Position numbers and translations under genes: made by a program. The notes under the pieces are model-generated. The model made no database searches. It worked only from the letters and a program-made list of their open reading frames with translations, and was not told the DNA's origin. From NCBI GenBank assembly GCA_021162685.1, contig JAGGYF010000028.1, positions 4,699 through 68,698 on the forward strand: a stretch of DNA of 64,000 bases. The letters are read 5' to 3'. This DNA is from Candidatus Iainarchaeum sp. (GTDB taxonomy: Archaea; B1Sed10-29; WALL01). Shown here piece after piece: positions 1 to 64,000 of the stretch. Every line of letters starts with the position of its first letter. Within the stretch, counting starts at the first letter, position 1.

Positions 1-8
1 GTAGGACA

Positions 9-227
9 ATGTCTAGACACAAAGCAATAAAGACACACTGGGGCGACAAGGTAAAAAAGGAACTGGAACAATCAGGTATTATAGCAAAATCCACACATCC
101 TAAGGTCTTGGCAGAAGAAGCGCCAGATGCCTACAAGGATGTTGATGAGGTCATAGAATCTGTACATAATGCTGGTATCTCAACAAAGGTTGCTAGGATG
201 ACCCCTCTTGGCGTGGCAAAAGGATAG
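9..227 (+). CDS. small conserved hypothetical protein (72 aa)
   Basis: Complete ORF upstream of the rpl3 operon; no family recognised by eye. Confidence 0.4.
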   Translation: MSRHKAIKTHWGDKVKKELEQSGIIAKSTHPKVLAEEAPDAYKDVDEVIESVHNAGISTKVARMTPLGVAKG

Positions 228-262
228 CAAACCTTTTAAACCATTGATGAATTAATCCAGAT

Positions 263-817
263 ATGGCAGTTGAGCCAGAGATTTTGGAAGAGGTCAGACG
301 GCTGAGGGAAGAAGGATTTGATGTAGAGCAGATAAAACAAAATTTGAAGAAGATAGGATATTCTGATACAGATATTGAGGAGATAATGGAGAAAACAAAG
401 CCAAAGCCAGAGAAACCGAAAGGGCCAGAGGTTTACAAACCAGAAGAACAAAAAGAAACGCCTTCTGTCACTGTAAAGAAAGAGCCTGAGGAGAAGCCAG
501 AAGGGGAAGCCGCAATAGCGCTTGAATTTGATGAGGAATTGGAGGCATTAGAAGGACCAAATGTTCAACCAAAGGTTGTAAAAACGCCTGAACCAAAAAC
601 TGTTTACCTTCCAACTCCCCCTGCAGAAAAGAAGGCTGAGGAGAAGGAAATACCAGCACCGCCTCCTCCTGAACCATTTAAGGCTGAGGAAGAAAAACCA
701 AAAAAGCCATCAAAGATTCTTGCATTGTTTATATGGTTATTTGTGCTCCTCATCCTTGCAATGATCATATTATTGGCTGCAGAGAAGGTTGGTATGCAGC
801 TACCATTCAGTTTATAA
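263..817 (+). CDS. low-complexity Pro/Glu/Lys-rich protein with C-terminal transmembrane anchor (tail-anchored)
   Basis: PEKPK/PEEK repeats followed by a single hydrophobic helix ILALFIWLFVLLILAMIILLAA at the C-terminus. Confidence 0.5.
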   Translation: MAVEPEILEEVRRLREEGFDVEQIKQNLKKIGYSDTDIEEIMEKTKPKPEKPKGPEVYKPEEQKETPSVTVKKEPEEKPEGEAAIALEFDEELEALEGPNVQPKVVKTPEPKTVYLPTPPAEKKAEEKEIPAPPPPEPFKAEEEKPKKPSKILALFIWLFVLLILAMIILLAAEKVGMQLPFSL

Positions 818-930
818 ACAAAACCTTTTTAAATACCCAAGTTTCAAATATAAGGGACTGCATGGAACCCATGTGGTCTGGCAACTTCTAGGTTGTTTGG
901 ACTATATAGGGCCAGCAGTTATTCTCATAG

Positions 931-1932
931 GTGATAGCAGTGTCAAAACTTACTGCACCAAGACATGGTTCACTTGGATATGCCCCAAGAAAAAGGGCGA
1001 AGAGGCCTTATGCTAGTTTTAGCACTTATCCTAAGATTGATGAGACAAAACCATTAGCATTTGCAGGATACAAGGCAGGAATGACACATGTTATTGCTAT
1101 TGATAAACACAAGGGCAGCCCTTCCTACGAGCAGAAGGTTGCTATCCCCGTAACCATTGTAGAAGTACCACCAGCAAAGGTTTTTGGTATAAAGGTTTAT
1201 GAGATAACAAATGAAGGATTGAAAGCATTTGGAAGTGTTGTTGCTGAAAAGCTTGATAAGGAACTGAAGAAGAAGTTTAGTATTCCTAAAAAAACAGAAA
1301 CAAAAAAGAAGATGGATGAGATTGAGAAGAATATTGATAGGGTCTCAGAGGTAAGATTGCTGGTTCATACAAAACCAACGTTCAAGAAAAAGCCAGAAGT
1401 ATTTGAAATCTTGGTTAATGCTCCAACAGCAAAGGAGGCATGGGAATACGCAAAGAGTATTTTAGGAAAGGAACTGACAGCAGACCAAATATTCAAGGAA
1501 GGAGATTACATAGATGTTGTTGCGATAACAAAAGGGAAGGGAATACAAGGCCCAGTAAAACGATTTGGTGCGAGGATACAATACAGAAAGGCGCATGGAT
1601 TTAGGAGACATGTTGGTTGTATAAATCCTTGGTCACCAGCAAGGACAATGTGGACATCATTGATGCCTGGACAGATGGGCTATCACAGAAGAACAATGTT
1701 AAACCTAAGGGTTTTGAAGATGGGTGAGAATGGAAAAGAGGTAACGCCAAAAGGAGGAATTCCTCATTATGGTGTTGTAAAATCAAGATATTTGCTGATA
1801 AAGGGTTCACTCCCAGGACCAAAGAAGCGATTGGTTATGATGAGATTTGCTATAAGGCCACCAAAGAAAGAAGTGCCAGCACCAGAGGTTGTGAGTGTAT
1901 CAACAATATCCCAACAGGGGAGAGGTAGGTGA
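931..1932 (+). CDS. rpl3: 50S ribosomal protein L3
   Basis: GSLGYAPRKRAKRP N-terminus and GMTH.., HVGCINPWSPARTMW..GQMGYH motifs typical of archaeal L3; heads the L3-L4-L23-L2 order. Confidence 0.9.
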   Translation: MIAVSKLTAPRHGSLGYAPRKRAKRPYASFSTYPKIDETKPLAFAGYKAGMTHVIAIDKHKGSPSYEQKVAIPVTIVEVPPAKVFGIKVYEITNEGLKAFGSVVAEKLDKELKKKFSIPKKTETKKKMDEIEKNIDRVSEVRLLVHTKPTFKKKPEVFEILVNAPTAKEAWEYAKSILGKELTADQIFKEGDYIDVVAITKGKGIQGPVKRFGARIQYRKAHGFRRHVGCINPWSPARTMWTSLMPGQMGYHRRTMLNLRVLKMGENGKEVTPKGGIPHYGVVKSRYLLIKGSLPGPKKRLVMMRFAIRPPKKEVPAPEVVSVSTISQQGRGR

Positions 1933-2738
1933 AGATGATGAAAGCACCAGTATTGTCAATAGATGGTAAGAAAATCAAAGACATTACACTCCCAGAGGTG
2001 TTTTCCGAGGAATATCATCCCACACTGATAAGAAGGGCTGTTGTTGCACTCCAGAGCAGAAGATTCCAACCACATGCGCCATATAAATACGCAGGTCTTG
2101 AAACAAGTGCAACATATGTTGGAAGAAGAGGAGCATTCAGGGCAGGAATAAATAGAGGCATATCACGATTACCAAGAGTAAAACTACCAGGCGGGGGACT
2201 TGGTGAGGTAAGGAAAGTGCCACATGCAAAAGGTGGAAGAAGAGCCCATCCGCCAAAGGTTGAAAAAATTGTTGAAAAGAAGATAAACAAAAAGGAAAAA
2301 ATAAAGGCAACACGTTCTGCAATTGCGGCAACAGCAAAAAAGGAGATTGTAGAGAAAAGAGGTCATAAGATAGATTCAGTAAAACATCTTCCAATTATTG
2401 TTGAGGATAAGTTCCAGGAACTTAGCAAAACAAAGGATGTTGTTTCTGTGCTTGAGAAGATCGGGCTTAAAGATGAAATAGAGAGGGCCAAAGTGAGAAA
2501 GGAGAGGGCAGGAAAACAGAAGAGAAGGGGAAAAAGATTAAGAAAGAAAAAAAGTGCGCTCATCATCGTCCTTGATGGATCAAAGGTTAGGAGAGCATGT
2601 AAGAACATACCAGGTATTGATGTAACAACACCTAACAGATTGAACGTAGAATTGCTTGCACCAGGAACACATGCTGGAAGGTTGACTATATGGACAGAAT
2701 CAGCAGTAAAGAAGATAGGTGAGAAATATGGTAGTTAA
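1929..2738 (+). CDS. rpl4: 50S ribosomal protein L4
   Basis: Sequence similarity to archaeal L4 (L1e); follows L3 with ATGA start/stop overlap. Confidence 0.9.
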   Translation: MKMMKAPVLSIDGKKIKDITLPEVFSEEYHPTLIRRAVVALQSRRFQPHAPYKYAGLETSATYVGRRGAFRAGINRGISRLPRVKLPGGGLGEVRKVPHAKGGRRAHPPKVEKIVEKKINKKEKIKATRSAIAATAKKEIVEKRGHKIDSVKHLPIIVEDKFQELSKTKDVVSVLEKIGLKDEIERAKVRKERAGKQKRRGKRLRKKKSALIIVLDGSKVRRACKNIPGIDVTTPNRLNVELLAPGTHAGRLTIWTESAVKKIGEKYGS

Positions 2739-2976
2739 TCATCCTCTACTTTCAGAAAAAGCGGTTGACCTCATAGAAAAGGAGAATAAGTTAGTATTCA
2801 TTGTTGATAAGAATGCAACAAAATCTGAGATAAAAGAAGCGGTTGAAAAGCTGTATGATGTGAAAGTTGATGCTGTTAACACATTGATTGATTCAAAAGG
2901 TAGGAAGAAGGCATTTGTTAGATTATCAAAAGAAAGCTCTGCATCAGAGCTGGCAACAAAATTGAATATAATATGA
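2719..2976 (+). CDS. rpl23: 50S ribosomal protein L23
   Basis: 85 aa, L23 fold signature (KAVDLIEKENKLVFIVD...KAFVRL); position between L4 and L2. Confidence 0.9.
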   Translation: MRNMVVNHPLLSEKAVDLIEKENKLVFIVDKNATKSEIKEAVEKLYDVKVDAVNTLIDSKGRKKAFVRLSKESSASELATKLNII

Positions 2977-2977
2977 A

Positions 2978-3703
2978 GTGGTTGATATGGGAAGACCAAT
3001 TGGAACACAAAAGAGAGGAAAAGGAAGTCACAGATACAGGAGACCATCTCATAGATACAAAACTGAAGCACATTATAGGCCAAACAATGGAGGCATACTA
3101 AAAGGGGTTATAACAGGATTTGACCATGACCCATCAAAAACAGCAATACTCATGAAAGTAAAATGGCAGGATGGAAACGAGAGCTTATATCTCGCACCAG
3201 AAGGAGTATTTGTAAATGATATGATTGAGCAAGGAGCAGGCGCTTCATTATCCATTGGTAATGTTCTTCCTTTATCAGAAATACCAGAAGGAATGCCTGT
3301 ATTCAACATAGAAAAGGTTCCTGGAGATGGAGGAACAATAGTTAGAGCATCTGGAACAGCAGCATTCGTCATTGCAAAGAAGGGTGACAAGGTCATTGTG
3401 AGGTTACCCTCAAAGAGGATGAAACCTCTTGATGGAAAGTGCAGGGCAATGATTGGGATTGTTGCTGGTGGTGGAAGGACAGAGGAACCATTCGTAAAAG
3501 CAGGGAATAAATACCACAGAGAAAGAGCAAAGGGGAAGAGGTATCCAATTGTTAGAGGAGTTGCAATGAACCCAGTTGCGCACCCACATGGTGGTTCCCA
3601 ACACCACACTGGAAAAGCAACAACAGTGAAGAGGCAAACACCACCTGGAAGAAAGGTTGGACATATAGCAGCAAGAAGAACAGGAAGGAGAAAGAGGAAG
3701 TGA
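2978..3703 (+). CDS. rpl2: 50S ribosomal protein L2
   Basis: [13 protein letters not shown]..., HPHGG motif ([12 protein letters not shown]). Confidence 0.95.
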
Positions 3704-3707
3704 GAAT

Positions 3708-4091
3708 ATGGCAAAGGTATTTACATTCCATGGAAAAACAATGGATGAACTTAAGGATATGCCTATTGAGGAATTTATGAAGTTAGTTCCATCAAGGCAG
3801 AGAAGATCCCTGAAAAGAGGATTCACAGATGAACAGGAGAAATTCCTAAAAAAATTGAGGAAATATCCTGATAAGATCATACGAACGCATTGCAGAGACA
3901 TGATTATATTACCAGAAATGGTTGGAAGAAAGATTGCAGTCTATAATGGTAAAGAATTTGTTTATATTACAATCCAGCCAGAGATGTTGGGGCATTACCT
4001 TGGTGAGTATGCTCACACAAGAAAACCTGTTAAGCACTCCGCAGCAGGTATTGGTGCTACAAGAAGTACAAAATTCATAGCAGCGAAGTGA
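3708..4091 (+). CDS. rps19: 30S ribosomal protein S19
   Basis: S19p/S15e family ([26 protein letters not shown]). Confidence 0.9.
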
Positions 4092-4095
4092 TAAC

Positions 4096-4530
4096 ATGGC
4101 AAGAAAATATAGTGCTCAAGGTATTGAAGGTGCAAGGGCGTATGGAAGAGAGATGGATATCTCTCCAAAACATGCCATAGAGATATGCAGAGAGATCAGA
4201 GGAAAAAACGTGAATAAGGCTATTACATTCCTTGAGAAGGTCATAAAGAAGGAGGCATTTGTTCCATTCAAACGATTCAATAGCAAGGTTGCACACAGAA
4301 AAGGCGGTAAACCAGGAAGATATCCTGTTAAGGCATCAAAAGCGATATTGAAAGTGCTTGAGAATGCAAAAGCAAATGCTGAGAACCAAGGGATGGACAC
4401 TGATAAACTCATGATAGTACATGCAGCTGCTCATAGGGGCCCTGTATATGATAGAAGGGCACCAAAGGGGAGGATGAGAACATCTGCCATAGAAACCGTA
4501 AATGTTGAAATAATTGTAAAGGAGGCCTGA
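4096..4530 (+). CDS. rpl22: 50S ribosomal protein L22
   Basis: L22/L17e family; conserved position after S19. Confidence 0.9.
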   Translation: MARKYSAQGIEGARAYGREMDISPKHAIEICREIRGKNVNKAITFLEKVIKKEAFVPFKRFNSKVAHRKGGKPGRYPVKASKAILKVLENAKANAENQGMDTDKLMIVHAAAHRGPVYDRRAPKGRMRTSAIETVNVEIIVKEA

Positions 4531-4532
4531 AC

Positions 4533-5228
4533 TTGATAGAGAGAAAATTTGTCAAAGAGGGAATCAATAGGAGCCGATTGAACACATGGCTCAAAAGAAA
4601 ACTGAATAGAGCAGGCTATGTAGGCGTCTCTCTGCAAAAAACCCCTGTTGCAACAAGGGTTGTTATACAAGTTGAAAGGCCTGGTCTTGTAATAGGAAGG
4701 AAGGGGAGTAACATCCAAGAGCTCACAAAAGAAATTGAGAAGAAGTTTGGTTTGGATAATGTTCAGATAAAGATTGAGGAAGTGCCTGTGCCAGAACTTA
4801 ATGCAGCCGTCATGGCAAGACGGATTGCAAGGTCACTGGAAAAGGGACTAAATTTCAGAAGAGTCATGCACTGGTCACTTGACAAGATCATGGCAGCAGG
4901 AGCAAAGGGTGCAGAGATAACGATATCTGGTAAACTTGTTGGAAAAGGAGGAAAAGCACGGTCAGAAAGGGTCAGTGCAGGCTACCTAAAGAAAGCTGGG
5001 GAACCATCACGCCTTGTCCAGGTTAGTCACACACAAGCGATGAAGAAAGCAGGAATCATAGGCGTAACAGTAAAGATTGTCCCACCAGATGTGGTATTCC
5101 CAGACAAAGTTGACATAGAGAAGATTGTAAAAGAAGGAGGTGTAATGAGTGGCGATACTGAAACCAAAGCAGATAAGGGAAATGAGCCCACAGGAGAGGG
5201 AGGAGAAGCTACAGCAGTTGCGCAATGA
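4533..5228 (+). CDS. rps3: 30S ribosomal protein S3
   Basis: KH domain (VIGRKGSNIQELTKEIEKKFG); TTG start; the C-terminal tail overlaps rpl29. Confidence 0.9.
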   Translation: MIERKFVKEGINRSRLNTWLKRKLNRAGYVGVSLQKTPVATRVVIQVERPGLVIGRKGSNIQELTKEIEKKFGLDNVQIKIEEVPVPELNAAVMARRIARSLEKGLNFRRVMHWSLDKIMAAGAKGAEITISGKLVGKGGKARSERVSAGYLKKAGEPSRLVQVSHTQAMKKAGIIGVTVKIVPPDVVFPDKVDIEKIVKEGGVMSGDTETKADKGNEPTGEGGEATAVAQ

Positions 5229-5370
5229 ACTGGCAAAAGAGAGGGCTGCAATCGCCAGTGGCACAAGGCCAGAGAATCCTGGACGAATAAGGGAGATAAG
5301 AAAAACCATTGCGAGGATACTCACAATTCAAAATGAAAAGAAAAACACGGAGGTTGAAAAAACAGAATGA
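5149..5370 (+). CDS. rpl29: 50S ribosomal protein L29
   Basis: AILKPKQIREMSPQEREEKLQQLRNEL is canonical L29; starts at GTG, out of frame inside the 3' end of rps3. Confidence 0.8.
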   Translation: MAILKPKQIREMSPQEREEKLQQLRNELAKERAAIASGTRPENPGRIREIRKTIARILTIQNEKKNTEVEKTE

Positions 5371-5672
5371 CAGATGTCTGTCCTGTGTGTGGACTCCCAA
5401 AGGAGCTATGCGTCTGTCAAGAGCTTGCAAAGGAAAGGCAGAAGATAAAGATAAGAACAGAGGTCAAGAAGTACAGAAAGAAGGTCACAATCATAGAAAA
5501 CCTTGACCAGAGCATTGATCTGCATGCTCTTGCAACCCAACTGAAAAAGAAGATGGCGTGCGGAGGAACCGTCAAGGAAAACCGCATAGAGCTCCAGGGG
5601 GCACACGCAGAGAAGGTAAAGAAAGCTCTTATCGCACTAAACTACCCAGAGGATCAAATTGAAATCGTATAG
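5367..5672 (+). CDS. sui1: translation initiation factor SUI1 (aIF1)
   Basis: N-terminal CPVCG..C.C zinc knuckle plus SUI1 core (MACGGTVKENRIELQG); canonical position after L29. Confidence 0.85.
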   Translation: MTDVCPVCGLPKELCVCQELAKERQKIKIRTEVKKYRKKVTIIENLDQSIDLHALATQLKKKMACGGTVKENRIELQGAHAEKVKKALIALNYPEDQIEIV

Positions 5673-5946
5673 AAAGTTGCGTGCACTTGCACGTAACTTA
5701 TTGATCGGACTGGAGGCAAGGGTAGTCAGAAGCTCGGAGAAATCCCTTGAAGGAATGAAAGGGAAAATCGTTGATGAGACCCTGAATACCCTAGTACTCC
5801 AAACAAAGAATGGTGAGAAAAGGATAGCAAAAGACAAAGTGGTTGTTGAGATATCCTTCCCAGAGGGAACATATACCTTTTCTGGGAAGGAGATAAAGCA
5901 ACGGCCGGATGAACGCTTGAAAAAACTTTGGAGAAAGATAAGGTGA
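5659..5946 (+). CDS. rnp1: RNase P protein component 1 (Rpp29/Pop4)
   Basis: Sm-like Rpp29 fold (GMKGKIVDETLNTLVLQT..GEKRIAKDKVVVEI); TTG start; canonical position between SUI1 and S17. Confidence 0.75.
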   Translation: MKSYRKLRALARNLLIGLEARVVRSSEKSLEGMKGKIVDETLNTLVLQTKNGEKRIAKDKVVVEISFPEGTYTFSGKEIKQRPDERLKKLWRKIR

Positions 5947-5950
5947 GAAG

Positions 5951-6253
5951 ATGAAGGAGAAAAAATGCAACGACAAAAACTGCCCAATACATGGGAACAT
6001 CAAGGTTAGAGGTAACATTATGACTGGGGTTGTTGTTTCAGATAAGATGGATAAATCTGTCATTGTTGAAAGAGAGTACATAAGAAAAGTCCCAAAGTAT
6101 GAGAGATATGAACGAAGAAAATCAAGAATAGCTGTTCATAAACCAGAATGTATGGATGTCAAAGTTGGAGATGTTGTTGAATTTGGAGAAACAAGAAAGA
6201 TTAGCAAAACAAAAAGTTTTGTTATAACAAAGGTGTTGGGTGGTAAGAAATGA
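5951..6253 (+). CDS. rps17: 30S ribosomal protein S17
   Basis: CNDKNCPIHGNIKVRG...VVSDKMDKS, S17 OB fold. Confidence 0.9.
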   Translation: MKEKKCNDKNCPIHGNIKVRGNIMTGVVVSDKMDKSVIVEREYIRKVPKYERYERRKSRIAVHKPECMDVKVGDVVEFGETRKISKTKSFVITKVLGGKK

Positions 6254-6648
6254 AAGGTGTTGCTGCTAGAATCACATCCGGGCTTCATATTGGTTCAGTA
6301 TTAAAATGTGATGACAACACAGGAGCAAAGGAGCTTGAGATCATTGGAGTAAAAGGATACAGAGGAAAAAGAAGAAAGCTTGCCAAAGCGGGCGTTGGTA
6401 GTGTTGTCATCTGTTCAGTAAAAAAAGGCAAACCAGAGATCAAGAAGAAAGTTGTGAAAGCTGTGATAGTCAGACAAAAGAAGGAATACAGGAGAGCAGA
6501 TGGCACAAGAGTAAAGTTTAGCGATAATGCTGCTGTCCTTATAGATGATAAGGGAATGCCAAGAGGTACTGAGATAAAGGGAGTTGTAGCAAAGGAGGTT
6601 GCTGAGAGGTTTGCTAAAATTGCCACATTAGCAAAGAACGTGGTGTGA
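6250..6648 (+). CDS. rpl14: 50S ribosomal protein L14
   Basis: Highly conserved L14 sequence (LKCDDNTGAKE...AVLIDDKG). Confidence 0.95.
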   Translation: MKGVAARITSGLHIGSVLKCDDNTGAKELEIIGVKGYRGKRRKLAKAGVGSVVICSVKKGKPEIKKKVVKAVIVRQKKEYRRADGTRVKFSDNAAVLIDDKGMPRGTEIKGVVAKEVAERFAKIATLAKNVV

Positions 6649-7013
6649 TGGATATGGTATCAAAACAACCAAGAAAACAAAGAAAGGAGCATTTTGCTGC
6701 TCCATTGCATAAAAGGCAGAAAAAGGTAGCTGCGCCTCTTAGTAAAGAACTTAGAAAGACGTACAAGAGGAGAAGTGCAATTGTCCGTGTTGGTGATAAG
6801 GTAAAAATACTGCGTGGAGATTTCAAAGGAAGAACAGGCGAAGTGACAAAAGTATCTCTGAAGAACTATGCAGTACATGTTAAGGGTGTAACAGTAAAAA
6901 AGGCAAATGGTGAAGAGGTGCCAAAACCAATCCACCCATCAAATCTGATGATCATTGAGTTAAAACTTGACGATGAGAAGAGAAAAAAGAAATTCGCTAA
7001 GGAGGAGAAATAG
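6645..7013 (+). CDS. rpl24: 50S ribosomal protein L24
   Basis: KOW motif (VRVGDKVKILRGDFKGRTGEV). Confidence 0.9.
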   Translation: MMDMVSKQPRKQRKEHFAAPLHKRQKKVAAPLSKELRKTYKRRSAIVRVGDKVKILRGDFKGRTGEVTKVSLKNYAVHVKGVTVKKANGEEVPKPIHPSNLMIIELKLDDEKRKKKFAKEEK

Positions 7014-7730
7014 ATGGCAAGAAAAGGAGAGAAAAGAGTGAGGAAGCGACTTACTGCCCCAAAAACAATACCTGTACCGAGGAAGGGATATAAGTTCATA
7101 GTAAAGGCATCACCAGGCCCACATAATATAGAAGAGAGTGTTCCATTACTGGTTGTCATAAGAGATATGCTTCACCTTGCAGACACAGCAAAAGAAGCAA
7201 AGAAGATTATTCATGGAGGAAAGGTGCTTGTTGATGGAAAAGTCGTGAAAAACCCATCTCATCCCATAGGATTTATGGATGTTTTGTCCATACCATCCAT
7301 AAACAAGTTTTATAGGGTGCTCTATGATAGAAAGGGAAGGATAAAGTTGTATGAGATAGAGCCTTCAAACTCAACCTTCAAACTCAGTAAAATAAAAGAT
7401 AAAACTGCGGTGAAGGGTGGGAAGATACAGCTTAATCTACATGATGGCAAGAACATACTTGCAGATAATAAGTACAAGGTAGGGGACGTTGTAAAACTGG
7501 AGATACCACAGATGAAGATTACTGACCATTTCCCACTACAAAAAGGAAGCATTGCCTATGTCACCGGGGGAAAGCACGCTGGTGAAATAGCAACCATTGA
7601 GGAGATTGTTCCAGGCACTGCAACAAGAAAGCCATTAGTCATATTGAAATCTCCTGAAAAGCAATTTGAAACAAGAAAGGATTACGTGTTTGTTATAGGC
7701 ACAAAGGAGCCTGTGATTAAGTTTGATTAA
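7014..7730 (+). CDS. rps4e: 30S ribosomal protein S4e
   Basis: S4e family; GPHNIEESVPLLVVIRD..., KOW-like C-terminus. Confidence 0.9.
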   Translation: MARKGEKRVRKRLTAPKTIPVPRKGYKFIVKASPGPHNIEESVPLLVVIRDMLHLADTAKEAKKIIHGGKVLVDGKVVKNPSHPIGFMDVLSIPSINKFYRVLYDRKGRIKLYEIEPSNSTFKLSKIKDKTAVKGGKIQLNLHDGKNILADNKYKVGDVVKLEIPQMKITDHFPLQKGSIAYVTGGKHAGEIATIEEIVPGTATRKPLVILKSPEKQFETRKDYVFVIGTKEPVIKFD

Positions 7731-8232
7731 GGGTGATAGTGTGATAAGCATAGATAAGGTAACAGTGAACATTGGTGTTGGAGCATCTGGTGAGCCACTG
7801 GAGAAGGCAGAAAAGTTACTGGAAAAACTATGCAATCAGAAGCCGATAAGGACACTCAGTAAGAGCAGAATTCCATCATGGGGCATAAGAAAGAAACAGC
7901 CCATTGGTGTAAAGGTTACACTGAGAGGAAAGAAGGCGCTTGAATTCTTAAATAAAGCAATTGAGGCAAAGGACAGAACCCTAAAGAGAAGCCAATTTGA
8001 TGAGAATGGAAACTTCGCTTTTGGTATTTCAGAATATATTGACCTTCCTGGAGTAAAGTACGACCCAGAGATCGGTATATTTGGATTTGATGTATGTGTA
8101 AGCCTGAAAAAGAGGGGGTATAGGATAAAACGTAGAAAGAGGGAGAAGAAAAAGATTCCTTCTAATCACAAGATAACAAAAGAAGAAGCAATTGAATGGG
8201 TTGAGAAAAACCTTAACATAAAGGTGAGATGA
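7723..8232 (+). CDS. rpl5: 50S ribosomal protein L5
   Basis: L5 family ([13 protein letters not shown]..., [11 protein letters not shown]). Confidence 0.95.
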
Positions 8233-8390
8233 TGGCAAAAGGGAAAAGAAAAAAGGAGAGAAAAGGAGAAGGCAGAAGGAAATGTAGGATATGTGGATCA
8301 AGTGAAGGCCTAATACGAAAGTATGGGCTGAGTATATGTAGAAGGTGTTTCAGAGAAGTCGCAGAAGAGATAGGATTTAGAAAATATTGA
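8232..8390 (+). CDS. rps14: 30S ribosomal protein S14 (zinc-binding type, 52 aa)
   Basis: Manual translation: [52 protein letters not shown] with C-x2-C...C-x2-C; below the 60-aa cutoff of the ORF track; canonical position between L5 and S8; start ATG overlaps the rpl5 stop. Confidence 0.85.
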
Positions 8391-8391
8391 G

Positions 8392-8790
8392 GTGATTAAT
8401 GTGCTAATGGACCCAATTGCAGATGCTCTGTCCGCAATAAAAAATGCGGAAAACGTAGGAAAGAGCGAATGTATAGTAAAACCAGCATCTAAACTGCTAG
8501 GTAACATATTAAAGGTTATGCAAAAAGAGGGATACATCGGAGAATTTGAATTCATTGATGATGGAAAAAGTGGCAAGTACAGGGTAAAACTTATAGGAAA
8601 GATAAACAACTGTGGTGCAATAAAACCAAGGTTTGCTGTGAAGAAGGATGAGTATGAAAAGTATGAGAAGAGATATCTTCCTGCTCAAAATGTTGGTTTT
8701 CTTGTGATATCAACTCCCTTTGGAGTTATGACACAAAAAGAGGCAATAAAAAGAGGAACCGGAGGGAGAGCAATAGCATTTGTATATTGA
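8392..8790 (+). CDS. rps8: 30S ribosomal protein S8
   Basis: [15 protein letters not shown]-terminus typical of S8. Confidence 0.9.
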
Positions 8791-8793
8791 GGG

Positions 8794-9336
8794 ATGGATA
8801 TGGTCTTGGCTGCTGAGATAACAAAAGAGATTGAAATTCCAGACGGAGTAAATATTACTATTGAGGATAGTAAGATCACAGTTAGTGGGCCGAAGGGAAC
8901 ACTAACAAAAACGTTCAAACTTGGGAAAGCTTCTATTACAGTTGATGGAAAGAAGGCTATCATCTCAGCAAAGTTTCCAAGAAGAAAAGATAAAGCGATG
9001 GTTGGAACGATTGCTGCCCACATAAAAAACATGATAAAAGGAGTAACAGAAGGATTTGAGTATAAATTGAAGGTACATTATACACACTTCCCTGTTACTG
9101 TAAGTGTAGAAGGAGACAAGGTGCTAATCAAAAATTTCTTGGGAGAAAAGCATCCACGCATTGCAAAGATTGTTGGGAATGCAAAAGTAGATGTAAAAGG
9201 ACAAGACATAACAATCACTGGCATAGACATAGAAGAGGTAAGTCAAACTGCAGCTAACCTTGTACTAAAAACAAATGTTGGTAGGAGAGACATCAGAGTA
9301 TTCAAGGATGGTATCTTTTTGGTATCCAAAGGGTGA
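8794..9336 (+). CDS. rpl6: 50S ribosomal protein L6
   Basis: Two-domain L6 (ITVSGPKGTLTKTF...). Confidence 0.9.
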   Translation: MDMVLAAEITKEIEIPDGVNITIEDSKITVSGPKGTLTKTFKLGKASITVDGKKAIISAKFPRRKDKAMVGTIAAHIKNMIKGVTEGFEYKLKVHYTHFPVTVSVEGDKVLIKNFLGEKHPRIAKIVGNAKVDVKGQDITITGIDIEEVSQTAANLVLKTNVGRRDIRVFKDGIFLVSKG

Positions 9337-9680
9337 TATTGATGGAAAAGAAAAAACCCAGTTTCAAACGGCAATATTCATCGTATAAGAAGAGGGGGAA
9401 GGTACAGACTAGTTGGAGGAAACCACGTGGAATAGATAGCAAGCAGAGGAAACACAAAAAAGCCAAAGGGGCTCACCCGAGAGTGGGATATGGAAGCCCA
9501 AGAGTCACAAGAGGAATGCACCCAAAAGGAAAACACGAGGTACTTGTGAGAAATATGAAGGATGTTGAATCCCTAAATAAAGATGTTTTGGTTAGGATCT
9601 CTGCCACAGTAGGTGAGAAGAAGAGGAAAGAGATCATAGCAATATGTGAAAAGAAAGGTATAGAGGTAATCAACAGGTGA
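9333..9680 (+). CDS. rpl32e: 50S ribosomal protein L32e
   Basis: L32e family (WRKPRGIDSKQR...GYGSP). Confidence 0.9.
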   Translation: MILMEKKKPSFKRQYSSYKKRGKVQTSWRKPRGIDSKQRKHKKAKGAHPRVGYGSPRVTRGMHPKGKHEVLVRNMKDVESLNKDVLVRISATVGEKKRKEIIAICEKKGIEVINR

Positions 9681-9684
9681 TGAT

Positions 9685-10095
9685 ATGGAACTTAACCAAG
9701 TGAAACAGGTCGCTGCAAAGGTGTACAAAGTTGGAAAGGATAGGGTGAAAATCATAGATGAGACAAGGGCAAGAGAAGCAATCACACGTGATGACATACG
9801 ACAACTTGTTAAGGAAAAGGCAATCATAATAAAAAGCAAGAGGGGAACCAGCAGAGGAAGGGCAAGAGTGCTGAAAGCACAGAAGAAGAGGGGAAGAAGA
9901 AAAGGCCCTGGTATGAGAAAGGGAAAGAAAACAGCAAGAGAGAGCAGGAAGAAGAAATGGATAAAAAAGGTAAGAGCACAGAGGAAGAAGTTGAAAGAGA
10001 TAAGACCTGATGATTACAGAAGCAAATACAGGATGGTCAAAGCAGGGTTCTTCAAGAGCGTTAAACATCTTCTATCAGCAATAAAGAAGGAGTAG
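9685..10095 (+). CDS. rpl19e: 50S ribosomal protein L19e
   Basis: L19e family, basic K/R-rich. Confidence 0.9.
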   Translation: MELNQVKQVAAKVYKVGKDRVKIIDETRAREAITRDDIRQLVKEKAIIIKSKRGTSRGRARVLKAQKKRGRRKGPGMRKGKKTARESRKKKWIKKVRAQRKKLKEIRPDDYRSKYRMVKAGFFKSVKHLLSAIKKE

Positions 10096-10620
10096 GTGAC
10101 TTGGATGACTGAAAAAACTACCCATAGGATGCCACTCAAAAGGAGGAGGCTAGGAAAGACTGATTACAGGAAGAGGTTGGCTTTACTTAAATCTGGGAAG
10201 CATAGGTTAGTTGTTAGAGTTAAACCTAGGCAGATTATTGCTCAGATTATAGAATATAACCCAGAAGGAGATAGGGTAGTTATAAGTGCCACATCACTTG
10301 AATTGAAGAAGATGGGTTGGAAACACCATGGGGGGAATGTATGCGCTGCATACCTCACTGGATTGTTATGTGGCAAAAGAGCAAAAGAGAAGGGCATCAC
10401 TGAGGCAGTACTTGACATTGGACTGCACACGCCAGTACACGGCTCAAATGTGTTTGCTACATTAAAGGGTGCAATTGATGCTGGAATGAACATACCTCAC
10501 TCAGAGGATTGCTTCCCATCAGATGAGAGGATAACAGGAAAAACAATTGAGGAATACAGAAAGAACAACATATCAAAAGATGTTGAGGAGATGAAGAAGA
10601 AGATAATGGGTGGTAGGTGA
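10096..10620 (+). CDS. rpl18: 50S ribosomal protein L18
   Basis: L18p/L5e family ([16 protein letters not shown]). Confidence 0.9.
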
Positions 10621-11287
10621 TAGGATGGAAAAAAAGGAAGAAGAAAAGGGTATTGAATGGGTGCCAAAAACAAGGACAGGAAGGATGGTACTTAATGGAG
10701 AGATTACAACACTTGAACAGATATACAGTAGAAATCTCCCCCTCCTTGAACCAGAAATTGTTGATATGCTCGTTCCAGACCTGAAGGAAGAAGTACTTGA
10801 CATAAAAACTGTACAAAGAACAACAGACTCTGGAAGGAAGATGAGATTCTTGGCAACAGTCGTTGTTGGTAATAAGGATGGTTATGTTGGAGTAGGCATA
10901 GGCAAAGGAGCAAATGTTAGGCCTGCAATAGAAAGGGCAACGAGAAATGCCAAACTCAATATCATTCACATACAAAGAGGATGTGGCTCATGGGAGTGTG
11001 GCTGTGGAACACCTCACTCTGTGCCATATAAAGTTGAAGGAAAATCTGGATCTGTAAGAGTTATACTCATCCCTGCACCAAAGGGAACAGGAATTGTTGC
11101 TGGAAAGAAAGCAAAAAAGGTTTTAGAACTTGCTGGGATAAAGGATGTTTGGAGTAAAACATTTGGAGATCCAAGAACCACATTCAATTTCGCAATGGCA
11201 ACATTGGATGCGCTCAGAAATATAAGAAGGATGAAGATTGAAAAGCCGACAGAGGTGACAGAACATGAAGCGAGTAGCAGTAATTAA
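10610..11287 (+). CDS. rps5: 30S ribosomal protein S5
   Basis: S5 dsRBD plus C-terminal domain ([17 protein letters not shown]). Confidence 0.9.
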
Positions 11288-11732
11288 GGTCAGGAGCAAC
11301 ATTGGTGTGCCGAAAGCAGTAAGGGACACTATGAAAATGCTTAATCTGACAAGGGTTAATCATTGCGTTGTCATTGATGATAGAAAAAGTTATAAGAACA
11401 TGCTACAGAAAGCAAAAGATTATATCACATGGGGAGAGATAACAGAGGACACCTTCTATAAAATGCTTGAGAAGAGGGGGAGAGCAAAAGGAAACAAGCG
11501 TATAGATGACAAATACATAAAAGAACACTCAAAATTCAAAACAATGAAAGAATTTGTCAAAGCATTCATGAACTTTGAAGCAGAGATTAATGATGTTGAT
11601 GGACTAAAAAAGGTGTTTAGATTATCCCCACCAAGAGGAGGATATAAATCAATAAAAAAGAGCTTTGCAAACAGAGGTGCATTGGGATATCGGGGAAGCA
11701 AGATAAATGAGCTCATTGAGAAGATGATATGA
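11265..11732 (+). CDS. rpl30: 50S ribosomal protein L30 (L7e)
   Basis: [25 protein letters not shown] ferredoxin-like L30 domain. Confidence 0.9.
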
Positions 11733-11741
11733 GGTGGTCTG

Positions 11742-12137
11742 ATGCCAAGAAAAAAGAGGAAGATAAACAAACACAGAGGAACTAGGACGTGTGGGAGAGG
11801 TAAAAAAGGGTCTAGGAGAAAAAGTAGTGGGAAAGGTATGGCTGGTGCACACAAGCACAAATGGACATGGATAATAAAAAATAAACCAGACCACTTCGGA
11901 AGCGAGAGCATGAAACCAATAAAGAAGAAAATGAAGGCAATAAACATAGATTATATAAATGAGTTAGCACTAACTAGAAAAATGAAGGAGATTGATGTTG
12001 CCTCTATTGGATATGAAAAGGTACTTGGCAGGGGGAAATTATCAACTCCAATAAAGGTTGTGGCAAAGGCGTTTACAGCTGCCGCAAAAGAGAAGATTGA
12101 AAAAGCTGGTGGAGAAGCAATAATAAAGGGATCCTGA
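11742..12137 (+). CDS. rpl15: 50S ribosomal protein L15
   Basis: L15 family (KRKINKHRGTRTCGRGKK). Confidence 0.9.
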   Translation: MPRKKRKINKHRGTRTCGRGKKGSRRKSSGKGMAGAHKHKWTWIIKNKPDHFGSESMKPIKKKMKAINIDYINELALTRKMKEIDVASIGYEKVLGRGKLSTPIKVVAKAFTAAAKEKIEKAGGEAIIKGS

Positions 12138-13663
12138 TGGCACTTGAATTCCTGGACCCAATAATAAAGATGCTTCCAGAGGTGAAGAAGCCAATACAAA
12201 TGCCTAGTTTTAAGACTAGGATGATGTGGGTTGCCGCAGCACTTATCATATTCTTTGTTCTTGGTCAAATCTCCCCAATTGGACTGCTCAGCCCATCAAG
12301 ATTGGAAAAGATAAAAATGCAGAATCCTGTACTCTATGAACAATTGGCACAACAGAGGCAGGACGTGCTAAACAGAGTAAGCTATCTGGAAAGTGTACAG
12401 ACAATACTTGCATCAAAGATTGGATCAATAGCAACACTAGGTATTGGACCAATTGTTATGGCATCCATTATACTACAACTGCTTGTTGGTGCAGAACTAT
12501 TAAAGATAGATAAGCAAAGGTACCAAGGAGTACAGAAACTCTTTGCTATTCTGTTCTGTTTCTTTGAAGCAGCCATATATGTATATAGTGGTTTTCTACC
12601 TGTTGAACCGTCTGGTATAACCCTCCTCCCATTGCCTCTTCTAGCACAATTCTTTGAGTTGAACAAACTACTCGTTCTTATACAGATAGCATTTGGCTCC
12701 ATCCTTCTTCTGTACCTGGATGAGGTTGTATCAAAATGGGGATTTGGTTCAGGTATAGGGTTGTTCATTGTTGCTGGTGTATCCCAGGGGATTATGTACA
12801 GAAGCCTCAATCCAAACACAGGATTGATCCCAACATTCATTAATCAGATAATGGAGGCTGGAACATTAAATTTTGACCTTTTGGCTCCTCTGCTCTTTAC
12901 AATCATTGTATTCCTCGTTGTTGTGTTCTTTGAGGCGATGAGAATAGAGATCCCACTCACACTTGGCAGAATAAGGGGCGTTGGTGGCAGATATCCGCTA
13001 AAATTCCTATACGTCTCAAACCTTCCTGTCATCCTTGCTGCTGCACTATTTGCCAATGTTGTGTTATTTGCCAGTGTGTTTAATAACCTTGGTTACCCCA
13101 TTCTGGGAACATTCGGAGAAAACGGAATGCCACTACCAAAGTTTTCCATAAGTACTGACCCACATAACATATCTATACCAATAGCATGGATGGTTAGGGC
13201 GCCATATGGTATTCTTGGAAGTGGTAGTGCAATACAGCAATACATCTTGGACCCTGCTGTAAGAGTACTTGGGTTGATCCCACTTGAACTAATACATCTT
13301 GTAGTGTATGCAATACTGCTCATGGGCACTTGTGTTATTTTTGGAAAGTTCTGGGTTGAAACAACAGGCATGGACGCCTCCGCAGTTGCTGAACAACTAC
13401 AAAGCGTTGGATTTAGTGTTCCTGGATTCCGAAGAGATAAAAGGGTAATTGAACGTGTATTAGAGCGATATATACCTATGATAACTATTTTGGGTTCGCT
13501 TGCAGTTGGAGCGTTGGCTGCTGGTGCAGATGTTACTGGCGCACTTGGTACAGGTACTGGAATCCTTTTGAGCGTCGGTATATTGTATAGATTGTATGAA
13601 CAATTAGCAAGCTCCCAACTTATGGAGATGTACCCAGGATTAAAAGGGTTCTTTGGTGGATAA
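12137..13663 (+). CDS. secY: preprotein translocase subunit SecY
   Basis: 10-TM SecY/Sec61alpha; canonical position after L15; 508 aa is slightly long for archaeal SecY. Confidence 0.9.
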   Translation: MALEFLDPIIKMLPEVKKPIQMPSFKTRMMWVAAALIIFFVLGQISPIGLLSPSRLEKIKMQNPVLYEQLAQQRQDVLNRVSYLESVQTILASKIGSIATLGIGPIVMASIILQLLVGAELLKIDKQRYQGVQKLFAILFCFFEAAIYVYSGFLPVEPSGITLLPLPLLAQFFELNKLLVLIQIAFGSILLLYLDEVVSKWGFGSGIGLFIVAGVSQGIMYRSLNPNTGLIPTFINQIMEAGTLNFDLLAPLLFTIIVFLVVVFFEAMRIEIPLTLGRIRGVGGRYPLKFLYVSNLPVILAAALFANVVLFASVFNNLGYPILGTFGENGMPLPKFSISTDPHNISIPIAWMVRAPYGILGSGSAIQQYILDPAVRVLGLIPLELIHLVVYAILLMGTCVIFGKFWVETTGMDASAVAEQLQSVGFSVPGFRRDKRVIERVLERYIPMITILGSLAVGALAAGADVTGALGTGTGILLSVGILYRLYEQLASSQLMEMYPGLKGFFGG

Positions 13664-13665
13664 TT

Positions 13666-14169
13666 ATGATGGAAATACTCGGTATAAAACTTGTGTATCC
13701 AACTGCAACAGCCATAGTCATATGTACTGCTTGTGGTATCTCTATCTTCTCAGCACTCATGCACAGGAAGATGGTGGACAGAAAGAGGATGGATGAGATA
13801 AGGAAGAGGATAGAAACCCACCAGAAAGAGTATCTTGAAGCACAAAAAGCAGGTGACAAAAAGAAGATGAGTAAATTAGAGCAGGAGCAAGCAGAGATAC
13901 TTGGACTTGTCAAGCAGAATATGATGAACTCTATGAAACCAACATTGTTCACAATGCCACTCGTCCTTCTCGTTATATGGTATCTTGGTGCACAGTATGG
14001 CGCGATGGGTCCCCTCATTGACCTTCCTTTTGGAATACCTTTCCTAACAAAGAGTGTAGCTGAAACAGGCATTATAAATGGTGTGGATTGGTTTGGATTA
14101 TATCTTGTTTCAGCAATAACAACTGGGTTGCTCATTGAGCTTGTATTAAGGCGTATCATGAAAAGGTGA
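13666..14169 (+). CDS. DUF106 family membrane protein (archaeal YidC/Oxa1/EMC3-like insertase candidate)
   Basis: 3-TM architecture with a charged coiled-coil segment between TM1 and TM2; DUF106 is commonly found next to secY in archaea. Confidence 0.7.
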   Translation: MMEILGIKLVYPTATAIVICTACGISIFSALMHRKMVDRKRMDEIRKRIETHQKEYLEAQKAGDKKKMSKLEQEQAEILGLVKQNMMNSMKPTLFTMPLVLLVIWYLGAQYGAMGPLIDLPFGIPFLTKSVAETGIINGVDWFGLYLVSAITTGLLIELVLRRIMKR

Positions 14170-14173
14170 TTCT

Positions 14174-14383
14174 ATGAAATGCGCGATATGTGGTGCAAAA
14201 CTGCATGGAGTATCAAATAAGGGCTCAAAAACACAGAAAAGACCAACAAGGATATTTGCAGGTGTTTTATGCCACAGATGCGTAAGGGAGTTAGTTACAA
14301 TAAAAACAAGGATTAAAAATAACACGATAAAGGAAGAAGATGTTGACCCGCGTTTTATCCCTTATCTAAAACAGATGAAGTAA
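14174..14383 (+). CDS. rpl34e: 50S ribosomal protein L34e
   Basis: CAICGAKLHGV...CHRCVRE zinc-ribbon typical of L34e; conserved L34e-cmk-L14e neighbourhood. Confidence 0.8.
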   Translation: MKCAICGAKLHGVSNKGSKTQKRPTRIFAGVLCHRCVRELVTIKTRIKNNTIKEEDVDPRFIPYLKQMK

Positions 14384-14384
14384 T

Positions 14385-14945
14385 ATGATCATTGTTATTG
14401 CCTCCCAGCACGGTGCAGGAAAAACCACATTGATGAACTTGTTGTCAAAACGATTTCCACAACTGAGAGTATTGGAGATGGGAAAGAAATTTAGAGAACT
14501 TGCGATGAAGAGAGGTATGAGCATAGAGGATTTCTCAAAGTATCTGAGTGAGCATCCAGAGGAAAGCGAAAAAATAGACAGAGAGATGGATAGGTGGCAA
14601 AAAGAACAAATAGAAGAAGGGGACATAATGATAAATAGCAACCTGGGAGCAATGGTTGCAAACAATGCAGACATTAAAGTGTTGCTTGTCTGCCCATTGG
14701 ACGTGAGAGCGAAAAGGGTCTTTGAGAAGCAGAGAGAAGGGGACAGAAAAGCAACATCAATTGAGCAAGTGAAACAAAACCTATTAGAAAGGGACAGAAG
14801 CGACAGGGAAAGATATCTAAGATTGTATAACTTTGATATGTTTGATAAAAAACATTACGATATCATACTAAATACTGCTGAAATGACTCCTGAAGAAGAG
14901 GTTGAAACTATCATAAAAGAGCTGAAGAGGAGGTCATTGATATGA
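14385..14945 (+). CDS. cmk: cytidylate kinase (archaeal type)
   Basis: P-loop [11 protein letters not shown]; archaeal Cmk family; conserved position. Confidence 0.85.
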
Positions 14946-15157
14946 TGTTTGATATAGGAAGGGTTTGCGTAAAGAAGACAGGTAGGGAAGCAGGAAAAAA
15001 ATGTGTAGTTGTGGATGTAATTGACCAGAACTTTGTTTTGATTGATGGAGAAGTAAAGAGAAGAAGATGTAATATATTGCACCTTGAACCAACCACGCAG
15101 AAACTAGATATAAAGAAGGGCGCATCAACAGAAGAAGTGAAGGCAGCCCTTAAATAA
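14942..15157 (+). CDS. rpl14e: 50S ribosomal protein L14e
   Basis: KOW-type L14e ([23 protein letters not shown]). Confidence 0.85.
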
Positions 15158-15159
15158 TT

Positions 15160-16050
15160 ATGATTGAATTTAGAAAAGAAACACCGATCAAACACGATTT
15201 TGATAGGATTAAGTGTAGTTTTGTTGCTATTGATAAACCTGCTGGGCCATCATCGCATGAAGTAACTGCATGGGTTAAGAAGATTCTAGATGTAAAGAAA
15301 GCAGGGCATGCTGGTACGTTAGACCCAAACGTTACAGGAGTTTTACCCATAGCAATTGGAAAGGCGACAAAACTTTTGCAGGCATTGGCAAAATGCGATA
15401 AGGAATATGTATGCATAGCTAAGTTTGATAGGCAACCAGATAACATTGAGCAGTATTTTAAAGAATTTACTGGAAAATTTTATCAAACACCTCCAAAGGA
15501 GAGTGCTGTAAAAAAACGCATGAGAGTGAGAAGAATATACGAACTCAGGATATTGGAAAAGGAAGACACAAGGGTTCTTTTCTATGTAAAATGCCAGCAT
15601 GGAACATACATAAGAACATTATGTTCGGATATAGGAGAGGTCATGGGAAATCCATGCAAAATGGAAGAACTCAGGAGAATAAGGGCTGGGCCATTTGATG
15701 AAAAGGATTGCTGTACGTTGCACGAATTAAAGGATTTTGGTCCAGAGAGATGTCTGTTACCTCCTGAGAAAGGTGTTTCCCACCTAAAGAGGATGATTGT
15801 ATCAAATAATGCTGTGTCCGCAGTGTGCCATGGAGCAAACCTTGCAAAGGCGGGTGTTGTTGCTATTGATGAGAACATTGAAAAAGGAGAGATGATAGCA
15901 CTAATGACTGTAAGTAATGAATTGATTGGATTAGGAAAAGCACTGAAGTCAACCAATGAGATCGTAGAATCAAAAAAGGGCTTTGTTTGCTCACCTATAT
16001 CCATAATCATGCCAAAAGATATATACCCAAAGAAGTGGAAGCATGGCTGA
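15160..16050 (+). CDS. cbf5: tRNA/rRNA pseudouridine synthase Cbf5 (H/ACA RNP catalytic subunit)
   Basis: TruB motif GHAGTLDPNVTGVLP plus C-terminal PUA domain. Confidence 0.9.
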   Translation: MIEFRKETPIKHDFDRIKCSFVAIDKPAGPSSHEVTAWVKKILDVKKAGHAGTLDPNVTGVLPIAIGKATKLLQALAKCDKEYVCIAKFDRQPDNIEQYFKEFTGKFYQTPPKESAVKKRMRVRRIYELRILEKEDTRVLFYVKCQHGTYIRTLCSDIGEVMGNPCKMEELRRIRAGPFDEKDCCTLHELKDFGPERCLLPPEKGVSHLKRMIVSNNAVSAVCHGANLAKAGVVAIDENIEKGEMIALMTVSNELIGLGKALKSTNEIVESKKGFVCSPISIIMPKDIYPKKWKHG

Positions 16051-16633
16051 GCACTATTTTACTGAGGAACCTACAAGTAAATTAAGAAAGAAAACGATCA
16101 TCATAGAAGTAAATGGAAAAATGTTGGAACTAGAAACTGCGTCTGGTGTTTTTTCATTCGGAAAGCCAGATACTGGTACACTGACATTAATAAGGTACAT
16201 GGAACTCCCAAAACATGGAAAGATTTTGGACATAGGATGTGGCTACGGAATCATAGGGATTGTTGCTGCACTTGAAACAGATTGTGATGTTACAATGAGC
16301 GATGTAAACAAAAGGGCATTGATGCTTGCAAAGAAAAACGCAAAAATGAATGGAGTTAATGTTAGAATTGTCCATAGTAATCTATTTGAAAACATTAACG
16401 AGATGTTTGAGTGTATACTATCAAACCCTCCAATATCTGCTGGAAAGGATATTGTTTTCAAACTGATAGAACAATCATTTGAACATCTGAACAAGGATGG
16501 AACATTACAGATTGTAGCAAGATCGAAAAAAGGAGGGAGAAGTATAAAACAGAAGATGGAAGAGGTATTTGGAAACGTAGAAACTATAGGGAGGCAATCT
16601 GGTTTCCATGTGTATAAATCTATAAAGTATTAA
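16043..16633 (+). CDS. class I SAM-dependent methyltransferase (RsmC/MJ0882-like)
   Basis: LDIGCGYGIIG SAM-binding motif I and NPP catalytic motif (ILSNPPIS). Confidence 0.7.
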   Translation: MAEHYFTEEPTSKLRKKTIIIEVNGKMLELETASGVFSFGKPDTGTLTLIRYMELPKHGKILDIGCGYGIIGIVAALETDCDVTMSDVNKRALMLAKKNAKMNGVNVRIVHSNLFENINEMFECILSNPPISAGKDIVFKLIEQSFEHLNKDGTLQIVARSKKGGRSIKQKMEEVFGNVETIGRQSGFHVYKSIKY

Positions 16634-16715
16634 TAGAGCAAAACACAAAAGGTATGAGGTTTCGGGATACACCTGCTACTACCATAGAAATCATTGAAGC
16701 TGGGGTCGCATAGGC

Positions 16716-16764
16716 CCAAATTACATATGGGCGTTCGTAGTGGGATACAAGATCCCACTATTAG
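16716..16764 (+). repeat. conserved structured element C1: CCAAATTACATATGG-GCGTTCGTA-GTGGGAT/ACAAG/ATCCCAC hairpin-TATTAG
   Basis: Near-identical copies at 36438-36480 and 36553-36603; the copy 3 hairpin differs by compensatory changes; lies about 10 nt upstream of tRNA-Ser. Confidence 0.6.
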
Positions 16765-16774
16765 AAAACCATAA

Positions 16775-16858
16775 GCTGGGGTCGCATAGCCTGGTAGTGC
16801 GCAGGCCTGGAGAGCCTGTTTCCTTCGGGATGCGTGGGTTCAAATCCCACCCCCAGCG
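16775..16858 (+). tRNA. tRNA-Ser (anticodon GGA)
   Basis: Manual fold: acceptor GCUGGGG/CCCCAGC, D-stem GCAU/GUGC, anticodon stem CAGGC/GCCUG with loop CUGGAGA, 15-nt variable arm with UUCG tetraloop, T-arm GUGGG-UUCAAAU-CCCAC, discriminator G. Confidence 0.85.
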
Positions 16859-16952
16859 CTCTACTACTGGAGCTAATAGCGCCAAGAGAACCAAAAGCAA
16901 TATAAACAATTATTGTATAAACTTATAACGTATAATTTTATAAGGTGATTGA

Positions 16953-17225
16953 ATGGCAACTGCTCAGCAAGTACTGCATTATCCAAGGCTTGACACCGTG
17001 CTCATGATAGAAGATGCAATAAAGAAGGCAGGGGAGTATCCAACGAAAACACAACTGTGGAGAAGCCTTCCGAGGCAGGTGATGTACCGCACCTTCAACC
17101 TAGTTCTTGATTACTTGGAAAGTTCTGGGAAGATTTTGATTGACACAGATGGGAGGATTGTCTGGGTGTTTGCCGACAACCCAAAGCTCAGGAAACTTAT
17201 CAAGGAAAGTGTGAAGGTGCGCTGA
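16953..17225 (+). CDS. putative antitoxin (small protein co-oriented and overlapping the downstream toxin gene)
   Basis: 90 aa; stop overlaps the start of the RelE/ParE-like ORF in classic TA arrangement; preceded by TATA-like tataattttataagg and SD ggtga. Confidence 0.5.
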   Translation: MATAQQVLHYPRLDTVLMIEDAIKKAGEYPTKTQLWRSLPRQVMYRTFNLVLDYLESSGKILIDTDGRIVWVFADNPKLRKLIKESVKVR

Positions 17226-17569
17226 TGTACAGCGTGAAGCTGAGCCCAGAATTCAACAAAGAGTTTGCGAAGCTGCAGCAAAGAGCAGAGAAAGGTGGCG
17301 GAGAGGCCACTTATCTCATGAAAATAGTCAACAAAGGAATCTCAAGGATTGCCACGAAACTCACTGTAGGAAAGAAAGTTCCCAAAAAGCTCTGGCCAAA
17401 AGGATACATCAAAAAGTATGGCATAACTAACCTCTGGAAACTGGACTTGGACAAGCACTGGCGGATGCTTTACACGATAACCGGAGACCAGGCAGAACTC
17501 ATTGGAATCGTTCTGGATGTTATGGACCACAAGAAGTACGATAGGAAATTTGGGTACAAGACCAGCTAA
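17225..17569 (+). CDS. RelE/ParE-family toxin-like protein
   Basis: C-terminal pattern LWKLDLDKHWRMLYTITGDQAELIGIVLDVMDHKKY resembles the RelE/YoeB/ParE core (W/RxxY...Y.V..D...I....H..Y). Confidence 0.55.
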   Translation: MYSVKLSPEFNKEFAKLQQRAEKGGGEATYLMKIVNKGISRIATKLTVGKKVPKKLWPKGYIKKYGITNLWKLDLDKHWRMLYTITGDQAELIGIVLDVMDHKKYDRKFGYKTS

Positions 17570-17703
17570 CTCTTGGCACCGCTATACGGCATAGCGTAGC
17601 ACCTGGCAATTTTCCCATAAAATTGCGTGCCCCAGCGCTCTTTAAAGAACGTAATTCAATATAAATTGTTACAAATTATGATTGGTGGTGGAATGACCCA
17701 GGT

Positions 17704-17938
17704 TGTCGTAACACTAAACAAGGAACTAGATAAAGTAGTGGGCATAATTAAAAGCATGTACGGTTTCTCATCCAAGAACAAAGCAATACAATTCATAATC
17801 AGGAGGGAAGCTGAGGAGCTTCTTGAGAAAGAACTAAGACCTGAGTTCGTGCAGAGGATATTGAGGTTGGAGAGAACTGGTAGGTTTAAGAAGTATGCTT
17901 CTTTAGATGAATTAAGGGATGAGGTAGAGTATGCATAA
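17704..17938 (+). CDS. small ribbon-helix-helix-like DNA-binding protein (orphan antitoxin-like)
   Basis: MTQVVVTLNKELDKVVGIIKSMYGFSSKNKAIQFII is an RHH-like N-terminus; start taken at the internal ATG because the upstream part of the ORF covers the direct repeat. Confidence 0.4.
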
Positions 17939-18113
17939 GCTTAGTTAAATTCTACGACTTTGACCACCATGATAAGGTGTATAAGAAGTAAATGCTCAAT
18001 TTGTATCACTACTAGGGACGGTCCACAGCGCTCTACTGTTGGATTTTTCAAATATAATTGCAATGCAACTGTTTCCCAAATATATTTAAATACTATTACA
18101 TAGGAAAAAACTG

Positions 18114-20888
18114 TTGGTGAGAAGAATGAAAAAAGCCTTAGCAATCCTCTTGTTGGTTTGTGCTGCAGCAGCACTTCCAGACCTAGCAATAGAACGTTTT
18201 TCTCATGAGCTAGGTGAAGATTTTACAGTAAGCTTTACTGCTGTAATTACAAACAAAGGGACTAACTCAACAGAATCCTGTATAATGGCTTTTTCCCAGG
18301 ATGAAGAATGGGCAAATAATAAAATAATAACTATTGGCGCTCTTGAACCAGGCCAGTCCCAAAAAATCAACTGGCAATGGGAGTACTATGAGCCAGGTGA
18401 AAAAAAGCCAGGCATTTTTGTTGACGCATTTAATCCTGAATGCCAATGCTATCAAGGACCTGGTCATGCTGGAAGCATTGAAGAAGAAAACGAGGAAAAC
18501 AATGTCGCTTATCTGAGTTTTGAACTTGAAGCAGAGAATAAGCCGCCAGTAGCGATACTTGCTGTTCCAGTAAGTGTTTGCTTAGAAGGAGGAGAATGCA
18601 CTCCTCCTTGCTCAGTTGGCAAGCCATGCAGGTTTGATTGCTCGCAAAGCTACGACCCTGACGGCTTTATTAGCTGTTGGAGCATTGAATTCGGTGATGG
18701 AACAGCCCAAGCGTCAGAATGCGCAGCAGAAAAAGAAAACAAGCCTGGCGTGATCGAGCACAGCTACACTAAACCAGGAATCTACGAAGTCAAACTTACT
18801 GTCACTGATAACAAGGGAGCTAGTGGTTCAGCTACCGCAGGAATACAGGTCGGTGAAGTCACCAACCAGCCACCAGTAGCAAAAATAAGGCAAGTGGGCG
18901 ACTGCTATGCTTCCCAAAACTGTAATTTTGACGGGTCAAACTCTTATGATGCTGATGGGAAAATAGTGAAGTTTACTGTTGACTTTGGTGATGGTGAAAC
19001 CATTTCCTCAGAAGGCAGTCCAGCAGGGTTCGGGCATTCTTATTCAAGGCCCGGCACTTACGGAGTAACCCTCACCGTATTTGATGACAAAGGAGAAAAA
19101 GGATACGATAAAATTCTTGTCGAAGTTGAAGAATCCCCACTAGAAGAAGGCGTAGTGGAACTAGCAAAATGCCTTGGAGAAAAAAGTGTCCTTTACACGA
19201 ATGATGTCTGTCCATACTGCATAAAACAAAAAAGGCTTTTTGGAAACGCTTACCAGTACTTAACTGTCATGGACTGCGGCATTGACCTCTCCTTATGCAA
19301 AGAAGTGAAAGGTGTACCGACTTGGGAGATAAATGGAGTTAAATACACTGGTTACAAGTCCCTTGAAGAATTAAAGCAATTGAGTGGGTGTGGGGTTCCT
19401 GTTGAGGGATTGTATGCAAAAATCGGGGAGGAGTTTACCCTCTCAATAAACCAGCCAGTAAAAATAGTAGACTATATTGACTCCCATGCAAATCCATTGA
19501 AAATCACGCTACTAAGCATCAACCCGATCTGCCACCCTAAAGAACCGTGTCCCACTGTTATTCCTTATGCCCAAGTAAAAGCAGAGTTTAGTGGAGAAAC
19601 CGAAGTGCGAAAGATTACTACTGGAAGTGAAATAAATTTATTTGGGGTTGTATTGCGCACCATTAGCGTTGACAACATAGCACCGGGGTCAGTAACGCTT
19701 GTTGTCAAAAAGCCAGGAGTTATGTACTGCGAGCCAAACGTGGAATACCATTTTACCAACAAGTGCAAGTGTCCAGAAGGAACAAACTTGGTGTGGTTAA
19801 GCCGCTCTGTTTTTGTCTGCAAGAAAGAAGAGATTGTCCATGCGCGGCTGGGTCAAGCCTTTGAACTAAAGCCCAAGCAAATAGCGAAACTAATGGATTA
19901 TAGAGTCTTGACAATGCGTTTGGACAGCATTGTTTCTTCAGAAAACAAGAAAGCGGCTATTATCACTGTATGGCCAACATATGAGAGAGTCACCTTGGTG
20001 AAAGAGGAACCAATAACAGAAAAAGCAACAATGAGGCCTGTGACAGCCACCGCAGGCAAGGTAGTGACAGGTGTAAAAGTAGTACCAAGTATTACCAAGC
20101 CTGTTGAATCCCCACCAATTGTTCCCAGGCAATACCAAGTTTTAGAAGGAGAGTCAGTTAACGTGTTTGGAGTTAGGATGATGGTTAAAGAATTAACTGA
20201 AAGGTCTGCAGTATTTGTGATAACAAAGCAGACACCTTGGACTTCATGCGACCAAGCATGCAAGCAGAAGGGTTATGCAGGAGGACACTGCTCGTCAGCA
20301 TGTACAGGAGTTAGCATCGGAGAGGAGTTCTGTCCACAGCCAGTATTTGAAGCCAAAGAAGAGACACCCCCTCTTCCTCCAGTGCTGAGTTGCTGCTGCC
20401 AGCCAGAAGAAGAAACAATAAAAATTGTTATTCACAAGGGGTGGAACTTGTTCTCGATGCCTGGTGAAATAAGACCTGTATCAGAAAAGTGTGACAGCAG
20501 GAATTGGAGGGTTTTTGAGTATAACAGGGAAACAAGAAAATTTGAGGCAGTCAAATGGCCTGAGATTGGCAAGGCTTATTGGCTTTATGCTGACAAGCCC
20601 TGCACTGCAGAAGTGAGAATATCAAAACCTGTTTTGCTGGAAGAACTTGAGGGTATTTTGCCTGGTTGGAACCTCGTGCCAGTAGTTCCTGATATGATTG
20701 GAAAATCCCTTGAAGAATTAAGTGATTGTACTGGGCTGAAGGTTTACACATACGATACCAGCAGCAGGAAGTGGATAAAAGTGGATAAAATAACAGAAGA
20801 ATTCTATGGAAGGGGTCTGGCAGTAAAATCAGAGCTCAAATGCTCTTTTAACACACTGCCTTCCATTCCCCCTTTCCCAGAGGAGTGA
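18114..20888 (+). CDS. giant secreted Cys-rich surface protein: signal peptide, CARDB-like domain, two PKD domains, thioredoxin-fold domain with CPYC motif, and a Cys-rich C-terminal region
   Basis: N-terminal signal peptide MKKALAILLLVCAAAALP; PKD signatures CRFDCSQSYDPDG...FGDGT...YTKPGIYEVKLTVTDNKG and NFDGSNSYDADG...FGDGE...YSRPGTYGVTLTVFDDKG; CPYC at nt 19208-19219; many Cys throughout. Confidence 0.8.
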   Translation: MVRRMKKALAILLLVCAAAALPDLAIERFSHELGEDFTVSFTAVITNKGTNSTESCIMAFSQDEEWANNKIITIGALEPGQSQKINWQWEYYEPGEKKPGIFVDAFNPECQCYQGPGHAGSIEEENEENNVAYLSFELEAENKPPVAILAVPVSVCLEGGECTPPCSVGKPCRFDCSQSYDPDGFISCWSIEFGDGTAQASECAAEKENKPGVIEHSYTKPGIYEVKLTVTDNKGASGSATAGIQVGEVTNQPPVAKIRQVGDCYASQNCNFDGSNSYDADGKIVKFTVDFGDGETISSEGSPAGFGHSYSRPGTYGVTLTVFDDKGEKGYDKILVEVEESPLEEGVVELAKCLGEKSVLYTNDVCPYCIKQKRLFGNAYQYLTVMDCGIDLSLCKEVKGVPTWEINGVKYTGYKSLEELKQLSGCGVPVEGLYAKIGEEFTLSINQPVKIVDYIDSHANPLKITLLSINPICHPKEPCPTVIPYAQVKAEFSGETEVRKITTGSEINLFGVVLRTISVDNIAPGSVTLVVKKPGVMYCEPNVEYHFTNKCKCPEGTNLVWLSRSVFVCKKEEIVHARLGQAFELKPKQIAKLMDYRVLTMRLDSIVSSENKKAAIITVWPTYERVTLVKEEPITEKATMRPVTATAGKVVTGVKVVPSITKPVESPPIVPRQYQVLEGESVNVFGVRMMVKELTERSAVFVITKQTPWTSCDQACKQKGYAGGHCSSACTGVSIGEEFCPQPVFEAKEETPPLPPVLSCCCQPEEETIKIVIHKGWNLFSMPGEIRPVSEKCDSRNWRVFEYNRETRKFEAVKWPEIGKAYWLYADKPCTAEVRISKPVLLEELEGILPGWNLVPVVPDMIGKSLEELSDCTGLKVYTYDTSSRKWIKVDKITEEFYGRGLAVKSELKCSFNTLPSIPPFPEE

Positions 20889-21074
20889 TTGAAAATGAAG
20901 TTAATTGTCTTGCTTTTGGTTTGCGCACTTTTGCTTACACTAGGGTGCGTGGAAGTGACAGAAGAAACACCATTAAATGAAACCAATGTAAGTGTTGAGG
21001 AAACAACTGGAATCCCTACGCCAACTCCAGAAATGTGGAATGAGACAGCAGAGCCACCAGAGTTGCCGTTTTAG
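20889..21074 (+). CDS. small secreted Thr/Glu-rich peptide with N-glycosylation sequons
   Basis: Signal peptide MKLIVLLLVCALLLTLGC, then NET, NVS, NET sequons; TTG/ATG start immediately after the stop of the giant protein. Confidence 0.4.
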   Translation: MKMKLIVLLLVCALLLTLGCVEVTEETPLNETNVSVEETTGIPTPTPEMWNETAEPPELPF

Positions 21075-21121
21075 AGATTTCTTGACCCCACTTGCGGTGT
21101 TTCTTCAACTCATAGTCAGGC

Positions 21122-21550
21122 TCATAAAACAAGCAAAATCAGACTTATTGCCCCTAGTATTACTGCAAACAACTTTGTCGTAGTCAAACTCTCGTGAAAG
21201 AACAATATACCTCCCACAACAGCAATGATAAACGAGAGGCTTCTTATTGTGGAGACAAGTGATACTGGCCCGATATGTATCCCATATAGAAATGAAAAAT
21301 ATGCTATCCCCGCAACAACTCCTATCAGTATTATGAGAGGCAGTTCGTTTTTTACACCCATAATATCTGTCTTTCCGAGTATGAGTGAAAGAGCAAGAAC
21401 TGTTAGAAACATAAATAATGTTATCCACGTTACGACGATGAATCTATCCCCTTTGGCAACTTGTATAATAATGTTAGGATACCATAGAGAATCATAGCAG
21501 AAACTGCGGGGATTAACCAGTTCATCACAACACCCCCATAAGCAATGCAA
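21122..21550 (-). CDS. EamA/DMT-superfamily small membrane protein (4 TM)
   Basis: Four hydrophobic helices with an EamA-like pattern; the true start is likely internal, since the annotated N-terminal 45 aa are not hydrophobic. Confidence 0.45.
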   Translation of the reverse strand: MHCLWGCCDELVNPRSFCYDSLWYPNIIIQVAKGDRFIVVTWITLFMFLTVLALSLILGKTDIMGVKNELPLIILIGVVAGIAYFSFLYGIHIGPVSLVSTIRSLSFIIAVVGGILFFHESLTTTKLFAVILGAISLILLVL

Positions 21551-22634
21551 TTCCTAAACCAAGTATAATTATCCCTGCTACAAGGTGCAAGTGCCTAAGC
21601 TTTCCTTTCCTCCACTTCTCAACACGCTCTGGTGACAATCCTTTGTAAACCATAAATGTTATGAAAAGCATTGGGAGAATGAATATGGCATTATACAAAA
21701 GAAGCAACATAATTGCCAATGCCTGTGTTGCTCTTCTCGCTAATAATCCCAAAACAACAATATATGGACCACTTGTACAAGGCAACAAAAACAAACTGAC
21801 AATGAACCCAATAAAGAATGCACCTGGAGCACTTGTAACTGATTTTATTATGCGTTTTAGTGTTGGCCTCCATGACTGTGGGACTTCCATAACAAAGCCG
21901 CCACCACCATATCTCAGATAATCTTTAATGTTTAGTAAACCAACAACAACTGCAAGTGCACCTACTATATAGTAAATGGTTCGCGTTGCACCTGCCCATT
22001 GTATTGCAGAAAATAATCCTAAACCCATCAGAAAGTAAGAGATAAATATTGCTAATGAAAAAGCAATTCCTGCTTTTAACACCCTGAACCTATCACCAGC
22101 CACAAGGATTGTTGTAAGTAGGATAATAAGGACTGCAAATGCACACGGATTTATGGCATCAACAGCAGAACCAGCAATAACTGCTGAAACCAGTGAAAGA
22201 AGATTAACGCCCTCAACAGGCGATACCTCTTTTGTTGTAACGAATGTTGCATTTTCTATCTTTTCTCCAGGAGATGGACAGCCATATGTGATACACTCTT
22301 TAATTGTATTTTCTATGGCTTTTGGTGTTGGTTCACCAAAGATACCACGTGGATCCCATCCAACAATGACTTTGTTACCTATAAATAACGTAGGCACTCC
22401 TTGTATTGTTGTGTTGTATGCTTCTGCAGTCCTTTTAAACAATGCCCGGTTTGTTGTGTTTCTGTATATCTCAAATCGCTCAGCATGGAACTCGGGGTAT
22501 TTTGCCTCCATCTGCTCCAAAAAGGGCTCTTCTTTTGCACAATGCGGGCATCCTTGGCCCCAGAAGAAATATGCTGTTACATTATATGCAAAAACAGACG
22601 AAATGAGCAATAAAAGGAGGAATTTTCCCTTCAT
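21525..22634 (-). CDS. thiol:disulfide oxidoreductase: signal peptide + thioredoxin-fold (CPHC) domain fused to a CcdA/DsbD-like transmembrane domain
   Basis: WGQGCPHCAKEEPFL Trx motif; CcdA-type conserved Cys in TM helices (INPCAFAVL, LPCTSGPY); start moved to MKGKF (ATG at 22634 on the minus strand) with SD AAGGAGTGA. Confidence 0.75.
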   Translation of the reverse strand: MKGKFLLLLLISSVFAYNVTAYFFWGQGCPHCAKEEPFLEQMEAKYPEFHAERFEIYRNTTNRALFKRTAEAYNTTIQGVPTLFIGNKVIVGWDPRGIFGEPTPKAIENTIKECITYGCPSPGEKIENATFVTTKEVSPVEGVNLLSLVSAVIAGSAVDAINPCAFAVLIILLTTILVAGDRFRVLKAGIAFSLAIFISYFLMGLGLFSAIQWAGATRTIYYIVGALAVVVGLLNIKDYLRYGGGGFVMEVPQSWRPTLKRIIKSVTSAPGAFFIGFIVSLFLLPCTSGPYIVVLGLLARRATQALAIMLLLLYNAIFILPMLFITFMVYKGLSPERVEKWRKGKLRHLHLVAGIIILGLGIALLMGVL

Positions 22635-22732
22635 AGTATCACTCCTTTTATTAATCAACCGAAATATTTATATATAATTTTGAATATAAATTCATTACTG
22701 TATTGAATATATATTCAAAAGGAGGTGAATAT

Positions 22733-23065
22733 ATGCCATATGGAGATGGAACAGGACCTTTAGGATTAGGACCAATGACTGGAAGAGGTCTTGGATACTG
22801 CGCTGGATATAATGCTCCAGGTTTTGTTTTTGGCCCAGGTTGGGGCAGAGGAAGAGGCTGGCGCAGAGGATGGGGCAGAGGATTTGGATGGAGGTTTTGG
22901 GGTGCACCATATTGGAGAGCACCATATCCACAACAATACTGGAAACCAACAAAGGAGGAAGAAAAGACCATATTACAAGAAGAACTAAAAGCTTTAGAAG
23001 AAGAAATGAAGGCAATTGAAGAGGAAAGAAAAGCCATCCAGAAAAAACTTGCAGAGCTGAAGTAG
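22733..23065 (+). CDS. DUF5320 family protein (Gly/Arg/Trp-rich N-terminus, C-terminal coiled coil)
   Basis: GPLGLGPMTGRGLGYCAGYNAPGF...GWGRGRGWRRGWGRGFGW, then a coiled coil EEEKTILQEELKALEEEMKAIEEERKAIQKKLAELK; strong SD AAAGGAGGTGA. Confidence 0.6.
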   Translation: MPYGDGTGPLGLGPMTGRGLGYCAGYNAPGFVFGPGWGRGRGWRRGWGRGFGWRFWGAPYWRAPYPQQYWKPTKEEEKTILQEELKALEEEMKAIEEERKAIQKKLAELK

Positions 23066-23497
23066 ATGCCAAGACCAAGAAAACCCAGGTTGGTTGCAGG
23101 CGTCCCATCTATAACATATTTCAAACCTGCTGGCGTGCCTTTGCGTGGGGTTGATGAGGTAGTGTTAACAGTTGAGGAATATGAGGCTATAAAACTAAAA
23201 GACCTCGAAGGAAAGACACAGGAAGAAGCAGCAAAAGAGATGGATGTATCGCAACCAACATTCTTTAGAATATTAGAAAGCGCAAGGAAAAAGATTAGCG
23301 ATGCAATTGTTAATGGAAAGGTAATACGTATAGAAGGAGGTAGTTATATGGTAGGAAGAGGAAGAATGGGAGGGAGCGCACTTGGACCAGGAGGTTACTG
23401 TGTATGCCCAAAGTGTGGATATAAGGTTCCACATCAGAGGGGTGTTCCGTGCTATAGTATGACATGTCCAAAGTGTGGAACACAGATGACAAGGTGA
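23066..23497 (+). CDS. DUF134 (UPF0251) HTH DNA-binding protein with C-terminal Cys4 zinc ribbon
   Basis: MPRPRKPR...F.P.G.P...[39 protein letters not shown] is the DUF134 signature; C-terminus CVCPKCG...CPKCG. Confidence 0.75.
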
Positions 23498-23501
23498 AAA
23501 G

Positions 23502-23864
23502 ATGAAAGTCATCAGGAACCCGAATTGGATAGAAGGAAAGGGCGAGATGAAATACAAGAAGAGGATTTTGATGGAGAATGTCCCACCTTCAGTTAATTTA
23601 ATAGAGGATGTTGTGATACCACCAGGTGGGAAGATCCCCTCACATGCACACAAGGCAACAACCGAGTTGTTTTATATAACAAGTGGGAAGGCAAGGATGA
23701 AAGTCCAGAATAAAGAGTTTGAGGTTAACCCAAAAGATATGGTTTTAGTTGAGGTTGGGGAGAGTCATAGCTTTATCAATAATTCAGATGAAGATTTTGA
23801 AATGATAGTGCTTAAAATAAATTTCAGAAAAGATGACGCAATTTTATATGAGGTGAAAAAATGA
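23502..23864 (+). CDS. cupin domain protein
   Basis: Cupin beta-barrel motifs with conserved His (PPGGKIPSHAHKATTELFYITSGKARM...GESHSF). Confidence 0.6.
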   Translation: MKVIRNPNWIEGKGEMKYKKRILMENVPPSVNLIEDVVIPPGGKIPSHAHKATTELFYITSGKARMKVQNKEFEVNPKDMVLVEVGESHSFINNSDEDFEMIVLKINFRKDDAILYEVKK

Positions 23865-24259
23865 GAATAGCAGTAGCTTCGTCAGGACCAGGGCTTAATG
23901 CAGAAGCAAGCCCAATGTTTGGGAGATGTCCCTTTTTTGTAATTGTCAACATTGAGGAAAACAATATAAAGGAAGTTAAAAGCATTCCAAATACTGCAAC
24001 AGCATATCGTGGCGGAGCAGGTATATCGGCAGCAGAACTTGTGGGCAATGAGAACGTTGATGCAGTAATAGCTGGTGCAATAGGACCAAGGGCGTTTGAT
24101 GTGCTTAAACAGCTTGGGATAAAGCAATACATTGGCGTGCCAGGAACCGTAGAAAAAAACATTGACCTACTACTTAAAGGAGAGCTTAAAATGGTCGGCA
24201 GTCCAACAGGACCAATGAGGATGCCTCCTGGAAGAAGGGGCAGGAGAGGAGGTCAATAA
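23861..24259 (+). CDS. NifX/NafY/NifB-C-terminal-like dinitrogenase FeMo-cofactor-binding family protein
   Basis: MRIAVASSGPGL...FGRCPFFVIVNIEEN...GAG...AELV...VDAVIAGAIGPRAFDVL..LGIK matches the Nitro_FeMo-Co fold family. Confidence 0.75.
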   Translation: MRIAVASSGPGLNAEASPMFGRCPFFVIVNIEENNIKEVKSIPNTATAYRGGAGISAAELVGNENVDAVIAGAIGPRAFDVLKQLGIKQYIGVPGTVEKNIDLLLKGELKMVGSPTGPMRMPPGRRGRRGGQ

Positions 24260-24260
24260 A

Positions 24261-24470
24261 ATGCCAGAAGGAGTACCACGAACTGATGAAGAAAGAAGGG
24301 AAAGGCACAAGGAGAAATATGGAACAGAGGAAATCCCAGAAGAACGAAAAGGAAAGGCATCAAAAGCACTTGAGCAGAAGAAGAATCTGATTTTGGCTAT
24401 AAAGGTAGTGCTGGTGCTTGCAATTCTTTACTTTCTCTGGATAATTGTCAAGAGGGGTTGGGTTACTTGA
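24261..24470 (+). CDS. small membrane protein (single C-terminal TM)
   Basis: 69 aa with a charged N-terminus and one TM helix; sits inside the translationally coupled operon. Confidence 0.35.
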   Translation: MPEGVPRTDEERRERHKEKYGTEEIPEERKGKASKALEQKKNLILAIKVVLVLAILYFLWIIVKRGWVT

Positions 24471-25711
24471 ACAAGCTGAAACAAGGAGAGAGGGCAGCAG
24501 CAAAAGTGAGTGTGGGAACCCTAATCTTATCGCTAACAAAGGGAATTGTTGGATACATCACAGGAAGCACTGCTCTGGTAACAGATGCATTTCATTCCTT
24601 AGCAGACCTTATTGCTGCTGCGTCCTCCTGGTTTGGCCTAAAGATCTCACAGAGAAAACCAGATGAAATATTCCCTTACGGATATTACAAAGCAGAAAAT
24701 CTCGCTGGTCTGGTAGTTGCGTTGGTGATACTATACGCTGCTGCAACCCTACTTTTTGAAGGATTTTCCCGTATTGGTAAACCTGCAACAATACATGAAC
24801 CAATGCTCGCAATTGCAACGTCTATTGTATCCATTGGAATCGCATTTCTTTTCTATAAATATCTTAAGGCAGTAGGAGAGAAGATCAATTCGCCATCGTT
24901 AAAAGCAAATGCTAATGATAAACTTGTAGATATGGCATCTTCTTCGTTGGTGTTTATTGCCCTTGTGGCATCTTACCTAAACATACCTTACATTGAAGGA
25001 ATCGTGACAGTATTGATCTCGTTTTTAGTGATGAAAATTGGCCTAGAAACCGCAAAAGATTCTGTTCTGGCACTTATGGATGTCAGTCCGAGCAAGGATA
25101 TTGAAAAAAGGCTGGAATCTGTTTTATTATCTGTAAAAGGTGTAAGAAAAATAAAAAATCTCAAGCTTAGGAAAGCTGGGCCATTTGTATTTGGTGATGT
25201 TGAAATAGAAGTAAAAGGAAGTATTGATGTAAAAAGGGCACACAGTATAACAGAGGAGATACAAAAGAGTGTGAAGAGGAACATAAAAGAGATAGAGTTC
25301 ATTACAGTACATGTTGAGCCACATAAACCAAGAAGGCAAAAGGTTGTTGTTCCTGTGGAGAATGCAGATGGTATGCGTTCAAAAATAGTGAAGCATTTCG
25401 GGAGAGCCAGATACTTTGTTCTTGTTGAGCTGGATAATAACAAGGTAAAGAAACACAAGGTAGTAAAAAATCCATTTATTGGTGAAAAGATAAGGGCGGG
25501 TCTAAAAACTGCTGGATTTCTTGCTGAAAAAGGGATTGATGCTGTGATAACAAAATCAATAGGTGAGATCTCATTCCATACGCTAAGAGACCACTTTGTG
25601 GAAATCTACCACGCAAAAGGTGAGAATGTTGATGATACTATAAAGCTTTTTATTAGAGGGAAACTTAGACTACTTCGCAGACCGACAAAAGAAGCTGGCG
25701 GAATTGCATGA
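24458..25711 (+). CDS. cation diffusion facilitator (CDF) metal transporter fused to a C-terminal NifX-like cofactor-binding domain
   Basis: N-terminal 6-TM CDF with HSLADL motif and cytoplasmic CTD; the C-terminal 110 aa (VVVPVENADGMRSKIVKHFGRARYFVLV...GIDAVITKSIGEISFHTLRDHFVEIY) resemble the NifX-like protein at 23861; TTG start. Confidence 0.75.
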   Translation: MGYLNKLKQGERAAAKVSVGTLILSLTKGIVGYITGSTALVTDAFHSLADLIAAASSWFGLKISQRKPDEIFPYGYYKAENLAGLVVALVILYAAATLLFEGFSRIGKPATIHEPMLAIATSIVSIGIAFLFYKYLKAVGEKINSPSLKANANDKLVDMASSSLVFIALVASYLNIPYIEGIVTVLISFLVMKIGLETAKDSVLALMDVSPSKDIEKRLESVLLSVKGVRKIKNLKLRKAGPFVFGDVEIEVKGSIDVKRAHSITEEIQKSVKRNIKEIEFITVHVEPHKPRRQKVVVPVENADGMRSKIVKHFGRARYFVLVELDNNKVKKHKVVKNPFIGEKIRAGLKTAGFLAEKGIDAVITKSIGEISFHTLRDHFVEIYHAKGENVDDTIKLFIRGKLRLLRRPTKEAGGIA

Positions 25712-26544
25712 GGATATGTATAACAGGAGGAAAAGGTGGGACAGGTAAGTCATTGATAGCAACATCGCTCGCCTATCATCTTGGAAAAAATCACAAGGTG
25801 CTTCTTGTTGACCTAGATGTTGATTGCCCAAATGACCATCTTATACTGTCAACAAAAAGGGAGGTGTTAAAGGAGGTAAAACAGACCATTCCTGTGCTTA
25901 ACGAAAACAGATGTAAAAAATGTGGGATATGCAGTAATATATGCAGGGAGAATGCCATAGTATTCATAAGAAAACGATTTCCTATCTTCCTTCTTGACCA
26001 GTGTAATGGATGTAAAGCATGTATGGTTGCATGCCCTGCAAATGCAATAGAGGAAGGAGAGCGCGCATATGGTGTAATCTATAAGGGAAAAAATGAACGG
26101 ATTGACATGCTAGTAGCAGAACTCGTGCCAGGACAAAAAGAGGGCTCTCCTTTGGTACATGAAGCAATAAAACTTGTGGGTGAGAACAAAAAATACGATT
26201 TTGTTATTATGGATACTGCAGCAGGAATGCATTGTACTGTCATATCTGCACTTAGAGAATGCGACTATATACTCGCTGTAACCGAACCCACACCATTGGG
26301 CGCACATGATCTCAACCTAATCCTTGATTTAATTGATGAATTAAACATTCCTTCTGGTGTTATATTAAACAAGAGGGGCATTGGAAACGAGAAAGAGGTA
26401 AGAGAAATCACAAAAAGGCATGGAAAGAAGATTGTTGCAGATGTCCCATACAGTAAAGAGGTCATGGAAGCGTATTCCAAAGGCATCCCAGTACCGATTC
26501 GGTTTGTTGAGAAGTTGGTCTCATTTGTGGAGGAGATGAAATGA
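25708..26544 (+). CDS. MinD/Mrp-family P-loop ATPase with inserted double 4Fe-4S ferredoxin domain (COG1149-like, CooC-related)
   Basis: Deviant Walker [10 protein letters not shown]; two Cys clusters [11 protein letters not shown] and [12 protein letters not shown]. Confidence 0.8.
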
Positions 26545-26927
26545 AGGGTATATATGTACTCATTATAGATATTTCAAAGGATGTAACAATCAGAGTTGGC
26601 TCGCTTGGTAATATGCTTTTCAAAAAAGGTACGTATGCATATGTTGGATCTGCCCAAAACAATGTTGAAAAGAGGATTAGAAGGCACATGAATAAGAAGA
26701 AGAAATTATTCTGGCACATTGATTATCTTCTGAAAGAACCAGGGATTAGAATAAGAAGGGTGTTATACAAAAAAGCACCAAAAACAGAGGAATGCAGAAC
26801 AGCATCTGTTATCAGCAAAAGAGGGGAGGCAATTCCACAATTCGGATGCTCTGATTGTAAATGCAATAGCCATCTTTTTAAGATCACAGAGATGCCACTA
26901 AGAGGGTTTAGAGAGGTGATTACCTGA
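26541..26927 (+). CDS. DUF123 family GIY-YIG-like domain protein
   Basis: KGIYVLII...[20 protein letters not shown] matches the archaeal DUF123 / GIY-YIG clan signature; C-terminal Cys pairs (CSDCKC). Confidence 0.6.
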
Positions 26928-26995
26928 ATCCTATTTACGGTCCTGTACCCTCATGGAGACTTGGAGTTTCACTTGGAGTAGACCCTGTATGCAAA

Positions 26996-27685
26996 ATGCC
27001 AAAAATTTGCTCATTTGATTGTATCTATTGTCAGTTGGGAAGAACGGTCGTAAAAACGACAAAAAGGGAGAAATTTGTTGAAGCGGAGATTGTTCGCAGA
27101 GAGTTGAAGAAGGCATTACGTATTGTAACACCAGACGTTATAACATTCTCTGGGGTATCAGAACCAACACTTGCATCAAATATTTCAGACATCGTGAATG
27201 TAATAAAAGAGGAAACCGATATCCCTGTTGCTATTCTAACAAATGCTTCCCTTATATACAAAAAGGAGGTTATGGACGACCTCATGCATTTTGATATTGT
27301 ATGTGCGAAACTTGATGCTCCAAACCAAAAGATATTTGAGCAGGTAAACAGACCATCATACGGAATAAAAATTGATGATATTATCAACGGAATAAAAGAA
27401 TTTAGAAAAGGATTCACGGGGAAACTCGCACTACAAATTATGTTAGTTAACGAAAATAAACCATACGTGAAAGAAATTGCTAACATAGCAAGGGATATAA
27501 AACCTGATGAGATTCAACTTGATACTCCTCTTAGACCCTGTCCTGTACCTGCCCTTCCAGAGGAGGAGATGTATGAGGCAAAGCAATGCTTTGATGGATT
27601 GAATGTGATAATGGTGTATGATAGGAAAAAACCAGAGGCAAAAGCAATAGATAAGTATGAGACACACCTGAGGAGACCCACATGA
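26996..27685 (+). CDS. short radical SAM enzyme (CxxxCxxC)
   Basis: CSFDCIYC at residues 5-12 of the ATG-initiated ORF; the in-frame upstream peptide YGPVPSWRLGVSLGVDPV (open from 26912, after a TAG) resembles the conserved N-terminus of this radical SAM subfamily, so the real start is probably a non-ATG codon near 26924-26933. Confidence 0.7.
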   Translation: MPKICSFDCIYCQLGRTVVKTTKREKFVEAEIVRRELKKALRIVTPDVITFSGVSEPTLASNISDIVNVIKEETDIPVAILTNASLIYKKEVMDDLMHFDIVCAKLDAPNQKIFEQVNRPSYGIKIDDIINGIKEFRKGFTGKLALQIMLVNENKPYVKEIANIARDIKPDEIQLDTPLRPCPVPALPEEEMYEAKQCFDGLNVIMVYDRKKPEAKAIDKYETHLRRPT

Positions 27686-28566
27686 TAAAAATCACAGTAG
27701 TTTCTGGAAAGGGAGGAGTTGGAAAGAGTAGCATAGCAGCATCCATGGCACTGGTCTTGTCAAAAAACAGAGATATTGTTGCTGTTGATTGTGATGTTGA
27801 TGCACCAAACCTTGGGCTGTTGCTTGGTGTAAAAAAGGAGGGCTTCTCATACAAAGAAGTAGGTACAAAAGAGAAAGCGTCTCTCATAGAAGATAGGTGT
27901 ATAAGATGTAGAAAATGCGTGGATATCTGTGTGTTTTCAGCTATCTCATGGGATAACCTACCGATATTTGATAAATATCTGTGTGAGGGATGCGGAGCGT
28001 GCCAACTTGTATGTCCTGTTGATGCAATTGAACTCATAAAAGTGCAGAATGCATTTATTGGATTTACTGACACACAGTATGGGTTCCCTGTTGTTGGTGG
28101 TCAGCTAAAACCAGGAGAATCTGGGTCTGGTGATGTAGTAACATTAGTAAAGGAAAAGGCAGAGGAGATAGCTAACAAAAGAGGGATTGAGACAATGATT
28201 ATAGACTCTGCAGCAGGTATTGGTTGTCCTGTGATTGCCTCAGTAACGGGTTCAGATTACGTTGTCGCTGTCACAGAACCAACACCCGCAGCATTTAGTG
28301 ACCTTAAGAGGGTTTTGGAAGTTGTTGAACATTTCAACATACCATATGGGATAATTATCAATACATGGAACACCAATCCAGCGTTTACAGAAAAGATTGA
28401 GAAATTCGCTTCTGAGAACGAAATAACGTTACTTGGAAAAATCCCATATGACAAAGCCTTTATTGATGCCTTGGTTCAGCTGATGCCTGTTGTTGCTTAC
28501 GATAAGAGGTTTAAAAAATTGTTTAAAAGTATTCTAGAAAAAACTCTGGCAGAGGTAGAGAAATGA
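27682..28566 (+). CDS. second MinD/Mrp-family P-loop ATPase with inserted 4Fe-4S ferredoxin domain
   Basis: Deviant Walker A SGKGGVGKS; CIRCRKCVDIC and CEGCGACQLVCP. Confidence 0.8.
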   Translation: MIKITVVSGKGGVGKSSIAASMALVLSKNRDIVAVDCDVDAPNLGLLLGVKKEGFSYKEVGTKEKASLIEDRCIRCRKCVDICVFSAISWDNLPIFDKYLCEGCGACQLVCPVDAIELIKVQNAFIGFTDTQYGFPVVGGQLKPGESGSGDVVTLVKEKAEEIANKRGIETMIIDSAAGIGCPVIASVTGSDYVVAVTEPTPAAFSDLKRVLEVVEHFNIPYGIIINTWNTNPAFTEKIEKFASENEITLLGKIPYDKAFIDALVQLMPVVAYDKRFKKLFKSILEKTLAEVEK

Positions 28567-29363
28567 AAAGGATTATTATGTTAATGGTGTTGACTATGCT
28601 TTTGGGTTGCATTCAGAAAACAGAAAAATTTGAGGGGGTTTCTGCTGCTTCTGGCAGCATAAGGATCATAACACTTTATGACAACAATCCTTACGATGAA
28701 CGTTTTGAAACGGGTTTTGGCTATTCTTCATTAATTCAAGCTGGAAACAATACTATACTCTTTGACACAGGAGGAGATAGCATCACACTTTTAAGAAACA
28801 TGGAAAAGGCTGGGGTAAAGCCTGAAACAATAAACATTATTGTGCTTTCCCACATACATGGTGATCATACTGGCGGTCTTCTTGGCTTACTTGAGCATAC
28901 GAAAGCCCCCATTGTATACCTTCCATCATCGTTCCCTCAAGATTTTAAAGAAAAGGTAAAGACCAATGCAAAACTTGTTGAAGTCAGTGCGCCATCTGAA
29001 ATAAGCAAGGGGATTTATTCAACAGGAGAGCTTGGAACATGGATAAAAGAACAGTCACTAATCATAAAAAGCAGTAAGGGAATTATAATAATTACAGGGT
29101 GCGCTCATCCAGGGATTGTTGAAATCGTTAAGAAAGCAAAGGAGATTACTGGCGAAAGGGTTTACTTGGTTCTGGGCGGGTTTCATCTCAATGGCGCAAG
29201 TGAGAATGAGATCAGGAACATTGTTAGGGAATTCAGGGAGCTTGGAGTGGAAAAAGTAGCACCATGCCATTGTACTGGAGAAACTGCCACAAAAATTTTT
29301 AAAGAAGAATATAAAGAGTATTTCATAGAAAACGGGGTTGGAAAAACAGTAGTGGTAGAATGA
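28563..29363 (+). CDS. metallo-beta-lactamase-fold lipoprotein
   Basis: Lipobox-like LLGC after a signal peptide; HxHxDH motif SHIHGDHTGG. Confidence 0.7.
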   Translation: MKRIIMLMVLTMLLGCIQKTEKFEGVSAASGSIRIITLYDNNPYDERFETGFGYSSLIQAGNNTILFDTGGDSITLLRNMEKAGVKPETINIIVLSHIHGDHTGGLLGLLEHTKAPIVYLPSSFPQDFKEKVKTNAKLVEVSAPSEISKGIYSTGELGTWIKEQSLIIKSSKGIIIITGCAHPGIVEIVKKAKEITGERVYLVLGGFHLNGASENEIRNIVREFRELGVEKVAPCHCTGETATKIFKEEYKEYFIENGVGKTVVVE

Positions 29364-30193
29364 TTTTGGAAGCTTTAACAGAGACTTTGAAACTCCTTTT
29401 CATAGTTTTTATTCTTATGGTTGTAATTGAATATCTAGTCCTCAGATTTGAGAAAAAGATCAGAAGATATATTACAGGGAATCCTTTCACCCAGTATCTT
29501 GTGGCATCTGCGCTTGGTGCTATTCCAGGATGTATTGACGCATTTTTTGTCGTCTCTTTGTATACTGCTGGAATAGTAGGCTTTGGGGCCCTGGCTGCTG
29601 TAATGATTTCAACAGCAGGAGACGAGGCATTCATCATGCTTGCTATGATACCTGACACAGCCCTAATAATATTTGGAATCTGCTTTGTATTAGGCATTGT
29701 TGGTGGGTTCCTCGCTGACATTTTTGTTAAGAAGTTTAACCTCAAACTCAGTAAGAGTTGTTGCGTTCCAGTGCATAAAAAAGAAAAGGTAATAACATTG
29801 AAGCATTTTGTCAAAGAACATGTTCTCGGCCACATAGTGAAAAAGCACATGCCAAAGCTGTTCCTCTGGCTTTTTTTCACACTCCTTGTTATAAACTGGG
29901 CGCTTGCTAACCTTGAATTGCAATCCCTTCTTCCCAAAAACTACCTCTGGCTACTTGTTTTCGCAGCAATAGTTGGGATAATACCTGAATCAGGCCCCCA
30001 TATAATGTTTGTTGTGCTTTTTTCCAAGGGATTGATTCCCTTTTCAGTGCTCCTTGTGAACACTATAAGCCAGGATGGCCATGGTTTGCTCCCCTTGCTC
30101 TCACACTCAATAAAAGACACTATTTACCTACAAGTATTTACAACATTATTTGCCCTAGGGGTTGGAATAATTTTGTTTCTCTTAGGTGTTTAG
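29360..30193 (+). CDS. polytopic membrane protein, putative metal/metalloid permease (two repeats with Cys/acidic motifs)
   Basis: About 8 TM; internally repeated motifs GCIDAFF and TAGDEAF reminiscent of permease families. Confidence 0.45.
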
Positions 30194-30195
30194 GT

Positions 30196-30771
30196 ATGTT
30201 GGATGAAATTGCTGAAGAAATAAGAAAATGTAGAAGATGTGACCTATGGAAAACGAGAAAGAACACCGTACCAGGAGAAGGAAATGAAAATGCAGAGGTC
30301 ATGTTTATTGGAGAAGCACCTGGGAGAAAAGAAGATGAAACAGGAAAACCATTTGTTGGTGCTGCTGGAGATGTCTTGAACGAAATGCTTGATGGTATTG
30401 AATTGAAAAGAGAAGATGTTTTTATAACAAGTGTGTTGAAGTGTAGGCCCCCAAACAATAGAAATCCTAGACCAGATGAAATTGCTGCCTGTTCCTTATT
30501 TCTTGAAGAACAGATGAGAACTATAAAGCCAAGAGTAATTTGCACATTGGGGAATGTGGCAACTGCCTATCTCTTAAGGAGGTTTGGAATGAAACCGCAA
30601 CCAATTAGCAGAATACACGGAAAACCAATAAATATTGATACACTTGATTTGCATTTCACACTCATTCCGATGTATCATCCAGCAGCTGTCATATACAATG
30701 CTGGGATGAGGAATGCCTTAGTCAACGATTTTAAAACACTGAAGAAAGTGATTTATAGAAGAACGAGGTAG
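30196..30771 (+). CDS. udg: uracil-DNA glycosylase family 4 (Fe-S type)
   Basis: CRRCDL...[17 protein letters not shown] family 4 signature; H-P-A motif near the C-terminus. Confidence 0.85.
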
Positions 30772-30772
30772 T

Positions 30773-32836
30773 ATGGTTATGCCTGAGAAGATACGAAAAA
30801 GGGATGGGAGTGTTGTAAAATTTGACCAGAGGAGGATAACAAAGGCCATAGAAAGAGCAATAAAAGCCATAGGAAAAAAGGATGGAAAACTTGCTAAAAA
30901 ACTCTCGGATAGGGTTGTCAAAAAACTTGGAAAGGTAAAAATCACAACAGTTGAGAGGGTACAAGACGTTGTTGAAGAAGTTTTGGTGGAGTACGGCAAT
31001 GTAAAACTTGTGAGAGCGTATATTAGGTACAGATACCAACATGAAAAACTTAGAAAAACAAAGAGCCTATTTGAAGAAACCGATAAAATCATTGATAGTT
31101 ATCTGAAACAAAAGGATTGGAGAGTTAGGGAAAACAGTAACATCACGTATTCATTTGCTGGGCTCGTCATGTATGTATCAAATGCAGCAATTGCAAACTA
31201 CACTCTTGATAGAATCTATCCAGCGGAGATATCAAAAGCGCACAAATCAGGAGATATACACATACATGACTTACAGTTCGGATTAACAGGCTATTGCGCT
31301 GGTTGGTCACTAAAACAATTATTGCTTGATGGATTTGGTGGAGTTCCTGGAAGAACATCATCAAAGCCTGCAAAGCACTTTGATACCGCATTGTTGCAGA
31401 TGGTGAACTTTTTAGGTACGCTACAAAATGAATGGGCTGGAGCAATGGCATTTAGCTCTGTTGACACATACCTAGCACCATTTGTAGCCAAAGATAAACT
31501 CAGCTATAAGCAAGTACTCCAGGGCATGCAGAAGTTCATTTTCAATCTGAATATAACATCAAGGTGGGGCGGGCAGACACTATTCACAAATGTTACATTT
31601 GATTGGAAAGCACCAGAAGACCTAAGAGAAGAGCACATTATTATCGGAGGCAAACAATTAAGGCAGACATATGGCGAGTTCCAAGATGAAATGGACATGA
31701 TAAACAAGGCATTCATAGAGATCATGATGCAAGGAGATGCAAATGGAAGACCTTTCACTTTCCCAATACCAACATATAACATAACAAAAGAATTTGATTG
31801 GAATTCAGAAAATGCTGATCTACTGTTTGAGATGACAGCAAAATATGGGCTGCCCTACTTCTCAAACTTTGTTAATAGTGACTTGGATCCAAAAGATATA
31901 CGAAGCATGTGCTGCCACCTCAGACTGGATTTGAGACAACTTGAGAGGAATATCACTGGTGGATTATTTGGCTCTGCTGAACTTACTGGTTCTGTTGGCG
32001 TTGTAACCATAAATATGCCAAGGATTGGGTATCTGAGCAAAGATGAGGTAGAATTTTTTGAGAGACTTGATAAACTTATGGAGATAGCAAAAAACTCATT
32101 AGAGATAAAAAGAAAGGTTGTAGCAAGAAACATGGAAAATGGGTTGTTGCCATACTCAAAACGGTATTTGGGCAGTCTAGCAAACCACTTCTCAACTATT
32201 GGTCTTGTGGGAATGAATGAGGCTTGCCTTAATCTCTTCGGAAAGGACATAAGTACCAAAAAGGGAAAAGCATTTGCTGAAAGAACATTGAAACACATGC
32301 TTGAAAGATTGAAGGATTTCCAGGAAGAAACAGGAAACCTCTACAATCTAGAAGCAACACCTGCAGAAGGGTCATCATATAGATTGGCTTATCTTGACAA
32401 AAAGAAGTATCCAAAGATCATCACAGCAAGTAAGGAAGTTCCTAGATATACAAACTCAACGTGGCTGCCTGTGGATAAAACAGACGACGTTATCTATGCG
32501 CTAAAACATCAAGAAGCATTACAAACATTGTATACTGGTGGTACTGTTTTCCATGCATTTTTTGGAGAACGATTGAATAGCGGGAAGGCATGTAAGCGAT
32601 TTGTTAAAAAGGTCATGTATAAAACAAGGATTCCATACCTAACAGTTACACCAACATTTAGTATTTGCCAGGAGCATGGATACATTGTTGGTGAAGAAAA
32701 AACCTGTCCTATATGCGGAAAAGAAACAGAGGTGTATAGTAGAGTTGTTGGATATTTCAGACCAGTAAAGGATTGGAACCCTGGGAAGCAGCAGGAATTC
32801 AAGGAGAGAAAAACATACAATCCAAAGAAGGCGTAG
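30773..32836 (+). CDS. nrdD: anaerobic ribonucleoside-triphosphate reductase (class III RNR)
   Basis: N-terminal ATP-cone; C-terminal Zn ribbon CPICGKE plus glycyl-radical region (RVVGYFRPVKDWNPGKQQEFKERK). Confidence 0.9.
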   Translation: MVMPEKIRKRDGSVVKFDQRRITKAIERAIKAIGKKDGKLAKKLSDRVVKKLGKVKITTVERVQDVVEEVLVEYGNVKLVRAYIRYRYQHEKLRKTKSLFEETDKIIDSYLKQKDWRVRENSNITYSFAGLVMYVSNAAIANYTLDRIYPAEISKAHKSGDIHIHDLQFGLTGYCAGWSLKQLLLDGFGGVPGRTSSKPAKHFDTALLQMVNFLGTLQNEWAGAMAFSSVDTYLAPFVAKDKLSYKQVLQGMQKFIFNLNITSRWGGQTLFTNVTFDWKAPEDLREEHIIIGGKQLRQTYGEFQDEMDMINKAFIEIMMQGDANGRPFTFPIPTYNITKEFDWNSENADLLFEMTAKYGLPYFSNFVNSDLDPKDIRSMCCHLRLDLRQLERNITGGLFGSAELTGSVGVVTINMPRIGYLSKDEVEFFERLDKLMEIAKNSLEIKRKVVARNMENGLLPYSKRYLGSLANHFSTIGLVGMNEACLNLFGKDISTKKGKAFAERTLKHMLERLKDFQEETGNLYNLEATPAEGSSYRLAYLDKKKYPKIITASKEVPRYTNSTWLPVDKTDDVIYALKHQEALQTLYTGGTVFHAFFGERLNSGKACKRFVKKVMYKTRIPYLTVTPTFSICQEHGYIVGEEKTCPICGKETEVYSRVVGYFRPVKDWNPGKQQEFKERKTYNPKKA

Positions 32837-32843
32837 TGGTTGG

Positions 32844-33548
32844 ATGGAATTTAAAGGATTACAAAAGTTAACATTAATAGACTATCCTGGAAAATTGGCA
32901 TGCATAGTATTTACAGGAGGCTGTAATCTCAGATGTCCATTCTGCCAAAACAAGGACCTTGTTCTGAATTATGAAAAACTGCCATCAATATCAGAAGAAG
33001 AAATCATTAAGTTCCTTGAATCAAGAAGGAAATGGTTGGATGGGATTGTTATTACTGGTGGAGAGCCAACAATACACAGTGACCTACCAGAATTTATAAA
33101 AAAAGTTAAAGAGAGGAGGTTTCTTGTCAAGTTGGACACAAATGGCTCAAACCCGGCTATGTTGAAGATGCTTATTGAAAATAGACTCATTGATTATATC
33201 GCAATGGATGTCAAAGCACCATTGGAATGGGAAAAATACAGTAAAGCATCTGGCATAAAAAACAGAGAGATATTTGAGAACATCTTGAAGAGCATAGACA
33301 TACTTATGCACTCAAACATTGATTATGAGTTCAGGACAACTGTTGTTCCAGGATTGCACACAGAGGAGGACATCTTAAAAATTGCTGAGCAGTTGAAAGG
33401 AGCAAGGGCATATTATCTACAACAGTTTAGGCCAAGAACTACGTTGGACCCAAACTATGAAAAGATAGAGCCATATCCAAGAAAAATGCTTGAGAAACTT
33501 GTTGAAAAGATAAAAGGTTACTTTAAACATTGTGGTGTCAGAGGCTAA
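32844..33548 (+). CDS. nrdG: anaerobic RNR activating enzyme (radical SAM)
   Basis: CNLRCPFCQN radical SAM motif; immediately downstream of nrdD. Confidence 0.85.
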   Translation: MEFKGLQKLTLIDYPGKLACIVFTGGCNLRCPFCQNKDLVLNYEKLPSISEEEIIKFLESRRKWLDGIVITGGEPTIHSDLPEFIKKVKERRFLVKLDTNGSNPAMLKMLIENRLIDYIAMDVKAPLEWEKYSKASGIKNREIFENILKSIDILMHSNIDYEFRTTVVPGLHTEEDILKIAEQLKGARAYYLQQFRPRTTLDPNYEKIEPYPRKMLEKLVEKIKGYFKHCGVRG

Positions 33549-33588
33549 TGTAGAACATTATTGCTAGAAACTGTTTGGTTTCTGTTTA

Positions 33589-33855
33589 TTGGTTATCACC
33601 AATAACGTTAACCACCAAACTGCCATAACATTTATAAATCCCTTTTTCATTGTTCAGAACATGGCAAAGAAATGTGAATGTGTGATATGTAACATGCCGA
33701 ACCCAATGTTTTGGGGCATTGTCCTGACCATAGTTGGTATAGTGTACATCCTACAAGAGATGGGCACACAGATCCTACCAAAAGGGGTCTCGCTCTGGTC
33801 AGTGCTTGTCTTGATACTGGGTCTGTTCACACTATACCACAAGATACAGCAATAA
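33589..33855 (+). CDS. small membrane protein (2 TM, CxCxxC N-terminus)
   Basis: Hydrophobic helices IVLTIVGIVYIL and SVLVLILGLFTLY; probable start at the internal ATG 33661 (MAKKCECVIC). Confidence 0.35.
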   Translation: MVITNNVNHQTAITFINPFFIVQNMAKKCECVICNMPNPMFWGIVLTIVGIVYILQEMGTQILPKGVSLWSVLVLILGLFTLYHKIQQ

Positions 33856-33891
33856 TCGCAATAAATGCCCCAAAACGCTAGGTGAACCGTA

Positions 33892-33906
33892 TCATTTATA
33901 AATATA
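33892..33906 (+). promoter_or_regulatory. TATA-box-like element upstream of the rps13-rps4-rps11-rpoD operon
   Basis: ATTTATAAATATAAG about 105 nt upstream of the rps13 ATG. Confidence 0.3.
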
Positions 33907-33957
33907 AGTATGCAAAATAATAGGCATCTGGGCGAGTTTGCTATGCAAACGTGGACC

Positions 33958-33982
33958 CTAGAATAAGTGCTACTTATTCTAG
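33958..33982 (+). promoter_or_regulatory. perfect palindrome CTAGAATAAGTGCTACTTATTCTAG in the rps13 operon leader
   Basis: 11-bp inverted-repeat arms around GC...G, between the putative TATA box and the rps13 start codon. Confidence 0.4.
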
Positions 33983-34009
33983 TATGTCCAAAAACAAAGA
34001 GGGATTACT

Positions 34010-34534
34010 ATGGCAAAGAAAGAGAAGGTTGAACCAAAACCAAAGAAAGAGGTAGAGGACAAGAATATAAGAGGGATTGTGAGAATTGCAGGCAAAGACT
34101 TGGATGGCACATTACCTATCCCACGAGCGCTGCTTGGCATAAAGGGAATTGGCCATAATCTCGCACGCTCTATTGCGTACAAGGCAGAAGAAACCCTTGG
34201 TATTCCGTATAATCAAAAACTTGGTTATTTGACAGAAGAACAATCTGAAACACTTGAGAAGATTATATTAGATCCTGTTAAGTTTGGATTACCTTCATGG
34301 AGTGTCAATAGAAGAAAGGATTACGCAACAGGAAAGGACATTCATCTGACTGGTCATGATCTTGAATTCGCTGTAAAAGATGATATAGGAAGAGAGAAGA
34401 AGATGAAGAGTTACAAAGGAGTAAGGCATGCTGCTGGATTAACAGTTAGGGGACAAAGGACAAAAACATCTGGAAGAAAAGGTGCCACTGTTGGTGTGCA
34501 GAGAAGAAAGAACGTCAAGGGTTCAGGTAAGTAA
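34010..34534 (+). CDS. rps13: 30S ribosomal protein S13
   Basis: S13 family (IRGIVRIAGKDLDGTLPIPRALLGIKGIG); N-terminal K/E-rich extension. Confidence 0.9.
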   Translation: MAKKEKVEPKPKKEVEDKNIRGIVRIAGKDLDGTLPIPRALLGIKGIGHNLARSIAYKAEETLGIPYNQKLGYLTEEQSETLEKIILDPVKFGLPSWSVNRRKDYATGKDIHLTGHDLEFAVKDDIGREKKMKSYKGVRHAAGLTVRGQRTKTSGRKGATVGVQRRKNVKGSGK

Positions 34535-34544
34535 GGTGATATAG

Positions 34545-35150
34545 ATGGGAGATCCAAAACGATTGAGAAAAAAATATACTACACCTGGACATCCTTTTGA
34601 GAAGGAAAGGATTGAAGAGGAAAATAGGTTACTAAAAGAATATGGATTAAAGAACAAAAAGGAGATCTGGAAGGCAAAGAGTAGAATCAGAAACTTTAGG
34701 GCAATTGCGAGGAGATTAGAGGCAGAGAGAGGCCCGCAGAGAGAGACAAAAGAGAAGGAACTTATGAACAAATTGAAGAAAATAGGTTTGGTAGGAGAGG
34801 GTGCAACACTTGATGATGTTCTCTCATTAGAAGTAACAAACATATTGGATAGAAGGCTGCAGACCCTTGTTTTCAAAAAAGGGCTTGCCAGAACCATAAA
34901 ACAGGCAAGGCAGTTTATTGTACATGGGCATATCGCAATTGATGGAAGAAAGGTAGATGTTCCTGGTTACATAGTGCCTGTTGATGAGGAGGGAAAGATT
35001 GGATACTATGGTGAACCTCCTGCAGTTATGAGAAAGACTGAAGAGACTATGCCAGCAACAGTTGAGAAAGAACCAGAAACAAAACCAAAGATAGTTGAGA
35101 AGGCGCCTGAAACAAAGCCAGCTATACCTCAAAAGGAGGGGTCTAAATGA
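34545..35150 (+). CDS. rps4: 30S ribosomal protein S4
   Basis: S4 domain ([35 protein letters not shown]); Pro/Glu/Lys-rich C-terminal extension. Confidence 0.9.
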
Positions 35151-35539
35151 GCACAAAAGAGAAGTGGGGGATAGCCCATATCTATGCATCAGCAAACAAT
35201 ACAATAATAACAATAACAGACCTTACTGGAGCTGAAACATTTGCTAAGTGTTCTGGCGGTATGGTTGTTGACCAGGACTCAAAGCAGGGTTCTCCATATG
35301 CTGCAATGGAAGCTGCACTAAAAGCAGCTGAACAAGCAATGGCAAAAGGAATAACAGGAGTACATGTCAAGATAAGGGCACCTGGTGGACATAAATCAAA
35401 GCATCCTGGTAAAGGTGCGCAGGGAGCAATAAGGGCACTAACCAGGGCAGGATTGAGAATAGGAAAAATAGAAGATGTAACGCCAATCCCACATGATGGA
35501 ACAAAGGCTCCTGGTGGAAAGAGAGGGAGGCGTATCTGA
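35147..35539 (+). CDS. rps11: 30S ribosomal protein S11
   Basis: [22 protein letters not shown] typical of S11. Confidence 0.9.
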
Positions 35540-36312
35540 TGAGGGTAAAGGTTCTTGAAAGCAAGCCAAATAAAGTAAAGCTTCATATAAGCGGCACAAA
35601 ACCCGTTATTGTTAACTCTTTAAGAAGGGCAATCCTGGGTCTAGTACCCGCGATGGCAATAACAGAGGTGAACATATACGAAAATACATCCGTGATGTTT
35701 GATGAATATATTGCGCACAGGCTTGCAATGATTCCACTAACAACAGATTTGAAAACATATAAGATGCCAGAGGAATGCGAGGGAGGTGGATATAATACAT
35801 GTTCTGTTGATTTGAGTTTAGATGTAAGCGGACCAAAGATGGTTTATTCCTCTGATCTCAAAACAACTGACCCAAAAGTAAAACCTGTTAGTGGAAAGAT
35901 ACCTATTATTGAACTTCAACCAGGGCAACGCCTGAGGCTTGAGGCAAAAGCAACATTGGGTTATCCAGAAGAGCATGTGAGATGGCAGGTTGGAAACGCA
36001 GCATATAGATATGTATTTAACGTGAAGATAGGAAAGGAATGTGAGAACTGTCTTGAATGTGTTAAAGCGTGTCCAAAAAAGGTATTAAAGAAAGGAAGTA
36101 AGAAAATAGAGGTCGCAAATCCGCTAGAATGCAATGGATGTGGCATATGCAAAGAGGTATGCAAAAAGGGCGCCATTGAAATAATACCAGACACAACATC
36201 ATTCATATTCACCATAGAGACAAACGGGCAGATGAGTGCGAGGGACGCACTTAACACAGCAGTAAGTGCACTCCAGAAAAAGGTCTCAGAGATGAGAGAG
36301 ATAATGAAATAA
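35539..36312 (+). CDS. rpoD: DNA-directed RNA polymerase subunit D
   Basis: RpoD/Rpb3 fold with inserted 4Fe-4S ferredoxin-like Cys clusters (CENCLECVKACP, CNGCGICKEVC). Confidence 0.9.
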   Translation: MRVKVLESKPNKVKLHISGTKPVIVNSLRRAILGLVPAMAITEVNIYENTSVMFDEYIAHRLAMIPLTTDLKTYKMPEECEGGGYNTCSVDLSLDVSGPKMVYSSDLKTTDPKVKPVSGKIPIIELQPGQRLRLEAKATLGYPEEHVRWQVGNAAYRYVFNVKIGKECENCLECVKACPKKVLKKGSKKIEVANPLECNGCGICKEVCKKGAIEIIPDTTSFIFTIETNGQMSARDALNTAVSALQKKVSEMREIMK

Positions 36313-36314
36313 AT

Positions 36315-36433
36315 GCGGGGGTGCCGGAGCCTCCCTCGTGCCTTCATTGGCACGAAGGCTCAAGTGGTCAAACGGGCAGGATTGAGGGTCCTGTGGCTTA
36401 GTGCCTGCGCGAGTTCGAAGCTCGTCCCCCGCA
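36315..36433 (+). tRNA. tRNA-Leu (anticodon GAG) with a roughly 30-35 nt intron in the D-loop (non-canonical position)
   Basis: Acceptor GCGGGGG/CCCCCGC, anticodon stem CAGGA/UCCUG with loop UUGAGGG, long variable arm, T-arm GCGAG-UUCGAAG-CUCGU, discriminator A; the extra segment containing hairpin CCCUCGUGCC-UUCAUU-GGCACGAAGG lies between D-stem strands at about 36330-36361. Confidence 0.75.
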
Positions 36434-36662
36434 CTGACCAAATTACATATGGTCGTTCGTGGTGGGATACAAGATCCCACTTACAGCAGGAGGGGGTGTG
36501 GAATCCGAGGGTTTCCAGGGGGAACCTGGGTTCCCCATAAAGGACGCTCTGACCAAATTACATATGGTCGTTCGTGGTGTGGCATAAAGCCACACTATTA
36601 GAGGGGGATGTGCCCCCATAAAGGACGCTCTTCGAAGCTCGTCCCCCGCACTGACCAAATTA
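36434..36662 (+). repeat. tRNA-Leu-proximal repeat array: two tandem units (C-element + GC hairpin + ATAAAGGACGCTCT) ending in a 32-nt duplicate of the tRNA-Leu 3' end
   Basis: Unit A 36434-36550, unit B 36551-36631; C-elements at 36438-36480 and 36553-36603; ATAAAGGACGCTCT at 36537-36550 and 36618-36631; TTCGAAGCTCGTCCCCCGCACTGACCAAATTA at 36414-36445 and 36631-36662. Confidence 0.7.
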
Positions 36663-36709
36663 AACAACCTAGAAAATCCGAGTCCGAAAGGGCGTAAGGA
36701 GGTATTGGG

Positions 36710-37006
36710 ATGATATCAAAAAAGATTGCGAAGACAAAACTTGGAAAGGAAATAAAGAAACGCATGGAAAAGAGCAGAAAGAACAAGGCAGAAGTAAACA
36801 TAGGTAAGATTGCGAAGTATACAAAAAAAGGCGATAAGGTTGTGGTCGTTGGAAAGGTCCTGGGCATGGGTAGTATAAGTCATGCTGTAACTGTTGCTGC
36901 TCTAGCCTTTTCAAAATCTGCAAAAGAAAAGATAGAGAAGGCAGGGGGAAAAGCGATCCGTATACATGAACTTGAAGAAACAAAGGGAGTTAAATTGATG
37001 GCATGA
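36710..37006 (+). CDS. rpl18e: 50S ribosomal protein L18e
   Basis: L18e family; conserved position before L13. Confidence 0.85.
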   Translation: MISKKIAKTKLGKEIKKRMEKSRKNKAEVNIGKIAKYTKKGDKVVVVGKVLGMGSISHAVTVAALAFSKSAKEKIEKAGGKAIRIHELEETKGVKLMA

Positions 37007-37015
37007 GGTGTTGTT

Positions 37016-37453
37016 ATGAAGGTCATAGATGCAGACGGGCTTGTGCTTGGAAGGCTTGCAAGTAATGTTGCTAAGATGCTGCTCAATGGAGAAAAGGTTG
37101 TTATAGTGAACGCAGAAAAGGCAGTGATCACTGGAAGGAGAGATGATATATTTGAGAAATATAAGCAACGCATTGACAGAGCAGATAGAGCAAATCCCAG
37201 GAGAGGGCCAAAGTTTCCAAAGGTTCCAGATAGGCTTGTAAAGAGAACAATAAGGGGAATGGTTGGATATAGAACAAAACGTGGAAAAAGAGCATTAAGG
37301 GCATTGAAGGTGTATATAGGTGTACCAAAAGAGTTTGATGGTAAAGCAGAGGACATCAAAAATATAAAAAAGGCTGGTAAGGATGTTAGAGGCATTCGCG
37401 TTGGAGAATTATGTAAGATGCTTGGATGGAAAAACCCATTAGGAGGAAGATAG
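37016..37453 (+). CDS. rpl13: 50S ribosomal protein L13
   Basis: VIDADGLVLGRLAS N-terminus typical of L13. Confidence 0.9.
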   Translation: MKVIDADGLVLGRLASNVAKMLLNGEKVVIVNAEKAVITGRRDDIFEKYKQRIDRADRANPRRGPKFPKVPDRLVKRTIRGMVGYRTKRGKRALRALKVYIGVPKEFDGKAEDIKNIKKAGKDVRGIRVGELCKMLGWKNPLGGR

Positions 37454-37454
37454 G

Positions 37455-37880
37455 ATGGCGAGAAAGAAAGCAGATATACTGACAAAAGCAAAGAAAAAAA
37501 CAGCAATAGCAAGAGCTGTGATAAAAAAGGGTACAGGAAATATACGAATTAATTCAAAATCCATTGACACAATAACTGATGAGATGGTCAGAGATGAGAT
37601 AATGATTCCTTTTAAGATTGCATCAAATATATTGGGCGAAGGGTTTGAGGATAACATTGATATTTATGTTAACGTCAGAGGCGGAGGAGTAATGGGGAGA
37701 GCAGAAGCAGTAAAATCAGCAATAGCAAGAGCAATAGTAAAATACACAAATAATGATAAGTTGAAGGATGCATTCCTTTCGTATGACAGGCATCTTCTCG
37801 TAGATGATGTAAGGAGGAAGGAGCCAAAGAAGGCGTTAAGGAAAGGAGCAAGGGCAAAATATCAGAAGAGTTATAGGTGA
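37455..37880 (+). CDS. rps9: 30S ribosomal protein S9
   Basis: S9 family ([19 protein letters not shown]...KYQKSYR). Confidence 0.9.
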
Positions 37881-37884
37881 TGTT

Positions 37885-38079
37885 ATGCATATACCAGTAA
37901 GATGTTTTACATGTGGAAAATTGATAGGACATAAATGGGAAGAATTTAAGAAAAGAGTTGATAAAGGGGAGGATCCAGAGAAGGTGTTGGATAGTCTTGG
38001 ATTTGATAGATACTGCTGCAGAAGAATGTTCATAAGCCATGTTGAGGTGATGGATGAGATAAAGAAATACCCAAGATAA
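37885..38079 (+). CDS. rpoN: DNA-directed RNA polymerase subunit N (Rpb10)
   Basis: [10 protein letters not shown]...RYCCRRM zinc-bundle signature. Confidence 0.9.
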
Positions 38080-38107
38080 CATCCCTCCCCCTTCGGATCA
38101 ATGAGAA

Positions 38108-38180
38108 GGGGCCGTAGGGTAGCTTGGTATCCTACCAGCTTGGGGTGCTGGCAACCCGAGTTCAAATCTCGGCGGCCCCA
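38108..38180 (+). tRNA. tRNA-Pro (anticodon GGG)
   Basis: Acceptor GGGGCCG/CGGCCCC, anticodon stem CCAGC/GCUGG with loop UUGGGGU, T-arm CCGAG-UUCAAAU-CUCGG, discriminator A; followed by a T-tract (TTGTTTTTTG) terminator; the D-arm register is uncertain by 1 nt. Confidence 0.8.
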
Positions 38181-38248
38181 CTGGTATTTCATGCTAATCT
38201 CCCTGGTTTGTTTTTTGAAAGCGATGGGGAGTTAAAAGAGGTGTAAAA

Positions 38249-38932
38249 ATGCCTGAAACCAAAAAGAAAAAAGTGATGAAAAAGAAAATTACAAAAAAAA
38301 TAGTGAAAAAAACTGAAGGTGAGGAAAAGCCACAGGAAGAATATCTTGTGCCAATAGATGAATATCTGAAAGCAGGTATACACATAGGTTCGCAATACAA
38401 AACAGGTGATATGCGGCCATACATATACAAGACAAGGCAAGATGGGCTTCATGTTCTTGATATAAAAACAATTGACAAAAGGATCAGACTTGCTGCAAAC
38501 TTCTTGGCAAACTATGAACCATCAAAGATACTTGTTGTTGCTGGAAGGGTATACGCAAGAACACCCGCAAGAAGATTTGCTGAGAATGTTGGGTGCTTAC
38601 TATCAACAAAGCGCTTTGTCCCAGGTACATTGACAAATCCGAATAATCCAAACTTTGTTGAGCCAGATGTTGTTCTTGTCTCAGACCCTGGCGTGGATAG
38701 ACAGGTTATAAGAGAGGCAAAGAAAGTCAGGATCCCTGTTGTTGCATTTTGCGACACAAACAACTTATTAAAAAACATTGACTTCTGCGTACCATTGAAT
38801 AATAAGGGGAAGAAGGCGCTTGCGCTTGCGTACTGGCTTCTAGCAAGGGAACTCATGCTGAAGAAAGGGATAATATCCAACAGAACCGATTTCAGGGAGA
38901 CATTAGAGTCATTTGAGGCATCAGGTAAGTAA
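38249..38932 (+). CDS. rps2: 30S ribosomal protein S2
   Basis: S2 family (LLKAGIHIGSQ...); Lys-rich N-terminal extension of about 30 aa. Confidence 0.9.
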   Translation: MPETKKKKVMKKKITKKIVKKTEGEEKPQEEYLVPIDEYLKAGIHIGSQYKTGDMRPYIYKTRQDGLHVLDIKTIDKRIRLAANFLANYEPSKILVVAGRVYARTPARRFAENVGCLLSTKRFVPGTLTNPNNPNFVEPDVVLVSDPGVDRQVIREAKKVRIPVVAFCDTNNLLKNIDFCVPLNNKGKKALALAYWLLARELMLKKGIISNRTDFRETLESFEASGK

Positions 38933-38933
38933 C

Positions 38934-39701
38934 ATGCGAAGAGAACCTGTTGTTGCAGGCCAGTTCTATCCTTTTTCAGAGGACGCATTGAGAAAGATGA
39001 TTGAAGAGTATGTAAGCCAAGGTGAACCAGAAAAGGATGTAATTGCTGCTGTTTCTCCACATGCTGGATACATGTATTCTGGTCCTGTTGCTGGTTTCAC
39101 ATATGCGGCAATCTCAGAAATGAAACCAAAGGTTATAGCCATTATTGGCCCGGACCACACTGGCGCAGCGATGAACAGAACATATTGCTATCCAGATGGG
39201 GAATGGGAAACTCCACTGGGAGTGGTAGAAACTGTTGCGATGGATGGTATTGAAGTAAATGAGAACGCACATGCATTTGAACATTCTATTGAGGTGCAAG
39301 TACCATTCCTGCAGTATATATACAAACACAACTTCAAGATCTCTCCGATTATTATGGGCAACCAAAGCTTGGATGAAGCATTACTTGTTGGAGAGAGAAT
39401 AAGGGCAGACCTTGTTATAGCATCGTCTGATTTCTCACATTATGTTCCGTACGACACAGCAGTGAAAAACGACTTATACGCAATAGAAGCAGTTGAAAGA
39501 ATGGATGAAAAATTGTTTTACGAGCGCATATATGAAAAGAATGTTACAGCATGTGGATATGGTCCTATAACTGCTGCAATGCATTACGCAAAATTAAACA
39601 GGGCAAAACAGGGCAAACTTCTGAAGTATGCAACATCTGGTGATGTAACAGGGGACAAAGGAGCAGTTGTGGGATATGCATCCATAATATTCAAAAGATG
39701 A
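38934..39701 (+). CDS. MEMO1-family protein (AmmeMemoRadiSam system protein B-like)
   Basis: VVAGQFYP N-terminal motif and His/Asp ligands typical of Memo1; conserved S2-Memo-MVK neighbourhood in archaea. Confidence 0.8.
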   Translation: MRREPVVAGQFYPFSEDALRKMIEEYVSQGEPEKDVIAAVSPHAGYMYSGPVAGFTYAAISEMKPKVIAIIGPDHTGAAMNRTYCYPDGEWETPLGVVETVAMDGIEVNENAHAFEHSIEVQVPFLQYIYKHNFKISPIIMGNQSLDEALLVGERIRADLVIASSDFSHYVPYDTAVKNDLYAIEAVERMDEKLFYERIYEKNVTACGYGPITAAMHYAKLNRAKQGKLLKYATSGDVTGDKGAVVGYASIIFKR

Positions 39702-39751
39702 AAATGTGTTGATTGTCGTAATCATGTTTTTATATCAGCGAGGTTATAAAG

Positions 39752-40705
39752 ATGAAAATGCGAGATTTTATGGCCTCTGCGCCTGGAAAAGTGATATTGC
39801 TTGGAGAGCATGCTGTTGTCTATAATAGACCTGCTATAGCTGTGCCTGTAAATGCGGTGGAAGCAACATCAGAGGTTTCATATAGAGAGGGTGGCGTTTT
39901 TGTAAAGGCTCTGGACTTTGCTAAGGAGTATGATATTACAAAGAGGCCATTGAAAGAGGGAGATGATGGATTCGCATTGCAGGAGACAGTATACCACACA
40001 TATGAATACTTACAGAAAAGGCCAGAGGACGTAGAGATAAGGGTTACATCAACCATACCCGTTGCCGCAGGCATGGGTTCTGGTGCTGCTATTGCTGTTT
40101 CAATGATCAGAGCAATTGCTGGATATCTGAAGAAGGAACTATTACCAGAGGAGGTCAATTATCTTGCGTATAAAACAGAGATCATACACCATGGTACTCC
40201 ATCGGGTATTGACAATACAGTAATCACATACAATAAACCCGTATATTTCATAAGCGAACCTAGGAAGATGGAACGATTGGACATAGCAAAACCATTTATG
40301 CTTGTTATTGGTGATACGGGAATAAGATCAAATACAAAAGAAGTTGTTGCAATGGTGAGAGAGAACAGAAAAAAGAATTACAGCAAATATAAACAGATAT
40401 GGAATGAGATCGCAGATATAGTTAATGAAGCAAGGGATGCGATCATAAATGGAGACATAGAACATATCGGTCCACTAATGAACAGGAATCATGAACTACT
40501 AAAACAAATACATGTTTCCTGTGATGAGCTGGATAAACTTGTAGATGCTGCATTAGATGCTGGAGCAATAGGTGCAAAACTTTCTGGCGCTGGAAGAGGA
40601 GGAGATATGATTGCACTGGTGAATGAAGGCACAAAAGAAGATGTGGCAAATGCCCTGCGTAGAGCAGGGGCAAAAAATGTAATTATCACAGAGGTAAAAC
40701 CATGA
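39752..40705 (+). CDS. mvk: mevalonate kinase
   Basis: GHMP kinase motifs (PGKVILLGEHAVV, PVAAGMGSGAAIAVS). Confidence 0.85.
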   Translation: MKMRDFMASAPGKVILLGEHAVVYNRPAIAVPVNAVEATSEVSYREGGVFVKALDFAKEYDITKRPLKEGDDGFALQETVYHTYEYLQKRPEDVEIRVTSTIPVAAGMGSGAAIAVSMIRAIAGYLKKELLPEEVNYLAYKTEIIHHGTPSGIDNTVITYNKPVYFISEPRKMERLDIAKPFMLVIGDTGIRSNTKEVVAMVRENRKKNYSKYKQIWNEIADIVNEARDAIINGDIEHIGPLMNRNHELLKQIHVSCDELDKLVDAALDAGAIGAKLSGAGRGGDMIALVNEGTKEDVANALRRAGAKNVIITEVKP

Positions 40706-41256
40706 GGATTATTGTGGGAATTACAGGTGCATCTGGAAGCATTATAGGAAAGAGGATACTTGAAGTGCTAAAAGAAAAAGATATTGAAACACATTTGGTT
40801 ATAACAGATGCTGGAAAAACCACCATGAGTTATGAAATCGGTGATGTCAGAACAGTGGAGGAACTAGCAACAAAGACCTATGATATAAATGATATAGGCG
40901 CTGCTATTGCAAGTGGTTCATTTGAAACTCAGGGTATGATTGTTGCTCCATGCTCAATGAAAACAATGTCTGCAATAGCAAATGGCTTTGAAATAAACCT
41001 TCTGGTAAGGGCAGCAGATGCCTGCCTAAAACAGAGGAGGAGACTGATTCTCGTACCAAGGGAAACACCAATAATAAAAAGTTATGCAGAGAACATGGTA
41101 AAATGCCTTGAACTAGGAGCCATAGTTGTTCCGCCTATGGTACCATATTACGAAAAGCCTAAGACTGTTGACGAGATAACAGATTTCTTTGTGGGGAGAG
41201 TATTGGACTTCTTTGGGATTGAACATAGCTTATACAAAAAATGGGGTGGACTATGA
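40702..41256 (+). CDS. ubiX: UbiX-family flavin prenyltransferase
   Basis: Flavoprotein fold (IIVGITGASGSIIG..., VAPCSMKTMSAIANG). Confidence 0.85.
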   Translation: MRIIVGITGASGSIIGKRILEVLKEKDIETHLVITDAGKTTMSYEIGDVRTVEELATKTYDINDIGAAIASGSFETQGMIVAPCSMKTMSAIANGFEINLLVRAADACLKQRRRLILVPRETPIIKSYAENMVKCLELGAIVVPPMVPYYEKPKTVDEITDFFVGRVLDFFGIEHSLYKKWGGL

Positions 41257-41888
41257 AAGCCATTGTATTTGACATAGATGGTGTGCTTGTGGATACTGTA
41301 GGCAGCTTCTATACTGCATACAATGAAGCTATGAAAAGTGTTGGGAGTTACATTACAGAAAAGGAGTACCTTGATAGGGTTCACCTGCAAGGCTATAAAA
41401 TATTTGAAGAGATTCTGAAGATTAGAGGGATTGAAGCAGATGCAAAAGAGTTGAATCATTTGAAAAATAAGATTGTCAATAATATGCTTAAGAATGCAAA
41501 ACTGAAAAAAGGTGTTAATGAAATATTGAAAATGTTGAGTGAAAACAATATTAAGTATTGTATTGCAACAGCATCAGAACGTGAACAAACTGAAATCATA
41601 TTAAATGCTGTTGGCATTTCACATCTATTTCCCATAGTTGTGACTGCAAGTGATACTGAAGATGATGATGTAAAACCAAATATATATTACATTGCAGCAG
41701 ATAGACTTAAAGAACCAATAGAAAATTGCGTATTGGTTGAGGATTCACTGCATAATATCAAAGTGGGAAAATCTATAGGCATGGGCTGCATTGGTGTCAT
41801 TGGCAAATATTCAAAAGAAGGACTAAAAGAGGCTGCAGACTATGTTGTAGGACATGTTGGAGAGATAAAAACGGAGTGGTTAAGATGA
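41253..41888 (+). CDS. HAD-superfamily hydrolase (subfamily IA-like)
   Basis: Motif I VFDIDGVLVDT; ATGA overlap with the ubiX stop. Confidence 0.7.
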   Translation: MKAIVFDIDGVLVDTVGSFYTAYNEAMKSVGSYITEKEYLDRVHLQGYKIFEEILKIRGIEADAKELNHLKNKIVNNMLKNAKLKKGVNEILKMLSENNIKYCIATASEREQTEIILNAVGISHLFPIVVTASDTEDDDVKPNIYYIAADRLKEPIENCVLVEDSLHNIKVGKSIGMGCIGVIGKYSKEGLKEAADYVVGHVGEIKTEWLR

Positions 41889-43093
41889 ACCTAACAAAAG
41901 AAGAACAGAAAATGCTTGATGGAGAATATGGAGAGGGTGTACAAAAAGCAATGGAAATCATTGTTGCCCTTGGGAAGATTTATGGCGCTGAAAATTTGGT
42001 AGAAGTTGCATCAGTCCAAGTGGCAGGAGTCTCCTACAAGAATCTGGGAGATGCAGGCATTGAATTTTTAGAGGAGTGGGCATCAAAGGGGGCCAAGGTC
42101 AAAGTGCCAACAACATTGAACCCAGCAGGCATGGACCTTGATGACTGGAAAAGCATTGGATTTGCAGAGGAATTTGCTGATAAGCAATTAGAGGTTATTA
42201 AAGCATTTAGTAAAATGGGTATCCCACCGACATGCACATGCACGCCATATCTTGCTGGTAATATCCCAAAATTTGGCGACCATATCGCATGGGCTGAGAG
42301 TTCTGCTGTCTCATTTGCAAACTCTGTCATAGGTGCTAGAACAAATAGAGAAGGAGGACCATCTGCTATTGCAGCAGCAGTAACAGGAAGAACAGCAAAT
42401 TTTGGGTATCATCTTGATGAAAACAGGGTGGCAACATTTAAGATCATTGTTGAAGCAGACATGAAAGATACAAGTGATTTTGGTGCATTGGGGTACTGGA
42501 CAGGAAAACAATTGCGTAATAAAGTGCCTTTCTTTGTTGGTATAAAACACGCTACTACTGATTGCCTAAAATCGCTTGGCGCTGCCTCTGCTGCTAGTGG
42601 AGGTATTGCTCTGTACCATATTGAAAATATAACAGCTGAAGCAAGAGCAAAAGCAATGCTCAGCGATGACCATGAAACAGTCACATTTACAGATAAAGAG
42701 AAAAGAGATGTATTTGAAGCCATTGGCTTTTCTGAATCAGAAATAGACCTTGTTGTCTTTGGGTGCCCACATGCAAGTCTTGAAGAAGTGAGAACAATCG
42801 CAGAACGTGTAAAAGGAAAAAAACTCAAAGCAATGTTATGGATAACAACTTCAAAGCAAGTAAAATCTATGGCTGAGAGGATGGGTCTTGTAAAGGATAT
42901 AGAGGACGCTGGGGGTTATATCATAGCTGACATGTGCGCTGTTGTTGCTCCGGTAAAGTCGTTTGGGTTCAAGAACATAGCTGTAAATTCCGGAAAATAT
43001 GCGTGGTATCTTCCAAACCAAGGCTTTAATGTAAGGTTTGGCTCAACAGAAAAGTGCATAGAAGCAGCAATAACAGGAAGGTGGGAACCATGA
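41885..43093 (+). CDS. aconitase X large subunit (DUF521), putative phosphomevalonate dehydratase large subunit
   Basis: AcnX catalytic-domain family; paired with the DUF126 swivel subunit downstream. Confidence 0.8.
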   Translation: MNLTKEEQKMLDGEYGEGVQKAMEIIVALGKIYGAENLVEVASVQVAGVSYKNLGDAGIEFLEEWASKGAKVKVPTTLNPAGMDLDDWKSIGFAEEFADKQLEVIKAFSKMGIPPTCTCTPYLAGNIPKFGDHIAWAESSAVSFANSVIGARTNREGGPSAIAAAVTGRTANFGYHLDENRVATFKIIVEADMKDTSDFGALGYWTGKQLRNKVPFFVGIKHATTDCLKSLGAASAASGGIALYHIENITAEARAKAMLSDDHETVTFTDKEKRDVFEAIGFSESEIDLVVFGCPHASLEEVRTIAERVKGKKLKAMLWITTSKQVKSMAERMGLVKDIEDAGGYIIADMCAVVAPVKSFGFKNIAVNSGKYAWYLPNQGFNVRFGSTEKCIEAAITGRWEP

Positions 43094-43476
43094 TTGAATT
43101 GCATGGAAGAATTGTAAAGAGGGGTGCTGCAGAAGGAATCGCGCTCGTATCAAATGAACCTATTGGATTCTATGGTAATATTGACCCAGACACAGGAATC
43201 GTCATAGAAAAAGGACATCCTCTTGAAGGGCAATGTATTGCTGGAAAGGTTCTTGTTTTCCCGACAGGAAAAGGGAGTACTGTTGGTTCTTATACCATGT
43301 ACAGACTAAAGAAGAATGGAAAAGCTCCTATAGCAATAATAAATGAGGAGAGTGAACCCATAATCGCCGTTGGTGCTATAATATCAGATATACCACTAGT
43401 TGACAAGGTAGATATCTCAAAAATAAGGACAGGAGACAAGGTCAAAATTGACGGGGAGGTCGTTCGCATTGAGTGA
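43090..43476 (+). CDS. aconitase X swivel-domain small subunit (DUF126), putative phosphomevalonate dehydratase small subunit
   Basis: MIELHGRIVKRGAAEG...GKVLVFPTGKGSTVGSY matches the DUF126 pattern; ATGA overlap with the large subunit. Confidence 0.75.
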   Translation: MIELHGRIVKRGAAEGIALVSNEPIGFYGNIDPDTGIVIEKGHPLEGQCIAGKVLVFPTGKGSTVGSYTMYRLKKNGKAPIAIINEESEPIIAVGAIISDIPLVDKVDISKIRTGDKVKIDGEVVRIE

Positions 43477-43477
43477 A

Positions 43478-45055
43478 TTGGTGCTTTTGAAACTTGGTGG
43501 TTCCCTCATAACGGATAAAACAAAACCAGAGACAGCAAGGGTTGATGTAATAAGAAGGATTGCACAAGAGATAAAGAGAGCATTAACCAAGAGGGGAGAT
43601 ATAAAGTTAATTATAGGACATGGTGGTGGTTCATTTCCTCACTATCCTGCAAAGAGGTATAGAGTGAATGAGGGGATAATAAACAAGGATTCATGGAGAG
43701 GGTTTGCTGAGACAAGAGCAGCAGCATCAAAGCTGAATCAGATTGTTACAGAGATATTTCTTGAGGAAGGGCTGGATGTAGTATCACTACAACCGAGTTC
43801 ATCTGTTCTCTGTGAAAATGGGGTTATAGTGCATATGGACCTGAGGCAGATAAAATTCCTCATAGATAGACATCAGATCCCGGTAACCTATGGTGATGCT
43901 GTTTTGGACAGAGAAAAAGGATGTACAATTGTGTCAACAGAGGCACTGTTTGACTATATTGCACGAAAGCTTTTTCCAGATAGGATAATACTAGCAGGAG
44001 AGGTTGAGGGCGTCTATGATTCAGACCCGCATAAAAATCCAAATGCAAAACTTATTCCGGAGATAACAAACAAGAACTTTGAAAAAATCAAAAAGATGCT
44101 CACTGGTTCACATGGTTATGATGTAACAGGCGGCATGGCAACAAAAATAGAGAGCATGTATAACCTGTTACATATTCTCCCATCAATGAAGGTGCAGATT
44201 ATATCCGGAAAAATTCCAGGTGTTATTGAGAAAGCAATTGTTGGAAGAGAACACATCGGAACAATTATGAGATACTTGGGAAAGAGCAAGATACCTAAGA
44301 TAATTGTTGTTGAGGTTAATGGCATTATTGTAAAAAATGGCTTTAAGCCGTGGAAAGAAGCATTAACTATGATGGTAGAAAGAGGAGATATACCGCGAGA
44401 TGCATGGGAGAGAGAAATAAAGCCAATTGTTGATGGATATCTATCAAAGAAGATAGATAGAGATGAAGCAGTGAAACTTGTTATGATGGGCGTTGCAAAG
44501 GCACTGAAAGGAAAACCATACAAAGAGATAGAAGGAGTGATAAACAAAACAATGGAGAAGGTTAGGCAGAACTATGATCCATTTGTGATAGATATGCTGA
44601 AATATGCAAAGAATGAAAGAGGTTATAAGCTGGCAACAATCTCAGCAAATTTTTATGACATTGCAAAACATATTGCCAAGGATATTGGCGCAGAATATGT
44701 TTATGATACTACACTTGGCGTCAAAAACGGAAAACTTACAGGAACATTAAAGGGAGAATTCATGACATCCGTTGGAAAGTTGTGGGCAGTGAGAGACCTC
44801 ATGGAGAGAGCAAAATGTGTGAAGGAACGTATGATATACATAGGTAATAGGATATCAGATTGGAAAGCAATGAACGAATGCGGCATTAGCATACTATACA
44901 AACCAGATTTGAGTGTAAAGGCAGAAAAAACACTTGAAGAAAAGGAGTGGATTAAGGAGATACTAAAAGTCATGAGGACAAATGAGTTGAGCAACCTGAT
45001 TGTGATATCAAACAAATCAGACACAAAAAAACTGAAGGAGATCATAGATAGGTGA
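43478..45055 (+). CDS. ipk: isopentenyl phosphate kinase fused to a C-terminal degenerate HAD-IB (phosphoserine-phosphatase-like) domain
   Basis: N-terminal amino-acid-kinase fold LLKLGGSLITDK...GHGGGSF; the C-terminal 270 aa resemble HAD-IB, but motif I (DxDxT) is VEVNG and motif IV is GNRISDW; the TTG/GTG start just after the upstream stop is inferred. Confidence 0.7.
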   Translation: MVLLKLGGSLITDKTKPETARVDVIRRIAQEIKRALTKRGDIKLIIGHGGGSFPHYPAKRYRVNEGIINKDSWRGFAETRAAASKLNQIVTEIFLEEGLDVVSLQPSSSVLCENGVIVHMDLRQIKFLIDRHQIPVTYGDAVLDREKGCTIVSTEALFDYIARKLFPDRIILAGEVEGVYDSDPHKNPNAKLIPEITNKNFEKIKKMLTGSHGYDVTGGMATKIESMYNLLHILPSMKVQIISGKIPGVIEKAIVGREHIGTIMRYLGKSKIPKIIVVEVNGIIVKNGFKPWKEALTMMVERGDIPRDAWEREIKPIVDGYLSKKIDRDEAVKLVMMGVAKALKGKPYKEIEGVINKTMEKVRQNYDPFVIDMLKYAKNERGYKLATISANFYDIAKHIAKDIGAEYVYDTTLGVKNGKLTGTLKGEFMTSVGKLWAVRDLMERAKCVKERMIYIGNRISDWKAMNECGISILYKPDLSVKAEKTLEEKEWIKEILKVMRTNELSNLIVISNKSDTKKLKEIIDR

Positions 45056-45059
45056 AAGG

Positions 45060-45578
45060 ATGAAAGAAACAGAAGTTGAGATTGAAATAAAACATCTCGC
45101 ACCAGTACGGAAAAGGTTGGAATCAATAGGTGTACTTGTGGAGAAAGCATTATTTAGGGATGTGTATTTTGATAAAAAAATGTTTTTGAAAGGAGCAAGA
45201 GTAAGATTGAGAGAGAGAAAGGTCAGATATCCACATAAGAAATATGAAGCAAAATTAACACTCAAAAAACCAAGAATAAAAGGTGGTATCCAGAGGAGTG
45301 AAGAACTTGAGGTTAGATTAGATGACTTTAAGACAATGTATAAGATACTAGAAAGGTTATACGGTCCACCCTACTTTGATGAAGTACTATCTGTTGAGAG
45401 ATACAAGGTGGGCAGTTCAGTCGTGGACTTGAGAGCAGTAAAAGGTCTGTTTAAATATGTTGAGATTGAGGGGAATACTAAACAGATAAAGCGATTAGAG
45501 AAGAGACTTGGAATTGTAGGAAAGAGAATAACGGAGGGAGCATTCAAAAGAATATGTAAAATGCGGGGATTACTATGA
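45060..45578 (+). CDS. CYTH-domain (triphosphate tunnel metalloenzyme) protein
   Basis: N-terminal EVEIEIK (ExExK) motif and alternating basic and acidic beta-strands. Confidence 0.7.
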   Translation: MKETEVEIEIKHLAPVRKRLESIGVLVEKALFRDVYFDKKMFLKGARVRLRERKVRYPHKKYEAKLTLKKPRIKGGIQRSEELEVRLDDFKTMYKILERLYGPPYFDEVLSVERYKVGSSVVDLRAVKGLFKYVEIEGNTKQIKRLEKRLGIVGKRITEGAFKRICKMRGLL

Positions 45579-46627
45579 TAAAAAAACGAAAACTTGACCA
45601 TATTGAGATATGCACAGAGAAGGATGTGGAGGTTGGGAGCAATTGGTTTGAATATGTTCAGTTAATACATAATGCTGTTCCTGAGATAAATCTTGACGAT
45701 GTAGAGACAAAAACCACATTTCTCGGAAAAGAATTGAAAGCACCACTCATGGTCGCTGCTATAACTGGAGGAGTAGAAGAAGCCAAAGAGATAAACAAAT
45801 CACTGGCAAAGGTATGTGAGGAGTTCGGTATTGCATTCGGCCTTGGCTCACAAAGGGCAATGATAGAACATCCAGAACTATGGGATACATACTATGTAAG
45901 GGATGTTGCACCTAATATTCCTATTTTTGGAAATATTGGACTAGCAAATCTTGGTGATATAGGTATCAATGAGATTATAAAATCTATCAAAAGGGTTGAT
46001 GCAGATTTTCTGTGCGTGCATCTCAATGCTGCCCAGGAAGCAGCACAACCAGAAGGGAACACGCAATTTGCAGAGAAGATAAAGGAGTTGGCAAAACTAT
46101 CAAAGAAAATCCCCATAATTGCGAAAGAGGTTGGCAATGGCATATCAAGAGAAACAGCGATATTGCTGAAGGAGGCTGGAGTAAAGGCCATAGATGTCGG
46201 AGGATTTGGGGGAACAAGTTGGATCAAGGTTGAGGAGTACAGGAGTAAGAATAGTAGTGGATTTGTCAATTGGGGAATACCCACTGCTGCAGCCGTTATG
46301 GAATGTAGTGCTGTTGGTCTACCAATTATTGCAACAGGAGGCATAAGAAGAGGATTAGAATGTGCAAAAGCCATTGCGCTTGGTGCAAGCATATGTGGTA
46401 TGGCGTTGCCCTGTCTAAGATGGCATTACAAAGGAAAACTTAGGGAAAACATGAGCAATGTAATAAAAGAATTGAAAACCGCGATGTTCTTAACAGGAAG
46501 TAGAAGTATAGGTGAGCTAAAACAAACGAATGCTGTTATATCAGGCAAACTAAAGGAATGGTGTGAGGCGAGGTCTATTCCTATAAAACATTATGCAATG
46601 CGGAGAAGTCATTTAAAGATGTTCTAA
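45575..46627 (+). CDS. fni: isopentenyl-diphosphate delta-isomerase, type 2 (FMN-dependent)
   Basis: TIM-barrel IDI-2 motifs (LMVAAITGG, HLNAAQE, GGFGGTSW, ATGGIRRG). Confidence 0.85.
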   Translation: MIKKRKLDHIEICTEKDVEVGSNWFEYVQLIHNAVPEINLDDVETKTTFLGKELKAPLMVAAITGGVEEAKEINKSLAKVCEEFGIAFGLGSQRAMIEHPELWDTYYVRDVAPNIPIFGNIGLANLGDIGINEIIKSIKRVDADFLCVHLNAAQEAAQPEGNTQFAEKIKELAKLSKKIPIIAKEVGNGISRETAILLKEAGVKAIDVGGFGGTSWIKVEEYRSKNSSGFVNWGIPTAAAVMECSAVGLPIIATGGIRRGLECAKAIALGASICGMALPCLRWHYKGKLRENMSNVIKELKTAMFLTGSRSIGELKQTNAVISGKLKEWCEARSIPIKHYAMRRSHLKMF

Positions 46628-46640
46628 CATAGTTGATAGT

Positions 46641-48242
46641 ATGGACAAAACAATATTGAAATACGCATTGAAGAATGCACTTGATTATGGAAAAGCAAAT
46701 GAGAGGGCAGTTATTGCTAAGGTTATGGGGGAGCACCCAGAATGGAGAAAAAACGCCAAAGAGATCGTAAAAAGAACAAAGGAAATTATTGAGGAGATAG
46801 ACGCGTGGGATGATGATAAAAAAAGGAAGAAGCTCTTAGAGCTATGGCCAGATGTATTTGAAGAAAAAGAGAAAAAAGAAGAATTACCCGAACTTCCAGG
46901 AGCAGTTAAAGGAAACGTTGTTATGATGTTCCCACCAGAACCATCTAAATATCCACACATTGGGCATGCGAAAGCAGCATTATTGAACTATGTATATGCA
47001 AGGAAATACAATGGAACATTTATATTAAGATTTGAAGATTCAAATCCAGCAAAGGTTGAAGAACAGTATTACAAAATACAAGAAGAGGATTATAAATGGC
47101 TTGGGATGGAATGGGATAAAGTTGATTATATCTCTGACCACATGGACACATTTTATAGCATAGTGGAACGATTGTTGGCAGAGAAAAAAGCGTATGTTTG
47201 CACATGCGAGAAGGAGAAGATAAGGAGAGATAGGACAGAGAAAAAAGCGTGCGAATGTAGAGATGGAAGAAACAACAGGCTTTGGGAGGAGATAAAGAAA
47301 GGCGCAGGATATGTTGTCAGAATGAAGATAGATATGACACATAAGAATGCTGCTATGCGCGACCCCACAATCATGAGGGTTGTGGACAAGGAGCATCCAC
47401 GGACTGGAAACAAATACAAAGCATGGCCAACATACGAATTTGCTACATCTGTCATGGATGGTATTGAGGGCATAACCCACAGAATAAGATCAAAAGAGTT
47501 TGAAACAAAGAATGAAGTACAAGCATTTATGAGAACTGCTTGCGGTTTCCATAACCCTGTTATAATCTCAATAGGTAGATTGAATCTAGAAGGGATTGAA
47601 GCTGCTGGTAGGAAAAATAGAGAACTTGTTGAATCTGGAAAGTATATGGGATGGGATGACCCACGATTGCCAACCCTAAGGAGTTTCAAAAGAAGGGGAT
47701 TTAAACCAGAGGCCATAAAGGAGTTTGTCCTTAGGTCAGGCATATCAAAGGCGGATTCAACCTTGCCCATGAGCGTCCTTGAGTCAATAAACAGGAAGTA
47801 CATAGAACCAGAGGCAAACAGGTTGTTCTTTGTTCCAGATCCAAAGAAGATTGTTGTTGAGGGTATACCAAAAACAGTAGTAAGGCTAAAAAATCATCCC
47901 TCATTCCCAGAGAGAGGATTTAGAGAATACGTGCTTGAAGGAACTGTTACATTCTATGTTCCAGAGGTCCTCAATGAGTTCAGGTTGAAGGATGCATTTA
48001 ATGTAAAGGATGGCCAATACAATGGAGAAGAGTTAATGGACATACCAAAAATCCAATGGGTGCACGAGGGAAATCACGTAGAATGTAGTGTGGTTATGCC
48101 AGATGCCTCAATTGTAAGTGGGGTCATTGAAAAGGCCATTTTGGACGCAAAGGTGGGGCAGAGGTTCCAGCTCGAGAGGTTTGGATATGTAATCCTGGAT
48201 AGCCTTAAGGATGGTATCTCGTTCTGGTATACTCATAAGTAA
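46641..48242 (+). CDS. gltX: glutamyl-tRNA synthetase (archaeal/eukaryotic type)
   Basis: Class I HIGH motif PHIGHAKAA; archaeal GluRS/GlnRS catalytic core. Confidence 0.85.
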   Translation: MDKTILKYALKNALDYGKANERAVIAKVMGEHPEWRKNAKEIVKRTKEIIEEIDAWDDDKKRKKLLELWPDVFEEKEKKEELPELPGAVKGNVVMMFPPEPSKYPHIGHAKAALLNYVYARKYNGTFILRFEDSNPAKVEEQYYKIQEEDYKWLGMEWDKVDYISDHMDTFYSIVERLLAEKKAYVCTCEKEKIRRDRTEKKACECRDGRNNRLWEEIKKGAGYVVRMKIDMTHKNAAMRDPTIMRVVDKEHPRTGNKYKAWPTYEFATSVMDGIEGITHRIRSKEFETKNEVQAFMRTACGFHNPVIISIGRLNLEGIEAAGRKNRELVESGKYMGWDDPRLPTLRSFKRRGFKPEAIKEFVLRSGISKADSTLPMSVLESINRKYIEPEANRLFFVPDPKKIVVEGIPKTVVRLKNHPSFPERGFREYVLEGTVTFYVPEVLNEFRLKDAFNVKDGQYNGEELMDIPKIQWVHEGNHVECSVVMPDASIVSGVIEKAILDAKVGQRFQLERFGYVILDSLKDGISFWYTHK

Positions 48243-48248
48243 GCATAC

Positions 48249-48258
48249 ATTTATAAAT
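48249..48258 (+). promoter_or_regulatory. TATA-box-like element upstream of the L7Ae-S28e-L24e-adk operon
   Basis: ATTTATAAAT about 80 nt upstream of the rpl7ae ATG. Confidence 0.3.
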
Positions 48259-48334
48259 TCTAATGCTCAGAATATACTGCTAATTTTTATTAGCATCTGT
48301 GAAAGAGGCAAAAGCCGATGATTGAGGTGAGTAT

Positions 48335-48688
48335 ATGGCGTTTGAAGTACCGAAGGAAGTAGTTGAAAAGGTCTACGAAGCTGTAGAAATGGCAACAAAC
48401 ACTGGAAAGGTGAGAAAAGGAGTAAACGAAACAACAAAAGCTGTTGAGAGAGAACAGGCAAAGCTTGTCGTTATTGCATCAGATGTCTCCCCAGCAGAGA
48501 TTACAATGCATCTACCTATCCTATGCGATGAGAAGAACATTGTATATGTGTATGTTCCAACAAGGAAGGAGCTTGGGGAAGCAGTAGGTATATCTGTTGG
48601 AACAAGTGCTGTTGCAATAACTGAGCCAGGAAACGCAAAAGATATCATTGAGGACCTGAAAAAGAAGATTGCTGAACTGAAGAAGTAG
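48335..48688 (+). CDS. rpl7ae: 50S ribosomal protein L7Ae (K-turn binding)
   Basis: L7Ae/L30e fold ([24 protein letters not shown]). Confidence 0.9.
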
Positions 48689-48696
48689 GTGATCAG

Positions 48697-48912
48697 ATGG
48701 CAGAAGAAGAGCAGGGTGTTCCTGCAGAAGTGATGGAGATTGTTGGGAAGACTGGTGTCTATGGAGAGATACATCAAGTGATGGCAAAAGTACTGGAAGG
48801 AAGGGACAAGGGCAGAATACTGAGGAGAAACGTTAAGGGCCCTGTCAAAGTCGGTGACATTCTCATACTTATGGATACAAGAACAGAGGCAAAACAGATA
48901 AAAGCAAGGTGA
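48697..48912 (+). CDS. rps28e: 30S ribosomal protein S28e
   Basis: [47 protein letters not shown] is canonical S28e. Confidence 0.9.
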
Positions 48913-48916
48913 GGAG

Positions 48917-49258
48917 ATGAAGTGTAGTTTTTGTGGTAGAGAGATTCCAAGAGGCACTGGGAAGATTATAGCCACAAGGGAAGGAGACATCTATTACATA
49001 TGCTCTTCAAAGTGCGAGAAGAACATGTTCAAATTGAAGAGAAAGCCACAGAAGGTAAAATGGACCATGAGATACCAATACGAGAAGAACATCAGGTCAT
49101 CTGAGCCAAAGAAAGAGGAAAAGGTTGAGAAGAAAAAGGTGAAGAAAAAGAAGACAACAAGACAGGAGAGAAGAAAAGCAAGATTAGAGAAGAAACTAGC
49201 AAAAAAGAGGAAGAAGCAGGAGCTCAAGAAGAAGTCAAAAGAAGAGGGAAAGCAATGA
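48917..49258 (+). CDS. rpl24e: 50S ribosomal protein L24e
   Basis: MKCSFCGREIPRGTGKI...YICSSKC zinc motif; K/E-rich C-terminal extension. Confidence 0.9.
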   Translation: MKCSFCGREIPRGTGKIIATREGDIYYICSSKCEKNMFKLKRKPQKVKWTMRYQYEKNIRSSEPKKEEKVEKKKVKKKKTTRQERRKARLEKKLAKKRKKQELKKKSKEEGKQ

Positions 49259-49896
49259 AAACCAGGGTGATTTTCCTTGGGCCTCCTGGCGCAGGCAAGG
49301 GAACATATGCCTCACGTATTATGGAACGGTTAAATATTCCGCAGATATCTACGGGTGACCTACTGAGGGAAGCAATAAGGAATAGGACAGAGATAGGAAT
49401 AAAAGCAGAAGAGTATGTAAGTCAAGGAAAGCTTGTGCCAGACGATATTGTCATAGAAATATTAAAACAACGTCTTGCGAAAGATGACTGTAAAAATGGG
49501 TTCATCCTGGATGGTTTTCCACGAACAATTGAACAAGCAAAAGCACTTGATAACATAACACATATTGATCTTGTGATAAATCTTGTTGTACCAGATGAGA
49601 TAATTGTCAAGAGGTTATCATCCAGGATTATATGCAAAAGGTGTGGGGCAGTGTACAACCTCATCACACTACCACCAAAAAAAGAAGGTATTTGTGATAA
49701 ATGCGGTGGTCCACTCTACCAAAGAGAGGATGATAAACCAGAGGTTATAATGCAACGGTTAGACGTCTACAAAAAACAAACTGCACCACTAGTAGAGTAT
49801 TATAGAAATAGAGGCATTTTAGTTGATATTGTCTGTGATAAAGTAGATACTCCTCCAGAAGAGGTTGTTGATAGGATAATTAAGATTATGAGGTGA
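49255..49896 (+). CDS. adk: adenylate kinase (long form with Zn-binding lid)
   Basis: P-loop GPPGAGKGT; lid Cys CKRCG...CDKCG. Confidence 0.85.
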   Translation: MKTRVIFLGPPGAGKGTYASRIMERLNIPQISTGDLLREAIRNRTEIGIKAEEYVSQGKLVPDDIVIEILKQRLAKDDCKNGFILDGFPRTIEQAKALDNITHIDLVINLVVPDEIIVKRLSSRIICKRCGAVYNLITLPPKKEGICDKCGGPLYQREDDKPEVIMQRLDVYKKQTAPLVEYYRNRGILVDIVCDKVDTPPEEVVDRIIKIMR

Positions 49897-49900
49897 TTAA

Positions 49901-50092
49901 ATGGTAAAAAAGAAGAAGCTTGTGAGGTCCAACAAAGGAACGCTTGCTGGTATATGCACGGGTATTGCTGAATATCTTGAACTAGACCCTGCATTAATCA
50001 AGTTCGTATTTTGGTGCTTCTTGCTGGCAACAGGCATGCTACCAGGAATAATAGCATACCTTATTGGCTTAGCAATAATACCAAAGGAATGA
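49901..50092 (+). CDS. PspC-domain small membrane protein
   Basis: GTLAGICTGIAEYLELDPALIKFVFWCFLL matches the PspC pattern, followed by a TM helix. Confidence 0.6.
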   Translation: MVKKKKLVRSNKGTLAGICTGIAEYLELDPALIKFVFWCFLLATGMLPGIIAYLIGLAIIPKE

Positions 50093-50203
50093 CTTATACA
50101 TTTATAAATGCAGATACTCATAACAATACTGCCTCGGGACTGGGCTGATTAAGTTCCCAAAAAAGTCGCTGAGGTGCACTAATTCAGAGAAGGATTTGGT
50201 CGG

Positions 50204-51964
50204 ATGAAGGTCAGACAACCAATAATCGCAGTTCTGGCGCATGTAGACCATGGAAAGACTACCCTACTTGATAAGATCAGGGATACTGCTATTGCTGCAA
50301 AGGAAGCTGGGGGGATAACGCAAGAGATTGGTGCAACTGTTGTTCCAAGAGAGGTAATTGAAAGTATTTGTGGAGAAGAATTGAAAAAATTAGGTGTAAA
50401 GCTTACAATACCTGGCTTGCTTTTCATTGATACACCTGGGCATGAAGCATTTACAAACCTGAGGAAAAGAGGAGGAAGTATCTCAGACCTAGCAATCCTT
50501 CTCATAGATGTAACAGCGGGCATACAACCACAAACAATTGAGTCCATAGAAATACTAAAGATGAATAAGGTTCCATTTGTTATTGGCCTTAACAAGATAG
50601 ACCTATTGCCTGGATGGGAGCCAAATGAAAACATGTGCTTTAAAGGAACTATAGAAAAACAGGCAAAGGATGTTCAATTAGAGCTTGACAAGAGATTGTA
50701 TGATATTGTTGGGAAGATGTATGAACTTGGATTTAACTGTGAGAGGTTTGATAGAGTAGATGATTTTACAAAGCAGATTGTCATAATACCTATATCTGCA
50801 AAAACAGGGGAAGGGATACCAGAACTTCTGCTGTTCATCTCTGGACTTACGCAAAAGTATATGGCAAACAAATTGGAGATAGATGAATCAAAGCCAGGTA
50901 GAGGCACAATTCTTGAAGTAAAAGAAGTAAAAGGAATGGGCACAACGATTGATGTGATCATCTATGATGGTGTAATAAGAAAAGGAGACACAATAGTTGT
51001 TGGAGGAAGAGACAAACCAATCATTACAAAGGTTAGGGCATTGCTTCAACCAAAACCACTACAAGAGATTAGGGATATAAAAAGGCAATTTGAACATGTA
51101 GATGAGGTTGTTGCAAGTGCAGGTGTGAAAATTATAGCACCAGGGCTTGAAGATGCTGTTGCAGGTTCAACTGTATGCGTAGCAAGTGAACGTGTTGATG
51201 AAATTGTTGATGAAGTTGCTTCTGAAATGAGAGCAATGGAAGTTGAGACAGATAAGAATGGTATCATAGTAAAAACAAACTCATTAGGAAGTTTAGAGGC
51301 ACTGATCCATCTCCTTGGAAAGTACAATATCCCAATAAGAAGAGCATCTGTAGGGAATGTGACAAAGAGAGATGTGGTAGAAGCAGAATCAGTTGAGGAG
51401 TTTAATCACTATCTCGGAGTTATATTCGCATTTAACACAAAGGTGCTTGATGAAGCAAGAGATGAGGCAGAGGAAGCAGGTATTAAAATATTTGAAACAG
51501 ATGTTATATACAAACTTGTTGAAGAATATGAGAAATGGAAGGAAGAGGAGAAAAAGAGGGAGATTGAGGAATTATTGAAAAGCAACCTCTATCCTGTGAA
51601 AATAGAGATATTACGTGGGTATGTATTCAGAAAAAGCAAACCTGCTATTGTTGGCGTAGAGGTTTTGGATGGTATACTAAAATCTCCGTTACCTATTATG
51701 AACGAAAATGGTAGGAGAGTAGGGAAGATAAAAAGCATACAGAAAGAAGGGGAAAATGTTGAAAAAGCGGAGAAAGGAGAGAGAGTGGCTGTGTCTATTG
51801 AAGGCGTTACAATTGGTAGACAGATAAAAGAGGGAGATATATTATATGCTAACATTCCTCTGAAACAGATTCCTGAACTTGAAGAGGAAGTAGAGCATAA
51901 GGAACTGTTAGAGGAAATAAAGATAGTAAAAAAGAAACATAAACTAATGGAGGAAAGAACATGA
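50204..51964 (+). CDS. infB: translation initiation factor aIF5B (IF2 homolog)
   Basis: GTPase G1 [13 protein letters not shown]3 DTPGHEAF, NKID; four-domain aIF5B, no intein. Confidence 0.9.
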   Translation: MKVRQPIIAVLAHVDHGKTTLLDKIRDTAIAAKEAGGITQEIGATVVPREVIESICGEELKKLGVKLTIPGLLFIDTPGHEAFTNLRKRGGSISDLAILLIDVTAGIQPQTIESIEILKMNKVPFVIGLNKIDLLPGWEPNENMCFKGTIEKQAKDVQLELDKRLYDIVGKMYELGFNCERFDRVDDFTKQIVIIPISAKTGEGIPELLLFISGLTQKYMANKLEIDESKPGRGTILEVKEVKGMGTTIDVIIYDGVIRKGDTIVVGGRDKPIITKVRALLQPKPLQEIRDIKRQFEHVDEVVASAGVKIIAPGLEDAVAGSTVCVASERVDEIVDEVASEMRAMEVETDKNGIIVKTNSLGSLEALIHLLGKYNIPIRRASVGNVTKRDVVEAESVEEFNHYLGVIFAFNTKVLDEARDEAEEAGIKIFETDVIYKLVEEYEKWKEEEKKREIEELLKSNLYPVKIEILRGYVFRKSKPAIVGVEVLDGILKSPLPIMNENGRRVGKIKSIQKEGENVEKAEKGERVAVSIEGVTIGRQIKEGDILYANIPLKQIPELEEEVEHKELLEEIKIVKKKHKLMEERT

Positions 51965-52368
51965 AGATAGTTGTGTCTAACCCAGAGGATGGGAAAAGCT
52001 ACCAAAAAGAGCTAGAAAAAGCACAGGAGAAGACATTATACGGAAAAAGGATAGGTGATAAGATCAGTGGCGACACAATAGGACTTACAGGATACGAACT
52101 AGTGATTACAGGTGGTTCTGACAAGCAGGGATTTCCAATGAGGGCAGACCTCCACGGTACAGCAAGAAAGAAGGTCTTACTCTCAAAAGGTCCTGGCTTT
52201 CATCCAAAGAGAAAGGGTGAGCGAAGGAGAAAAAGTGTGCGTGGAAATACAATATCAGAAGAGATTGCACAAGTGAACATGAAGGTCTCTAAGAAAGGAA
52301 AGGAGCCGCTTGAGAAATTGTTTGGAAAAGGTGAAGAGGAGAAAAAGGAAGAAAAGGAGAAGAAGTGA
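51961..52368 (+). CDS. rps6e: 30S ribosomal protein S6e
   Basis: S6e family (GFPMRADLHGTARKKVLLSKGPGF). Confidence 0.85.
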   Translation: MKIVVSNPEDGKSYQKELEKAQEKTLYGKRIGDKISGDTIGLTGYELVITGGSDKQGFPMRADLHGTARKKVLLSKGPGFHPKRKGERRRKSVRGNTISEEIAQVNMKVSKKGKEPLEKLFGKGEEEKKEEKEKK

Positions 52369-52372
52369 GTAG

Positions 52373-53563
52373 ATGTCAGAACAAGCAGAGGTAAATATTG
52401 GGTTGGTAGGTCATGTAGACCATGGAAAGACAACGATAGTCAAAGCACTAACAGGAGTATGGACAGATACCCACAGCGAGGAACTGAAGAGAGGGATAAC
52501 AATAAGACTAGGGTATGCAGATGTTGAATTTAGAAGGTGTGAATCGTGTGGAAAGTACACAGTATCAGAGATGTGCGGGAAGTGCAACCATAAGACAAAA
52601 TCAGTAAGGAGGGTTGCGTTCGTTGATGCACCTGGACATGAAACACTGATGACAGTAATGATATCGGGAGCAGCGATAATGGATGGCGCGTTATTGGTAA
52701 TTGCAGCAAATGAACATTGCCCACAACCACAGACATACGAACACCTGATGGCATTGGACATTGTAGGAGTGAAGAATATTGTAATAGTACAAAACAAAGT
52801 GGACCTAGTGACAAAAGAAGAAGCTATGAAGAACTACAAGGAGATCAAAGCATTTGTAAAAGGGACAATCGCAGAGAATGCTCCGATTATACCAGTGGCT
52901 GCACACCATGGATTAAACATAGATGCCCTTATTGAAGCAATTGAAGAGTATATACCAACACCAAAAAGAGATGAGAAAAAACCAGCAAGGATGTTTGTGG
53001 CGAGAAGTTTTGACGTAAACAAGCCAGGAACACCTATTGAGAAATTGAATGGAGGAGTAGTAGGAGGAAGCTTAATACAGGGGAAACTAAAAATCGGAGA
53101 TGAGATAGAGATAAGGCCAGGGATAAGCAGAGACAACAAATGGATGACAATAAAAACAAAGGTCACAGGGCTTAGTACATGTGGGAAAAATGTCAAAGAG
53201 GCAAGACCTGGTGGGCTTATAGGTGTTGCAACATCTCTTGACCCTGCACTAACAAAAACAGATATGCTTGTTGGGAGTATTGTCGGCGCAACAGGAACAT
53301 TGCCACCTGTGCTGGCAGAACTAACCCTTGATGTAACACTCATGGAAAGAGCAGTAGGTGTTGAGAAAGTAGACCCACTCCGCATTGGAGAACCCATCGT
53401 GATAAGCGCGGGCACTGCAACGACATTGGGCACAGTGACTTCTGCAAAACCTGTGAAGGTTTCTTTAAAGCGGCCGGTATGCGCAGAAAAGGGATGGAAT
53501 GTAGCAATAAGTAGAAGAGTAGGAAACAGATGGAGGCTAATAGGTTATGGCAAGATCATATAA
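52373..53563 (+). CDS. eif2g: translation initiation factor 2 subunit gamma
   Basis: GHVDHGKTT, zinc ribbon CESCGKY...CGKC, DAPGHE. Confidence 0.9.
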
Positions 53564-53921
53564 GGTGATCATAGATGCAAACTTTGCAATGGTTCCAGTG
53601 CAATTCAGGGTGGACATATACAACGAATTAAAAAGAATTATAGATAGGAGATTTGAATTAATCACGTTCACACCAATCATAGAGGAGATAAAAGGAATAA
53701 AAGGGGGGAAACTCGCGATTGAGATCATGAAAAAGAATGGCGTAAAGATAATAGAAACAAAAGAGAAAACAGGGGACAAAGCAATAATGGACCACATAAA
53801 AGCCAGAGAAACGATTGTGTGTACAAATGATAAAGAACTGGAGAAGAAACTGAGGGAAAAAGGTGTGACTGTAATATATTTGAGAGGTAAAAAAAAGATT
53901 GAGGCAAAAGGAGAGGTATAG
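53547..53921 (+). CDS. PIN-domain protein
   Basis: N-terminal VIIDANF motif with acidic residues; conserved archaeal position between eIF2gamma and rpoE. Confidence 0.6.
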
Positions 53922-53933
53922 GAGGATGAGAGT

Positions 53934-54518
53934 ATGTATAAATTGCTGTCCATAAAAGATACAGTTAGAGTACCACCAAAAGAGTTTGGTACTGACATAA
54001 AAAAATCCATCATAAAGGTGTTGAGAGAAAAATATGAGAGCAGGATAGACCCAGAGCTTGGTGTAATCCTATCCATATCCAATATAAGAGATATCAGCAA
54101 GGGGAGGATTATCCCAGGTGACGGAGCAAGCTATCATGACCTTGTATTTGATGTGCTCATCTTCTCTCCAAAATTACATGAAACAGTTATGGGAAGAGTG
54201 TCAGAAATCGCACAATTCGGAGCATTTGTACGAATTGGTCCAATAGATGGGCTTGTGCATATATCCCAGGTAACAGATGATTTTATATCATATAATGAAA
54301 AGACTGGGGTTTTATCAGGAAAGGAATCTGGAAAGGTGTTGAAGGTGGGAGACATCGTAAGGGCAAAGGTTGTTACATTGAGCTTAAAATCTTCCATCAC
54401 AGATAGCAAGATAGGATTAACCATGAGGCAACCTGGACTTGGAAAACTTGAATGGATAGAGCAGAAGAAAAAGGAAGAGAAGAAGAAGGCGAAGAAAGGG
54501 AAAAAAGGTGGTGAGTAA
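53934..54518 (+). CDS. rpoE: DNA-directed RNA polymerase subunit E (Rpb7 homolog)
   Basis: N-terminal RNP-like plus S1 domain (GRVSEIAQFGAFVRIGPIDGLVHISQV). Confidence 0.85.
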   Translation: MYKLLSIKDTVRVPPKEFGTDIKKSIIKVLREKYESRIDPELGVILSISNIRDISKGRIIPGDGASYHDLVFDVLIFSPKLHETVMGRVSEIAQFGAFVRIGPIDGLVHISQVTDDFISYNEKTGVLSGKESGKVLKVGDIVRAKVVTLSLKSSITDSKIGLTMRQPGLGKLEWIEQKKKEEKKKAKKGKKGGE

Positions 54519-54713
54519 ATGCCATCAGAAAAAGCATGTAAACACTGTAAACTTATAGTACAGAAGGGGGACAAATGCCCACTTTGTGGAAGCACAGAAT
54601 TAACAACGAGTTGGAAAGGGTATGTCATCATATTCAACCCAGAGGTCTCAGAGATTGCAAAGAAGATGGGGATAAACGCCCCAGGAAAATATGCACTGAG
54701 GATTGGTAAATAA
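54519..54713 (+). CDS. spt4: transcription elongation factor Spt4 (RpoE'')
   Basis: CKHCK...CPLCGS zinc ribbon; 64 aa; conserved position after rpoE. Confidence 0.8.
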   Translation: MPSEKACKHCKLIVQKGDKCPLCGSTELTTSWKGYVIIFNPEVSEIAKKMGINAPGKYALRIGK

Positions 54714-55201
54714 TGTATACTATAACTGAAGATTTGAAAAAAGAGTTGAAAAAGCCACTTGGTGATCTTACTAATGATTTCCCTACTGGTAAGGAGATAA
54801 TAACAGTTGGAGATGTGTGCTCAAGGGATGCATTACTAAAGGGCATAGAACCAAAGCTTCTTGTGTACGATAATATGATTGAGAGGAAGCCATCTGACGA
54901 CGAGACAAAAAGGATAATTGAAAATTGGAATGTTATAACACTTAAAGTAAAAAACGATGCTGGCACAATTAGCGAACAATCAATTAAATCAATAGAGCTA
55001 GCATTGACTAGTGATGGGAAGTATAAGGTAGAGGTTGAGGGAGAAGAAGACCTATTGACATTGATATGTGTACTCTATGCAGAGGTGGGAACTGCTGTAT
55101 GTTATGGCCAACCAGGGGAAGGTATTGTTGTAGTTGATGTTAATAAATCATCAAAGGATATGGTTAAAGATATTCTTTCAAGAATGGAGGTTAGAAAATG
55201 A
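54713..55201 (+). CDS. DUF359 family protein (GTP-dependent dephospho-CoA kinase candidate)
   Basis: DUF359 pattern with GEED motif (EVEGEEDLLTL); conserved archaeal neighbour of spt4/S24e. Confidence 0.6.
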   Translation: MYTITEDLKKELKKPLGDLTNDFPTGKEIITVGDVCSRDALLKGIEPKLLVYDNMIERKPSDDETKRIIENWNVITLKVKNDAGTISEQSIKSIELALTSDGKYKVEVEGEEDLLTLICVLYAEVGTAVCYGQPGEGIVVVDVNKSSKDMVKDILSRMEVRK

Positions 55202-55542
55202 ACATAGAAATAAAAAACGAGCGAGTAAATAGGCTCTTGAACAGAACAGAGATTGAGTGTATTGCTGAGGGATATAATGTAACACCTTCAAGAGAGGAGA
55301 TAGTAAAACAGATTGCAGCTAAGAAGGGAGTAAGCGAAAATCAGGTCCTAGTGGACAAGATAGAACAGGAATATGGAACAAATAGGGCAAGGGTATACGT
55401 AAAAGTGTACGAATCAGAAAAAGCGCTTCAAACAACAGAACCAAAATACAAGATTGAAAGGCACAAAAAGAAAAAGGAGGAGAAGGAGGAAGCACCAAAG
55501 GAAAGTAGTGAAGAGACAAAAGAGGAGAAGAAGGAGGAGTAA
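55198..55542 (+). CDS. rps24e: 30S ribosomal protein S24e
   Basis: S24e family with K/E-rich tail. Confidence 0.9.
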
Positions 55543-55544
55543 CT

Positions 55545-55739
55545 ATGGCAGAGAAGAAGGGTAAAAGAAAAAAGAGGCAGAGAAGAAGGGTAAAGAAGAG
55601 CAGCTTTTATGAGGTAAAGGAAGGCAAGATAGTAAAAAAGAGGCAGGAATGCCCTAAATGTGGTGCTGGCGTTTTTATGGCCGAGCATAAAGATAGGTAT
55701 ACGTGTGGAAGGTGTGGTTATACAAAGTGGAAAAAATGA
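55545..55739 (+). CDS. rps27ae: 30S ribosomal protein S27ae
   Basis: CPKCG...CGRCG zinc ribbon, basic N-terminus. Confidence 0.9.
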
Positions 55740-56698
55740 TCTGTTTAGGTATAGAAAGCACTGCGCACACATTTGGAGTAGGAATAACAGATGGGAGAAA
55801 ATGTCTAGCAAATAGAAAGCTTATGTACAGGGCAAAAGGGGGCATACATCCGAGAGAAGCAGCGCAGTATATGACTGACAACGCACACCTTGTTCTAAAA
55901 GAGGCAATAGAAGAAGCAGACATATCTATGGATGACATAGGATTATTTGCATTTGCACAGGGACCTGGACTTGGACCATGTTTAAGGGTTGGTGCTGCAA
56001 TTGCGCGGGTTCTATCACTCAGATACAAAAAACCCATTGTTGGAGTAAATCATTGTATTGCACATGTTGAAGTTGGTAAGTGGGATGGTAAACTAAAGGA
56101 CCCTTTGGTTGTGTATGTATCAGGCGCAAATACCCAGATCCTTGGATTAGCAAAGAAGAGGTACAGAATATATGGGGAGACACTGGACATTGGTCTTGGG
56201 AATGCCATAGACGTGTTCGCTAGGGAGTTCGGGGTGCCAATGCCAGGAGGCCCATGGTTAGAGAAAACAGCAAAAAAAGGAAAGAGATACATAGAACTGC
56301 CATATACTGTTAAGGGGATGGACCTCGCCTTTTCTGGGTTACTTACTGCAGCAAAAAAGCTCGCTAGGAAGAAGAATAGGTATGACCTATGCTATTCATT
56401 CCAGGAAACACTTTTTGGTATGCTTGTTGAAGTGTCTGAAAGGGCATTAGCACACACAAAAAAAAGAGAGGTGCTTTTGGTTGGGGGAGTTGCACAGAAC
56501 AAACGCCTGAACAATATGTTTAATGAGATGTGCAGATTCCACAATGCAAAGTTTTTTGTTTCAAAACCGGAATATAACGCAGACAATGGGTTTATGATTG
56601 CACTTACAGGATTAAAAATGTTCAAAGCAGGCGTCAGACAAAAAGACTTACATATAAACCAGAAGTGGAGAACTGATGAAGTAGAAGTTATTTGGTAA
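55736..56698 (+). CDS. kae1: tRNA N6-adenosine threonylcarbamoyltransferase Kae1 (KEOPS catalytic subunit)
   Basis: [16 protein letters not shown]..., HCIAH metal-binding motifs; start set at the internal ATG overlapping the rps27ae stop; not fused to Bud32. Confidence 0.9.
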
Positions 56699-57794
56699 GA
56701 ACTATCATACTCTCTCTTGTAATACCTATCTTTTTTGTTCGTTGTTTAGTGCACCACCTTTTGTTCAAAACAATTATTCTATCAACTGCAAACCCTACGC
56801 TCTCAGCAATCTCTGATAGGATTATATCACTCTCAACAACACCATCTGGGAAGCAACCATTTCCAACAACAATTGCTACCTTCGCCCCTTGCTTACAGAC
56901 CCTATAAAGCTCATGTATAACCATATCCATGTCCTTGAAATATGCTCTTGCTATTGGAGGAAGGTCCTTATTCACAAGAAAATCCGCAGTAGTATCCAAT
57001 CCTATTGCGCTTCTTATGGCTGTTGTTTTCATATGTTTGAAGAAAAGCTCGGTTTCTATTGAGTAAACCCTTGTATACTCAATCTTATTTAGATAAGGAG
57101 GAGATGTTATGACAGCATCTACACTCTCATCTTCCATATCTAACATACGTGCATCTCCAATCCTCGCCTCTGCTTTTGCTTCTGTTGTTTCAAATGTCTT
57201 CACATCATGTAGCATCTTCATGAGCGTCCTCCGCAGCATCTTCCTAAGTGGAGGAACGGGTTTTTTCTTTATCCTCAGGACAGAACCGTCCTTTATCACA
57301 TATGAGCACTTCATCGCAGCATTCATCAATCCTAACAACAAGAAATCCCTTATCTTCTCGTCTTCAAATCTCATTATTGCATCCCTGAACACAAAGATAT
57401 CATCAAGCACATATTTTGAAAATGCTTTTTTTACAAACGATGAAACATCACACTCCTTCTTAACAAATTTTATTTTCATCAACCTCTTTATTGCCTGAAA
57501 TAGTTCATCTGGATCATATTCCCTTAATTTGACATTTGAAACAAAAACTGCTATTGGTGACACATCAAAACCTAAGGAATCTATGCCTCTTTGTTTACAT
57601 GCAACTAGTGTTGTACCAACGCCACAAAAAGGATCCAAAACCAAACCATTAGCACCAAACATATCAAGAACATTGAAAACTAATTGCTTTGAGAAACCCT
57701 CTTTATAGTAAAACCAGTCATATACAGGTTCATGTTTATTAGGAATGAATGTAGCAAATGGGCCCCATTCCAATTTCTCAACAATCTTATACAT
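56688..57794 (-). CDS. orphan DNA methyltransferase (N6-adenine/N4-cytosine, alpha-class motif order)
   Basis: Motif I DPFCGVGTT near the N-terminus and motif IV SPPY about 170 aa downstream; only minus-strand gene in this stretch; no adjacent nuclease-like ORF. Confidence 0.75.
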   Translation of the reverse strand: MYKIVEKLEWGPFATFIPNKHEPVYDWFYYKEGFSKQLVFNVLDMFGANGLVLDPFCGVGTTLVACKQRGIDSLGFDVSPIAVFVSNVKLREYDPDELFQAIKRLMKIKFVKKECDVSSFVKKAFSKYVLDDIFVFRDAIMRFEDEKIRDFLLLGLMNAAMKCSYVIKDGSVLRIKKKPVPPLRKMLRRTLMKMLHDVKTFETTEAKAEARIGDARMLDMEDESVDAVITSPPYLNKIEYTRVYSIETELFFKHMKTTAIRSAIGLDTTADFLVNKDLPPIARAYFKDMDMVIHELYRVCKQGAKVAIVVGNGCFPDGVVESDIILSEIAESVGFAVDRIIVLNKRWCTKQRTKKIGITRESMIVLTK

Positions 57795-57974
57795 ATGTAT
57801 GAATTAGAATGTGTACTTTTATATGGTTTTGCATGATAATTCAAATCTTTGTGGAGTTGCCAGCTCAGAGGTAAAAACAAAAGACTAAAAACTAGTTTTC
57901 CTAGTTCTTGAGATATTCTTACTAGTTTATTTTTATTTTTTGTATAAAATGCTGTTTATCACCACATTCCCTTT

Positions 57975-58160
57975 CTAATCGCTTTCATGTTCATAACAAT
58001 AGGGACATACTTCATATCCACCAAAAATCCCAAGAAATGCGCCTTTCTTCCTCACACAGAATGGGCATAATATTCTTCCACACACCGCGCATCTGTGTGT
58101 GACCAACCTGCCTATAATCTCTCTTCCACAATATCCACAGAAGATATGCTTAGGGCTCAT
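57975..58160 (-). CDS. small Cys-rich zinc-ribbon protein (61 aa)
   Basis: Four CxxC pairs (CGYCG, CAVCG, CPFC, CPYC); co-oriented and upstream of the methyltransferase. Confidence 0.4.
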   Translation of the reverse strand: MSPKHIFCGYCGREIIGRLVTHRCAVCGRILCPFCVRKKGAFLGIFGGYEVCPYCYEHESD

Positions 58161-58193
58161 ATTTTTTAATTATGTTATGTTAAATATAAAAAG

Positions 58194-58898
58194 GTGGTAT
58201 ATTTGACCGAACTTCTTTATATGAAAGATTGCTACATCAAAGAATTTGATGCAAATGTTATAGAGAATGGTAGAGATTACGTTGTATTGGACAGGACTGC
58301 ATTCTATCCAGAAGGGGGAGGACAAGAATCTGATACAGGCACACTAGATGATATTAGGGTAATTAAAGTAAAAAAGGATGGTGGAAAGATAAAACATTTT
58401 GTTGAGGCACCCATTGAGAATAGTGTGGTACATGGTGTCATTGATTGGGATAGAAGATATAAGCATATGAGGATGCATACTGCACAACATTTAGTATCTG
58501 CAATTGTTCTTGATAGATATGGTGCTGAAACAAAAGGCAATCAGATACATGCTGATTATTCACGTATTGATTTTTCGCTTGATAAGATAACGCAGGAGAT
58601 GGTGGATGAGATAACAAGATTGTTCAACGACTATGTTGATAAATCAATTCCAGTGAAGATATATTTTACAAATAGGGAGGAAGTTATCAAAACCATTGAT
58701 GAAAGGAGAAGGAACCTATTCAATCGCGTTCCCTCATTTGTGAAGGAGATAAGGGTTGTTGAGATTGTTGGAGTGGATAAATGTCCATGTGCTGGTACAC
58801 ATGTGTCCAACACAAACGAGATAGGGCACATAAAGATAAAGGACGTGGTAAGTAAGGGCAAGGGTATTACAAGAATTGTGTACGAGTTGGTAAAATGA
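58194..58898 (+). CDS. alaX: AlaX-type alanyl-tRNA editing protein (AlaRS second additional domain)
   Basis: HxxxH (MHTAQHL) and CxxxH (CPCAGTH) zinc motifs; N-terminus YIKEFDANVI...VLDRTAFYPEGGGQ; GTG start or internal ATG at 58221. Confidence 0.8.
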   Translation: MVYLTELLYMKDCYIKEFDANVIENGRDYVVLDRTAFYPEGGGQESDTGTLDDIRVIKVKKDGGKIKHFVEAPIENSVVHGVIDWDRRYKHMRMHTAQHLVSAIVLDRYGAETKGNQIHADYSRIDFSLDKITQEMVDEITRLFNDYVDKSIPVKIYFTNREEVIKTIDERRRNLFNRVPSFVKEIRVVEIVGVDKCPCAGTHVSNTNEIGHIKIKDVVSKGKGITRIVYELVK

Positions 58899-59128
58899 GT
58901 GGGGCTGGTGAAGGAAAATATGAACTTAAAAACGCAAAAGTGTACATACACGAAAGAGGTAAATCAAATGCGAAGATTACGCATATAGATGTAGAACACC
59001 CTTTACTCAATGAGATAATAAAACCAGGAGAAAGCACATATGTTGGGGCGAAGGAGGGCGGTGTTTTCATAGGGCTGAAAAAAGAGATGATAAAAAGAGC
59101 AGAAAGGTTATTGGAGAGGTTGAGATGA
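58895..59128 (+). CDS. small hypothetical protein (77 aa) upstream of bud32
   Basis: Translationally coupled with bud32 (ATGA overlap); no family recognised. Confidence 0.35.
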   Translation: MSGAGEGKYELKNAKVYIHERGKSNAKITHIDVEHPLLNEIIKPGESTYVGAKEGGVFIGLKKEMIKRAERLLERLR

Positions 59129-59715
59129 AACTCATACAAAGGGGGGCAGAAGCATTATTATATAAAGACAAATACCTAGGCATAGATGTGATAAGAAAGA
59201 TACGAACAGAGAAGCCGTACAAGGATAAAACACTTGATGAACGATTGAGAGCATTTAGGACAAGAAACGAGGCAAGATTATTAAACAGAGCAAGATGTGC
59301 AGTAAACACCCCACATGTAATTGAAGTTATCAAAAACAGAAATGAGATAGTAATGGAATTTATTGATGGAGAGCGCATTAAAGAGCGGTTTTTTAGAGGA
59401 GAACTGAGAGGAGCAAAAAAGATCGGAGAGCATATAAAAAAAATGCATGACCATAACATAATACACAATGACCTAACAACCTCAAATATGATAATGAGCC
59501 AACATACAATATATTTTATTGATTTTGGCTTGGGATTTATCTCTCCATCTATTGAGGATAAAGCAACAGACCTTGTTGTTCTTAAAAAGATGCTACAGAG
59601 CACCCATTTTGACCATTTCAGTAGGGTATGGGGAAAGATAATAAGAGGGTATAAACCAAGCAAGGCAATAGAACAGAAGATTGCGGATATAGAGTCAAGG
59701 GTCAGATATAAGTGA
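59125..59715 (+). CDS. bud32: Bud32/PRPK atypical protein kinase (KEOPS subunit)
   Basis: Kinase motifs (HNDLTTSNMIM, IDFGLG); size of archaeal Bud32. Confidence 0.8.
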   Translation: MKLIQRGAEALLYKDKYLGIDVIRKIRTEKPYKDKTLDERLRAFRTRNEARLLNRARCAVNTPHVIEVIKNRNEIVMEFIDGERIKERFFRGELRGAKKIGEHIKKMHDHNIIHNDLTTSNMIMSQHTIYFIDFGLGFISPSIEDKATDLVVLKKMLQSTHFDHFSRVWGKIIRGYKPSKAIEQKIADIESRVRYK

Positions 59716-59749
59716 AACATTTTTATACTGCTGTATATTAAAGAATAGT

Positions 59750-60403
59750 ATGGCAACAATCTTTCATCTTGATAGGTTCAGGGGCACAGAGAGGGATAGG
59801 CTTGCTTCTATAAGTGAAGATACACATGACGCAAATATACGGATGTACCAAGAAGAAACAGATGGCCCTGTAACACTTGAGCTCAAGGTTAGGTTGTACA
59901 GCAATCATAGGGAGGGTTACAACCTGCTTGAGAGATTCAGAAAAGCAGTTACACTTGAACATGAGAATGAGAAGAAGGATATTCCATTCCACGAGGACAT
60001 AAAGAAGGTAATAAAAGGTCTGAGTACAGACATCAACAATGTTTACACAGAGGTTGAGACAAGTGAGATACAACCATATAGAACAGGTAGCACGCAGATG
60101 GGCCATGAGATGTATGTTACTGTAAGATTTAGGAGTTGGGACCCAAGAGTACTTAGAGAAACAGAGGAGTATATCAGAAACCTCAGGAATAAACCAGCAG
60201 AAAACGTGGAACTCATTCTTGAAATTGTTGGGCACAATCCTGCTGCTGTCCAGAAACTACATCAAACATTAAAAACAGTTGTTGAAAGGGCAAAGGAGGA
60301 GATGAGAAGAAAACAAACAAGAGCACCAATGGGACCATCACTAGAGAGGATTGGTGCTGGACCAGAAATTCCAAAAAAGGGAAGATATGAAAGGATCAAA
60401 TGA
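59750..60403 (+). CDS. conserved hypothetical protein (217 aa)
   Basis: Well-formed ORF between bud32 and ham1; no recognisable motifs. Confidence 0.4.
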   Translation: MATIFHLDRFRGTERDRLASISEDTHDANIRMYQEETDGPVTLELKVRLYSNHREGYNLLERFRKAVTLEHENEKKDIPFHEDIKKVIKGLSTDINNVYTEVETSEIQPYRTGSTQMGHEMYVTVRFRSWDPRVLRETEEYIRNLRNKPAENVELILEIVGHNPAAVQKLHQTLKTVVERAKEEMRRKQTRAPMGPSLERIGAGPEIPKKGRYERIK

Positions 60404-60409
60404 TGCACT

Positions 60410-60952
60410 ATGTATTTTATTACATCAAATAAAAACAAAGTAGAGGAAGCTAGGAAGATTTTGGGAGACATAAGATGGAAGCGCATGGACGTGCCCGAGA
60501 TACAGAGCAATACAATAGAGGAGATTGCAAAAGAGAGCGCCAGATATGCCTTCTCAAGGATAAAAAAGCCCCTCTTTGTTGAAGATGCTGGTCTATTCAT
60601 GAAGGCCCTAGCAGGCTTTCCTGGCCCATACTCCAAATATGTATACAACACAATTGGCTGTAAGGGTATAATAAAACTCATGAGGGGAGTACAGACAAGA
60701 GATGCTGAATTTAGGGCTGCTGTGGCATATGCTGACAAGCGTGGCAGGATACATGTGTTCGTTGGCAGAGTTAATGGAACCATAGCAACGTCAGAAAGAG
60801 GAAACCACGGATTTGGCTTTGATCCTATATTCATCCCGAGAAACAAGAAGAAGACATTTGCACAGGACCCTGAGTACAAGGCCAAAATCAGCCATAGAAC
60901 AAAGGCTCTGCTCAAATTGAAGGCCTTTCTTGAGCAAAAGGTTTATAAATAA
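60410..60952 (+). CDS. non-canonical purine NTP pyrophosphatase (Ham1/RdgB/ITPase)
   Basis: FITSNKNKVEE N-terminus, FGFDPIF, SHR motifs. Confidence 0.85.
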   Translation: MYFITSNKNKVEEARKILGDIRWKRMDVPEIQSNTIEEIAKESARYAFSRIKKPLFVEDAGLFMKALAGFPGPYSKYVYNTIGCKGIIKLMRGVQTRDAEFRAAVAYADKRGRIHVFVGRVNGTIATSERGNHGFGFDPIFIPRNKKKTFAQDPEYKAKISHRTKALLKLKAFLEQKVYK

Positions 60953-61030
60953 AGATAGGCAAAATATAGCCACGCCAACGCCACCAGACCCTGTTTCTCG
61001 TTCCAGTTAGGAGCATAAGGAGTTGAAAAT

Positions 61031-61489
61031 ATGGCAAGAATGCATGCTAGAAAGAAAGGTAAGAGCGGGAGTAAGAGGCCTCCGACAAAAATTGCACCTG
61101 AATGGGTGGATATGAGTGCAAAGCAGGTGGAGGAGCTAGTTGTTAAACTTGCAAAAGAAGGCAAATCCATGAGTATCATTGGGGTTATACTAAGAGACCA
61201 ATACGGAATCCCATCTATAAAAGCTGTTTGTGGGAAAAGCGTGAAGGACATACTCAAAGAAAACAACCTTCTGCCAGAATTACCAGAGGACCTGCGAAAT
61301 CTCATGGAGAAGGCAGTTAAACTAAGAAAACATCTTGAGAAGAACAAAAAGGACCTACACAATAGAAGAGGGCTTATGCTTATTGAATCAAAGATAAAGC
61401 GATTGCAGAAGTACTACAAGAGAAAGAAGGTATTGCCACAGAACTGGTATTACAACCCAGAAGAAGCAGCACTTTTGGTGAAACGATGA
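61031..61489 (+). CDS. rps15: 30S ribosomal protein S15 (S13e)
   Basis: S13e N-terminal domain plus S15 helical core ([18 protein letters not shown]). Confidence 0.9.
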
Positions 61490-61595
61490 AGTATGCATTC
61501 AAAATAAAAATTGGTAAGAGAGTATTTTCAAAAACAATGGAGATGGACGATCTAATAAAGATGGTTGATAAGATGATTGTAAAGGAGAGGATTAA

Positions 61596-62192
61596 ATGGC
61601 AGTAAGAAAGAAAAAAACAGCGGATAGGTGGAAAACAAAAAAGTGGTATACACTTCTTGCACCAAAATGTTTTGAGGAAAAGGAGATAGGACAAACTGTT
61701 GCATCAGAACCTAAACAGATTGTAGGCAGGATAATACGAACTCCACTCAATGTTATAACAGGAAACATATCACAGCAGAGTATGATACTAAAATTTAGGG
61801 TTGTTGATGTAAAAGGAGAATACGGAAAAACTGCTATTGCTGGGCATGAGATTCAAAGAGGGTATATGGAAAGGCTTGTTAGAAGAATGCACTCAATAGT
61901 TACAGCTATTGGACCAGTAACAACAAAGGATGGGTATACATTGCAGATAACTAGTGTTGCAATTGCTAGAAACAAGATGGCGTCAACTCAGAGAAAAGCA
62001 ATAAGGAAAGTCATGTATGATTACATAAAAACAAAGGCATCAAAGATGAAACTTGACAAATTCTTCCAGGAGATGATTTTTGGGAAGGTATCATCAGAGA
62101 TTGCAAAAGAGATAAAAAAGATATACCCTGTATCAAGGGTAGAGATAAAAAAGAGTAGGATTATATCCGAACCTGGAAAGAAGAGTGAGTAG
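61596..62192 (+). CDS. rps3ae: 30S ribosomal protein S3Ae (S1e)
   Basis: KKWYTLLAPK...GRIIRTPL signature of S3Ae. Confidence 0.9.
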   Translation: MAVRKKKTADRWKTKKWYTLLAPKCFEEKEIGQTVASEPKQIVGRIIRTPLNVITGNISQQSMILKFRVVDVKGEYGKTAIAGHEIQRGYMERLVRRMHSIVTAIGPVTTKDGYTLQITSVAIARNKMASTQRKAIRKVMYDYIKTKASKMKLDKFFQEMIFGKVSSEIAKEIKKIYPVSRVEIKKSRIISEPGKKSE

Positions 62193-62867
62193 ATGTATGG
62201 GGCAGAGCTACTACTTCCCCTCATAGTAGGGATTGTAGCATATGGAACTGGTAGTTTAGACCTCCTAAGCTCTATAACTGGCATTGTTATGGGTTATACA
62301 ATCATCTTTGCAAGGGGGTTTGACTGGTTTCTTGTTCTTCTCTTCTTCTTTGTATTGAGTATTGCTGCAACCAGATATAAGTACAAAAGAAAGGAGAGAT
62401 ATCACGTATCCCAGAAAAAAAGAACAGTTGAAAACGTCTTAGGTAATGGTTTGGTTGCAGTTGCTTGTGCAGTCTATGGCAACATATATGGATTCTTTGG
62501 TGCAATATCAACAGCCACATCAGATACTGTTTCATCAGAACTTGGAGTATTATCAAAAGATGACCCTATTGATATTCTCACAGGAAGAACAGTAAGAAGA
62601 GGGGCAAATGGTGGCATATCAGTACTTGGGAACGTTGCTATGTTTGCCAGCTCATTTATACTCTCTTTGTCTGCTATTGTATTGTTCAATGATTTCCTTT
62701 TATTCTGGATAGCATTATGGTCTGGCATCTTTGGATGCATCATTGACTCAATATTTGGCTCTTGGCTTGAGAATAAGGGCGTCATAGGGAACAGTCTTGT
62801 CAATTTCATTGCAACAGTTTTTGGCGCAGGAATGGCTATTTGGCTGAGTACAATTATATCCATGTAA
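62193..62867 (+). CDS. DUF92 (TMEM19-like) integral membrane protein
   Basis: About 6 TM with the conserved basic loop KRKERYHVSQKKRTVENVLGNG. Confidence 0.65.
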   Translation: MYGAELLLPLIVGIVAYGTGSLDLLSSITGIVMGYTIIFARGFDWFLVLLFFFVLSIAATRYKYKRKERYHVSQKKRTVENVLGNGLVAVACAVYGNIYGFFGAISTATSDTVSSELGVLSKDDPIDILTGRTVRRGANGGISVLGNVAMFASSFILSLSAIVLFNDFLLFWIALWSGIFGCIIDSIFGSWLENKGVIGNSLVNFIATVFGAGMAIWLSTIISM

Positions 62868-62895
62868 ACAAACATTTAAATAAACAAGATGAATA

Positions 62896-63594
62896 ATGAG
62901 AATTATGCGAAGGATACTCAGTGGGATATCTGGGCTTGACAGGTTGCTGGAAGGGGGGTTTCCAGAAGGAAGCGCAATACTGGTCACAGGAGAGCCTGGA
63001 ACTGGAAAAACATTGTTCGGATTACAATATCTATACAATGGATGTAGCAGGTATGATGAGCCAGGTGTTCTCATACAAGCAGGAGAATTTAATAGTACAA
63101 TATACTGGTATGAGGAGATGATGCGCTGGAACCTTGCAGACATGCAAGACAAGAATAAACTCATGATATATGCATTTAAGCCAACTGACTATGATAAATT
63201 CCTACCAGAATCGCTTGAAAGTGAGGTTCTCTCAAAATTAAGGAATATCCTTGTCCCAATGCATGTAAAAAGGGCGGTTATTGATGCAATCACTCCTCTC
63301 AGTTTAGGAATGGATTTGAGTAGATACAGAAAGAGTTTGTATCTGTTAATATCGTTTATGAAAGAACTTGGTGTAACATCTGTTCTCATCTCTGAGAGTA
63401 GTTTAAAAGAACAAATGGCAGTTGAAGAACATATCTGTGACGGGGTTATAAGAATAAAACATGAGATAGATGAAACAGGACAGTACAACAAGCGCTTGTT
63501 GGTTGCAAAGATGGTAGCAACAAATGCACCAATGGCGTGGTATCCTGTAACTATATCCAGTAGGCTTGGTTTCTCTGTAAGGCCATTTCTGTAA
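62896..63594 (+). CDS. KaiC-like RecA-superfamily ATPase (single domain)
   Basis: GISGLDRLLEGGFPEGS and Walker A GEPGTGKT. Confidence 0.7.
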   Translation: MRIMRRILSGISGLDRLLEGGFPEGSAILVTGEPGTGKTLFGLQYLYNGCSRYDEPGVLIQAGEFNSTIYWYEEMMRWNLADMQDKNKLMIYAFKPTDYDKFLPESLESEVLSKLRNILVPMHVKRAVIDAITPLSLGMDLSRYRKSLYLLISFMKELGVTSVLISESSLKEQMAVEEHICDGVIRIKHEIDETGQYNKRLLVAKMVATNAPMAWYPVTISSRLGFSVRPFL

Positions 63595-63635
63595 ATAACA
63601 TATTTTTATATGATAATCAACACAATAGAGTAGGC

Positions 63636-63766
63636 AGCCCCGTAGTCTAGTGGCCAAGGATGCAGGCCTTTGGAGCCTGCGACGGCGGTTCGAAAATGAG
63701 GAACCTCCAGCGGGTTCCTCATCCACCTCCAGCAACCACTGGAGTTCGAAAATCCGCCCGGGGCTA
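63636..63766 (+). tRNA. tRNA-Gln (anticodon UUG) with a roughly 56-nt intron inside the T-loop (non-canonical position)
   Basis: Acceptor AGCCCCG/CGGGGCU, D-stem GUCU/GGAU, anticodon stem CAGGC/GCCUG with loop CUUUGGA, T-stem GGCGG/CCGCC; the T-loop is interrupted, with GTTCGAAAAT repeated at 63688-63697 and 63744-63753. Confidence 0.7.
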
Positions 63767-63946
63767 CTTAAACAAAATGTGTTTATTCTCAATCCTCAGC
63801 ACTATAGCATACAATAAGAGCACAATCACTACTGAAGCAATCCACAGGGTATCATGAATAACAAAAGAATCTGTTATCATTGTTAGATATACTCGTAGTA
63901 TATTCCACAACAAAAATATGGGGAAGGAGAGGAGGGCATATATCAC
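63764..63946 (-). CDS. small hydrophobic ORF (60 aa)
   Basis: Two predicted TM helices; poorly supported. Confidence 0.2.
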   Translation of the reverse strand: MIYALLSFPIFLLWNILRVYLTMITDSFVIHDTLWIASVVIVLLLYAIVLRIENKHILFK

Positions 63947-64000
63947 CTTTTTCTCGCTGTCTATGTTATTGGTCGCATATAATAGCGCTGCGAATATTGA

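Follow-up and report, generated by a model that had tools for sequence, protein, structure and literature searches.

The window, the whole 64-kb stretch of DNA analysed here, belongs to an uncultured Candidatus Diapherotrites archaeon (DPANN). The next closest protein to the host RpoD among 5.8 billion proteins was 56% identical, and no closer relatives are on record beyond 56–59% protein identity. Between rpoD and the L18e gene (assigned by Pfam families), a complete tRNA-Leu(GAG) gene is followed by two related units, U1 and U2, and then by a second copy of the tRNA 3' end. X denotes the ~54-nt core with which each unit begins. The features of this locus are the following.

36315–36433, + strand: complete tRNA-Leu(GAG) gene with a 33-nt non-canonical D-loop intron at 36332–36364
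36414–36445, + strand: repeat copy 1, comprising tRNA positions 54–73 (36414–36433) and the first 12 nt of U1
36434–36548, + strand: unit U1 (115 nt), with X core at 36434–36487 (hairpin A GACCA/TGGTC, linker GTTCGT, hairpin B GTGGGAT/ATCCCAC), an extra imperfect hairpin (GGAATCC..GGTTTCC), a GC hairpin (GGGGAAC/GTTCCCC) and tail ATAAAGGACGCT
36549–36630, + strand: unit U2 (82 nt), with X core at 36549–36602 (hairpin B GTGTGGC/GCCACAC, compensatory relative to U1), a GC hairpin (GGGGG/CCCCC) and tail ATAAAGGACGCTC
36631–36662, + strand: repeat copy 2, comprising displaced tRNA-Leu positions 54–73 (36631–36650) followed by CTGACCAAATTA

Neither ARAGORN nor Rfam called the tRNA-Leu(GAG) gene on the unedited sequence, because of the 33-nt intron in its D-loop; when the intron was deleted in silico, ARAGORN returned a clean 87-nt tRNA-Leu(GAG) cloverleaf. 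The intron borders form a BHB-like helix (GCCG/GAGC/CUC...GCUC/AAG/UGGU). The tRNA-Gln gene of the window carries a 58-nt T-loop intron (63695–63752) with a canonical BHB, and the 3' end of this intron repeats GTTCGAAAAT of the exon. Standard tRNA finders overlook both genes, which make up half of the tRNA genes in the window. A TATA/BRE-like TTTTATAT was seen by eye ~28 nt upstream of tRNA-Gln, and inspection of X by eye found no such sequence at a usable distance.

The initial annotation had reported a 32-nt direct repeat at the tRNA-Leu locus and compared it with the footprint of integration into a tRNA gene. The repeat, TTCGAAGCTCGTCCCCCGCACTGACCAAATTA, is exact and occurs twice (36414–36445 and 36631–36662). 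Its 20-nt tRNA part had no further match and was matched in none of 100 dinucleotide shuffles, so the duplication is non-random. The proposed footprint geometry was borne out as well, with the duplicated segment running from T54 in the T-loop to the discriminator and the intact tRNA kept. The extent given for the repeat was correct, but the 12 nt after the tRNA end, initially taken for tRNA trailer, are the first 12 nt of X, and in one sister assembly (L005) the second tRNA fragment is not followed by TGACCAAA, which shortens the repeat to 22 nt. Repeat copy 2 is, judging from its sequence, a non-functional tRNA-Leu 3' end, with a T-stem that has no pairing partner.

The two units had also been recognised initially as similar sequences with differing GC hairpins, and closer comparison supports this. 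U1 and U2 share an identical 31-nt head, CTGACCAAATTACATATGGTCGTTCGTGGTG (starting at 36434 and 36549), and an identical 18-nt tail, CCCCATAAAGGACGCTCT (starting at 36533 and 36614); the GC hairpins between head and tail differ, and a 33-nt indel distinguishes the units. The U1/U2 junction reads GGACGCT/CTGACC. A tandem duplication of the tRNA trailer, one of the origins first suggested for the array, accounts for the pair of units but not for the duplication of the tRNA end or for the copy of X at tRNA-Ser described below. A CRISPR array was rejected; the two 31-nt heads lie 115 nt apart, and the "spacers" between them, of 84 and 71 nt, are mutually related and have the 18-nt tail in common. 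A derivation of the U1 and U2 middles from decayed tRNA-Leu was likewise rejected, with local alignments no better than those of shuffles (p = 0.5 and 0.7). The unit middles contain GAGGGGGTG and a CCGAGGG loop, a likeness to tRNA-Leu that is suggestive only.

A third copy of X at tRNA-Ser(GGA)

A further X core was located directly upstream of the tRNA-Ser(GGA) gene, 20 kb from the tRNA-Leu locus, and is 95% identical to that of U1 over 44 nt.

16697–16713, + strand: duplicate of the tRNA-Ser(GGA) 5' end (AA plus positions 1–15), equal to 16773–16789
16712–16766, + strand: third X core, with hairpin A GCCCA/TGGGC (compensatory) and hairpin B as in U1, followed by AAACCATAA and then the tRNA
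16775–16859, + strand: intact tRNA-Ser(GGA) gene immediately downstream of X, found by both ARAGORN and Rfam

The sequence ahead of this X, AAGCTGGGGTCGCATAG (16697–16713), is an exact copy of the tRNA-Ser 5' end, and the duplication spans 15–17 nt from −2/position 1 to D-loop position 15. An intact tRNA copy is kept at both loci. The duplications are separated by 59 nt at tRNA-Ser and by 195 nt at tRNA-Leu, and neither interval holds an integrase, another gene or a conserved ORF. X joins the tRNA-derived copy at the same X nucleotide at both loci, with a left end that reads G[A/C]CCAAATTA, and the X units meet the mature tRNA ends exactly (CCATAA/G1 for tRNA-Ser and A73/CUGACC for tRNA-Leu). 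The tail of the tRNA-Ser X consists of AAACCATAA only, unlike the GC hairpin and ATAAAGGACGCT that follow each X at the tRNA-Leu locus. Two assembled contigs (L006 and L007) end at the duplicated fragment, a break that at contig level is uninformative about an empty site.

The presence of X at tRNA-Ser together with a 5'-end duplication indicates that what was inserted was either this short DNA as such or what a larger element reproducibly leaves behind. The array had initially been described as a possible scar of repeated integration and excision; the insertion footprint in that description stands, but the scar is not a random one since X also occurs at tRNA-Ser.

All three X are preceded by CGCWYWG (CGCATAG, CGCACTG and CGCTCTG) ahead of the same start nucleotide, and the other end of the insert varies. 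We consider it unlikely, but worth weighing, that X is a MITE- or SINE-like sequence that entered CGCWYW sites by staggered-cut or target-primed transposition and left variable target-site duplications of 15–22 nt; tRNA ends would then be targeted only because they contain CGCWYW. The X of U2 is flanked by a 16–18-nt duplicate that is not derived from a tRNA (CCCCATAAAGGACGCTCT), as transposition would have it, although duplication of the entire unit in tandem is the simpler explanation, given that the AGGGGGA...CCCC hairpin ahead of it is shared too. The window further carries the first 8 nt of X (TGACCAAA) after the second CGCAC, and L005 lacks them; an abortive second insertion would fit this difference, and a gene-conversion tract explains it equally well. 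X does not have the features of a MITE or DNA transposon, in that terminal inverted repeats are absent and the duplications vary (15–17, 16–18 and 20–32 nt). No transposase or reverse transcriptase was identified from a plain listing of the ORFs of the window, and prokaryotic transposases are not known to leave target-site duplications so long and variable. The outer ends of both duplications coincide with tRNA gene termini, which is predicted by att-type recombination but not by target-site duplication.

Structure and distribution of X

X consists of two hairpins and a 3' part. Hairpin A has a 5-bp stem and a loop, AAUUACAUA, that is the same in all three copies; the linker between the hairpins (GUUCGU) is also invariant. 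Hairpin B has a 7–10-bp stem, and its loop varies (ACAAG versus ATAAA). The 3' part contains a TATTAGA/TTACAG segment. Double compensatory changes affect four of the 15 pairs, one in hairpin A (A-U to C-G) and three in hairpin B, although with three sequences only. The copies are mosaic: hairpin B is common to U1 and the tRNA-Ser copy, the 3' TATTAGA segment to U2 and the tRNA-Ser copy, and hairpin A to U1 and U2. Fold z-scores against shuffles were −4.1 and −4.3 for the tRNA-Ser unit and U2, and −1.7 for U1.

These properties would suit modules or genes of small structured RNAs carried on tRNA transcripts and either freed by RNase P and RNase Z or forming hairpins with a protective or regulatory role within the tRNA-Ser leader and the 5' UTR of the L18e operon, with the tRNA-end duplications arising as a by-product of module spread. 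The compensatory changes, the constant loop and linker, the low folding scores of two copies and the exact abutment of X on mature tRNA ends all favour such a role, as does the location of both loci within probable transcription units. On balance we regard it as rather unlikely. The covariation is thin, coming from three copies, and the U1 fold is no better than shuffles; the directional duplication of tRNA ends is left unaccounted for by an RNA function alone. C/D and H/ACA sRNAs were rejected, as X has no such boxes and no Rfam match. For the block, a search of the window with Rfam 15 at gathering score gave no family, and one of 36200–36800 at E ≤ 10 gave only a spurious 12-bit match, in agreement with the initial impression that no known RNA could be recognised.

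Further copies of X were sought with an nhmmer profile and a covariance model. Beyond the two tRNA loci, none was found in the 64-kb window and none in ~880 kb of relatives; X is therefore not a conserved RNA. The covariance model scored the tRNA-Ser copy at 82.4 bits, which is self-recognition because the model was built from the same three copies. The evidence for X thus comprises three copies from one population.

The initial annotation had proposed a search for a mobile element that carries the att-like sequence elsewhere, and this search came back empty: no free or larger element with X or an att junction was found in IMG/VR, INPHARED, PLSDB or the JGI metagenomes, collections from which the lineage is essentially absent. 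Specifically, exact-pattern scans of IMG/VR with the tRNA 3' 20-mer, the unit head and a degenerate X gave 0 matches, as did a scan of the JGI metagenomes for X, and blastn against INPHARED phages and PLSDB plasmids returned nothing meaningful. A concatenated six-frame translation of X, meant to catch spurious ORFs over other copies, was compared with 5.8 billion proteins and nothing scored.

Insertion status and parallels in other genomes

The flanking genes allowed the tRNA-Leu locus to be compared with that of relatives. The gap between rpoD and L18e is 398 nt in the window, versus 172 nt in L008 and 152 nt in L010. Subtraction of the 33-nt intron and the 217-nt block leaves 148 nt, near the gap of the relatives. 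In the relatives rpoD is followed by tRNA-Leu(GAG), either uninterrupted (L001, L003, L019, L037 and L081) or otherwise interrupted, with L18e close behind; the second tRNA 3' copy in the window lies 59 nt from the L18e start, which matches the range seen in relatives after their single tRNA end. At the tRNA-Ser locus, the spacing between the methyltransferase (MTase) gene and tRNA-Ser(GGA) is 141 nt in the window versus 10–20 nt in L094 and L096, and the interval contains neither the 5' fragment nor X in relatives. The flanking methyltransferase has no close variant on record that could offer an empty-site allele within the population. The insert is thus absent from both loci in relatives, which share 53–59% protein identity with the host. 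These comparisons, of the kind proposed at the outset, show the 217-bp block to be an insertion in the 3' part of tRNA-Leu(GAG) that is specific to this lineage.

The same array was assembled independently from three other samples (L012, L013 and L005), giving four assemblies in all, so it is no assembly artefact. L012 and L013 are identical to the window over the array. L005 shows three small differences, namely one SNP in U2, the missing TGACCAAA and an adjacent A>G. Differences between strains cluster at the 3' junction of the array, and the 8-nt difference at the second junction, which reflects either a gene-conversion tract or an abortive second insertion, marks that junction as the most labile part of the array. 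It had been pointed out initially that an identical array in related genomes would indicate a stable structural feature. Identical arrays were found only within one population (98.6–100% identity), so a stable ancient feature is not demonstrated.

Two other DPANN genomes have the same architecture with different sequence. In a Woesearchaeota chromosome (L003), two perfect 107-nt units lie downstream of a tRNA-Ser(GCT) gene that contains an intron, and at the end of each unit stands a 16-nt copy of the tRNA-Ser(GCT) 3' end that starts in the T-loop; two scans of IMG/VR for this insert gave 0 matches. In another Diapherotrites MAG (L094), ~115 nt of GC hairpins lie downstream of tRNA-Ser(GGA), together with a degenerate copy of its T-arm and 3' end. 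Neither insert is related to X. In a survey of 40 tRNA genes from all of the fetched DNA, 3' ends recurred downstream only and 5' ends upstream only, with no recurrence in the control directions or on the opposite strand. No kb-scale element bracketed by tRNA ends was present in the fetched loci. Such architectures in two further genomes suggest that the process is directed and has recurred.

These parallels bear on the idea that no mobile element was involved and that tRNA genes were rearranged locally through replication slippage, template switching or gene conversion; X would then be an intergenic sequence like any other that was copied from one locus to the other. Tandem duplication, the mosaic exchange among U1, U2 and the tRNA-Ser copy and the 8-nt strain difference would all fit this idea, and yet it needs two independent events that placed the same X nucleotide at a duplicated tRNA terminus and left both tRNAs intact, and the recurrent, directed process suggested by L003 and L094 also speaks against it. 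We judge it very improbable.

The block could also be a present or incipient T-loop intron, or an alternative 3' exon, with the splicing endonuclease removing 217 nt, as an intermediate on the way to non-canonical introns or split tRNA genes. Non-canonical introns are numerous in this lineage and among its relatives at exactly these loops (the D-loop of tRNA-Leu and the T-loop of tRNA-Gln in the window, and the T-loop of tRNA-Leu in L004 and L010). Joining position 53 to the second copy would yield an identical tRNA, and the MFE fold of the tRNA-Leu locus pairs both TTCGAAG regions. Nevertheless, strict and relaxed scans found no BHB motif by which the units, the 217-nt block or the tRNA-Ser insert could be excised; the same scans recovered the canonical BHB of tRNA-Gln and the BHB-like motif in the tRNA-Leu D-loop. 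Even under relaxed settings no BHB has the T-stem as its outer helix, and the junction is predicted to fold as one continuous helix containing a 1-nt bulge and a 2x2 loop. The tRNA-Ser 5' fragment forms no BHB with the intron end either. Without a BHB motif the block was rejected as an intron in present-day function, and splicing would be unnecessary because the upstream 3' copy already completes the cloverleaf. We therefore hold a present or incipient intron to be very unlikely.

A related but distinct suggestion is that these loci are snapshots of the DNA-level birth of non-canonical tRNA introns or fragmented tRNA genes. A structured element would enter the D-loop or T-loop together with a duplicated exon segment; the insertion would be harmless at first because one complete tRNA copy remains. 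Were the inner exon copy to decay later, the palindromic TTCGAA of the duplicated T-loop would provide the central helix of a BHB and the insert would become an obligatory intron. In keeping with this, the tRNA-Gln T-loop intron ends in a copy of GTTCGAAAAT of the exon, and the T-loop intron of L010 includes CCCCGCACTG, which resembles a tRNA 3' end. This scenario is doubtful on present evidence; if true, it would supply the missing mechanism of "intron transposition" and bear on how non-canonical tRNA introns spread.

Origin of the inserts and known systems

The duplication from loop to gene terminus, the intact tRNA, the directionality and the tandem units together have the geometry of att-type recombination. 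Our favoured interpretation, to which we assign a probability of roughly 45%, takes X for a miniature or vestigial representative of a family of integrative elements that target tRNA ends, inserted by att-type recombination which regenerated the tRNA. Archaeal mobile genetic elements recombine with the 3'-distal part of tRNA genes and less often with the 5'-distal part, including a tRNA-Ser case; the archaeal att sites reported measure 8 to >25 bp, and a single site can hold a tandem array (PMC6563490). SSVs (fuselloviruses) use tRNA-Leu(GAG) and its T-arm (PMC4090602).

The duplication, the insertion status, the X family, the common junction and the lack of a splice motif are observed; how recombination proceeded, that a parent element exists and in which order the events occurred are inferred. 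X would be the att-proximal module of such an element, either a non-autonomous miniature or the constant remnant left after loss of the element body. A tRNA segment borne by the element would have recombined with the chromosomal gene in a Campbell-type reaction, mediated by an integrase or by short homology, and the insertion would have regenerated the tRNA and displaced its original end. The two units at tRNA-Leu may stem from tandem accretion or unequal crossing-over, and a middle att copy that was lost through a 21-nt deletion between CT microhomologies would account for the U1/U2 junction. Under integration an attP-like junction would read GGACGCTC-TTCGAAGCTCGTCCCCCGCA-CTGACCAAATTACATATGG, and an uninserted tRNA-Leu site would read T-arm and acceptor followed by CTTAGACAACC or ...AAATTAAACAACC, without the 217 nt. 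The block would now probably be passive, forming the tRNA trailer and the 5' leader of the L18e operon.

Several observations count against this interpretation. Inserts of 59 and 195 nt are too small for autonomy, and a 76-bp circle is an unlikely recombination substrate. The occurrence of near-identical X at a 3' end (tRNA-Leu) and a 5' end (tRNA-Ser) of unrelated sequence is unusual for a site-specific integrase. Compensatory hairpins with a constant loop A and linker are seen more typically in RNA or ssDNA structures under selection than in inert att arms, and CGCWYWG before every X could be the target motif of a transposition-like mechanism. The block also has no conserved ORF or integrase, and the database searches described above yielded no parent element.

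Archaeal viruses and plasmids classically integrate at tRNA genes, and in DPANN archaea these genes are unusually disrupted. What is unusual here is the tiny, gene-free insert and the presence of the same module at the 3' end of one tRNA and the 5' end of another with an identical junction. If X is a miniature integrative element, it would represent a new kind of archaeal non-autonomous mobile DNA and give a starting point for tracing mobile elements and integrases in Diapherotrites.

Dicistronic tRNA-small RNA genes exist, for example the tRNA-C/D box sRNA units of Nanoarchaeum. They resemble X in that a structured element abuts a mature tRNA end in a DPANN host and would be released by RNase P or RNase Z. 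X differs from them in lacking C/D boxes, H/ACA boxes and an Rfam match, in being accompanied by tRNA-end duplications, and in having one copy upstream and the others downstream of a tRNA. Split and permuted tRNA genes likewise have separate tRNA fragments (here tRNA-Ser positions 1–15 and tRNA-Leu positions 54–73) beside hairpin-forming flanks, whereas the fragments described here are exact copies of a neighbour, adjoin a complete gene and form no BHB with a partner.

According to the account of Fujishima et al. (2010) in PMC4090602, Thermoproteales have transposed non-canonical introns, near-identical short structured sequences in the D- and T-loops of different tRNAs that spread at the DNA level by an unknown mechanism. 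As in that account, a short structured repeat occurs here at two tRNAs of a host lineage rich in non-canonical introns. In contrast to the introns as described there, X lies outside the mature tRNA, has no BHB, sits beside an intact tRNA with a duplicated exon segment and needs no splicing.

The att duplications of archaeal viruses and plasmids (SSV-type, pTN3/TKV-type and thaumarchaeal iMGEs) resemble the loci described here in the tRNA repeat that runs from a loop to the gene end, the regenerated tRNA, the 3'-distal and rarer 5'-distal targets, the tandem accretion and an att length within the reported range (PMC6563490; PMC4090602). Unlike those elements, the X inserts span 59–195 nt, have no integrase, other gene or detected parent, and place one ~54-nt structured module at two tRNAs with unrelated att sequences. 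Bacterial CIMEs, which are integrase-less, att-flanked derivatives, are comparable to the X inserts.

Intron position in tRNA-Leu(GAG) and tRNA-Gln(TTG)

36332-36364: D-loop intron of tRNA-Leu(GAG), non-canonical, 33 nt
L010 10782-10906: tRNA-Leu(GAG) locus of a compared genome, with a 41-nt T-loop intron
63636-63766: tRNA-Gln(TTG), the fourth tRNA gene of the window, containing a T-loop intron
63695-63752: T-loop intron of tRNA-Gln(TTG), 58 nt, with a canonical bulge-helix-bulge (BHB)

The tRNA-Leu(GAG) gene of the window is interrupted in the D-loop. Among its orthologues in relatives, those of L001, L003, L019, L037 and L081 are uninterrupted, those of L008 and L031 carry an intron in the anticodon loop, and those of L004 and L010 carry one in the T-loop. 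Within this single orthologous gene, introns thus change position quickly. The T-loop intron of L010 contains CCCCGCACTG, a 10-nt match to the 3' end and trailer of the window tRNA-Leu, which may be a relic of exon duplication or a chance match.

In the window, tRNA-Gln(TTG) was detected by neither ARAGORN nor Rfam. The BHB of its intron reads GGCGG/UUCG/AAA ... CGAA/AAU/CCGCC, two hairpins lie inside the intron, and the exon sequence GTTCGAAAAT recurs at the intron 3' end. A TTTTATAT box is located approximately 28 nt upstream of the gene.

Surroundings of tRNA-Ser and variation in the population

At its 3' end, the X copy (the two-hairpin repeat core) that precedes tRNA-Ser(GGA) carries CTATTAG (16759-16765). 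This heptamer is perfectly complementary to CTAATAG (16872-16878), which lies in the trailer of tRNA-Ser; therefore, a 7-bp leader-trailer stem could form around the tRNA, although the complementarity may have arisen by chance.

Short contigs from sister samples (L005, L006 and L007) stop exactly at tRNA or duplication boundaries, corresponding to window positions 38108 (the start of tRNA-Pro), 16702 (within the first tRNA-Ser fragment) and 16789 (immediately past the second), a pattern suggesting either that the population is heterogeneous there or that repeats caused the assemblies to break. Micro-diversity in the population is indicated by strain variant L012, in which the S9/rpoN junction is 40 nt shorter than in the window (37851-37890), and by L013, which differs from the window by 7 mismatches in 1.6 kb.

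Another repeat in the window, an imperfect, GC-rich 12-nt tandem repeat (GGCAGAGGATGG-like), occupies 22825-22905, in or close to an ORF.

tRNA-end copies and hairpins in other genomes

In L001, a relative with 53% identity, the tRNA-Leu trailer (4181-4245) holds tandem hairpins based on ACCATCGT repeated three times; their sequence is unrelated to X, and the tRNA end is not duplicated.

Hairpin inserts with tRNA-end copies were found at two tRNA-Ser loci.

L003 2075-2413: tRNA-Ser(GCT) array, Woesearchaeota chromosome OY970338.1; intron-containing tRNA, then tandem units
L094 3096-3330: tRNA-Ser(GGA) locus, Diapherotrites MAG DAOVQM010000003.1

Behind the Woesearchaeota tRNA are two perfect tandem units of 107 nt, each composed of a 91-nt insert rich in hairpins and 16 nt copied from the 3' end of the tRNA, with an oligo-T run after the final copy. 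Downstream of the Diapherotrites tRNA-Ser(GGA), GC-rich hairpins span approximately 115 nt, and beyond them the T-arm and 3' end of this tRNA recur in degenerate form (GAGTTTCAGGCGAAACTCACCACCCAGCG).

Follow-up and report, generated by a model that had tools for sequence, protein, structure and literature searches.

Introns in the D-loop of archaeal tRNAs, cut by splicing endonucleases of broad specificity, have been described before, and on this point the literature agreed with the sequence-only reading that the present analysis followed up (PMC3241643, PMC5829648). The D-loop intron of A. pernix tRNA-Thr was cleaved in vitro by a broad-specificity EndA (PMC3241643), and M. kandleri tRNA-Glu carries a D-loop intron at position 20b/21, whose cleavage in vitro is likewise due to a broad-specificity EndA (PMC5829648). 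Disrupted tRNA genes in DPANN archaea are discussed in PMC5829648 and PMC3239211; the latter describes ARMAN-2, a DPANN member, as having highly disrupted tRNAs, introns at 59/60 among them, and an epsilon2 EndA. Kaneta et al. associated a higher degree of tRNA disruption in several DPANN lineages with alpha4 enzymes that have an L3 loop, and noted that the tRNA sets of such genomes are incompletely predicted (PMC5829648). A limited search for literature on tRNA introns in Diapherotrites specifically found none, which is no proof of absence.

We consider it highly probable that positions 36315-36433 of the window, that is, of the whole 64-kb stretch of DNA that was analysed, are a functional DPANN tRNA-Leu(GAG) gene whose D-loop holds a 33-nt, protein-spliced intron of the bulge-helix-bulge (BHB) type between C17 and U17a. 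A D-loop intron is a known kind of feature, and this one is a newly added case. It resembles the D-loop introns of A. pernix tRNA-Thr(UGU), M. kandleri tRNA-Glu(UUC) and many Thermoproteales tRNAs in being short and predicted to be protein-spliced, in the exon-intron pairing that gives rise to a BHB, in the canonical tRNA that excision restores and in its presence or absence among orthologues. It differs from them in its host, a DPANN archaeon (Diapherotrites/Iainarchaeia-like), in its position at 17/17a and in that residues 13-16 supply the exon side of the central helix. By contrast, most of the D-loop introns found in orthologous tRNA-Leu genes are located at 20b/21, and the motif in the window has a register ambiguity of one base. 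With ARMAN-2 and Ca. Micrarchaeum, as described in the available parts of PMC3239211, the comparison concerns a DPANN genome in which non-canonical introns occur in a large share of the tRNA genes, including ones at 59/60 as in the tRNA-Gln gene of the window, whereas no D-loop intron is found among the unusual ARMAN-2 tRNAs pictured there. The canonical 37/38 intron, which the orthologues L081 and L009 carry, shares the predicted enzymology of EndA and an RtcB-type ligase and the 3-4-3 BHB logic, but differs in location, since the anticodon loop of the window gene is intact.

Structure and setting of the interrupted gene

The strands of the D-stem are 45 nt apart (36328-36372), as had been seen in the sequence-only reading. 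The gene is composed as follows.

36315-36433, + strand: interrupted tRNA-Leu(GAG), complete pre-tRNA body without encoded CCA (read by hand; ARAGORN after excision; covariance model)
36315-36321, + strand: acceptor 5' strand GCGGGGG (read by hand)
36322-36323, + strand: U8 and G9 (read by hand)
36324-36327, + strand: D-stem 5' strand CCG(G) (read by hand)
36373-36375, + strand: D-stem 3' strand CGG (read by hand)
36384-36386, + strand: anticodon GAG (read by hand)
36433, + strand: discriminator A, A73 (read by hand)
36315-36331, + strand: 5' exon, comprising the acceptor 5' strand, U8, G9, the D-stem 5' strand and D-loop residues A14, G15, C16 and C17 (orthologue alignment)
36332-36364, + strand: predicted intron of 33 nt between C17 and U17a (sole gap against intronless orthologues; BHB candidates; shuffles)
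36365-36433, + strand: 3' exon, comprising U17a, G18, G19, the D-stem 3' strand, the anticodon, variable and T-arms, the acceptor 3' strand and A73 (covariance model, alignment)

The anticodon arm, CAGGA-UUGAGGG-UCCUG, was read by hand without interruption. The gene reads as a class-II tRNA, with a long variable arm, a T-arm GCGAG/UUCGAAG/CUCGU and an acceptor 3' strand CCCCCGC, and in-silico removal of the 33-nt insert gave a canonical class-II tRNA-Leu. Neither ARAGORN (default and intron option) nor Rfam (gathering and permissive thresholds) called the gene at 36315-36433, and the intron mode of ARAGORN called only tRNA-Ser and tRNA-Pro. A full-length tRNA-Leu(gag) starting at 36315 was called by this program only once at least 33 nt of the D-loop had been excised. 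Since the anticodon loop is intact and the intron is located elsewhere, tools that restrict introns to 37/38 miss this gene.

The first assignment as tRNA-Leu(GAG) was thus borne out by hand reading and by the call after excision of ARAGORN, one of the programs that had been suggested as a check. The supposed surplus of roughly 30-35 nt could be narrowed to 33 nt by alignment to intronless orthologues, and the imperfect hairpin that had been noticed in it, CCCUCGUGCC (36333-36342) against GGCACGAAGG (36349-36358), was confirmed with 9 pairs and one C.A mismatch. Placement of the intron in the D-loop rather than at 37/38 also held, the anticodon arm being uninterrupted and the insert absent from orthologues in which the exons are conserved base for base.

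Self-splicing introns of groups I and II have a conserved catalytic RNA core of hundreds of nucleotides. The insert has just 33 nt and matched no such Rfam family. Nor is this a split or permuted tRNA gene, as the two exons follow each other in the normal order within the single locus 36315-36433.

The locus lies in an archaeal cluster with the gene order S13-S4-S11-RpoD-[tRNA-Leu]-L18e-L13-S9-...-tRNA-Pro-S2. The rpoD gene occupies 35539-36312 and tRNA-Leu begins 2 nt past its stop codon; co-transcription with the r-protein/rpoD operon and release by processing are therefore probable. RpoD of the window is 100% identical to an RpoD encoded on a 73-kb contig of a 'Candidatus Diapherotrites archaeon' metagenome-assembled genome (MAG), its next relatives reach at most 56%, and identity to proteins labelled Micrarchaeota is at most about 55%. 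Among species-representative genomes, the closest RpoD loci are labelled Micrarchaeota, 'archaeon' and Iainarchaeum. From the archaeal cluster, the RpoD identity and these labels we judge the host to be an uncultivated DPANN archaeon without close sequenced relatives.

Genes for EndA, RtcB or archease were not found within the 64-kb window, either by tblastn with an EndA sequence of M. jannaschii as query or by Pfam scans, which covered 40 distinct ORFs and were repeated at E <= 1 for seven of them. A row of genes on the + strand (41876-46624) resembles a cluster for isoprenoid precursors (mevalonate type); it encodes an AcnX swivel-domain protein, an amino-acid-kinase/HAD fusion and a protein similar to FMN-dependent dehydrogenases. 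Within this row, a 172-aa ORF (45060-45575) had no Pfam match even at E <= 1.

Precursor fold and cut register

The junctions of the insert form the following elements.

36323-36326, + strand: 5' strand of the outer helix h1, pairing with 36365-36368 as G.U, C-G, C-G, G.U (MFE and centroid folds)
36327-36330, + strand: exon strand GAGC of the central BHB helix, pairing with intron GCUC at 36358-36361 (folds, BHB scan)
36331-36335, + strand: 5'-side bulge region, predicted 5' splice site (folds, BHB scan)
36336-36355, + strand: hairpin inside the intron, helix h' of the motif, with seven base pairs (UCGUGCC/GGCACGA) closing the loop UUCAUU (folds)
36362-36364, + strand: 3'-side 3-nt bulge AAG, predicted 3' splice site (folds, BHB scan)

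In the whole precursor as in a 51-nt junction segment, the overall fold runs from the outer helix over a 3-nt bulge, the helix GAGC(CU)-(AG)GCUC and a second 3-nt bulge to the 7-bp hairpin. The MFE fold lengthens the central helix by 2 bp, to 36332/36356. Which bases form the bulges depends on the register: on the 5' side, the 31-nt register has CUC, the 33-nt register CCU (36330-36332) and the MFE fold CCC (36333-36335), and on the 3' side the 33-nt register has AGU (36363-36365). The junction segment folds at −25.1 kcal/mol with z = −4.5, a stability matched in 0 of 200 shuffles; for the whole precursor, z was −3.7. Both of the two best BHB candidates of the entire precursor lie at the insert (H = 4, h1 = 4, h3 = 8 and H = 3, h1 = 3, h3 = 9). 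When the insert was shuffled with the exons held fixed, counting a BHB only at a junction that restores a normal D-loop, one at least as good as the weaker register appeared in 26 of 20,000 sequences (0.13%) and one at least as good as the stronger register in 2 of 20,000. The scorer behind these numbers was home-made and not a validated predictor, and because the canonical introns of L081 and L009 fell outside its top hits it was used only jointly with the constraint that excision restore the tRNA.

A search for BHB motifs had been proposed as a further check on the sequence-only reading. MFE and centroid folds, the home-made scorer and the shuffles together gave, at the junctions, a BHB-type fold of the kind that characterizes non-canonical archaeal tRNA introns, relaxed variants included. 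The term relaxed, which the sequence-only reading had used for the specificity of the endonuclease, fits mainly the position and the one-base ambiguity of register, since in one register the motif is a near-strict 3-4-3 BHB.

In the proposed mechanism, exon residues 13-16 (GAGC) of the precursor would pair with GCUC at the intron's 3' end and residues 9-12 with the start of the 3' exon, while the remaining intron would fold as a hairpin. These pairings would place each splice site in a 3-nt bulge, with a short helix between the two bulges and one bulge on either strand, and a structure of this kind is what the archaeal splicing endonuclease EndA takes as its substrate. We infer that EndA would cut both bulges and that an RtcB-type ligase would join the exons, yielding a class-II tRNA-Leu with the D-loop AGCCUGGUCAA.

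Where exactly the cuts would fall was derived from the standard rule, by which a 4-bp central helix is followed 3' on either strand by a 3-nt bulge that is cut behind its second base. The established position of the anticodon-intron pair served as a check on this rule. Since the MFE fold has 6 bp instead of 4 between the bulges, no single register is a textbook BHB; the energies are −25.1 (MFE), −19.5 (31-nt register) and −17.9 kcal/mol (33-nt register). The alternative that survives best accepts the intron as real and lets it be cut in the strict 3-4-3 register, 36333-36363, so that 31 nt would leave and an unusually long D-loop, AGCCUGUGGUCAA, would result. This register has four standard pairs in its central helix, the top BHB score in the precursor and the lower energy of the two, as compared to three standard pairs and a G.A mismatch in the 33-nt register (36332-36364). 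Its product, however, would have a D-loop 2 nt longer than that of any orthologue, ARAGORN rejected the 36333-36363 excision as a full tRNA, and for the other resolved introns (L003, L088, L089, L015, L090 and the tRNA-Gln of the window) the cut rule yields a canonical loop. The D-loop left by the 33-nt excision corresponds in length and pattern to those of L001, L002, L081, L088 and L089, and the D-loops of tRNA-Ser and tRNA-Pro in the window, AGCCUGGUA and AGCUUGGUA, fit this register as well. With a U on either flank, excision of 36333-36365 would lead to the same product as that of 36332-36364. Two cut registers, shifted by a single base, are candidates. Going by the sequences at hand, the 33-nt register is favoured since it would restore the usual D-loop, and we regard a 31-nt cut as unlikely, though worth bearing in mind.

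Orthologous genes and further explanations

In many archaea a tRNA-Leu gene directly follows rpoD. The orthologous loci were sorted by intron state.

L002, L004, L028, L085: no intron
L081, L009, L021: intron at 37/38
L083, L032: T-loop intron
L003, L088, L089, L015 and probably L076, the latter without a clean register: D-loop intron at about 20b/21
L090: D-loop intron at 15/16

Two introns occur in L003 and L076, which also have one in the T-loop, and in L015 and L090, which also have one at 37/38. The insert of the window gene is absent from L001, L002, L004, L028 and L085, while the exons are conserved. Compared to the intronless L001 and L002, of which L001 ends after position 41 and is free of a D-loop intron in that part, the window exons agree base for base, with GCGGGGGTGCCGGAGCC before and TGGyCAAACGGGCAGGATTGAGGG after a 33-nt gap at 36332-36364 that is the sole difference; the 5' exon is identical to the first 17 nt of both genes. 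Eleven intronless tRNA-Leu genes were used to build a covariance model, which scored 36352-36433 with 59.7 bits (E = 4e-13), and no mismatch was found in any paired region from UGGUCAAAC to the 3' end.

For L003, L088, L089, L015 and L090 the cut rule gave a canonical D-loop, for L076 not cleanly so. In the D-loop introns at about 20b/21, the exon residues G18 G19 U20 C20a pair with GRCC at the intron end. By mimicking exon GGUCAA, the sequence GRCCAA at the end of every one of these introns is able to pair with it. The intron sequences of the orthologous tRNA-Leu genes have no relation to one another. At least six intron states were counted among DPANN and other uncultivated archaea: none, 15/16, 17/17a (the window), about 20b/21, 37/38 and T-loop, besides genes in which several of these are combined.

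The same window contains a second tRNA gene with a non-canonical intron.

63636-63766, + strand: uncalled tRNA-Gln(UUG) (found in a scan for GC-rich islands)
63695-63752, + strand: T-loop intron of 58 nt in tRNA-Gln at position 59/60 (BHB search)

Its BHB uses the T-stem as outer helix and UUCG/CGAA as central helix, and the bulges, AAA and AAU, would each be cut after the second A; the cut rule yields exactly UUCGAAU. The native gene was missed by ARAGORN and by Rfam at the gathering threshold, with a partial Rfam tRNA match of 22.4 bits, and ARAGORN called tRNA-Gln(ttg) after excision of the 58-nt insert. Two of the four tRNA genes in the window (Leu and Gln) hence carry non-canonical introns, and with a T-loop intron in tRNA-Gln beside the D-loop intron of tRNA-Leu the genome would have to process introns of this kind.

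One might suppose that the locus is a pseudogene, a tRNA-Leu disrupted by unrelated DNA from which no functional tRNA is produced. The silence of standard tRNA finders and the signs of rearrangement at the locus, where the final 20 nt of the tRNA, along with 12 nt of trailer, occur a second time 217 nt downstream, would agree with this. Yet the exons are undegenerate and identical to those of intronless orthologues over the aligned part, every stem pairs and the 3' exon reaches the covariance score given above. The BHB of the insert, which is rare in shuffles, spans the junction, a second tRNA of the window is similarly interrupted, and the gene is the sole tRNA at the conserved position between rpoD and L18e where relatives keep tRNA-Leu. 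We therefore think a pseudogene very unlikely.

Even less credit is due to the idea that the extra 33 nt are retained in the mature tRNA, unspliced, as an enlarged D-loop or extra arm. The stable hairpin of the insert could in principle project from the D-loop. In the fold, however, A14, G15, C16 and the 5' strand of the D-stem are consumed by pairing with the insert. The tertiary pairs U8-A14 and G15-48 belong to the established architecture of tRNA, and such pairing is incompatible with them and with the D-stem. Furthermore, no orthologue has such an arm, and the geometry is that of a BHB, not of an arm. That the insert is an artefact of metagenome assembly is hardly credible: the source is indeed a MAG contig, with exact 31-32-nt repeats of about k-mer size nearby, but an insert that pairs precisely with both flanking exons is not what one expects from a chimeric join, and independent genomes carry inserts at the site too.

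Downstream repeats and meaning for the lineage

The duplication mentioned above concerns positions 36414-36445 (TTCGAAGCTCGTCCCCCGCACTGACCAAATTA), of which 36631-36662 is an exact copy. Two tandem units on the + strand, 36434-36548 and 36549-36630, lie between the copies. The units agree at their ends (CTGACCAAATTACATATGGTCGTTCGTGGTG and CCCCATAAAGGACGCTC), with the same 31 nt at the start and the same 17-18 nt at the finish, but differ in their internal hairpins; the first hairpin has three base pairs in which both partners are altered. As alternative tRNA-Leu bodies, with the loops CAA and UAA at the anticodon position, the units scored at most 6 bits in the covariance model; they are without the T-stem 5' strand, have an A in place of U33 and show an imperfect D-stem strand. 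As sequences bounded by a BHB they did not rise above chance, the best score of 19 being reached in 28 of 150 shuffles. We also rejected, by reasoning, the duplicated tRNA 3' end as the mark of a large T-loop intron, since no BHB can form around the repeat. Tested as an att site, neither the duplicated 3' end nor the sequence of the units had a match in viral contigs, and Rfam at a permissive threshold returned chance hits only for the units, and no family.

The units together with the 32-nt duplicate (36434-36662) may have been left behind by a small element that recombines at the 3' end of tRNA-Leu. A remnant of recombination or of an att site, a structured RNA upstream of L18e and, in part, an assembly effect are possible alternatives, the last being conceivable because the repeat lengths are close to k-mer size. 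In L002 and L085/L086, GC-rich hairpin-forming sequence unrelated to the units of the window is found between tRNA-Leu and L18e. The gap between these two genes may hold a recurring structured spacer or leader.

The known splicing mechanism is left unchanged by the present case. It matters, rather, for what is expected in this genome: tRNA-Leu(GAG) is needed for the CUY leucine codons, yet it went unseen by ARAGORN and Rfam, and automated annotation would list the genome without tRNA-Leu(GAG) and without tRNA-Gln(UUG), gaps of a kind already noted for DPANN genomes (PMC5829648). To the Diapherotrites-like lineage, our data add a D-loop intron at 17/17a and a T-loop intron at 59/60. They predict in this lineage a splicing endonuclease of broad specificity, be it (alpha-beta)2, epsilon2 or alpha4 with a specificity loop. 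For the study of tRNA intron gain, the orthologous tRNA-Leu genes with their differing intron states offer a useful natural series, and we tentatively raise the possibility that the rpoD-linked tRNA-Leu is an intron hot spot outside the Thermoproteales. If this were so, introns would have been gained there repeatedly, possibly up to the present, and the endonuclease involved may be the little-studied alpha4 enzyme with an L3 loop.

What the first reader, a model, noticed from the sequence alone, without database searches (positions are those of the whole stretch)
38934..46627. Archaeal-type mevalonate cluster with AcnX (phosphomevalonate dehydratase) and UbiX, interleaved with HAD and CYTH genes; no UbiD-like decarboxylase in the window
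The order is Memo-like, MVK, UbiX, HAD-IA hydrolase, AcnX large subunit, AcnX small subunit, IPK(-HAD), CYTH, IDI2. AcnX large and small subunits plus UbiX point to the trans-anhydromevalonate-phosphate route of the archaeal pathway. The UbiD-family decarboxylase that uses the UbiX product is not here. Two phosphohydrolase-type genes (HAD, CYTH) are embedded and translationally coupled (ATGA overlaps at 41253 and 45575). CYTH enzymes act on triphosphates or polyphosphates; a role on isoprenoid di- or triphosphates, or in pathway regulation, is conceivable but untested.
Basis: partly seen in the sequence, partly recalled or inferred. Interest (0 to 1): 0.5.

Follow-up and report, generated by a model that had tools for sequence, protein, structure and literature searches.

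The report
Archaeal mevalonate operon with extra phosphatases
This is a tightly packed operon for the known archaeal route to isoprenoid building blocks in a small DPANN archaeon; it lacks the usual decarboxylase gene and carries a divergent triphosphatase-like (CYTH) gene that also sits inside the same pathway's gene clusters in at least three other lineages, which suggests an undescribed helper step.

Summary
Window 38934-46627 (+ strand) encodes Memo, MVK, UbiX, HAD-IA, AcnX large and small subunits, an IPK–HAD-IB fusion, a CYTH-fold protein and IDI2. Every junction from MVK to IDI2 is -4, -8 or +4 nt. No UbiD trace exists in any frame of the 64 kb window. The source is a 'Candidatus Diapherotrites' (DPANN) MAG.

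The core is the known archaeal trans-anhydromevalonate-phosphate pathway. In 17 of 17 related loci that carry UbiX, UbiD lies in the same cluster. Here a lineage-specific HAD-IA fills the slot where the closest syntenic relative has UbiD plus an LpdD-like gene. I could not determine whether UbiD lies elsewhere in the genome.

The CYTH gene is not a chance insertion. It belongs to a rare, divergent subfamily whose members sit inside mevalonate clusters in four different arrangements. It keeps the metal and phosphate motifs of TTM hydrolases, loses the Lys of ExExK and gains an invariant Arg.

The HAD-IB domain fused to IPK recurs in about 11 protein clusters, and its catalytic motifs are eroded in this lineage.

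My favoured, unproven reading is that these are accessory phosphohydrolases acting on prenyl (di)phosphates, for example to supply DMAP to UbiX. This is a new variant of a known system, of moderate interest.

The parts
38934..39701 (+). Memo-like / AmmeMemoRadiSam system protein B. It is the conserved neighbour between ribosomal protein S2 and MVK in many archaea.
   Evidence: PF01875 223 bits and TIGR04336 273 bits. The S2-Memo-MVK order is also seen in L011, L026, L028 and L081.
39752..40705 (+). Mevalonate kinase (MVK).
   Evidence: TIGR00549 268 bits, above the cut-off of 163. GHMP N- and C-terminal domains are present.
40702..41256 (+). UbiX flavin prenyltransferase (prFMN synthase). It overlaps MVK by ATGA.
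   Evidence: TIGR00421 237 bits, above the cut-off of 109. Junction of -4 nt.
41253..41888 (+). Stand-alone HAD-IA hydrolase with intact DxD (FDIDGV) and EDS motifs. It occupies the slot where relatives carry UbiD (+LpdD). ATGA overlaps lie at both ends.
   Evidence: PF13419 100 bits. The nearest solved relatives are the TM_1254 sugar phosphatase and beta-PGM. Junctions were read. No orthologue was found in related clusters. GC is 0.346, against 0.39-0.42 for most other genes in the cluster.
41885..43093 (+). AcnX large subunit (phosphomevalonate dehydratase, large).
   Evidence: PF04412 534 bits. Three Cys (C122, C297, C354) are invariant in the alignment with relatives.
43090..43476 (+). AcnX small subunit (swivel domain, DUF126).
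   Evidence: PF01989 123 bits; NF003046 183 bits, above the cut-off of 163.
43469..45055 (+). Isopentenyl phosphate kinase fused to a C-terminal HAD-IB (phosphoserine-phosphatase-like) domain. The HAD domain starts near 44280. Its motif I is E-V-N instead of D-x-D, and motif IV is G-N instead of G-D.
   Evidence: NF040647 220 bits and PF12710 47 bits. The fusion recurs in about 11 protein clusters at 44-58% identity. The nearest solved relative of the domain is M. jannaschii phosphoserine phosphatase at E=3e-9.
45060..45578 (+). Divergent CYTH / triphosphate-tunnel-metalloenzyme protein (172 aa; GenBank MCD6522907.1, annotated 'hypothetical'). It starts 4 nt after IPK-HAD and overlaps IDI2 by ATGA.
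   Evidence: Profile hit to SaTTM 7ns8 at E=5e-27. AF2 model pLDDT 96.6, Foldseek TM 0.83 to SaTTM. Only 13 cluster representatives with E<1e-10 among 1.84 billion. Homologues lie inside mevalonate clusters in L011, L094/95 and L096.
45575..46627 (+). Type 2 (FMN-dependent) isopentenyl-diphosphate isomerase (IDI2).
   Evidence: TIGR02151 383 bits, above the cut-off of 281.

Best explanation
The region is one translationally coupled operon for the lower 'archaeal' mevalonate pathway in a Diapherotrites (DPANN) archaeon.

Pathway steps:
- MVK makes mevalonate 5-phosphate.
- The AcnX large and small subunits dehydrate it to trans-anhydromevalonate 5-phosphate.
- A UbiD-type decarboxylase, loaded with the prenylated FMN made by UbiX, should convert this to isopentenyl phosphate.
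- IPK makes IPP, and IDI2 makes DMAPP.

The decarboxylase gene is not in this operon, and a lineage-specific HAD-IA sits in its usual slot. I infer that the decarboxylase is encoded elsewhere in the genome, because an intact UbiX has no other known use.

Three phosphohydrolase-type modules are added:
- HAD-IA, which is specific to this lineage.
- A HAD-IB domain fused to IPK, which is conserved as a fusion but has eroded catalytic residues here.
- A divergent CYTH/TTM, which is conserved inside mevalonate clusters of several lineages.

I propose that the CYTH protein is an active two-metal phosphoanhydride hydrolase whose substrate is a pathway metabolite rather than free triphosphate. The most likely reaction removes the terminal phosphate of DMAPP or IPP. 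That would supply the DMAP that UbiX needs and balance the IPK reaction.

Shown: gene identities, operon structure, the CYTH fold and motifs, and conserved linkage of CYTH to the pathway. Inferred: UbiD elsewhere, and CYTH catalytic activity. Speculative: its substrate.
For: Family scores above the curated cut-offs for MVK, UbiX, AcnX small subunit, IPK and IDI2, and 534 bits for AcnX large.

Junctions of -4, -8 or +4 nt from MVK to IDI2.

CYTH fold: TM 0.83 to SaTTM, pLDDT 96.6. It retains DxY, RxR, TxK and ExE (E135, E137), which the SaTTM paper ties to hydrolase-type TTMs.

CYTH homologues at 38-40% identity lie in four distinct arrangements within mevalonate clusters:
- IPK-HAD|CYTH|IDI2 in the window.
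- IPK|CYTH|IDI2 in L011/L012.
- AcnXS|CYTH|HAD-IB|IPK|CYTH-like|Nudix in L094/L095.
- UbiD|CYTH|AcnXL in L096.

CYTH divergence between the window and L011 (40%) matches that of the flanking pathway genes (40-59%), which fits co-inheritance.

Other phosphohydrolases recur at or near the clusters of IPK-HAD relatives. These are an HD gene inside the cluster in L005/L006, and Nudix genes (one as a HAD-Nudix fusion) nearby in L004, L005 and L007. IPK-Nudix fusions occur in Anaerolineales.

About one third of the related AcnX loci with enough upstream sequence (23 of 68) lack an adjacent UbiD, so a separate UbiD location is common.
Against: No enzymology exists for any member of this CYTH subfamily.

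The Lys of the hallmark ExExK motif aligns to Glu, so the activity could be altered or lost.

Three of the closest homologues (P0124, P0127, P0129) are not visibly next to mevalonate genes, although their contigs are short or cut.

None of 80 AcnX loci from named genomes has a CYTH gene. If the function is needed at all, it is needed only in a narrow group.

UbiD could not be located for this MAG. The window is the only one of 18 UbiX-bearing loci without UbiD in the cluster.

My own recollection is that IPK is reversible and could itself make DMAP from DMAPP and ADP, which would remove the need for a hydrolase.
Confidence: 0.55

Rival explanations
1. The CYTH protein is an ordinary housekeeping inorganic tri/poly/pyrophosphatase, like SaTTM. 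Its place in the operon reflects drift within a conserved housekeeping gene neighbourhood and not a pathway role.
For: The closest solved relative, SaTTM, prefers inorganic triphosphate. In L004 a Pfam-recognisable CYTH lies between S6e and eIF2-gamma, only a few kb from IPK-HAD. P0124 lies after a diphthine-synthase-like gene.
Against: Four different arrangements all keep the subfamily directly between mevalonate genes, including UbiD|CYTH|AcnXL. The subfamily has its own signature: Lys to Glu in ExExK, an invariant Arg at the SaTTM A54 position, and a C-terminal EGA helix.
Confidence: 0.22
2. The hydrolases (CYTH, HAD-IB, HAD-IA, and Nudix or HD in relatives) form a relief valve or futile-cycle regulator for IP/IPP pools. 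They would dephosphorylate IPP/DMAPP to IP/DMAP and on to the alcohols, as Nudix hydrolases and IPK do in plants. They would not be cofactor-supply enzymes.
For: CYTH is adjacent to IPK, or separated from it only by HAD-IB, in three of four arrangements. A canonical stand-alone HAD-IB and a Nudix gene flank IPK in L094. IPK-Nudix fusions exist in Anaerolineales. IPP accumulation inhibits E. coli growth (PMC12547664).
Against: The HAD-IB domain fused to IPK in this lineage has lost the Asp nucleophile and a motif IV Asp. In L096 the CYTH gene sits with UbiD and AcnX, and no IPK gene is visible on that 3.7-kb contig.
Confidence: 0.18
3. HAD-IA, and possibly CYTH, are functionally unrelated passengers. 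The operon is an otherwise ordinary archaeal mevalonate cluster.
For: HAD-IA has no orthologue in any related cluster. Its best family matches are generic sugar-phosphatase and beta-PGM families. HAD-IA and CYTH have the lowest GC in the cluster, 0.346 and 0.358.
Against: Both genes are joined to their neighbours by 4-nt overlaps or a 4-nt gap. CYTH is conserved in this context at 38-40% identity.
Confidence: 0.12
4. The lineage has truly lost the UbiD decarboxylase. The pathway is then either broken or decaying, or it bypasses UbiD by an unknown reaction that involves the added hydrolases.
For: No UbiD is present in the 64 kb window. All 17 other UbiX-bearing loci keep UbiD in the cluster. 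HAD-IA sits exactly in the UbiD/LpdD slot of L011.
Against: All other pathway genes are intact and tightly coupled. UbiX has no known role without a UbiD-family partner. 23 of 68 related AcnX loci lack an adjacent UbiD. I know of no hydrolase chemistry that decarboxylates an alpha,beta-unsaturated acid.
Confidence: 0.05

Closest known systems
Archaeal (trans-anhydromevalonate 5-phosphate) mevalonate pathway, as described for Aeropyrum pernix and Methanosarcina mazei: MVK, PMDh (AcnX type II), AMPD (UbiD family), prFMN synthase (UbiX), IPK
   Same: MVK, both AcnX subunits, UbiX, IPK and IDI2 are all present and score as family members. [quoted passage not shown]
   Different: The AMPD/UbiD gene is missing from the operon and from the whole window. 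Extra HAD-IA, HAD-IB (fused to IPK) and CYTH modules are embedded.
SaTTM (Saci_0718), the Sulfolobus acidocaldarius triphosphate tunnel metalloenzyme (PDB 7ns8 and related entries)
   Same: Same fold (TM 0.83). DxY, RxR, TxK and ExE motifs are conserved. The HF motif typical of class IV adenylate cyclases is absent.
   Different: Only about 21% identity. The Lys of ExExK is Glu. The SaTTM A54 position is an invariant Arg. The C-terminal helix is distinct. The genomic context is a mevalonate operon. The substrate is unknown.
Plant and bacterial Nudix hydrolases that convert IPP/DMAPP to IP/DMAP, working against IPK
   Same: A phosphohydrolase is genetically tied to IPK. IPK-Nudix fusions and nearby Nudix genes occur in related loci.
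   Different: Different folds here (CYTH, HAD). No activity data exist. This is a resemblance of logic only.
Phosphoserine-phosphatase-like HAD-IB enzymes (for example M. jannaschii PSP, PDB 1f5s)
   Same: The C-terminal domain of the IPK fusion matches this family (PF12710, and 1f5s at E=3e-9). The motif III Lys and the second Asp of motif IV are invariant across the nine fusion proteins aligned.
   Different: The nucleophile Asp is Glu, Asp+2 is Asn, and the first Asp of motif IV is Asn. The domain is fused to a kinase.

Membership tests
Archaeal mevalonate pathway (tAHMP route) | Mevalonate kinase | tested here: met
   TIGR00549 268 bits, above the cut-off of 163.
Archaeal mevalonate pathway (tAHMP route) | Heterodimeric AcnX type II dehydratase (large and small subunits, with Cys ligands for the Fe-S cluster) | tested here: met
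   PF04412 534 bits; PF01989 123 bits; NF003046 183 bits, above 163. C122, C297 and C354 are invariant among five relatives.
Archaeal mevalonate pathway (tAHMP route) | UbiD-family tAHMP decarboxylase (AMPD) | tested here: not met
   Absent from the window in all six frames. The rest of the genome could not be searched.
Archaeal mevalonate pathway (tAHMP route) | UbiX prFMN synthase | tested here: met
   TIGR00421 237 bits, above the cut-off of 109.
Archaeal mevalonate pathway (tAHMP route) | Isopentenyl phosphate kinase | tested here: met
   NF040647 220 bits, above the cut-off of 120. In the GHGGGSF motif, G57, H58, G59, G61, S62 and F63 are invariant across the nine fusion proteins aligned.
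Archaeal mevalonate pathway (tAHMP route) | Enzymatic conversion of mevalonate 5-phosphate to IP through tAHMP | not testable with these tools
   Needs biochemistry.
CYTH / triphosphate tunnel metalloenzymes | Eight-stranded beta-barrel tunnel fold | tested here: met
   AF2 model pLDDT 96.6; Foldseek TM 0.83, rmsd 2.2-2.3 A to SaTTM.
CYTH / triphosphate tunnel metalloenzymes | N-terminal ExExK hallmark motif | tested here: inconclusive
   The strand reads E3-x-E5-x-E7-x-E9-x-K11. The HMMER alignment and the secondary-structure register place E7 at the Lys position. The five closest homologues also have Glu there, and no Lys on this strand is conserved. A shifted register would give E7-x-E9-x-K11 in the window protein only.
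CYTH / triphosphate tunnel metalloenzymes | Basic RxR strand, TxK, and acidic ExE on beta-8 (second Glu means hydrolase, Ala means adenylate cyclase) | tested here: met
   R49, R51, T67, K69 and E135 are invariant in the six-sequence subfamily alignment, and the window reads E135-I-E137. Motif meaning is taken from PMC8233210.
CYTH / triphosphate tunnel metalloenzymes | Curated family score thresholds (Pfam PF01928; TIGR00318 cyaB) | tested here: not met
   No Pfam hit at E<=0.01. TIGR00318 scores 42.1 bits, below the cut-off of 57.95.
Class IV adenylate cyclase (CyaB) | HF motif four residues before ExExK, a small residue replacing the first Arg of RxR, and Ala replacing the second Glu of ExE | tested here: not met
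   The protein starts at the acidic strand, so there is no room for HF. R49 and E137 are present.
HAD phosphatases (stand-alone HAD-IA, 41253-41888) | Motif I DxD, motif II Thr/Ser, motif III Lys, motif IV acidic pair | tested here: met
   FDIDGV, IATAS, VKPN and VEDS were read from the translation. PF13419 100 bits.
HAD phosphatases (HAD-IB domain fused to IPK) | Motif I DxD nucleophile and general acid; motif IV GDxxxD | tested here: not met
   The window has VVEVNGI and IGNRISD. Relatives have [DE]-x-[ND]-G. The stand-alone homologue in L094 has canonical DVDGT and GDTEED.

The most novel reading that the evidence does not exclude
The divergent CYTH subfamily (ExExE in place of ExExK, plus an extra tunnel Arg) would be the first triphosphate-tunnel enzyme dedicated to isoprenoid metabolism. 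It would be a prenyl-diphosphate phosphohydrolase that makes DMAP (or IP) from DMAPP (or IPP). That would fill the unassigned step that feeds UbiX in archaea using the tAHMP pathway. HAD-IB, HAD-IA, Nudix and HD proteins would serve as interchangeable analogues in sister lineages.
Probability: 0.22. Interest if true: 0.7.

Novelty: new variant of a known kind. Interest (0 to 1): 0.5.

Why it matters
The archaeal mevalonate pathway depends on prenylated FMN, and UbiX needs dimethylallyl monophosphate to make it. The pathway papers I could read here do not say where archaea get that substrate.

A phosphohydrolase held inside the pathway operon across several lineages is a concrete, cloneable candidate for that step, or for control of the IP/IPP pool. 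That also matters to groups who install this ATP-saving pathway in production strains.

The finding would also give a divergent, unannotated CYTH subfamily a biological context. It further shows an IPK-HAD fusion, and a cluster in which a HAD-IA gene occupies the slot where the closest syntenic relative carries UbiD and an LpdD-like gene.

Tried and rejected
1. Finding UbiD elsewhere in the MAG. A protein search seeded with the UbiD of the syntenic relative was saturated by 64-70% identical archaeal hits. None of the named hits among the best 120 carried this MAG's locus-tag prefix J7K68. Cluster look-ups of ten unnamed NCBI/ENA hits gave no useful names. Look-ups of proteins at the window edges did not retrieve the remaining ~9 kb of the 73-kb contig. 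The question is unresolved.

2. Scanning genome contigs with CYTH alignments. I used the AcnX large subunit as the anchor instead.

3. Scanning metagenome contigs with the single CYTH and HAD-IA proteins. Both found no relatives.

4. Testing whether phosphohydrolases are generally embedded in AcnX clusters. Among 80 named genomes, my own HMMs found no CYTH and only one non-adjacent HAD-IA-like pair. The intercalated unknown ORFs that I scanned were unrelated genes such as a transposase, a peroxiredoxin and a nucleotidyltransferase. I rejected this as a general feature.

5. Orthology between the window HAD-IA and the HAD-Nudix fusion next to AcnX in L007. Rejected: BLASTP gives only E=0.001 over 44 residues.

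6. The split AcnX large-subunit gene in L001 as evidence of pathway decay. Rejected: the same alternative assemblies also break eIF2-gamma and aIF5B, which points to assembly artefacts.

7. Literature. No paper in the searchable library links CYTH to mevalonate or describes an IPK-HAD fusion, and 'isopentenyl triphosphate' returned nothing.

Full report
**Observation.** On the + strand between 38934 and 46627 the window carries nine consecutive ORFs. Profile searches identify them as follows:
- Memo-like protein: PF01875, 223 bits.
- Mevalonate kinase: TIGR00549, 268 bits against a cut-off of 163.
- UbiX: TIGR00421, 237 against 109.
- A HAD-IA hydrolase: PF13419, 100 bits.
- AcnX large subunit: PF04412, 534 bits.
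- AcnX small subunit: PF01989, 123 bits; NF003046, 183 against 163.
- Isopentenyl phosphate kinase with a C-terminal HAD-IB domain: NF040647, 220 against 120; PF12710, 47 bits.
- A 172-aa protein with no Pfam hit and a sub-threshold cyaB match: TIGR00318, 42 against 58.
- Type 2 IPP isomerase: TIGR02151, 383 against 281.

The ATGA overlaps at 41253 and 45575 are in the sequence. With the most plausible start codons, every junction from MVK to IDI2 is -4, -8 or +4 nt. This is a single, translationally coupled operon directly downstream of ribosomal protein S2.

No UbiD is present. The ORFs scanned with Pfam are SecY, a PKD protein, NrdD, translation factors and other housekeeping genes. tblastn and a six-frame HMM search with a UbiD profile find nothing at E<1.

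**Source.** The CYTH and IPK-HAD proteins are identical to GenBank entries from a MAG named 'Candidatus Diapherotrites archaeon', locus tag J7K68_04100. The same proteins occur in ENA assemblies of the SPET22-1 metagenomes. The archaeal mevalonate pathway is already reported for the majority of DPANN archaea (PMC11052028). The core of the finding is therefore known biology.

**Is the 172-aa protein a CYTH enzyme?** Yes, but a divergent one.
- A phmmer search of 1.84 billion cluster representatives found only 125 hits at E<=1e-3 and 13 at E<=1e-10.
- A profile of the protein and its homologues hits the solved archaeal TTM SaTTM at E=5e-27, and also PH1819, PH1012 and the class IV cyclases.
- An AlphaFold2 model has pLDDT 96.6 and superposes on substrate-bound SaTTM with TM 0.83.

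I used the motif scheme of the SaTTM paper (PMC8233210) to read the active site.
- The protein keeps DxY (D34, Y36), the RxR strand (R49, R51), TxK (K69) and the ExE pair (E135, E137).
- It has no room for the HF motif of adenylate cyclases.
- It therefore looks like a two-metal hydrolase and not a cyclase.
- Two things set the subfamily apart. The Lys of the hallmark ExExK aligns to Glu in the window protein and its five closest homologues. The small residue at the SaTTM A54 position is an invariant Arg, R47.
- The register of the repetitive ExExExExK strand is not certain, so I score that feature as inconclusive.

**Is the CYTH gene linked to the pathway?** I looked up the genomic context of the closest homologues.
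- P0123 (40% identity) lies in another Diapherotrites MAG, GCA_016939415.1. The order there is S2-Memo-x-MVK-UbiX-UbiD-LpdD-AcnXL-AcnXS-IPK-CYTH-IDI2. This is the window's order, except that UbiD plus an LpdD-like gene replace HAD-IA and IPK is unfused.
- P0125 lies in AcnXL-AcnXS-CYTH-HAD-IB-IPK-(second CYTH-like)-Nudix.
- P0126 lies in UbiD-CYTH-AcnXL-AcnXS.
- P0124, P0127 and P0129 are on short or truncated contigs with no visible mevalonate genes.

Four different arrangements therefore keep this rare subfamily directly between mevalonate genes. Between the window and L011, CYTH identity (40%) is in line with that of the flanking genes (40-59%). That fits long co-residence and not a recent insertion.

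The association is narrow. None of 80 AcnX loci from named genomes (archaea and Chloroflexota) contains a CYTH gene within 10 kb.

**HAD modules.** The IPK-HAD-IB fusion recurs in about 11 protein clusters at 44-58% identity. In the fusion proteins, motif I is [DE]-x-[ND]-G. The window and three relatives have Glu at the nucleophile position, and the same four have lost the first Asp of motif IV. The stand-alone HAD-IB next to IPK in L094 has canonical DVDGT and GDxxxD motifs. The fused domain in this lineage is therefore probably a weakened or non-catalytic phosphatase domain.

The stand-alone HAD-IA has intact motifs, but its matches are generic (sugar phosphatases and beta-PGM). It has no orthologue in any related cluster. 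It also has the lowest GC in the operon. I treat it as lineage-specific.

Relatives with the IPK-HAD fusion carry other phosphohydrolases at or near their clusters:
- an HD gene between UbiD and AcnXL in L005/L006;
- Nudix genes nearby in L004 and L005;
- a HAD-Nudix fusion adjacent to the AcnX small-subunit gene in L007.

IPK-Nudix fusions occur in Anaerolineales.

**The missing decarboxylase.** UbiD lies within 2 kb upstream of AcnXL in 45 of the 68 related genome loci that have enough upstream sequence. The other 23 lack it there. A separate location is therefore common.

However, all 17 other loci that contain UbiX also contain UbiD. The window is the exception, with HAD-IA neatly overlapping both neighbours in that slot. 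An intact UbiX has no known use without a UbiD-family partner, so I infer that UbiD lies elsewhere in the genome. I could not verify this.

**Mechanism.**
- Shown: the operon encodes MVK, the AcnX dehydratase, UbiX, IPK and IDI2, together with a hydrolase-type CYTH protein that is conserved in this context.
- Inferred: the pathway runs through trans-anhydromevalonate phosphate with a UbiD encoded elsewhere, and the CYTH protein is catalytically active on a pathway-related phosphoanhydride.
- Speculative: the substrate is DMAPP or IPP, giving DMAP for UbiX or balancing the IPK reaction.

The papers I could search do not state how archaea obtain DMAP. No paper links CYTH to mevalonate metabolism.

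The rival readings are a housekeeping tri- or pyrophosphatase, an IP/IPP relief valve, unrelated passenger genes, and a truly UbiD-less pathway. Each is listed with the experiment that would decide it.

**Verdict.** The core is a known pathway. Three features are new:
- the conserved, divergent CYTH subfamily inside mevalonate clusters;
- the IPK-HAD fusion with eroded catalytic motifs;
- a HAD-IA gene in the slot where the closest syntenic relative carries UbiD.

I rate it a new variant of a known kind, of moderate interest, and directly testable by simple enzymology.

Noticed in passing
L001:2715-3840, L001:13129-14087, L002:6177-7933: Other assemblies of the same population (ENA SPET22-1 scaffolds) have frame-broken AcnX large subunit, eIF2-gamma and aIF5B genes. 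Breaks in these core translation genes point to assembly or consensus errors and not to pathway decay.
   Followed up: partly
Proteins P0015, P0016, P0027, P0030 and P0051, P0063, P0067, P0072: IPK also occurs fused to the AcnX swivel (small-subunit) domain, and to a Nudix domain; the one named IPK-Nudix example is from an Anaerolineales MAG. IPK thus appears in several different domain fusions.
   Followed up: no
window 41885-43093 and 43469-44280; loci L014-L022: The window's AcnX large subunit is about as similar to Anaerolineae/Chloroflexota homologues (55-57%) as to archaeal ones. The named hits among the best unfused IPK matches are Chloroflexota. In a rough NJ tree the window's AcnX large subunit sits next to the bacterial clade. 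This hints at inter-domain transfer involving DPANN-like lineages.
   Followed up: partly
L011:7214-7534 and e.g. L034, L038, L043, L054, L060, L063, L065, L070: A small LpdD-chaperone-like gene (PF21758) sits between UbiD and AcnXL in the Diapherotrites relative L011. My own HMM built from it finds the same arrangement in many Thermoplasmata-type loci. It is absent from the window.
   Followed up: partly
L004:15430-16014: In a 740-kb DPANN contig with an IPK-HAD fusion, a Pfam-recognisable CYTH gene lies between ribosomal protein S6e and eIF2-gamma. In the window those two genes are adjacent with no CYTH between them.
   Followed up: partly
L094:2237-2779 and L094:2792-3340: A second, weaker CYTH-like ORF (E=7e-6 to my profile) and a Nudix gene follow IPK in the locus that also has CYTH and a stand-alone HAD-IB. 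That makes four phosphohydrolase-type genes around one IPK.
   Followed up: no
window 62193-62867: A DUF92 integral membrane protein (PF01940, 165 bits). From memory, this family includes plant VTE6 phytyl-phosphate kinase, so the gene may be another isoprenoid-phosphate enzyme.
   Followed up: no
window 24458-30193: A run of metal and Fe-S related genes: a cation-efflux protein fused to a dinitrogenase FeMo-cofactor-binding domain, two CbiA/MinD-type ATPases with ferredoxin inserts, a radical SAM protein, a metallo-beta-lactamase-fold protein and an ArsP_2-type exporter.
   Followed up: no
window 56688-57794 (- strand): A DNA methyltransferase (N6_N4_Mtase) is one of the few minus-strand genes in the window. 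It lies in the only 2-kb bin where GC skew turns negative.
   Followed up: no
window 18114-20888: A 924-aa protein with CARDB and PKD repeats, probably a surface protein.
   Followed up: no

Follow-up and report, generated by a model that had tools for sequence, protein, structure and literature searches.

The canonical intron of archaeal tRNA genes lies at position 37/38 and forms a strict 3-4-3 hBHBh' motif (Marck and Grosjean 2003, as cited in PMC6379350), the archaeal bulge-helix-bulge (BHB) layout being two 3-nt bulges that are 4 bp apart (PMC6379350). Non-canonical and multiple tRNA introns are described for the Thermoproteales and for other archaea with the (alpha-beta)2 form of the splicing endonuclease EndA (Sugahara et al. 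2008; Fujishima et al. 2010; as presented in PMC4033280 and PMC3239211). Introns within the T-loop are known from ARMAN-2 (Ca. Micrarchaeum acidiphilum), whose pre-tRNA-Cys(GCA) carries a 59/60 hBH intron that is cleaved in vitro by epsilon2 EndA (Fujishima et al. 2011, PMC3239211) and in whose tRNA-Pro the T-loop is interrupted by introns at both 53/54 and 59/60 (PMC3239211). Relaxed motifs are reported to be cut by the (alpha-beta)2 and epsilon2 types of EndA (PMC5829648, PMC6379350), and the L3-bearing alpha4 EndAs found in several DPANN lineages go together with a higher number of disrupted tRNA genes (PMC5829648). Moreover, the incomplete tRNA sets of DPANN archaea point to disrupted tRNA genes that are undetected (Kaneta et al. 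2018, PMC5829648).

The locus analysed here comes from a DPANN archaeon, a 'Candidatus Diapherotrites' metagenome-assembled genome (MAG), and consists of a tRNA-Gln(UUG) gene that is interrupted within its T-loop. We consider it highly probable that this is a genuine gene with a 58-nt, protein-spliced intron at position 59/60, belonging to the relaxed BHB type.

The tRNA-Gln(UUG) gene and its insert

The window, i.e., the whole 64,000-nt stretch of DNA that was analysed, has a G + C content of 40% and also encodes archaeal aIF5B, aIF2-gamma, SecY, GluRS (46641–48242) and anaerobic ribonucleotide reductase. The tRNA-Gln(UUG) gene is adjoined on its upstream side by the gene of a KaiC-like ATPase (J7K68_04240, Pfam PF06745; 62896–63594), the database record of which starts three residues after the first ATG of the ORF in the window; the KaiC-like protein shows 100% identity to this record, which belongs to a 'Candidatus Diapherotrites archaeon' MAG. 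The A/T-rich sequence TTTTTATAT (63603–63611, plus strand), located approximately 25–33 nt upstream of tRNA position 1, is a candidate archaeal TATA box, judging by the general position of such boxes in archaea.

The complete intron-bearing gene occupies positions 63636–63766 of the plus strand, on which all of its features described below are located, and was identified from the sequence, from its fold and with ARAGORN after in silico splicing. The layout of the gene is AGCCCCG-UA-GUCU...GGAU-G-CAGGC-CUUUGGA-GCCUG-CGAC-GGCGG-[65 nt]-CCGCC-CGGGGCU-A. The acceptor strands AGCCCCG (63636–63642) and CGGGGCT (63759–63765) are followed by the discriminator A (A73, 63766), CCA is not encoded, and the anticodon TTG is found at 63670–63672 and placed at position 35 by ARAGORN. 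As the first-pass annotation of this DNA had stated, the T-stem strands GGCGG (63684–63688) and CCGCC (63754–63758) are separated by 65 nt (63689–63753), and the repeat search recovered the direct repeat reported there, GTTCGAAAAT, at 63688–63697 and 63744–63753, with the two copies being 100% identical and spaced by 56.

When ARAGORN was run on the window, with and without the intron option, it missed the tRNA-Gln and called only tRNA-Ser(GGA) and tRNA-Pro(GGG). Likewise, the search of the window with Rfam at the gathering threshold missed the tRNA-Gln and returned the same two genes only. At a permissive E-value, the Rfam tRNA model matched positions 63643–63708 (model positions 8–63) with 22.4 bits, the gathering score being 29. 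The acceptor, anticodon and T stems are all present in the fold of the precursor. The minimum free energy (MFE) of the 133-nt precursor was −64.1 kcal/mol versus −44.6 ± 3.8 for shuffled sequences (z = −5.1), and none of the 200 shuffles folded as well.

In silico splicing was tried in every register, and each product was given to ARAGORN, which recognised tRNA-Gln(ttg) for nearly all of them. The removal of 58 nt gives a 73-nt product with a cloverleaf fold and the 7-nt T-loop UUCGAAU, and the registers keeping 4, 5 or 6 nt of the 5' repeat copy all lead to UUCGAAU. The first-pass annotation was therefore right in that splicing restores a T-loop of this type, but not in the proposed intron size of about 56 nt, as 58 nt have to be removed and the removal of 56 leaves a 9-nt loop. 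It had also regarded the exact junction as ambiguous. This is true of the sequence, where all registers that leave 7 nt in the loop lead to one and the same product, but not overall, as the BHB geometry picks 59/60.

For comparison of the mature T-loop, genome contigs were scanned for exact matches to a pattern, with a 30-mer of the 5' exon as the query. The matches were 14 intronless euryarchaeal tRNA-Gln genes (Methanotrichaceae, Methanohalobium, Thermoplasmata and Methanophagales), all of which carry the T-loop TTCGAAT and have the same anticodon and T arms as the window gene. These genes, with no close relatives among them, were used solely as comparators of the mature T-loop.

The 5' exon (63636–63694; tRNA positions 1–59), delimited by the BHB geometry, ends with GGCGG and the T-loop nucleotides U54–A59 (63689–63694). 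It is followed by the 58-nt intron (63695–63752), the removal of which produces TTCGAAT and the register of which matches that of 40 other introns. The 3' exon (63753–63766) consists of U60, CCGCC, CGGGGCT and the discriminator A. The intron position, 59/60, is outside 37/38, and the description of this T-loop intron as non-canonical in the earlier annotation was correct.

Splice-site geometry and homologous introns

Cleavage within a BHB takes place after the second nucleotide of each bulge. A single register fits the tRNA-Gln, with the 5' exon ending at A59 (63694) and the 3' exon starting at U60 (63753). Prediction of a BHB motif at the exon-intron boundaries had been proposed as a check of the insert, and such a motif can be drawn: it is composed of the T stem, the 3-nt bulge AA|U60 and 4 bp formed by U54–G57 with CGAA. 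The 5-bp T stem serves as the outer helix h. In the central helix H, the 5' strand (U54 U55 C56 G57; 63689–63692) forms four Watson-Crick pairs, with pair probabilities of 0.91–1.0, and the 3' strand is the intron sequence CGAA (63747–63750), the register being kept in all 41 homologous introns described below. The 3-nt bulge AA|U60 with the 3' splice site (63751–63753) is unpaired in both the MFE and the centroid folds. The bulge of the 5' splice site, A58 A59|A(i1) (63693–63695), was assigned by homology with the strict hBHBh' members of the family, from which we infer that the exact 5' splice site is after A59.

The intron folds into two hairpins, both of which are also detected as inverted repeats. 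Hairpin 1 (63696–63722; 11-bp stem AUGAGGAACCU / GGGUUCCUCAU, loop CCAGC) begins exactly at intron nucleotide 2, which is the start of helix h' in a strict BHB. Between hairpin 1 and H there are CCAC, hairpin 2 (63727–63744; CUCCAG / CUGGAG, loop CAACCA) and UU. The repeat search also found an internal 9-nt direct repeat, ACCTCCAGC, at 63703–63711 and 63725–63733. A strict hBHBh' motif would include a second bulge and an h' of at least 2 bp, and the h' of this intron is 1 bp; all elements of the hBH motif, i.e., h, a 3-nt bulge with a splice site and a 4-bp H, are present. As hairpin 2 separates hairpin 1 from H, the 5' site is placed at a three-way junction, which corresponds to the relaxed hBH (BHL) motif. 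On the modelled fold, the motif of the window intron is thus classed as relaxed hBH, or bulge-helix-loop, and not as strict.

In the MFE fold, H is lengthened to a palindromic 6-bp helix UUCGAA/UUCGAA by the pairing of A58 and A59 with U63746 and U63745. When both bulges were forced to be unpaired, the free energy was −62.0 versus −64.1, i.e., at a cost of 2.1 kcal/mol. An unconstrained BHB scan of the pre-tRNAs returned several chance candidates of equal or similar score. As the BHB motif alone is weakly specific, it was the tRNA constraint and the comparative data that decided the assignment.

Relatives of the locus were obtained as contigs encoding KaiC-like homologues with 49–57% identity, labelled here by L-numbers. 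In all of the fetched relatives, tRNA-Gln(UUG) is located directly downstream of the KaiC-like gene. Comparison with the tRNA-Gln of relatives, which the earlier annotation had recommended, revealed an intronless syntenic orthologue in L016, L017/L018, L019/L020 and L022, and these orthologues carry the 7-nt T-loop TTCGAAT. Where the exons of the window gene and the intronless orthologues differ, the changes in the anticodon and T stems compensate each other. The syntenic orthology with intronless tRNA-Gln genes argues against the window gene being a pseudogene.

The tRNA-Gln of L021 (GCA_021161465.1) contains two introns. Its D-loop intron has 27 nt, an H of 4 bp and an h' of 8 bp, and applying the same cleavage rule to it yields exactly the intronless consensus GGCC|AATCAT. 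Its 59/60 intron is 167 nt long (3818–3984), with the bulge AC|U and three of the four H pairs. An even longer 59/60 intron, of more than 330 nt (1034–1368), is present in L065 and includes three tandem units of ~30 nt (GGGTTGACACCCTCTCTACACCCGCAGAA). A motif similar to these units, AGGGTTGCACCTCTTTACGCCTGCAGG, opens the 167-nt intron of L021, and the sequences suggest that the two represent a related, expanding intron. Both are located at the 59/60 site of the window intron, but they are unrelated to it in sequence and differ from it in length. A common site with differing presence, length and sequence is the pattern that gain, loss and remodelling of introns would be expected to produce.

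The wider set of genes was obtained in one metagenome scan for tRNA-Gln(UUG) with a T-loop TTCRAA that lacks the obligatory C61 as the next nucleotide, which yielded 59 loci where the T-loop of tRNA-Gln is interrupted. The scan loci, the window and L021 together gave 41 unique parsed genes. In every one of them, the insert directly follows A59, and downstream of it come N N|U60 (with C instead of U in one gene) and then the strands that complete the T stem and the acceptor stem; the introns have 16–167 nt. Helix H has all four pairs in 23 of the 41 genes and three of four in the remaining 18, the random expectation for four pairs being ~3%, and with the register shifted by 1–4 nt either way, four pairs were formed in none. 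The variants of the intron strand (CGAA, CGGA, UGAA and CGGG) keep the pairing with the invariant exon UUCG, and the commonest 3' bulge is AA|U (15/41). In 20 genes, the motif is strict hBHBh', with an inner helix that starts from intron nucleotide 2 and is 4 bp or longer, which fixes the 5' cleavage after A59. The relaxed form with an h' of at most 1 bp, as in the window, was found in 16 of the 41. The gene with the closest exons, L029/L040, has only the 5' GAGGA...UCCUC hairpin and the 3' GAAAAU of its intron in common with the window intron; past those two stretches, the alignment of the two introns showed no convincing homology. Judging from these sequences, 59/60 is a recurrent intron site for the tRNA-Gln of uncultivated archaea. 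The gene, its tRNA-compatible intron boundaries, the hB-H geometry and the conservation over many homologous genes are direct observations.

A group of loci (L028, L030–L032, L036, L039, L041, L052, L056, L066 and L077) carries a strict 59/60 intron with an h' of 9 bp. Directly upstream of the anticodon arm, these genes have no recognisable acceptor or D-arm, and the sequence ...caggcccgcaaaagtatgtcGGCC is found there, which would mean that the genes are split or have a second intron, as far as can be read from the contigs. At ~1.2 Mb, two of these contigs are as large as a small archaeal genome.

In the splicing reaction that we propose for the window gene, CGAA at the 3' end of the intron would pair with U54–G57 of the T-loop and form the 4-bp central helix of the BHB, with the T stem as the outer helix. 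The 3' splice site would be located in the bulge A-A|U60 and the 5' site, A58-A59|A, at the three-way junction. Both sites would be cut by EndA, leaving a 2',3'-cyclic phosphate and a 5'-OH, and the exons would be joined by an RtcB-type ligase at the predicted mature junction ...GGUUCGAA|UCCGCC.... The product would be a 73-nt tRNA with the T-loop UUCGAAU and with CCA added later, the predicted mature tRNA reading ...GGCGGUUCGAA|UCCGCCCGGGGCUA(CCA). The cleavage by EndA, the ligation and the expression of the gene are presumed from this analysis.

The possibility of a splicing endonuclease of broad specificity in this lineage, at which the first-pass annotation had hinted, seems reasonable, with one relaxed T-loop intron and one D-loop intron in the window, and it fits the literature (PMC3239211, PMC5829648). 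A tblastn search of the window and the loci with the M. jannaschii EndA (which matches PDB 1A79) gave insignificant matches only, and the window contains no EndA gene; in a search of a large database with the same query, the best 120 matches were all methanogen EndAs. Two weak matches among the loci were rejected: the ORF in L046 resembles, by eye, the end of GatD beside GatE, and the ORF in L064 has no resemblance to EndA. Locus L046 has a 115-nt 59/60 intron, and its GatD-end-like and full-length GatE-like ORFs (1–1887) are located ~5.5 kb upstream of the tRNA-Gln, the likeness to GatD/GatE (Glu-tRNA-Gln amidotransferase) having been judged by eye from the translations.

Other tRNA genes of the window, the direct repeat and rival explanations

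The first-pass annotation had also described a D-loop intron in a tRNA-Leu; this gene, tRNA-Leu(GAG) (36315–36434), was missed by both ARAGORN and Rfam. The intron (31 nt, 36333–36363) is corroborated by a 3-4-3 BHB and is a second non-canonical intron in the window. The motif of this intron comprises an h of 4 bp, the bulges CU|C and AA|G, H = GAGC:GCUC and an h' of 9 bp with one C.A mismatch, and the MFE fold lengthens H to 6 bp. The predicted D-loop of the mature tRNA-Leu, AGCCUGUGGUCAAA, is 2 nt longer than in the reading AGCC|UGGUCAAA, which would need asymmetric cuts.

A 32-nt sequence, TTCGAAGCTCGTCCCCCGCACTGACCAAATTA (36414–36445), which runs from the T-loop of the tRNA-Leu to its 3' end and includes a 12-nt trailer, is exactly repeated at 36631–36662. 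Between the two copies there are two related units (~36434–36548 and 36549–36630) that start with CTGACCAAATTACATATGGTCGTTCGTGGTG and end with CCCCATAAAGGACGCTC, the hairpins of which differ (GTGGGAT/ATCCCAC vs. GTGTGGC/GCCACAC). Judged from the sequence, the arrangement resembles an att-type duplication flanking a miniature or decayed element, or else a spare 3' tRNA piece from 53/54. Similarly, the first 15 nt of the tRNA-Ser(GGA) gene (16775–16859), GCTGGGGTCGCATAG, are also present at ~16699–16713 (region 16699–16789), and this fragment is followed by a 44-nt copy (16716–16759, 95% identical) of the element found downstream of the tRNA-Leu; a tRNA fragment is apparently duplicated around the same repeat again. 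The repeated element had no Rfam match and no match in a scan of viral contigs. In L019 (GCA_016939415.1; ~2785–2915), 13 nt of the 3' end of the tRNA-Gln, GCCCGGGGCTACT, are repeated ~110 nt further on, which can be described as a short, att-like duplication downstream of an intronless tRNA-Gln(UUG). The 32-nt duplication at the tRNA-Leu contrasts with the 10-nt repeat at the tRNA-Gln insert.

The 5' copy of GTTCGAAAAT is made up of G53, the T-loop nucleotides 54–59 and the first 3 nt of the intron. The 3' copy, made up of the last 9 nt of the intron and U60, holds the palindrome TTCGAA. As TTCGAA is palindromic and the intron CGAA pairs with UUCG, some of the T-loop sequence necessarily recurs where the intron ends. 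By comparison of the sequences, 4–7 of the 10 repeat nucleotides can be accounted for by helix H and the common AA|U bulge. Pairing does not require the GUU that precedes CGAA at the 3' junction, nor the AAU with which the intron begins. Among the 41 introns, the junction repeat reaches 10 nt only in the window gene; in the others it has 3–8 nt, mostly 3–6. The extra length of the repeat may have come from a local duplication or remodelling.

The repeat could also be read as the scar of a recent insertion or duplication that made or remodelled the intron, in which case the locus could capture the origin of a T-loop intron at integration sites. If this were true, T-loop introns may arise at, or protect against, the sites from the T-loop to the 3' end that are used by integrating elements. 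This reading, to which the att-like duplications of tRNA fragments at the tRNA-Ser, the tRNA-Leu and the tRNA-Gln of a relative lead, is in our opinion unlikely.

It is very improbable that the gene is a tRNA-Gln pseudogene produced by a MITE-like insertion or a slippage duplication, with the repeat as a target-site duplication and a functional copy elsewhere. Such an event would be in keeping with a perfect 10-nt direct repeat around a 46-nt insert and with this repeat being the longest of the 41 homologous introns, and insertions do happen in this genome, as the tRNA-Ser and tRNA-Leu of the window are flanked by duplicated tRNA fragments and the repeated element. However, the repeat search found no terminal inverted repeats in the 46-nt insert, which is present as a single copy in the window and 81 loci. 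Moreover, the exons are intact, with compensatory changes in the stems and a syntenic position, the site and the pairing register are identical to those of 40 other tRNA-Gln introns, and helix H with the AA|U bulge demands 4–7 of the 10 repeat nucleotides.

Other kinds of inserted elements were considered and rejected. A MITE or another transposon would agree with the direct repeat, but terminal inverted repeats and any further copy in the window and 81 loci are missing. For an integrated element with an att duplication, only 10 nt are duplicated, and the 46 nt that they enclose have no coding capacity. As regards group I and group II introns, the insert has 58 nt, and no Rfam intron family was matched at the gathering threshold or at E ≤ 10. 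The search for copies of the intron in the window and 81 loci, as a test of intron transposition, found none.

Within the reading as a protein-spliced intron, the alternative to the 59/60 register is a symmetric 3-6-3 register with the 6-bp helix UUCGAA/UUCGAA and AAU bulges, in which 56 nt (63697–63752) would be removed and a 9-nt T-loop, UUCGAAAAU, would be left. The 6-bp helix is the one formed in the MFE fold, the AAU triplets are symmetric, and ARAGORN still accepts the product with the 9-nt loop. This register is nevertheless most doubtful, given that the 7-nt TTCGAAT occurs in every intronless orthologue and comparator, that the family's strict hBHBh' introns set the helix at 4 bp and the cut after A59, and that, for archaeal EndA, recognition of bulges spaced by 4 bp has been described (PMC6379350). 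An assembly artefact, i.e., a spurious local duplication or a chimeric join within the tRNA gene, might be suspected in a metagenome-assembled genome for which the sole independent contig at the locus (L015, 739 bp) ends before the tRNA, but it is barely conceivable, considering that the 10-nt repeat is far below the k-mer size of assemblers, that the insert has strongly folding hairpins and a BHB helix in the correct register, and that the same gene architecture is found in independent assemblies from many samples.

Comparison with known systems

Because the gene escapes both ARAGORN and Rfam, tRNA-Gln(UUG) would be listed as absent from the MAG by automated annotation; it is the sort of apparent gap in DPANN tRNA sets for which Kaneta et al. 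2018 (PMC5829648) hold unrecognised disrupted tRNA genes responsible. The set of 41 genes, with introns of 16–167 nt and, besides, the intron of more than 330 nt in L065, includes strict and relaxed forms that are distributed patchily among syntenic relatives. It could be used to train intron-aware tRNA finders or could serve in studies of intron gain and loss. What is known about the mechanism of splicing is unchanged by the window intron.

In the literature search, no paper specifically on tRNA introns in Diapherotrites was found. The likeness to ARMAN-2 consists of the DPANN host, the position 59/60 and the combination of the T stem as the outer helix with a 3-nt bulge and a central helix. 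Moreover, the second bulge and the inner helix are missing both in the window intron and in the tRNA-Cys of ARMAN-2. The host of the window intron is from the phylum Diapherotrites, ARMAN-2 being Ca. Micrarchaeum acidiphilum. The window intron interrupts a tRNA-Gln, has 58 nt and two hairpins and a predicted cleavage, whereas the ARMAN-2 intron interrupts a tRNA-Cys and has 13 nt.

With the introns of Thermoproteales, as far as they are presented in PMC4033280 and PMC3239211, the window intron shares a location outside 37/38, an often relaxed BHB, the frequent occurrence of several introns per genome and a patchy gain and loss. In the same accounts, the Thermoproteales belong to TACK, and similar introns recur across their tRNAs, a recurrence interpreted as transposition. 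The window intron is from DPANN and, unlike the recurring introns of Thermoproteales, had no detected copy in the window or the 81 loci.

The proposed processing by EndA and an RNA ligase, the 4-bp central helix and the 3-nt bulge with the cut after its second nucleotide are common to the window intron and the canonical 37/38 intron. The window intron differs from the canonical one in being located in the T-loop and not in the anticodon loop, and in having a three-way junction in place of the inner helix. The exon strand of H is the conserved T-loop UUCG in the window intron, versus the anticodon region in the canonical intron. The window intron is of a kind already known from related DPANN archaea, and it is mechanistically ordinary.
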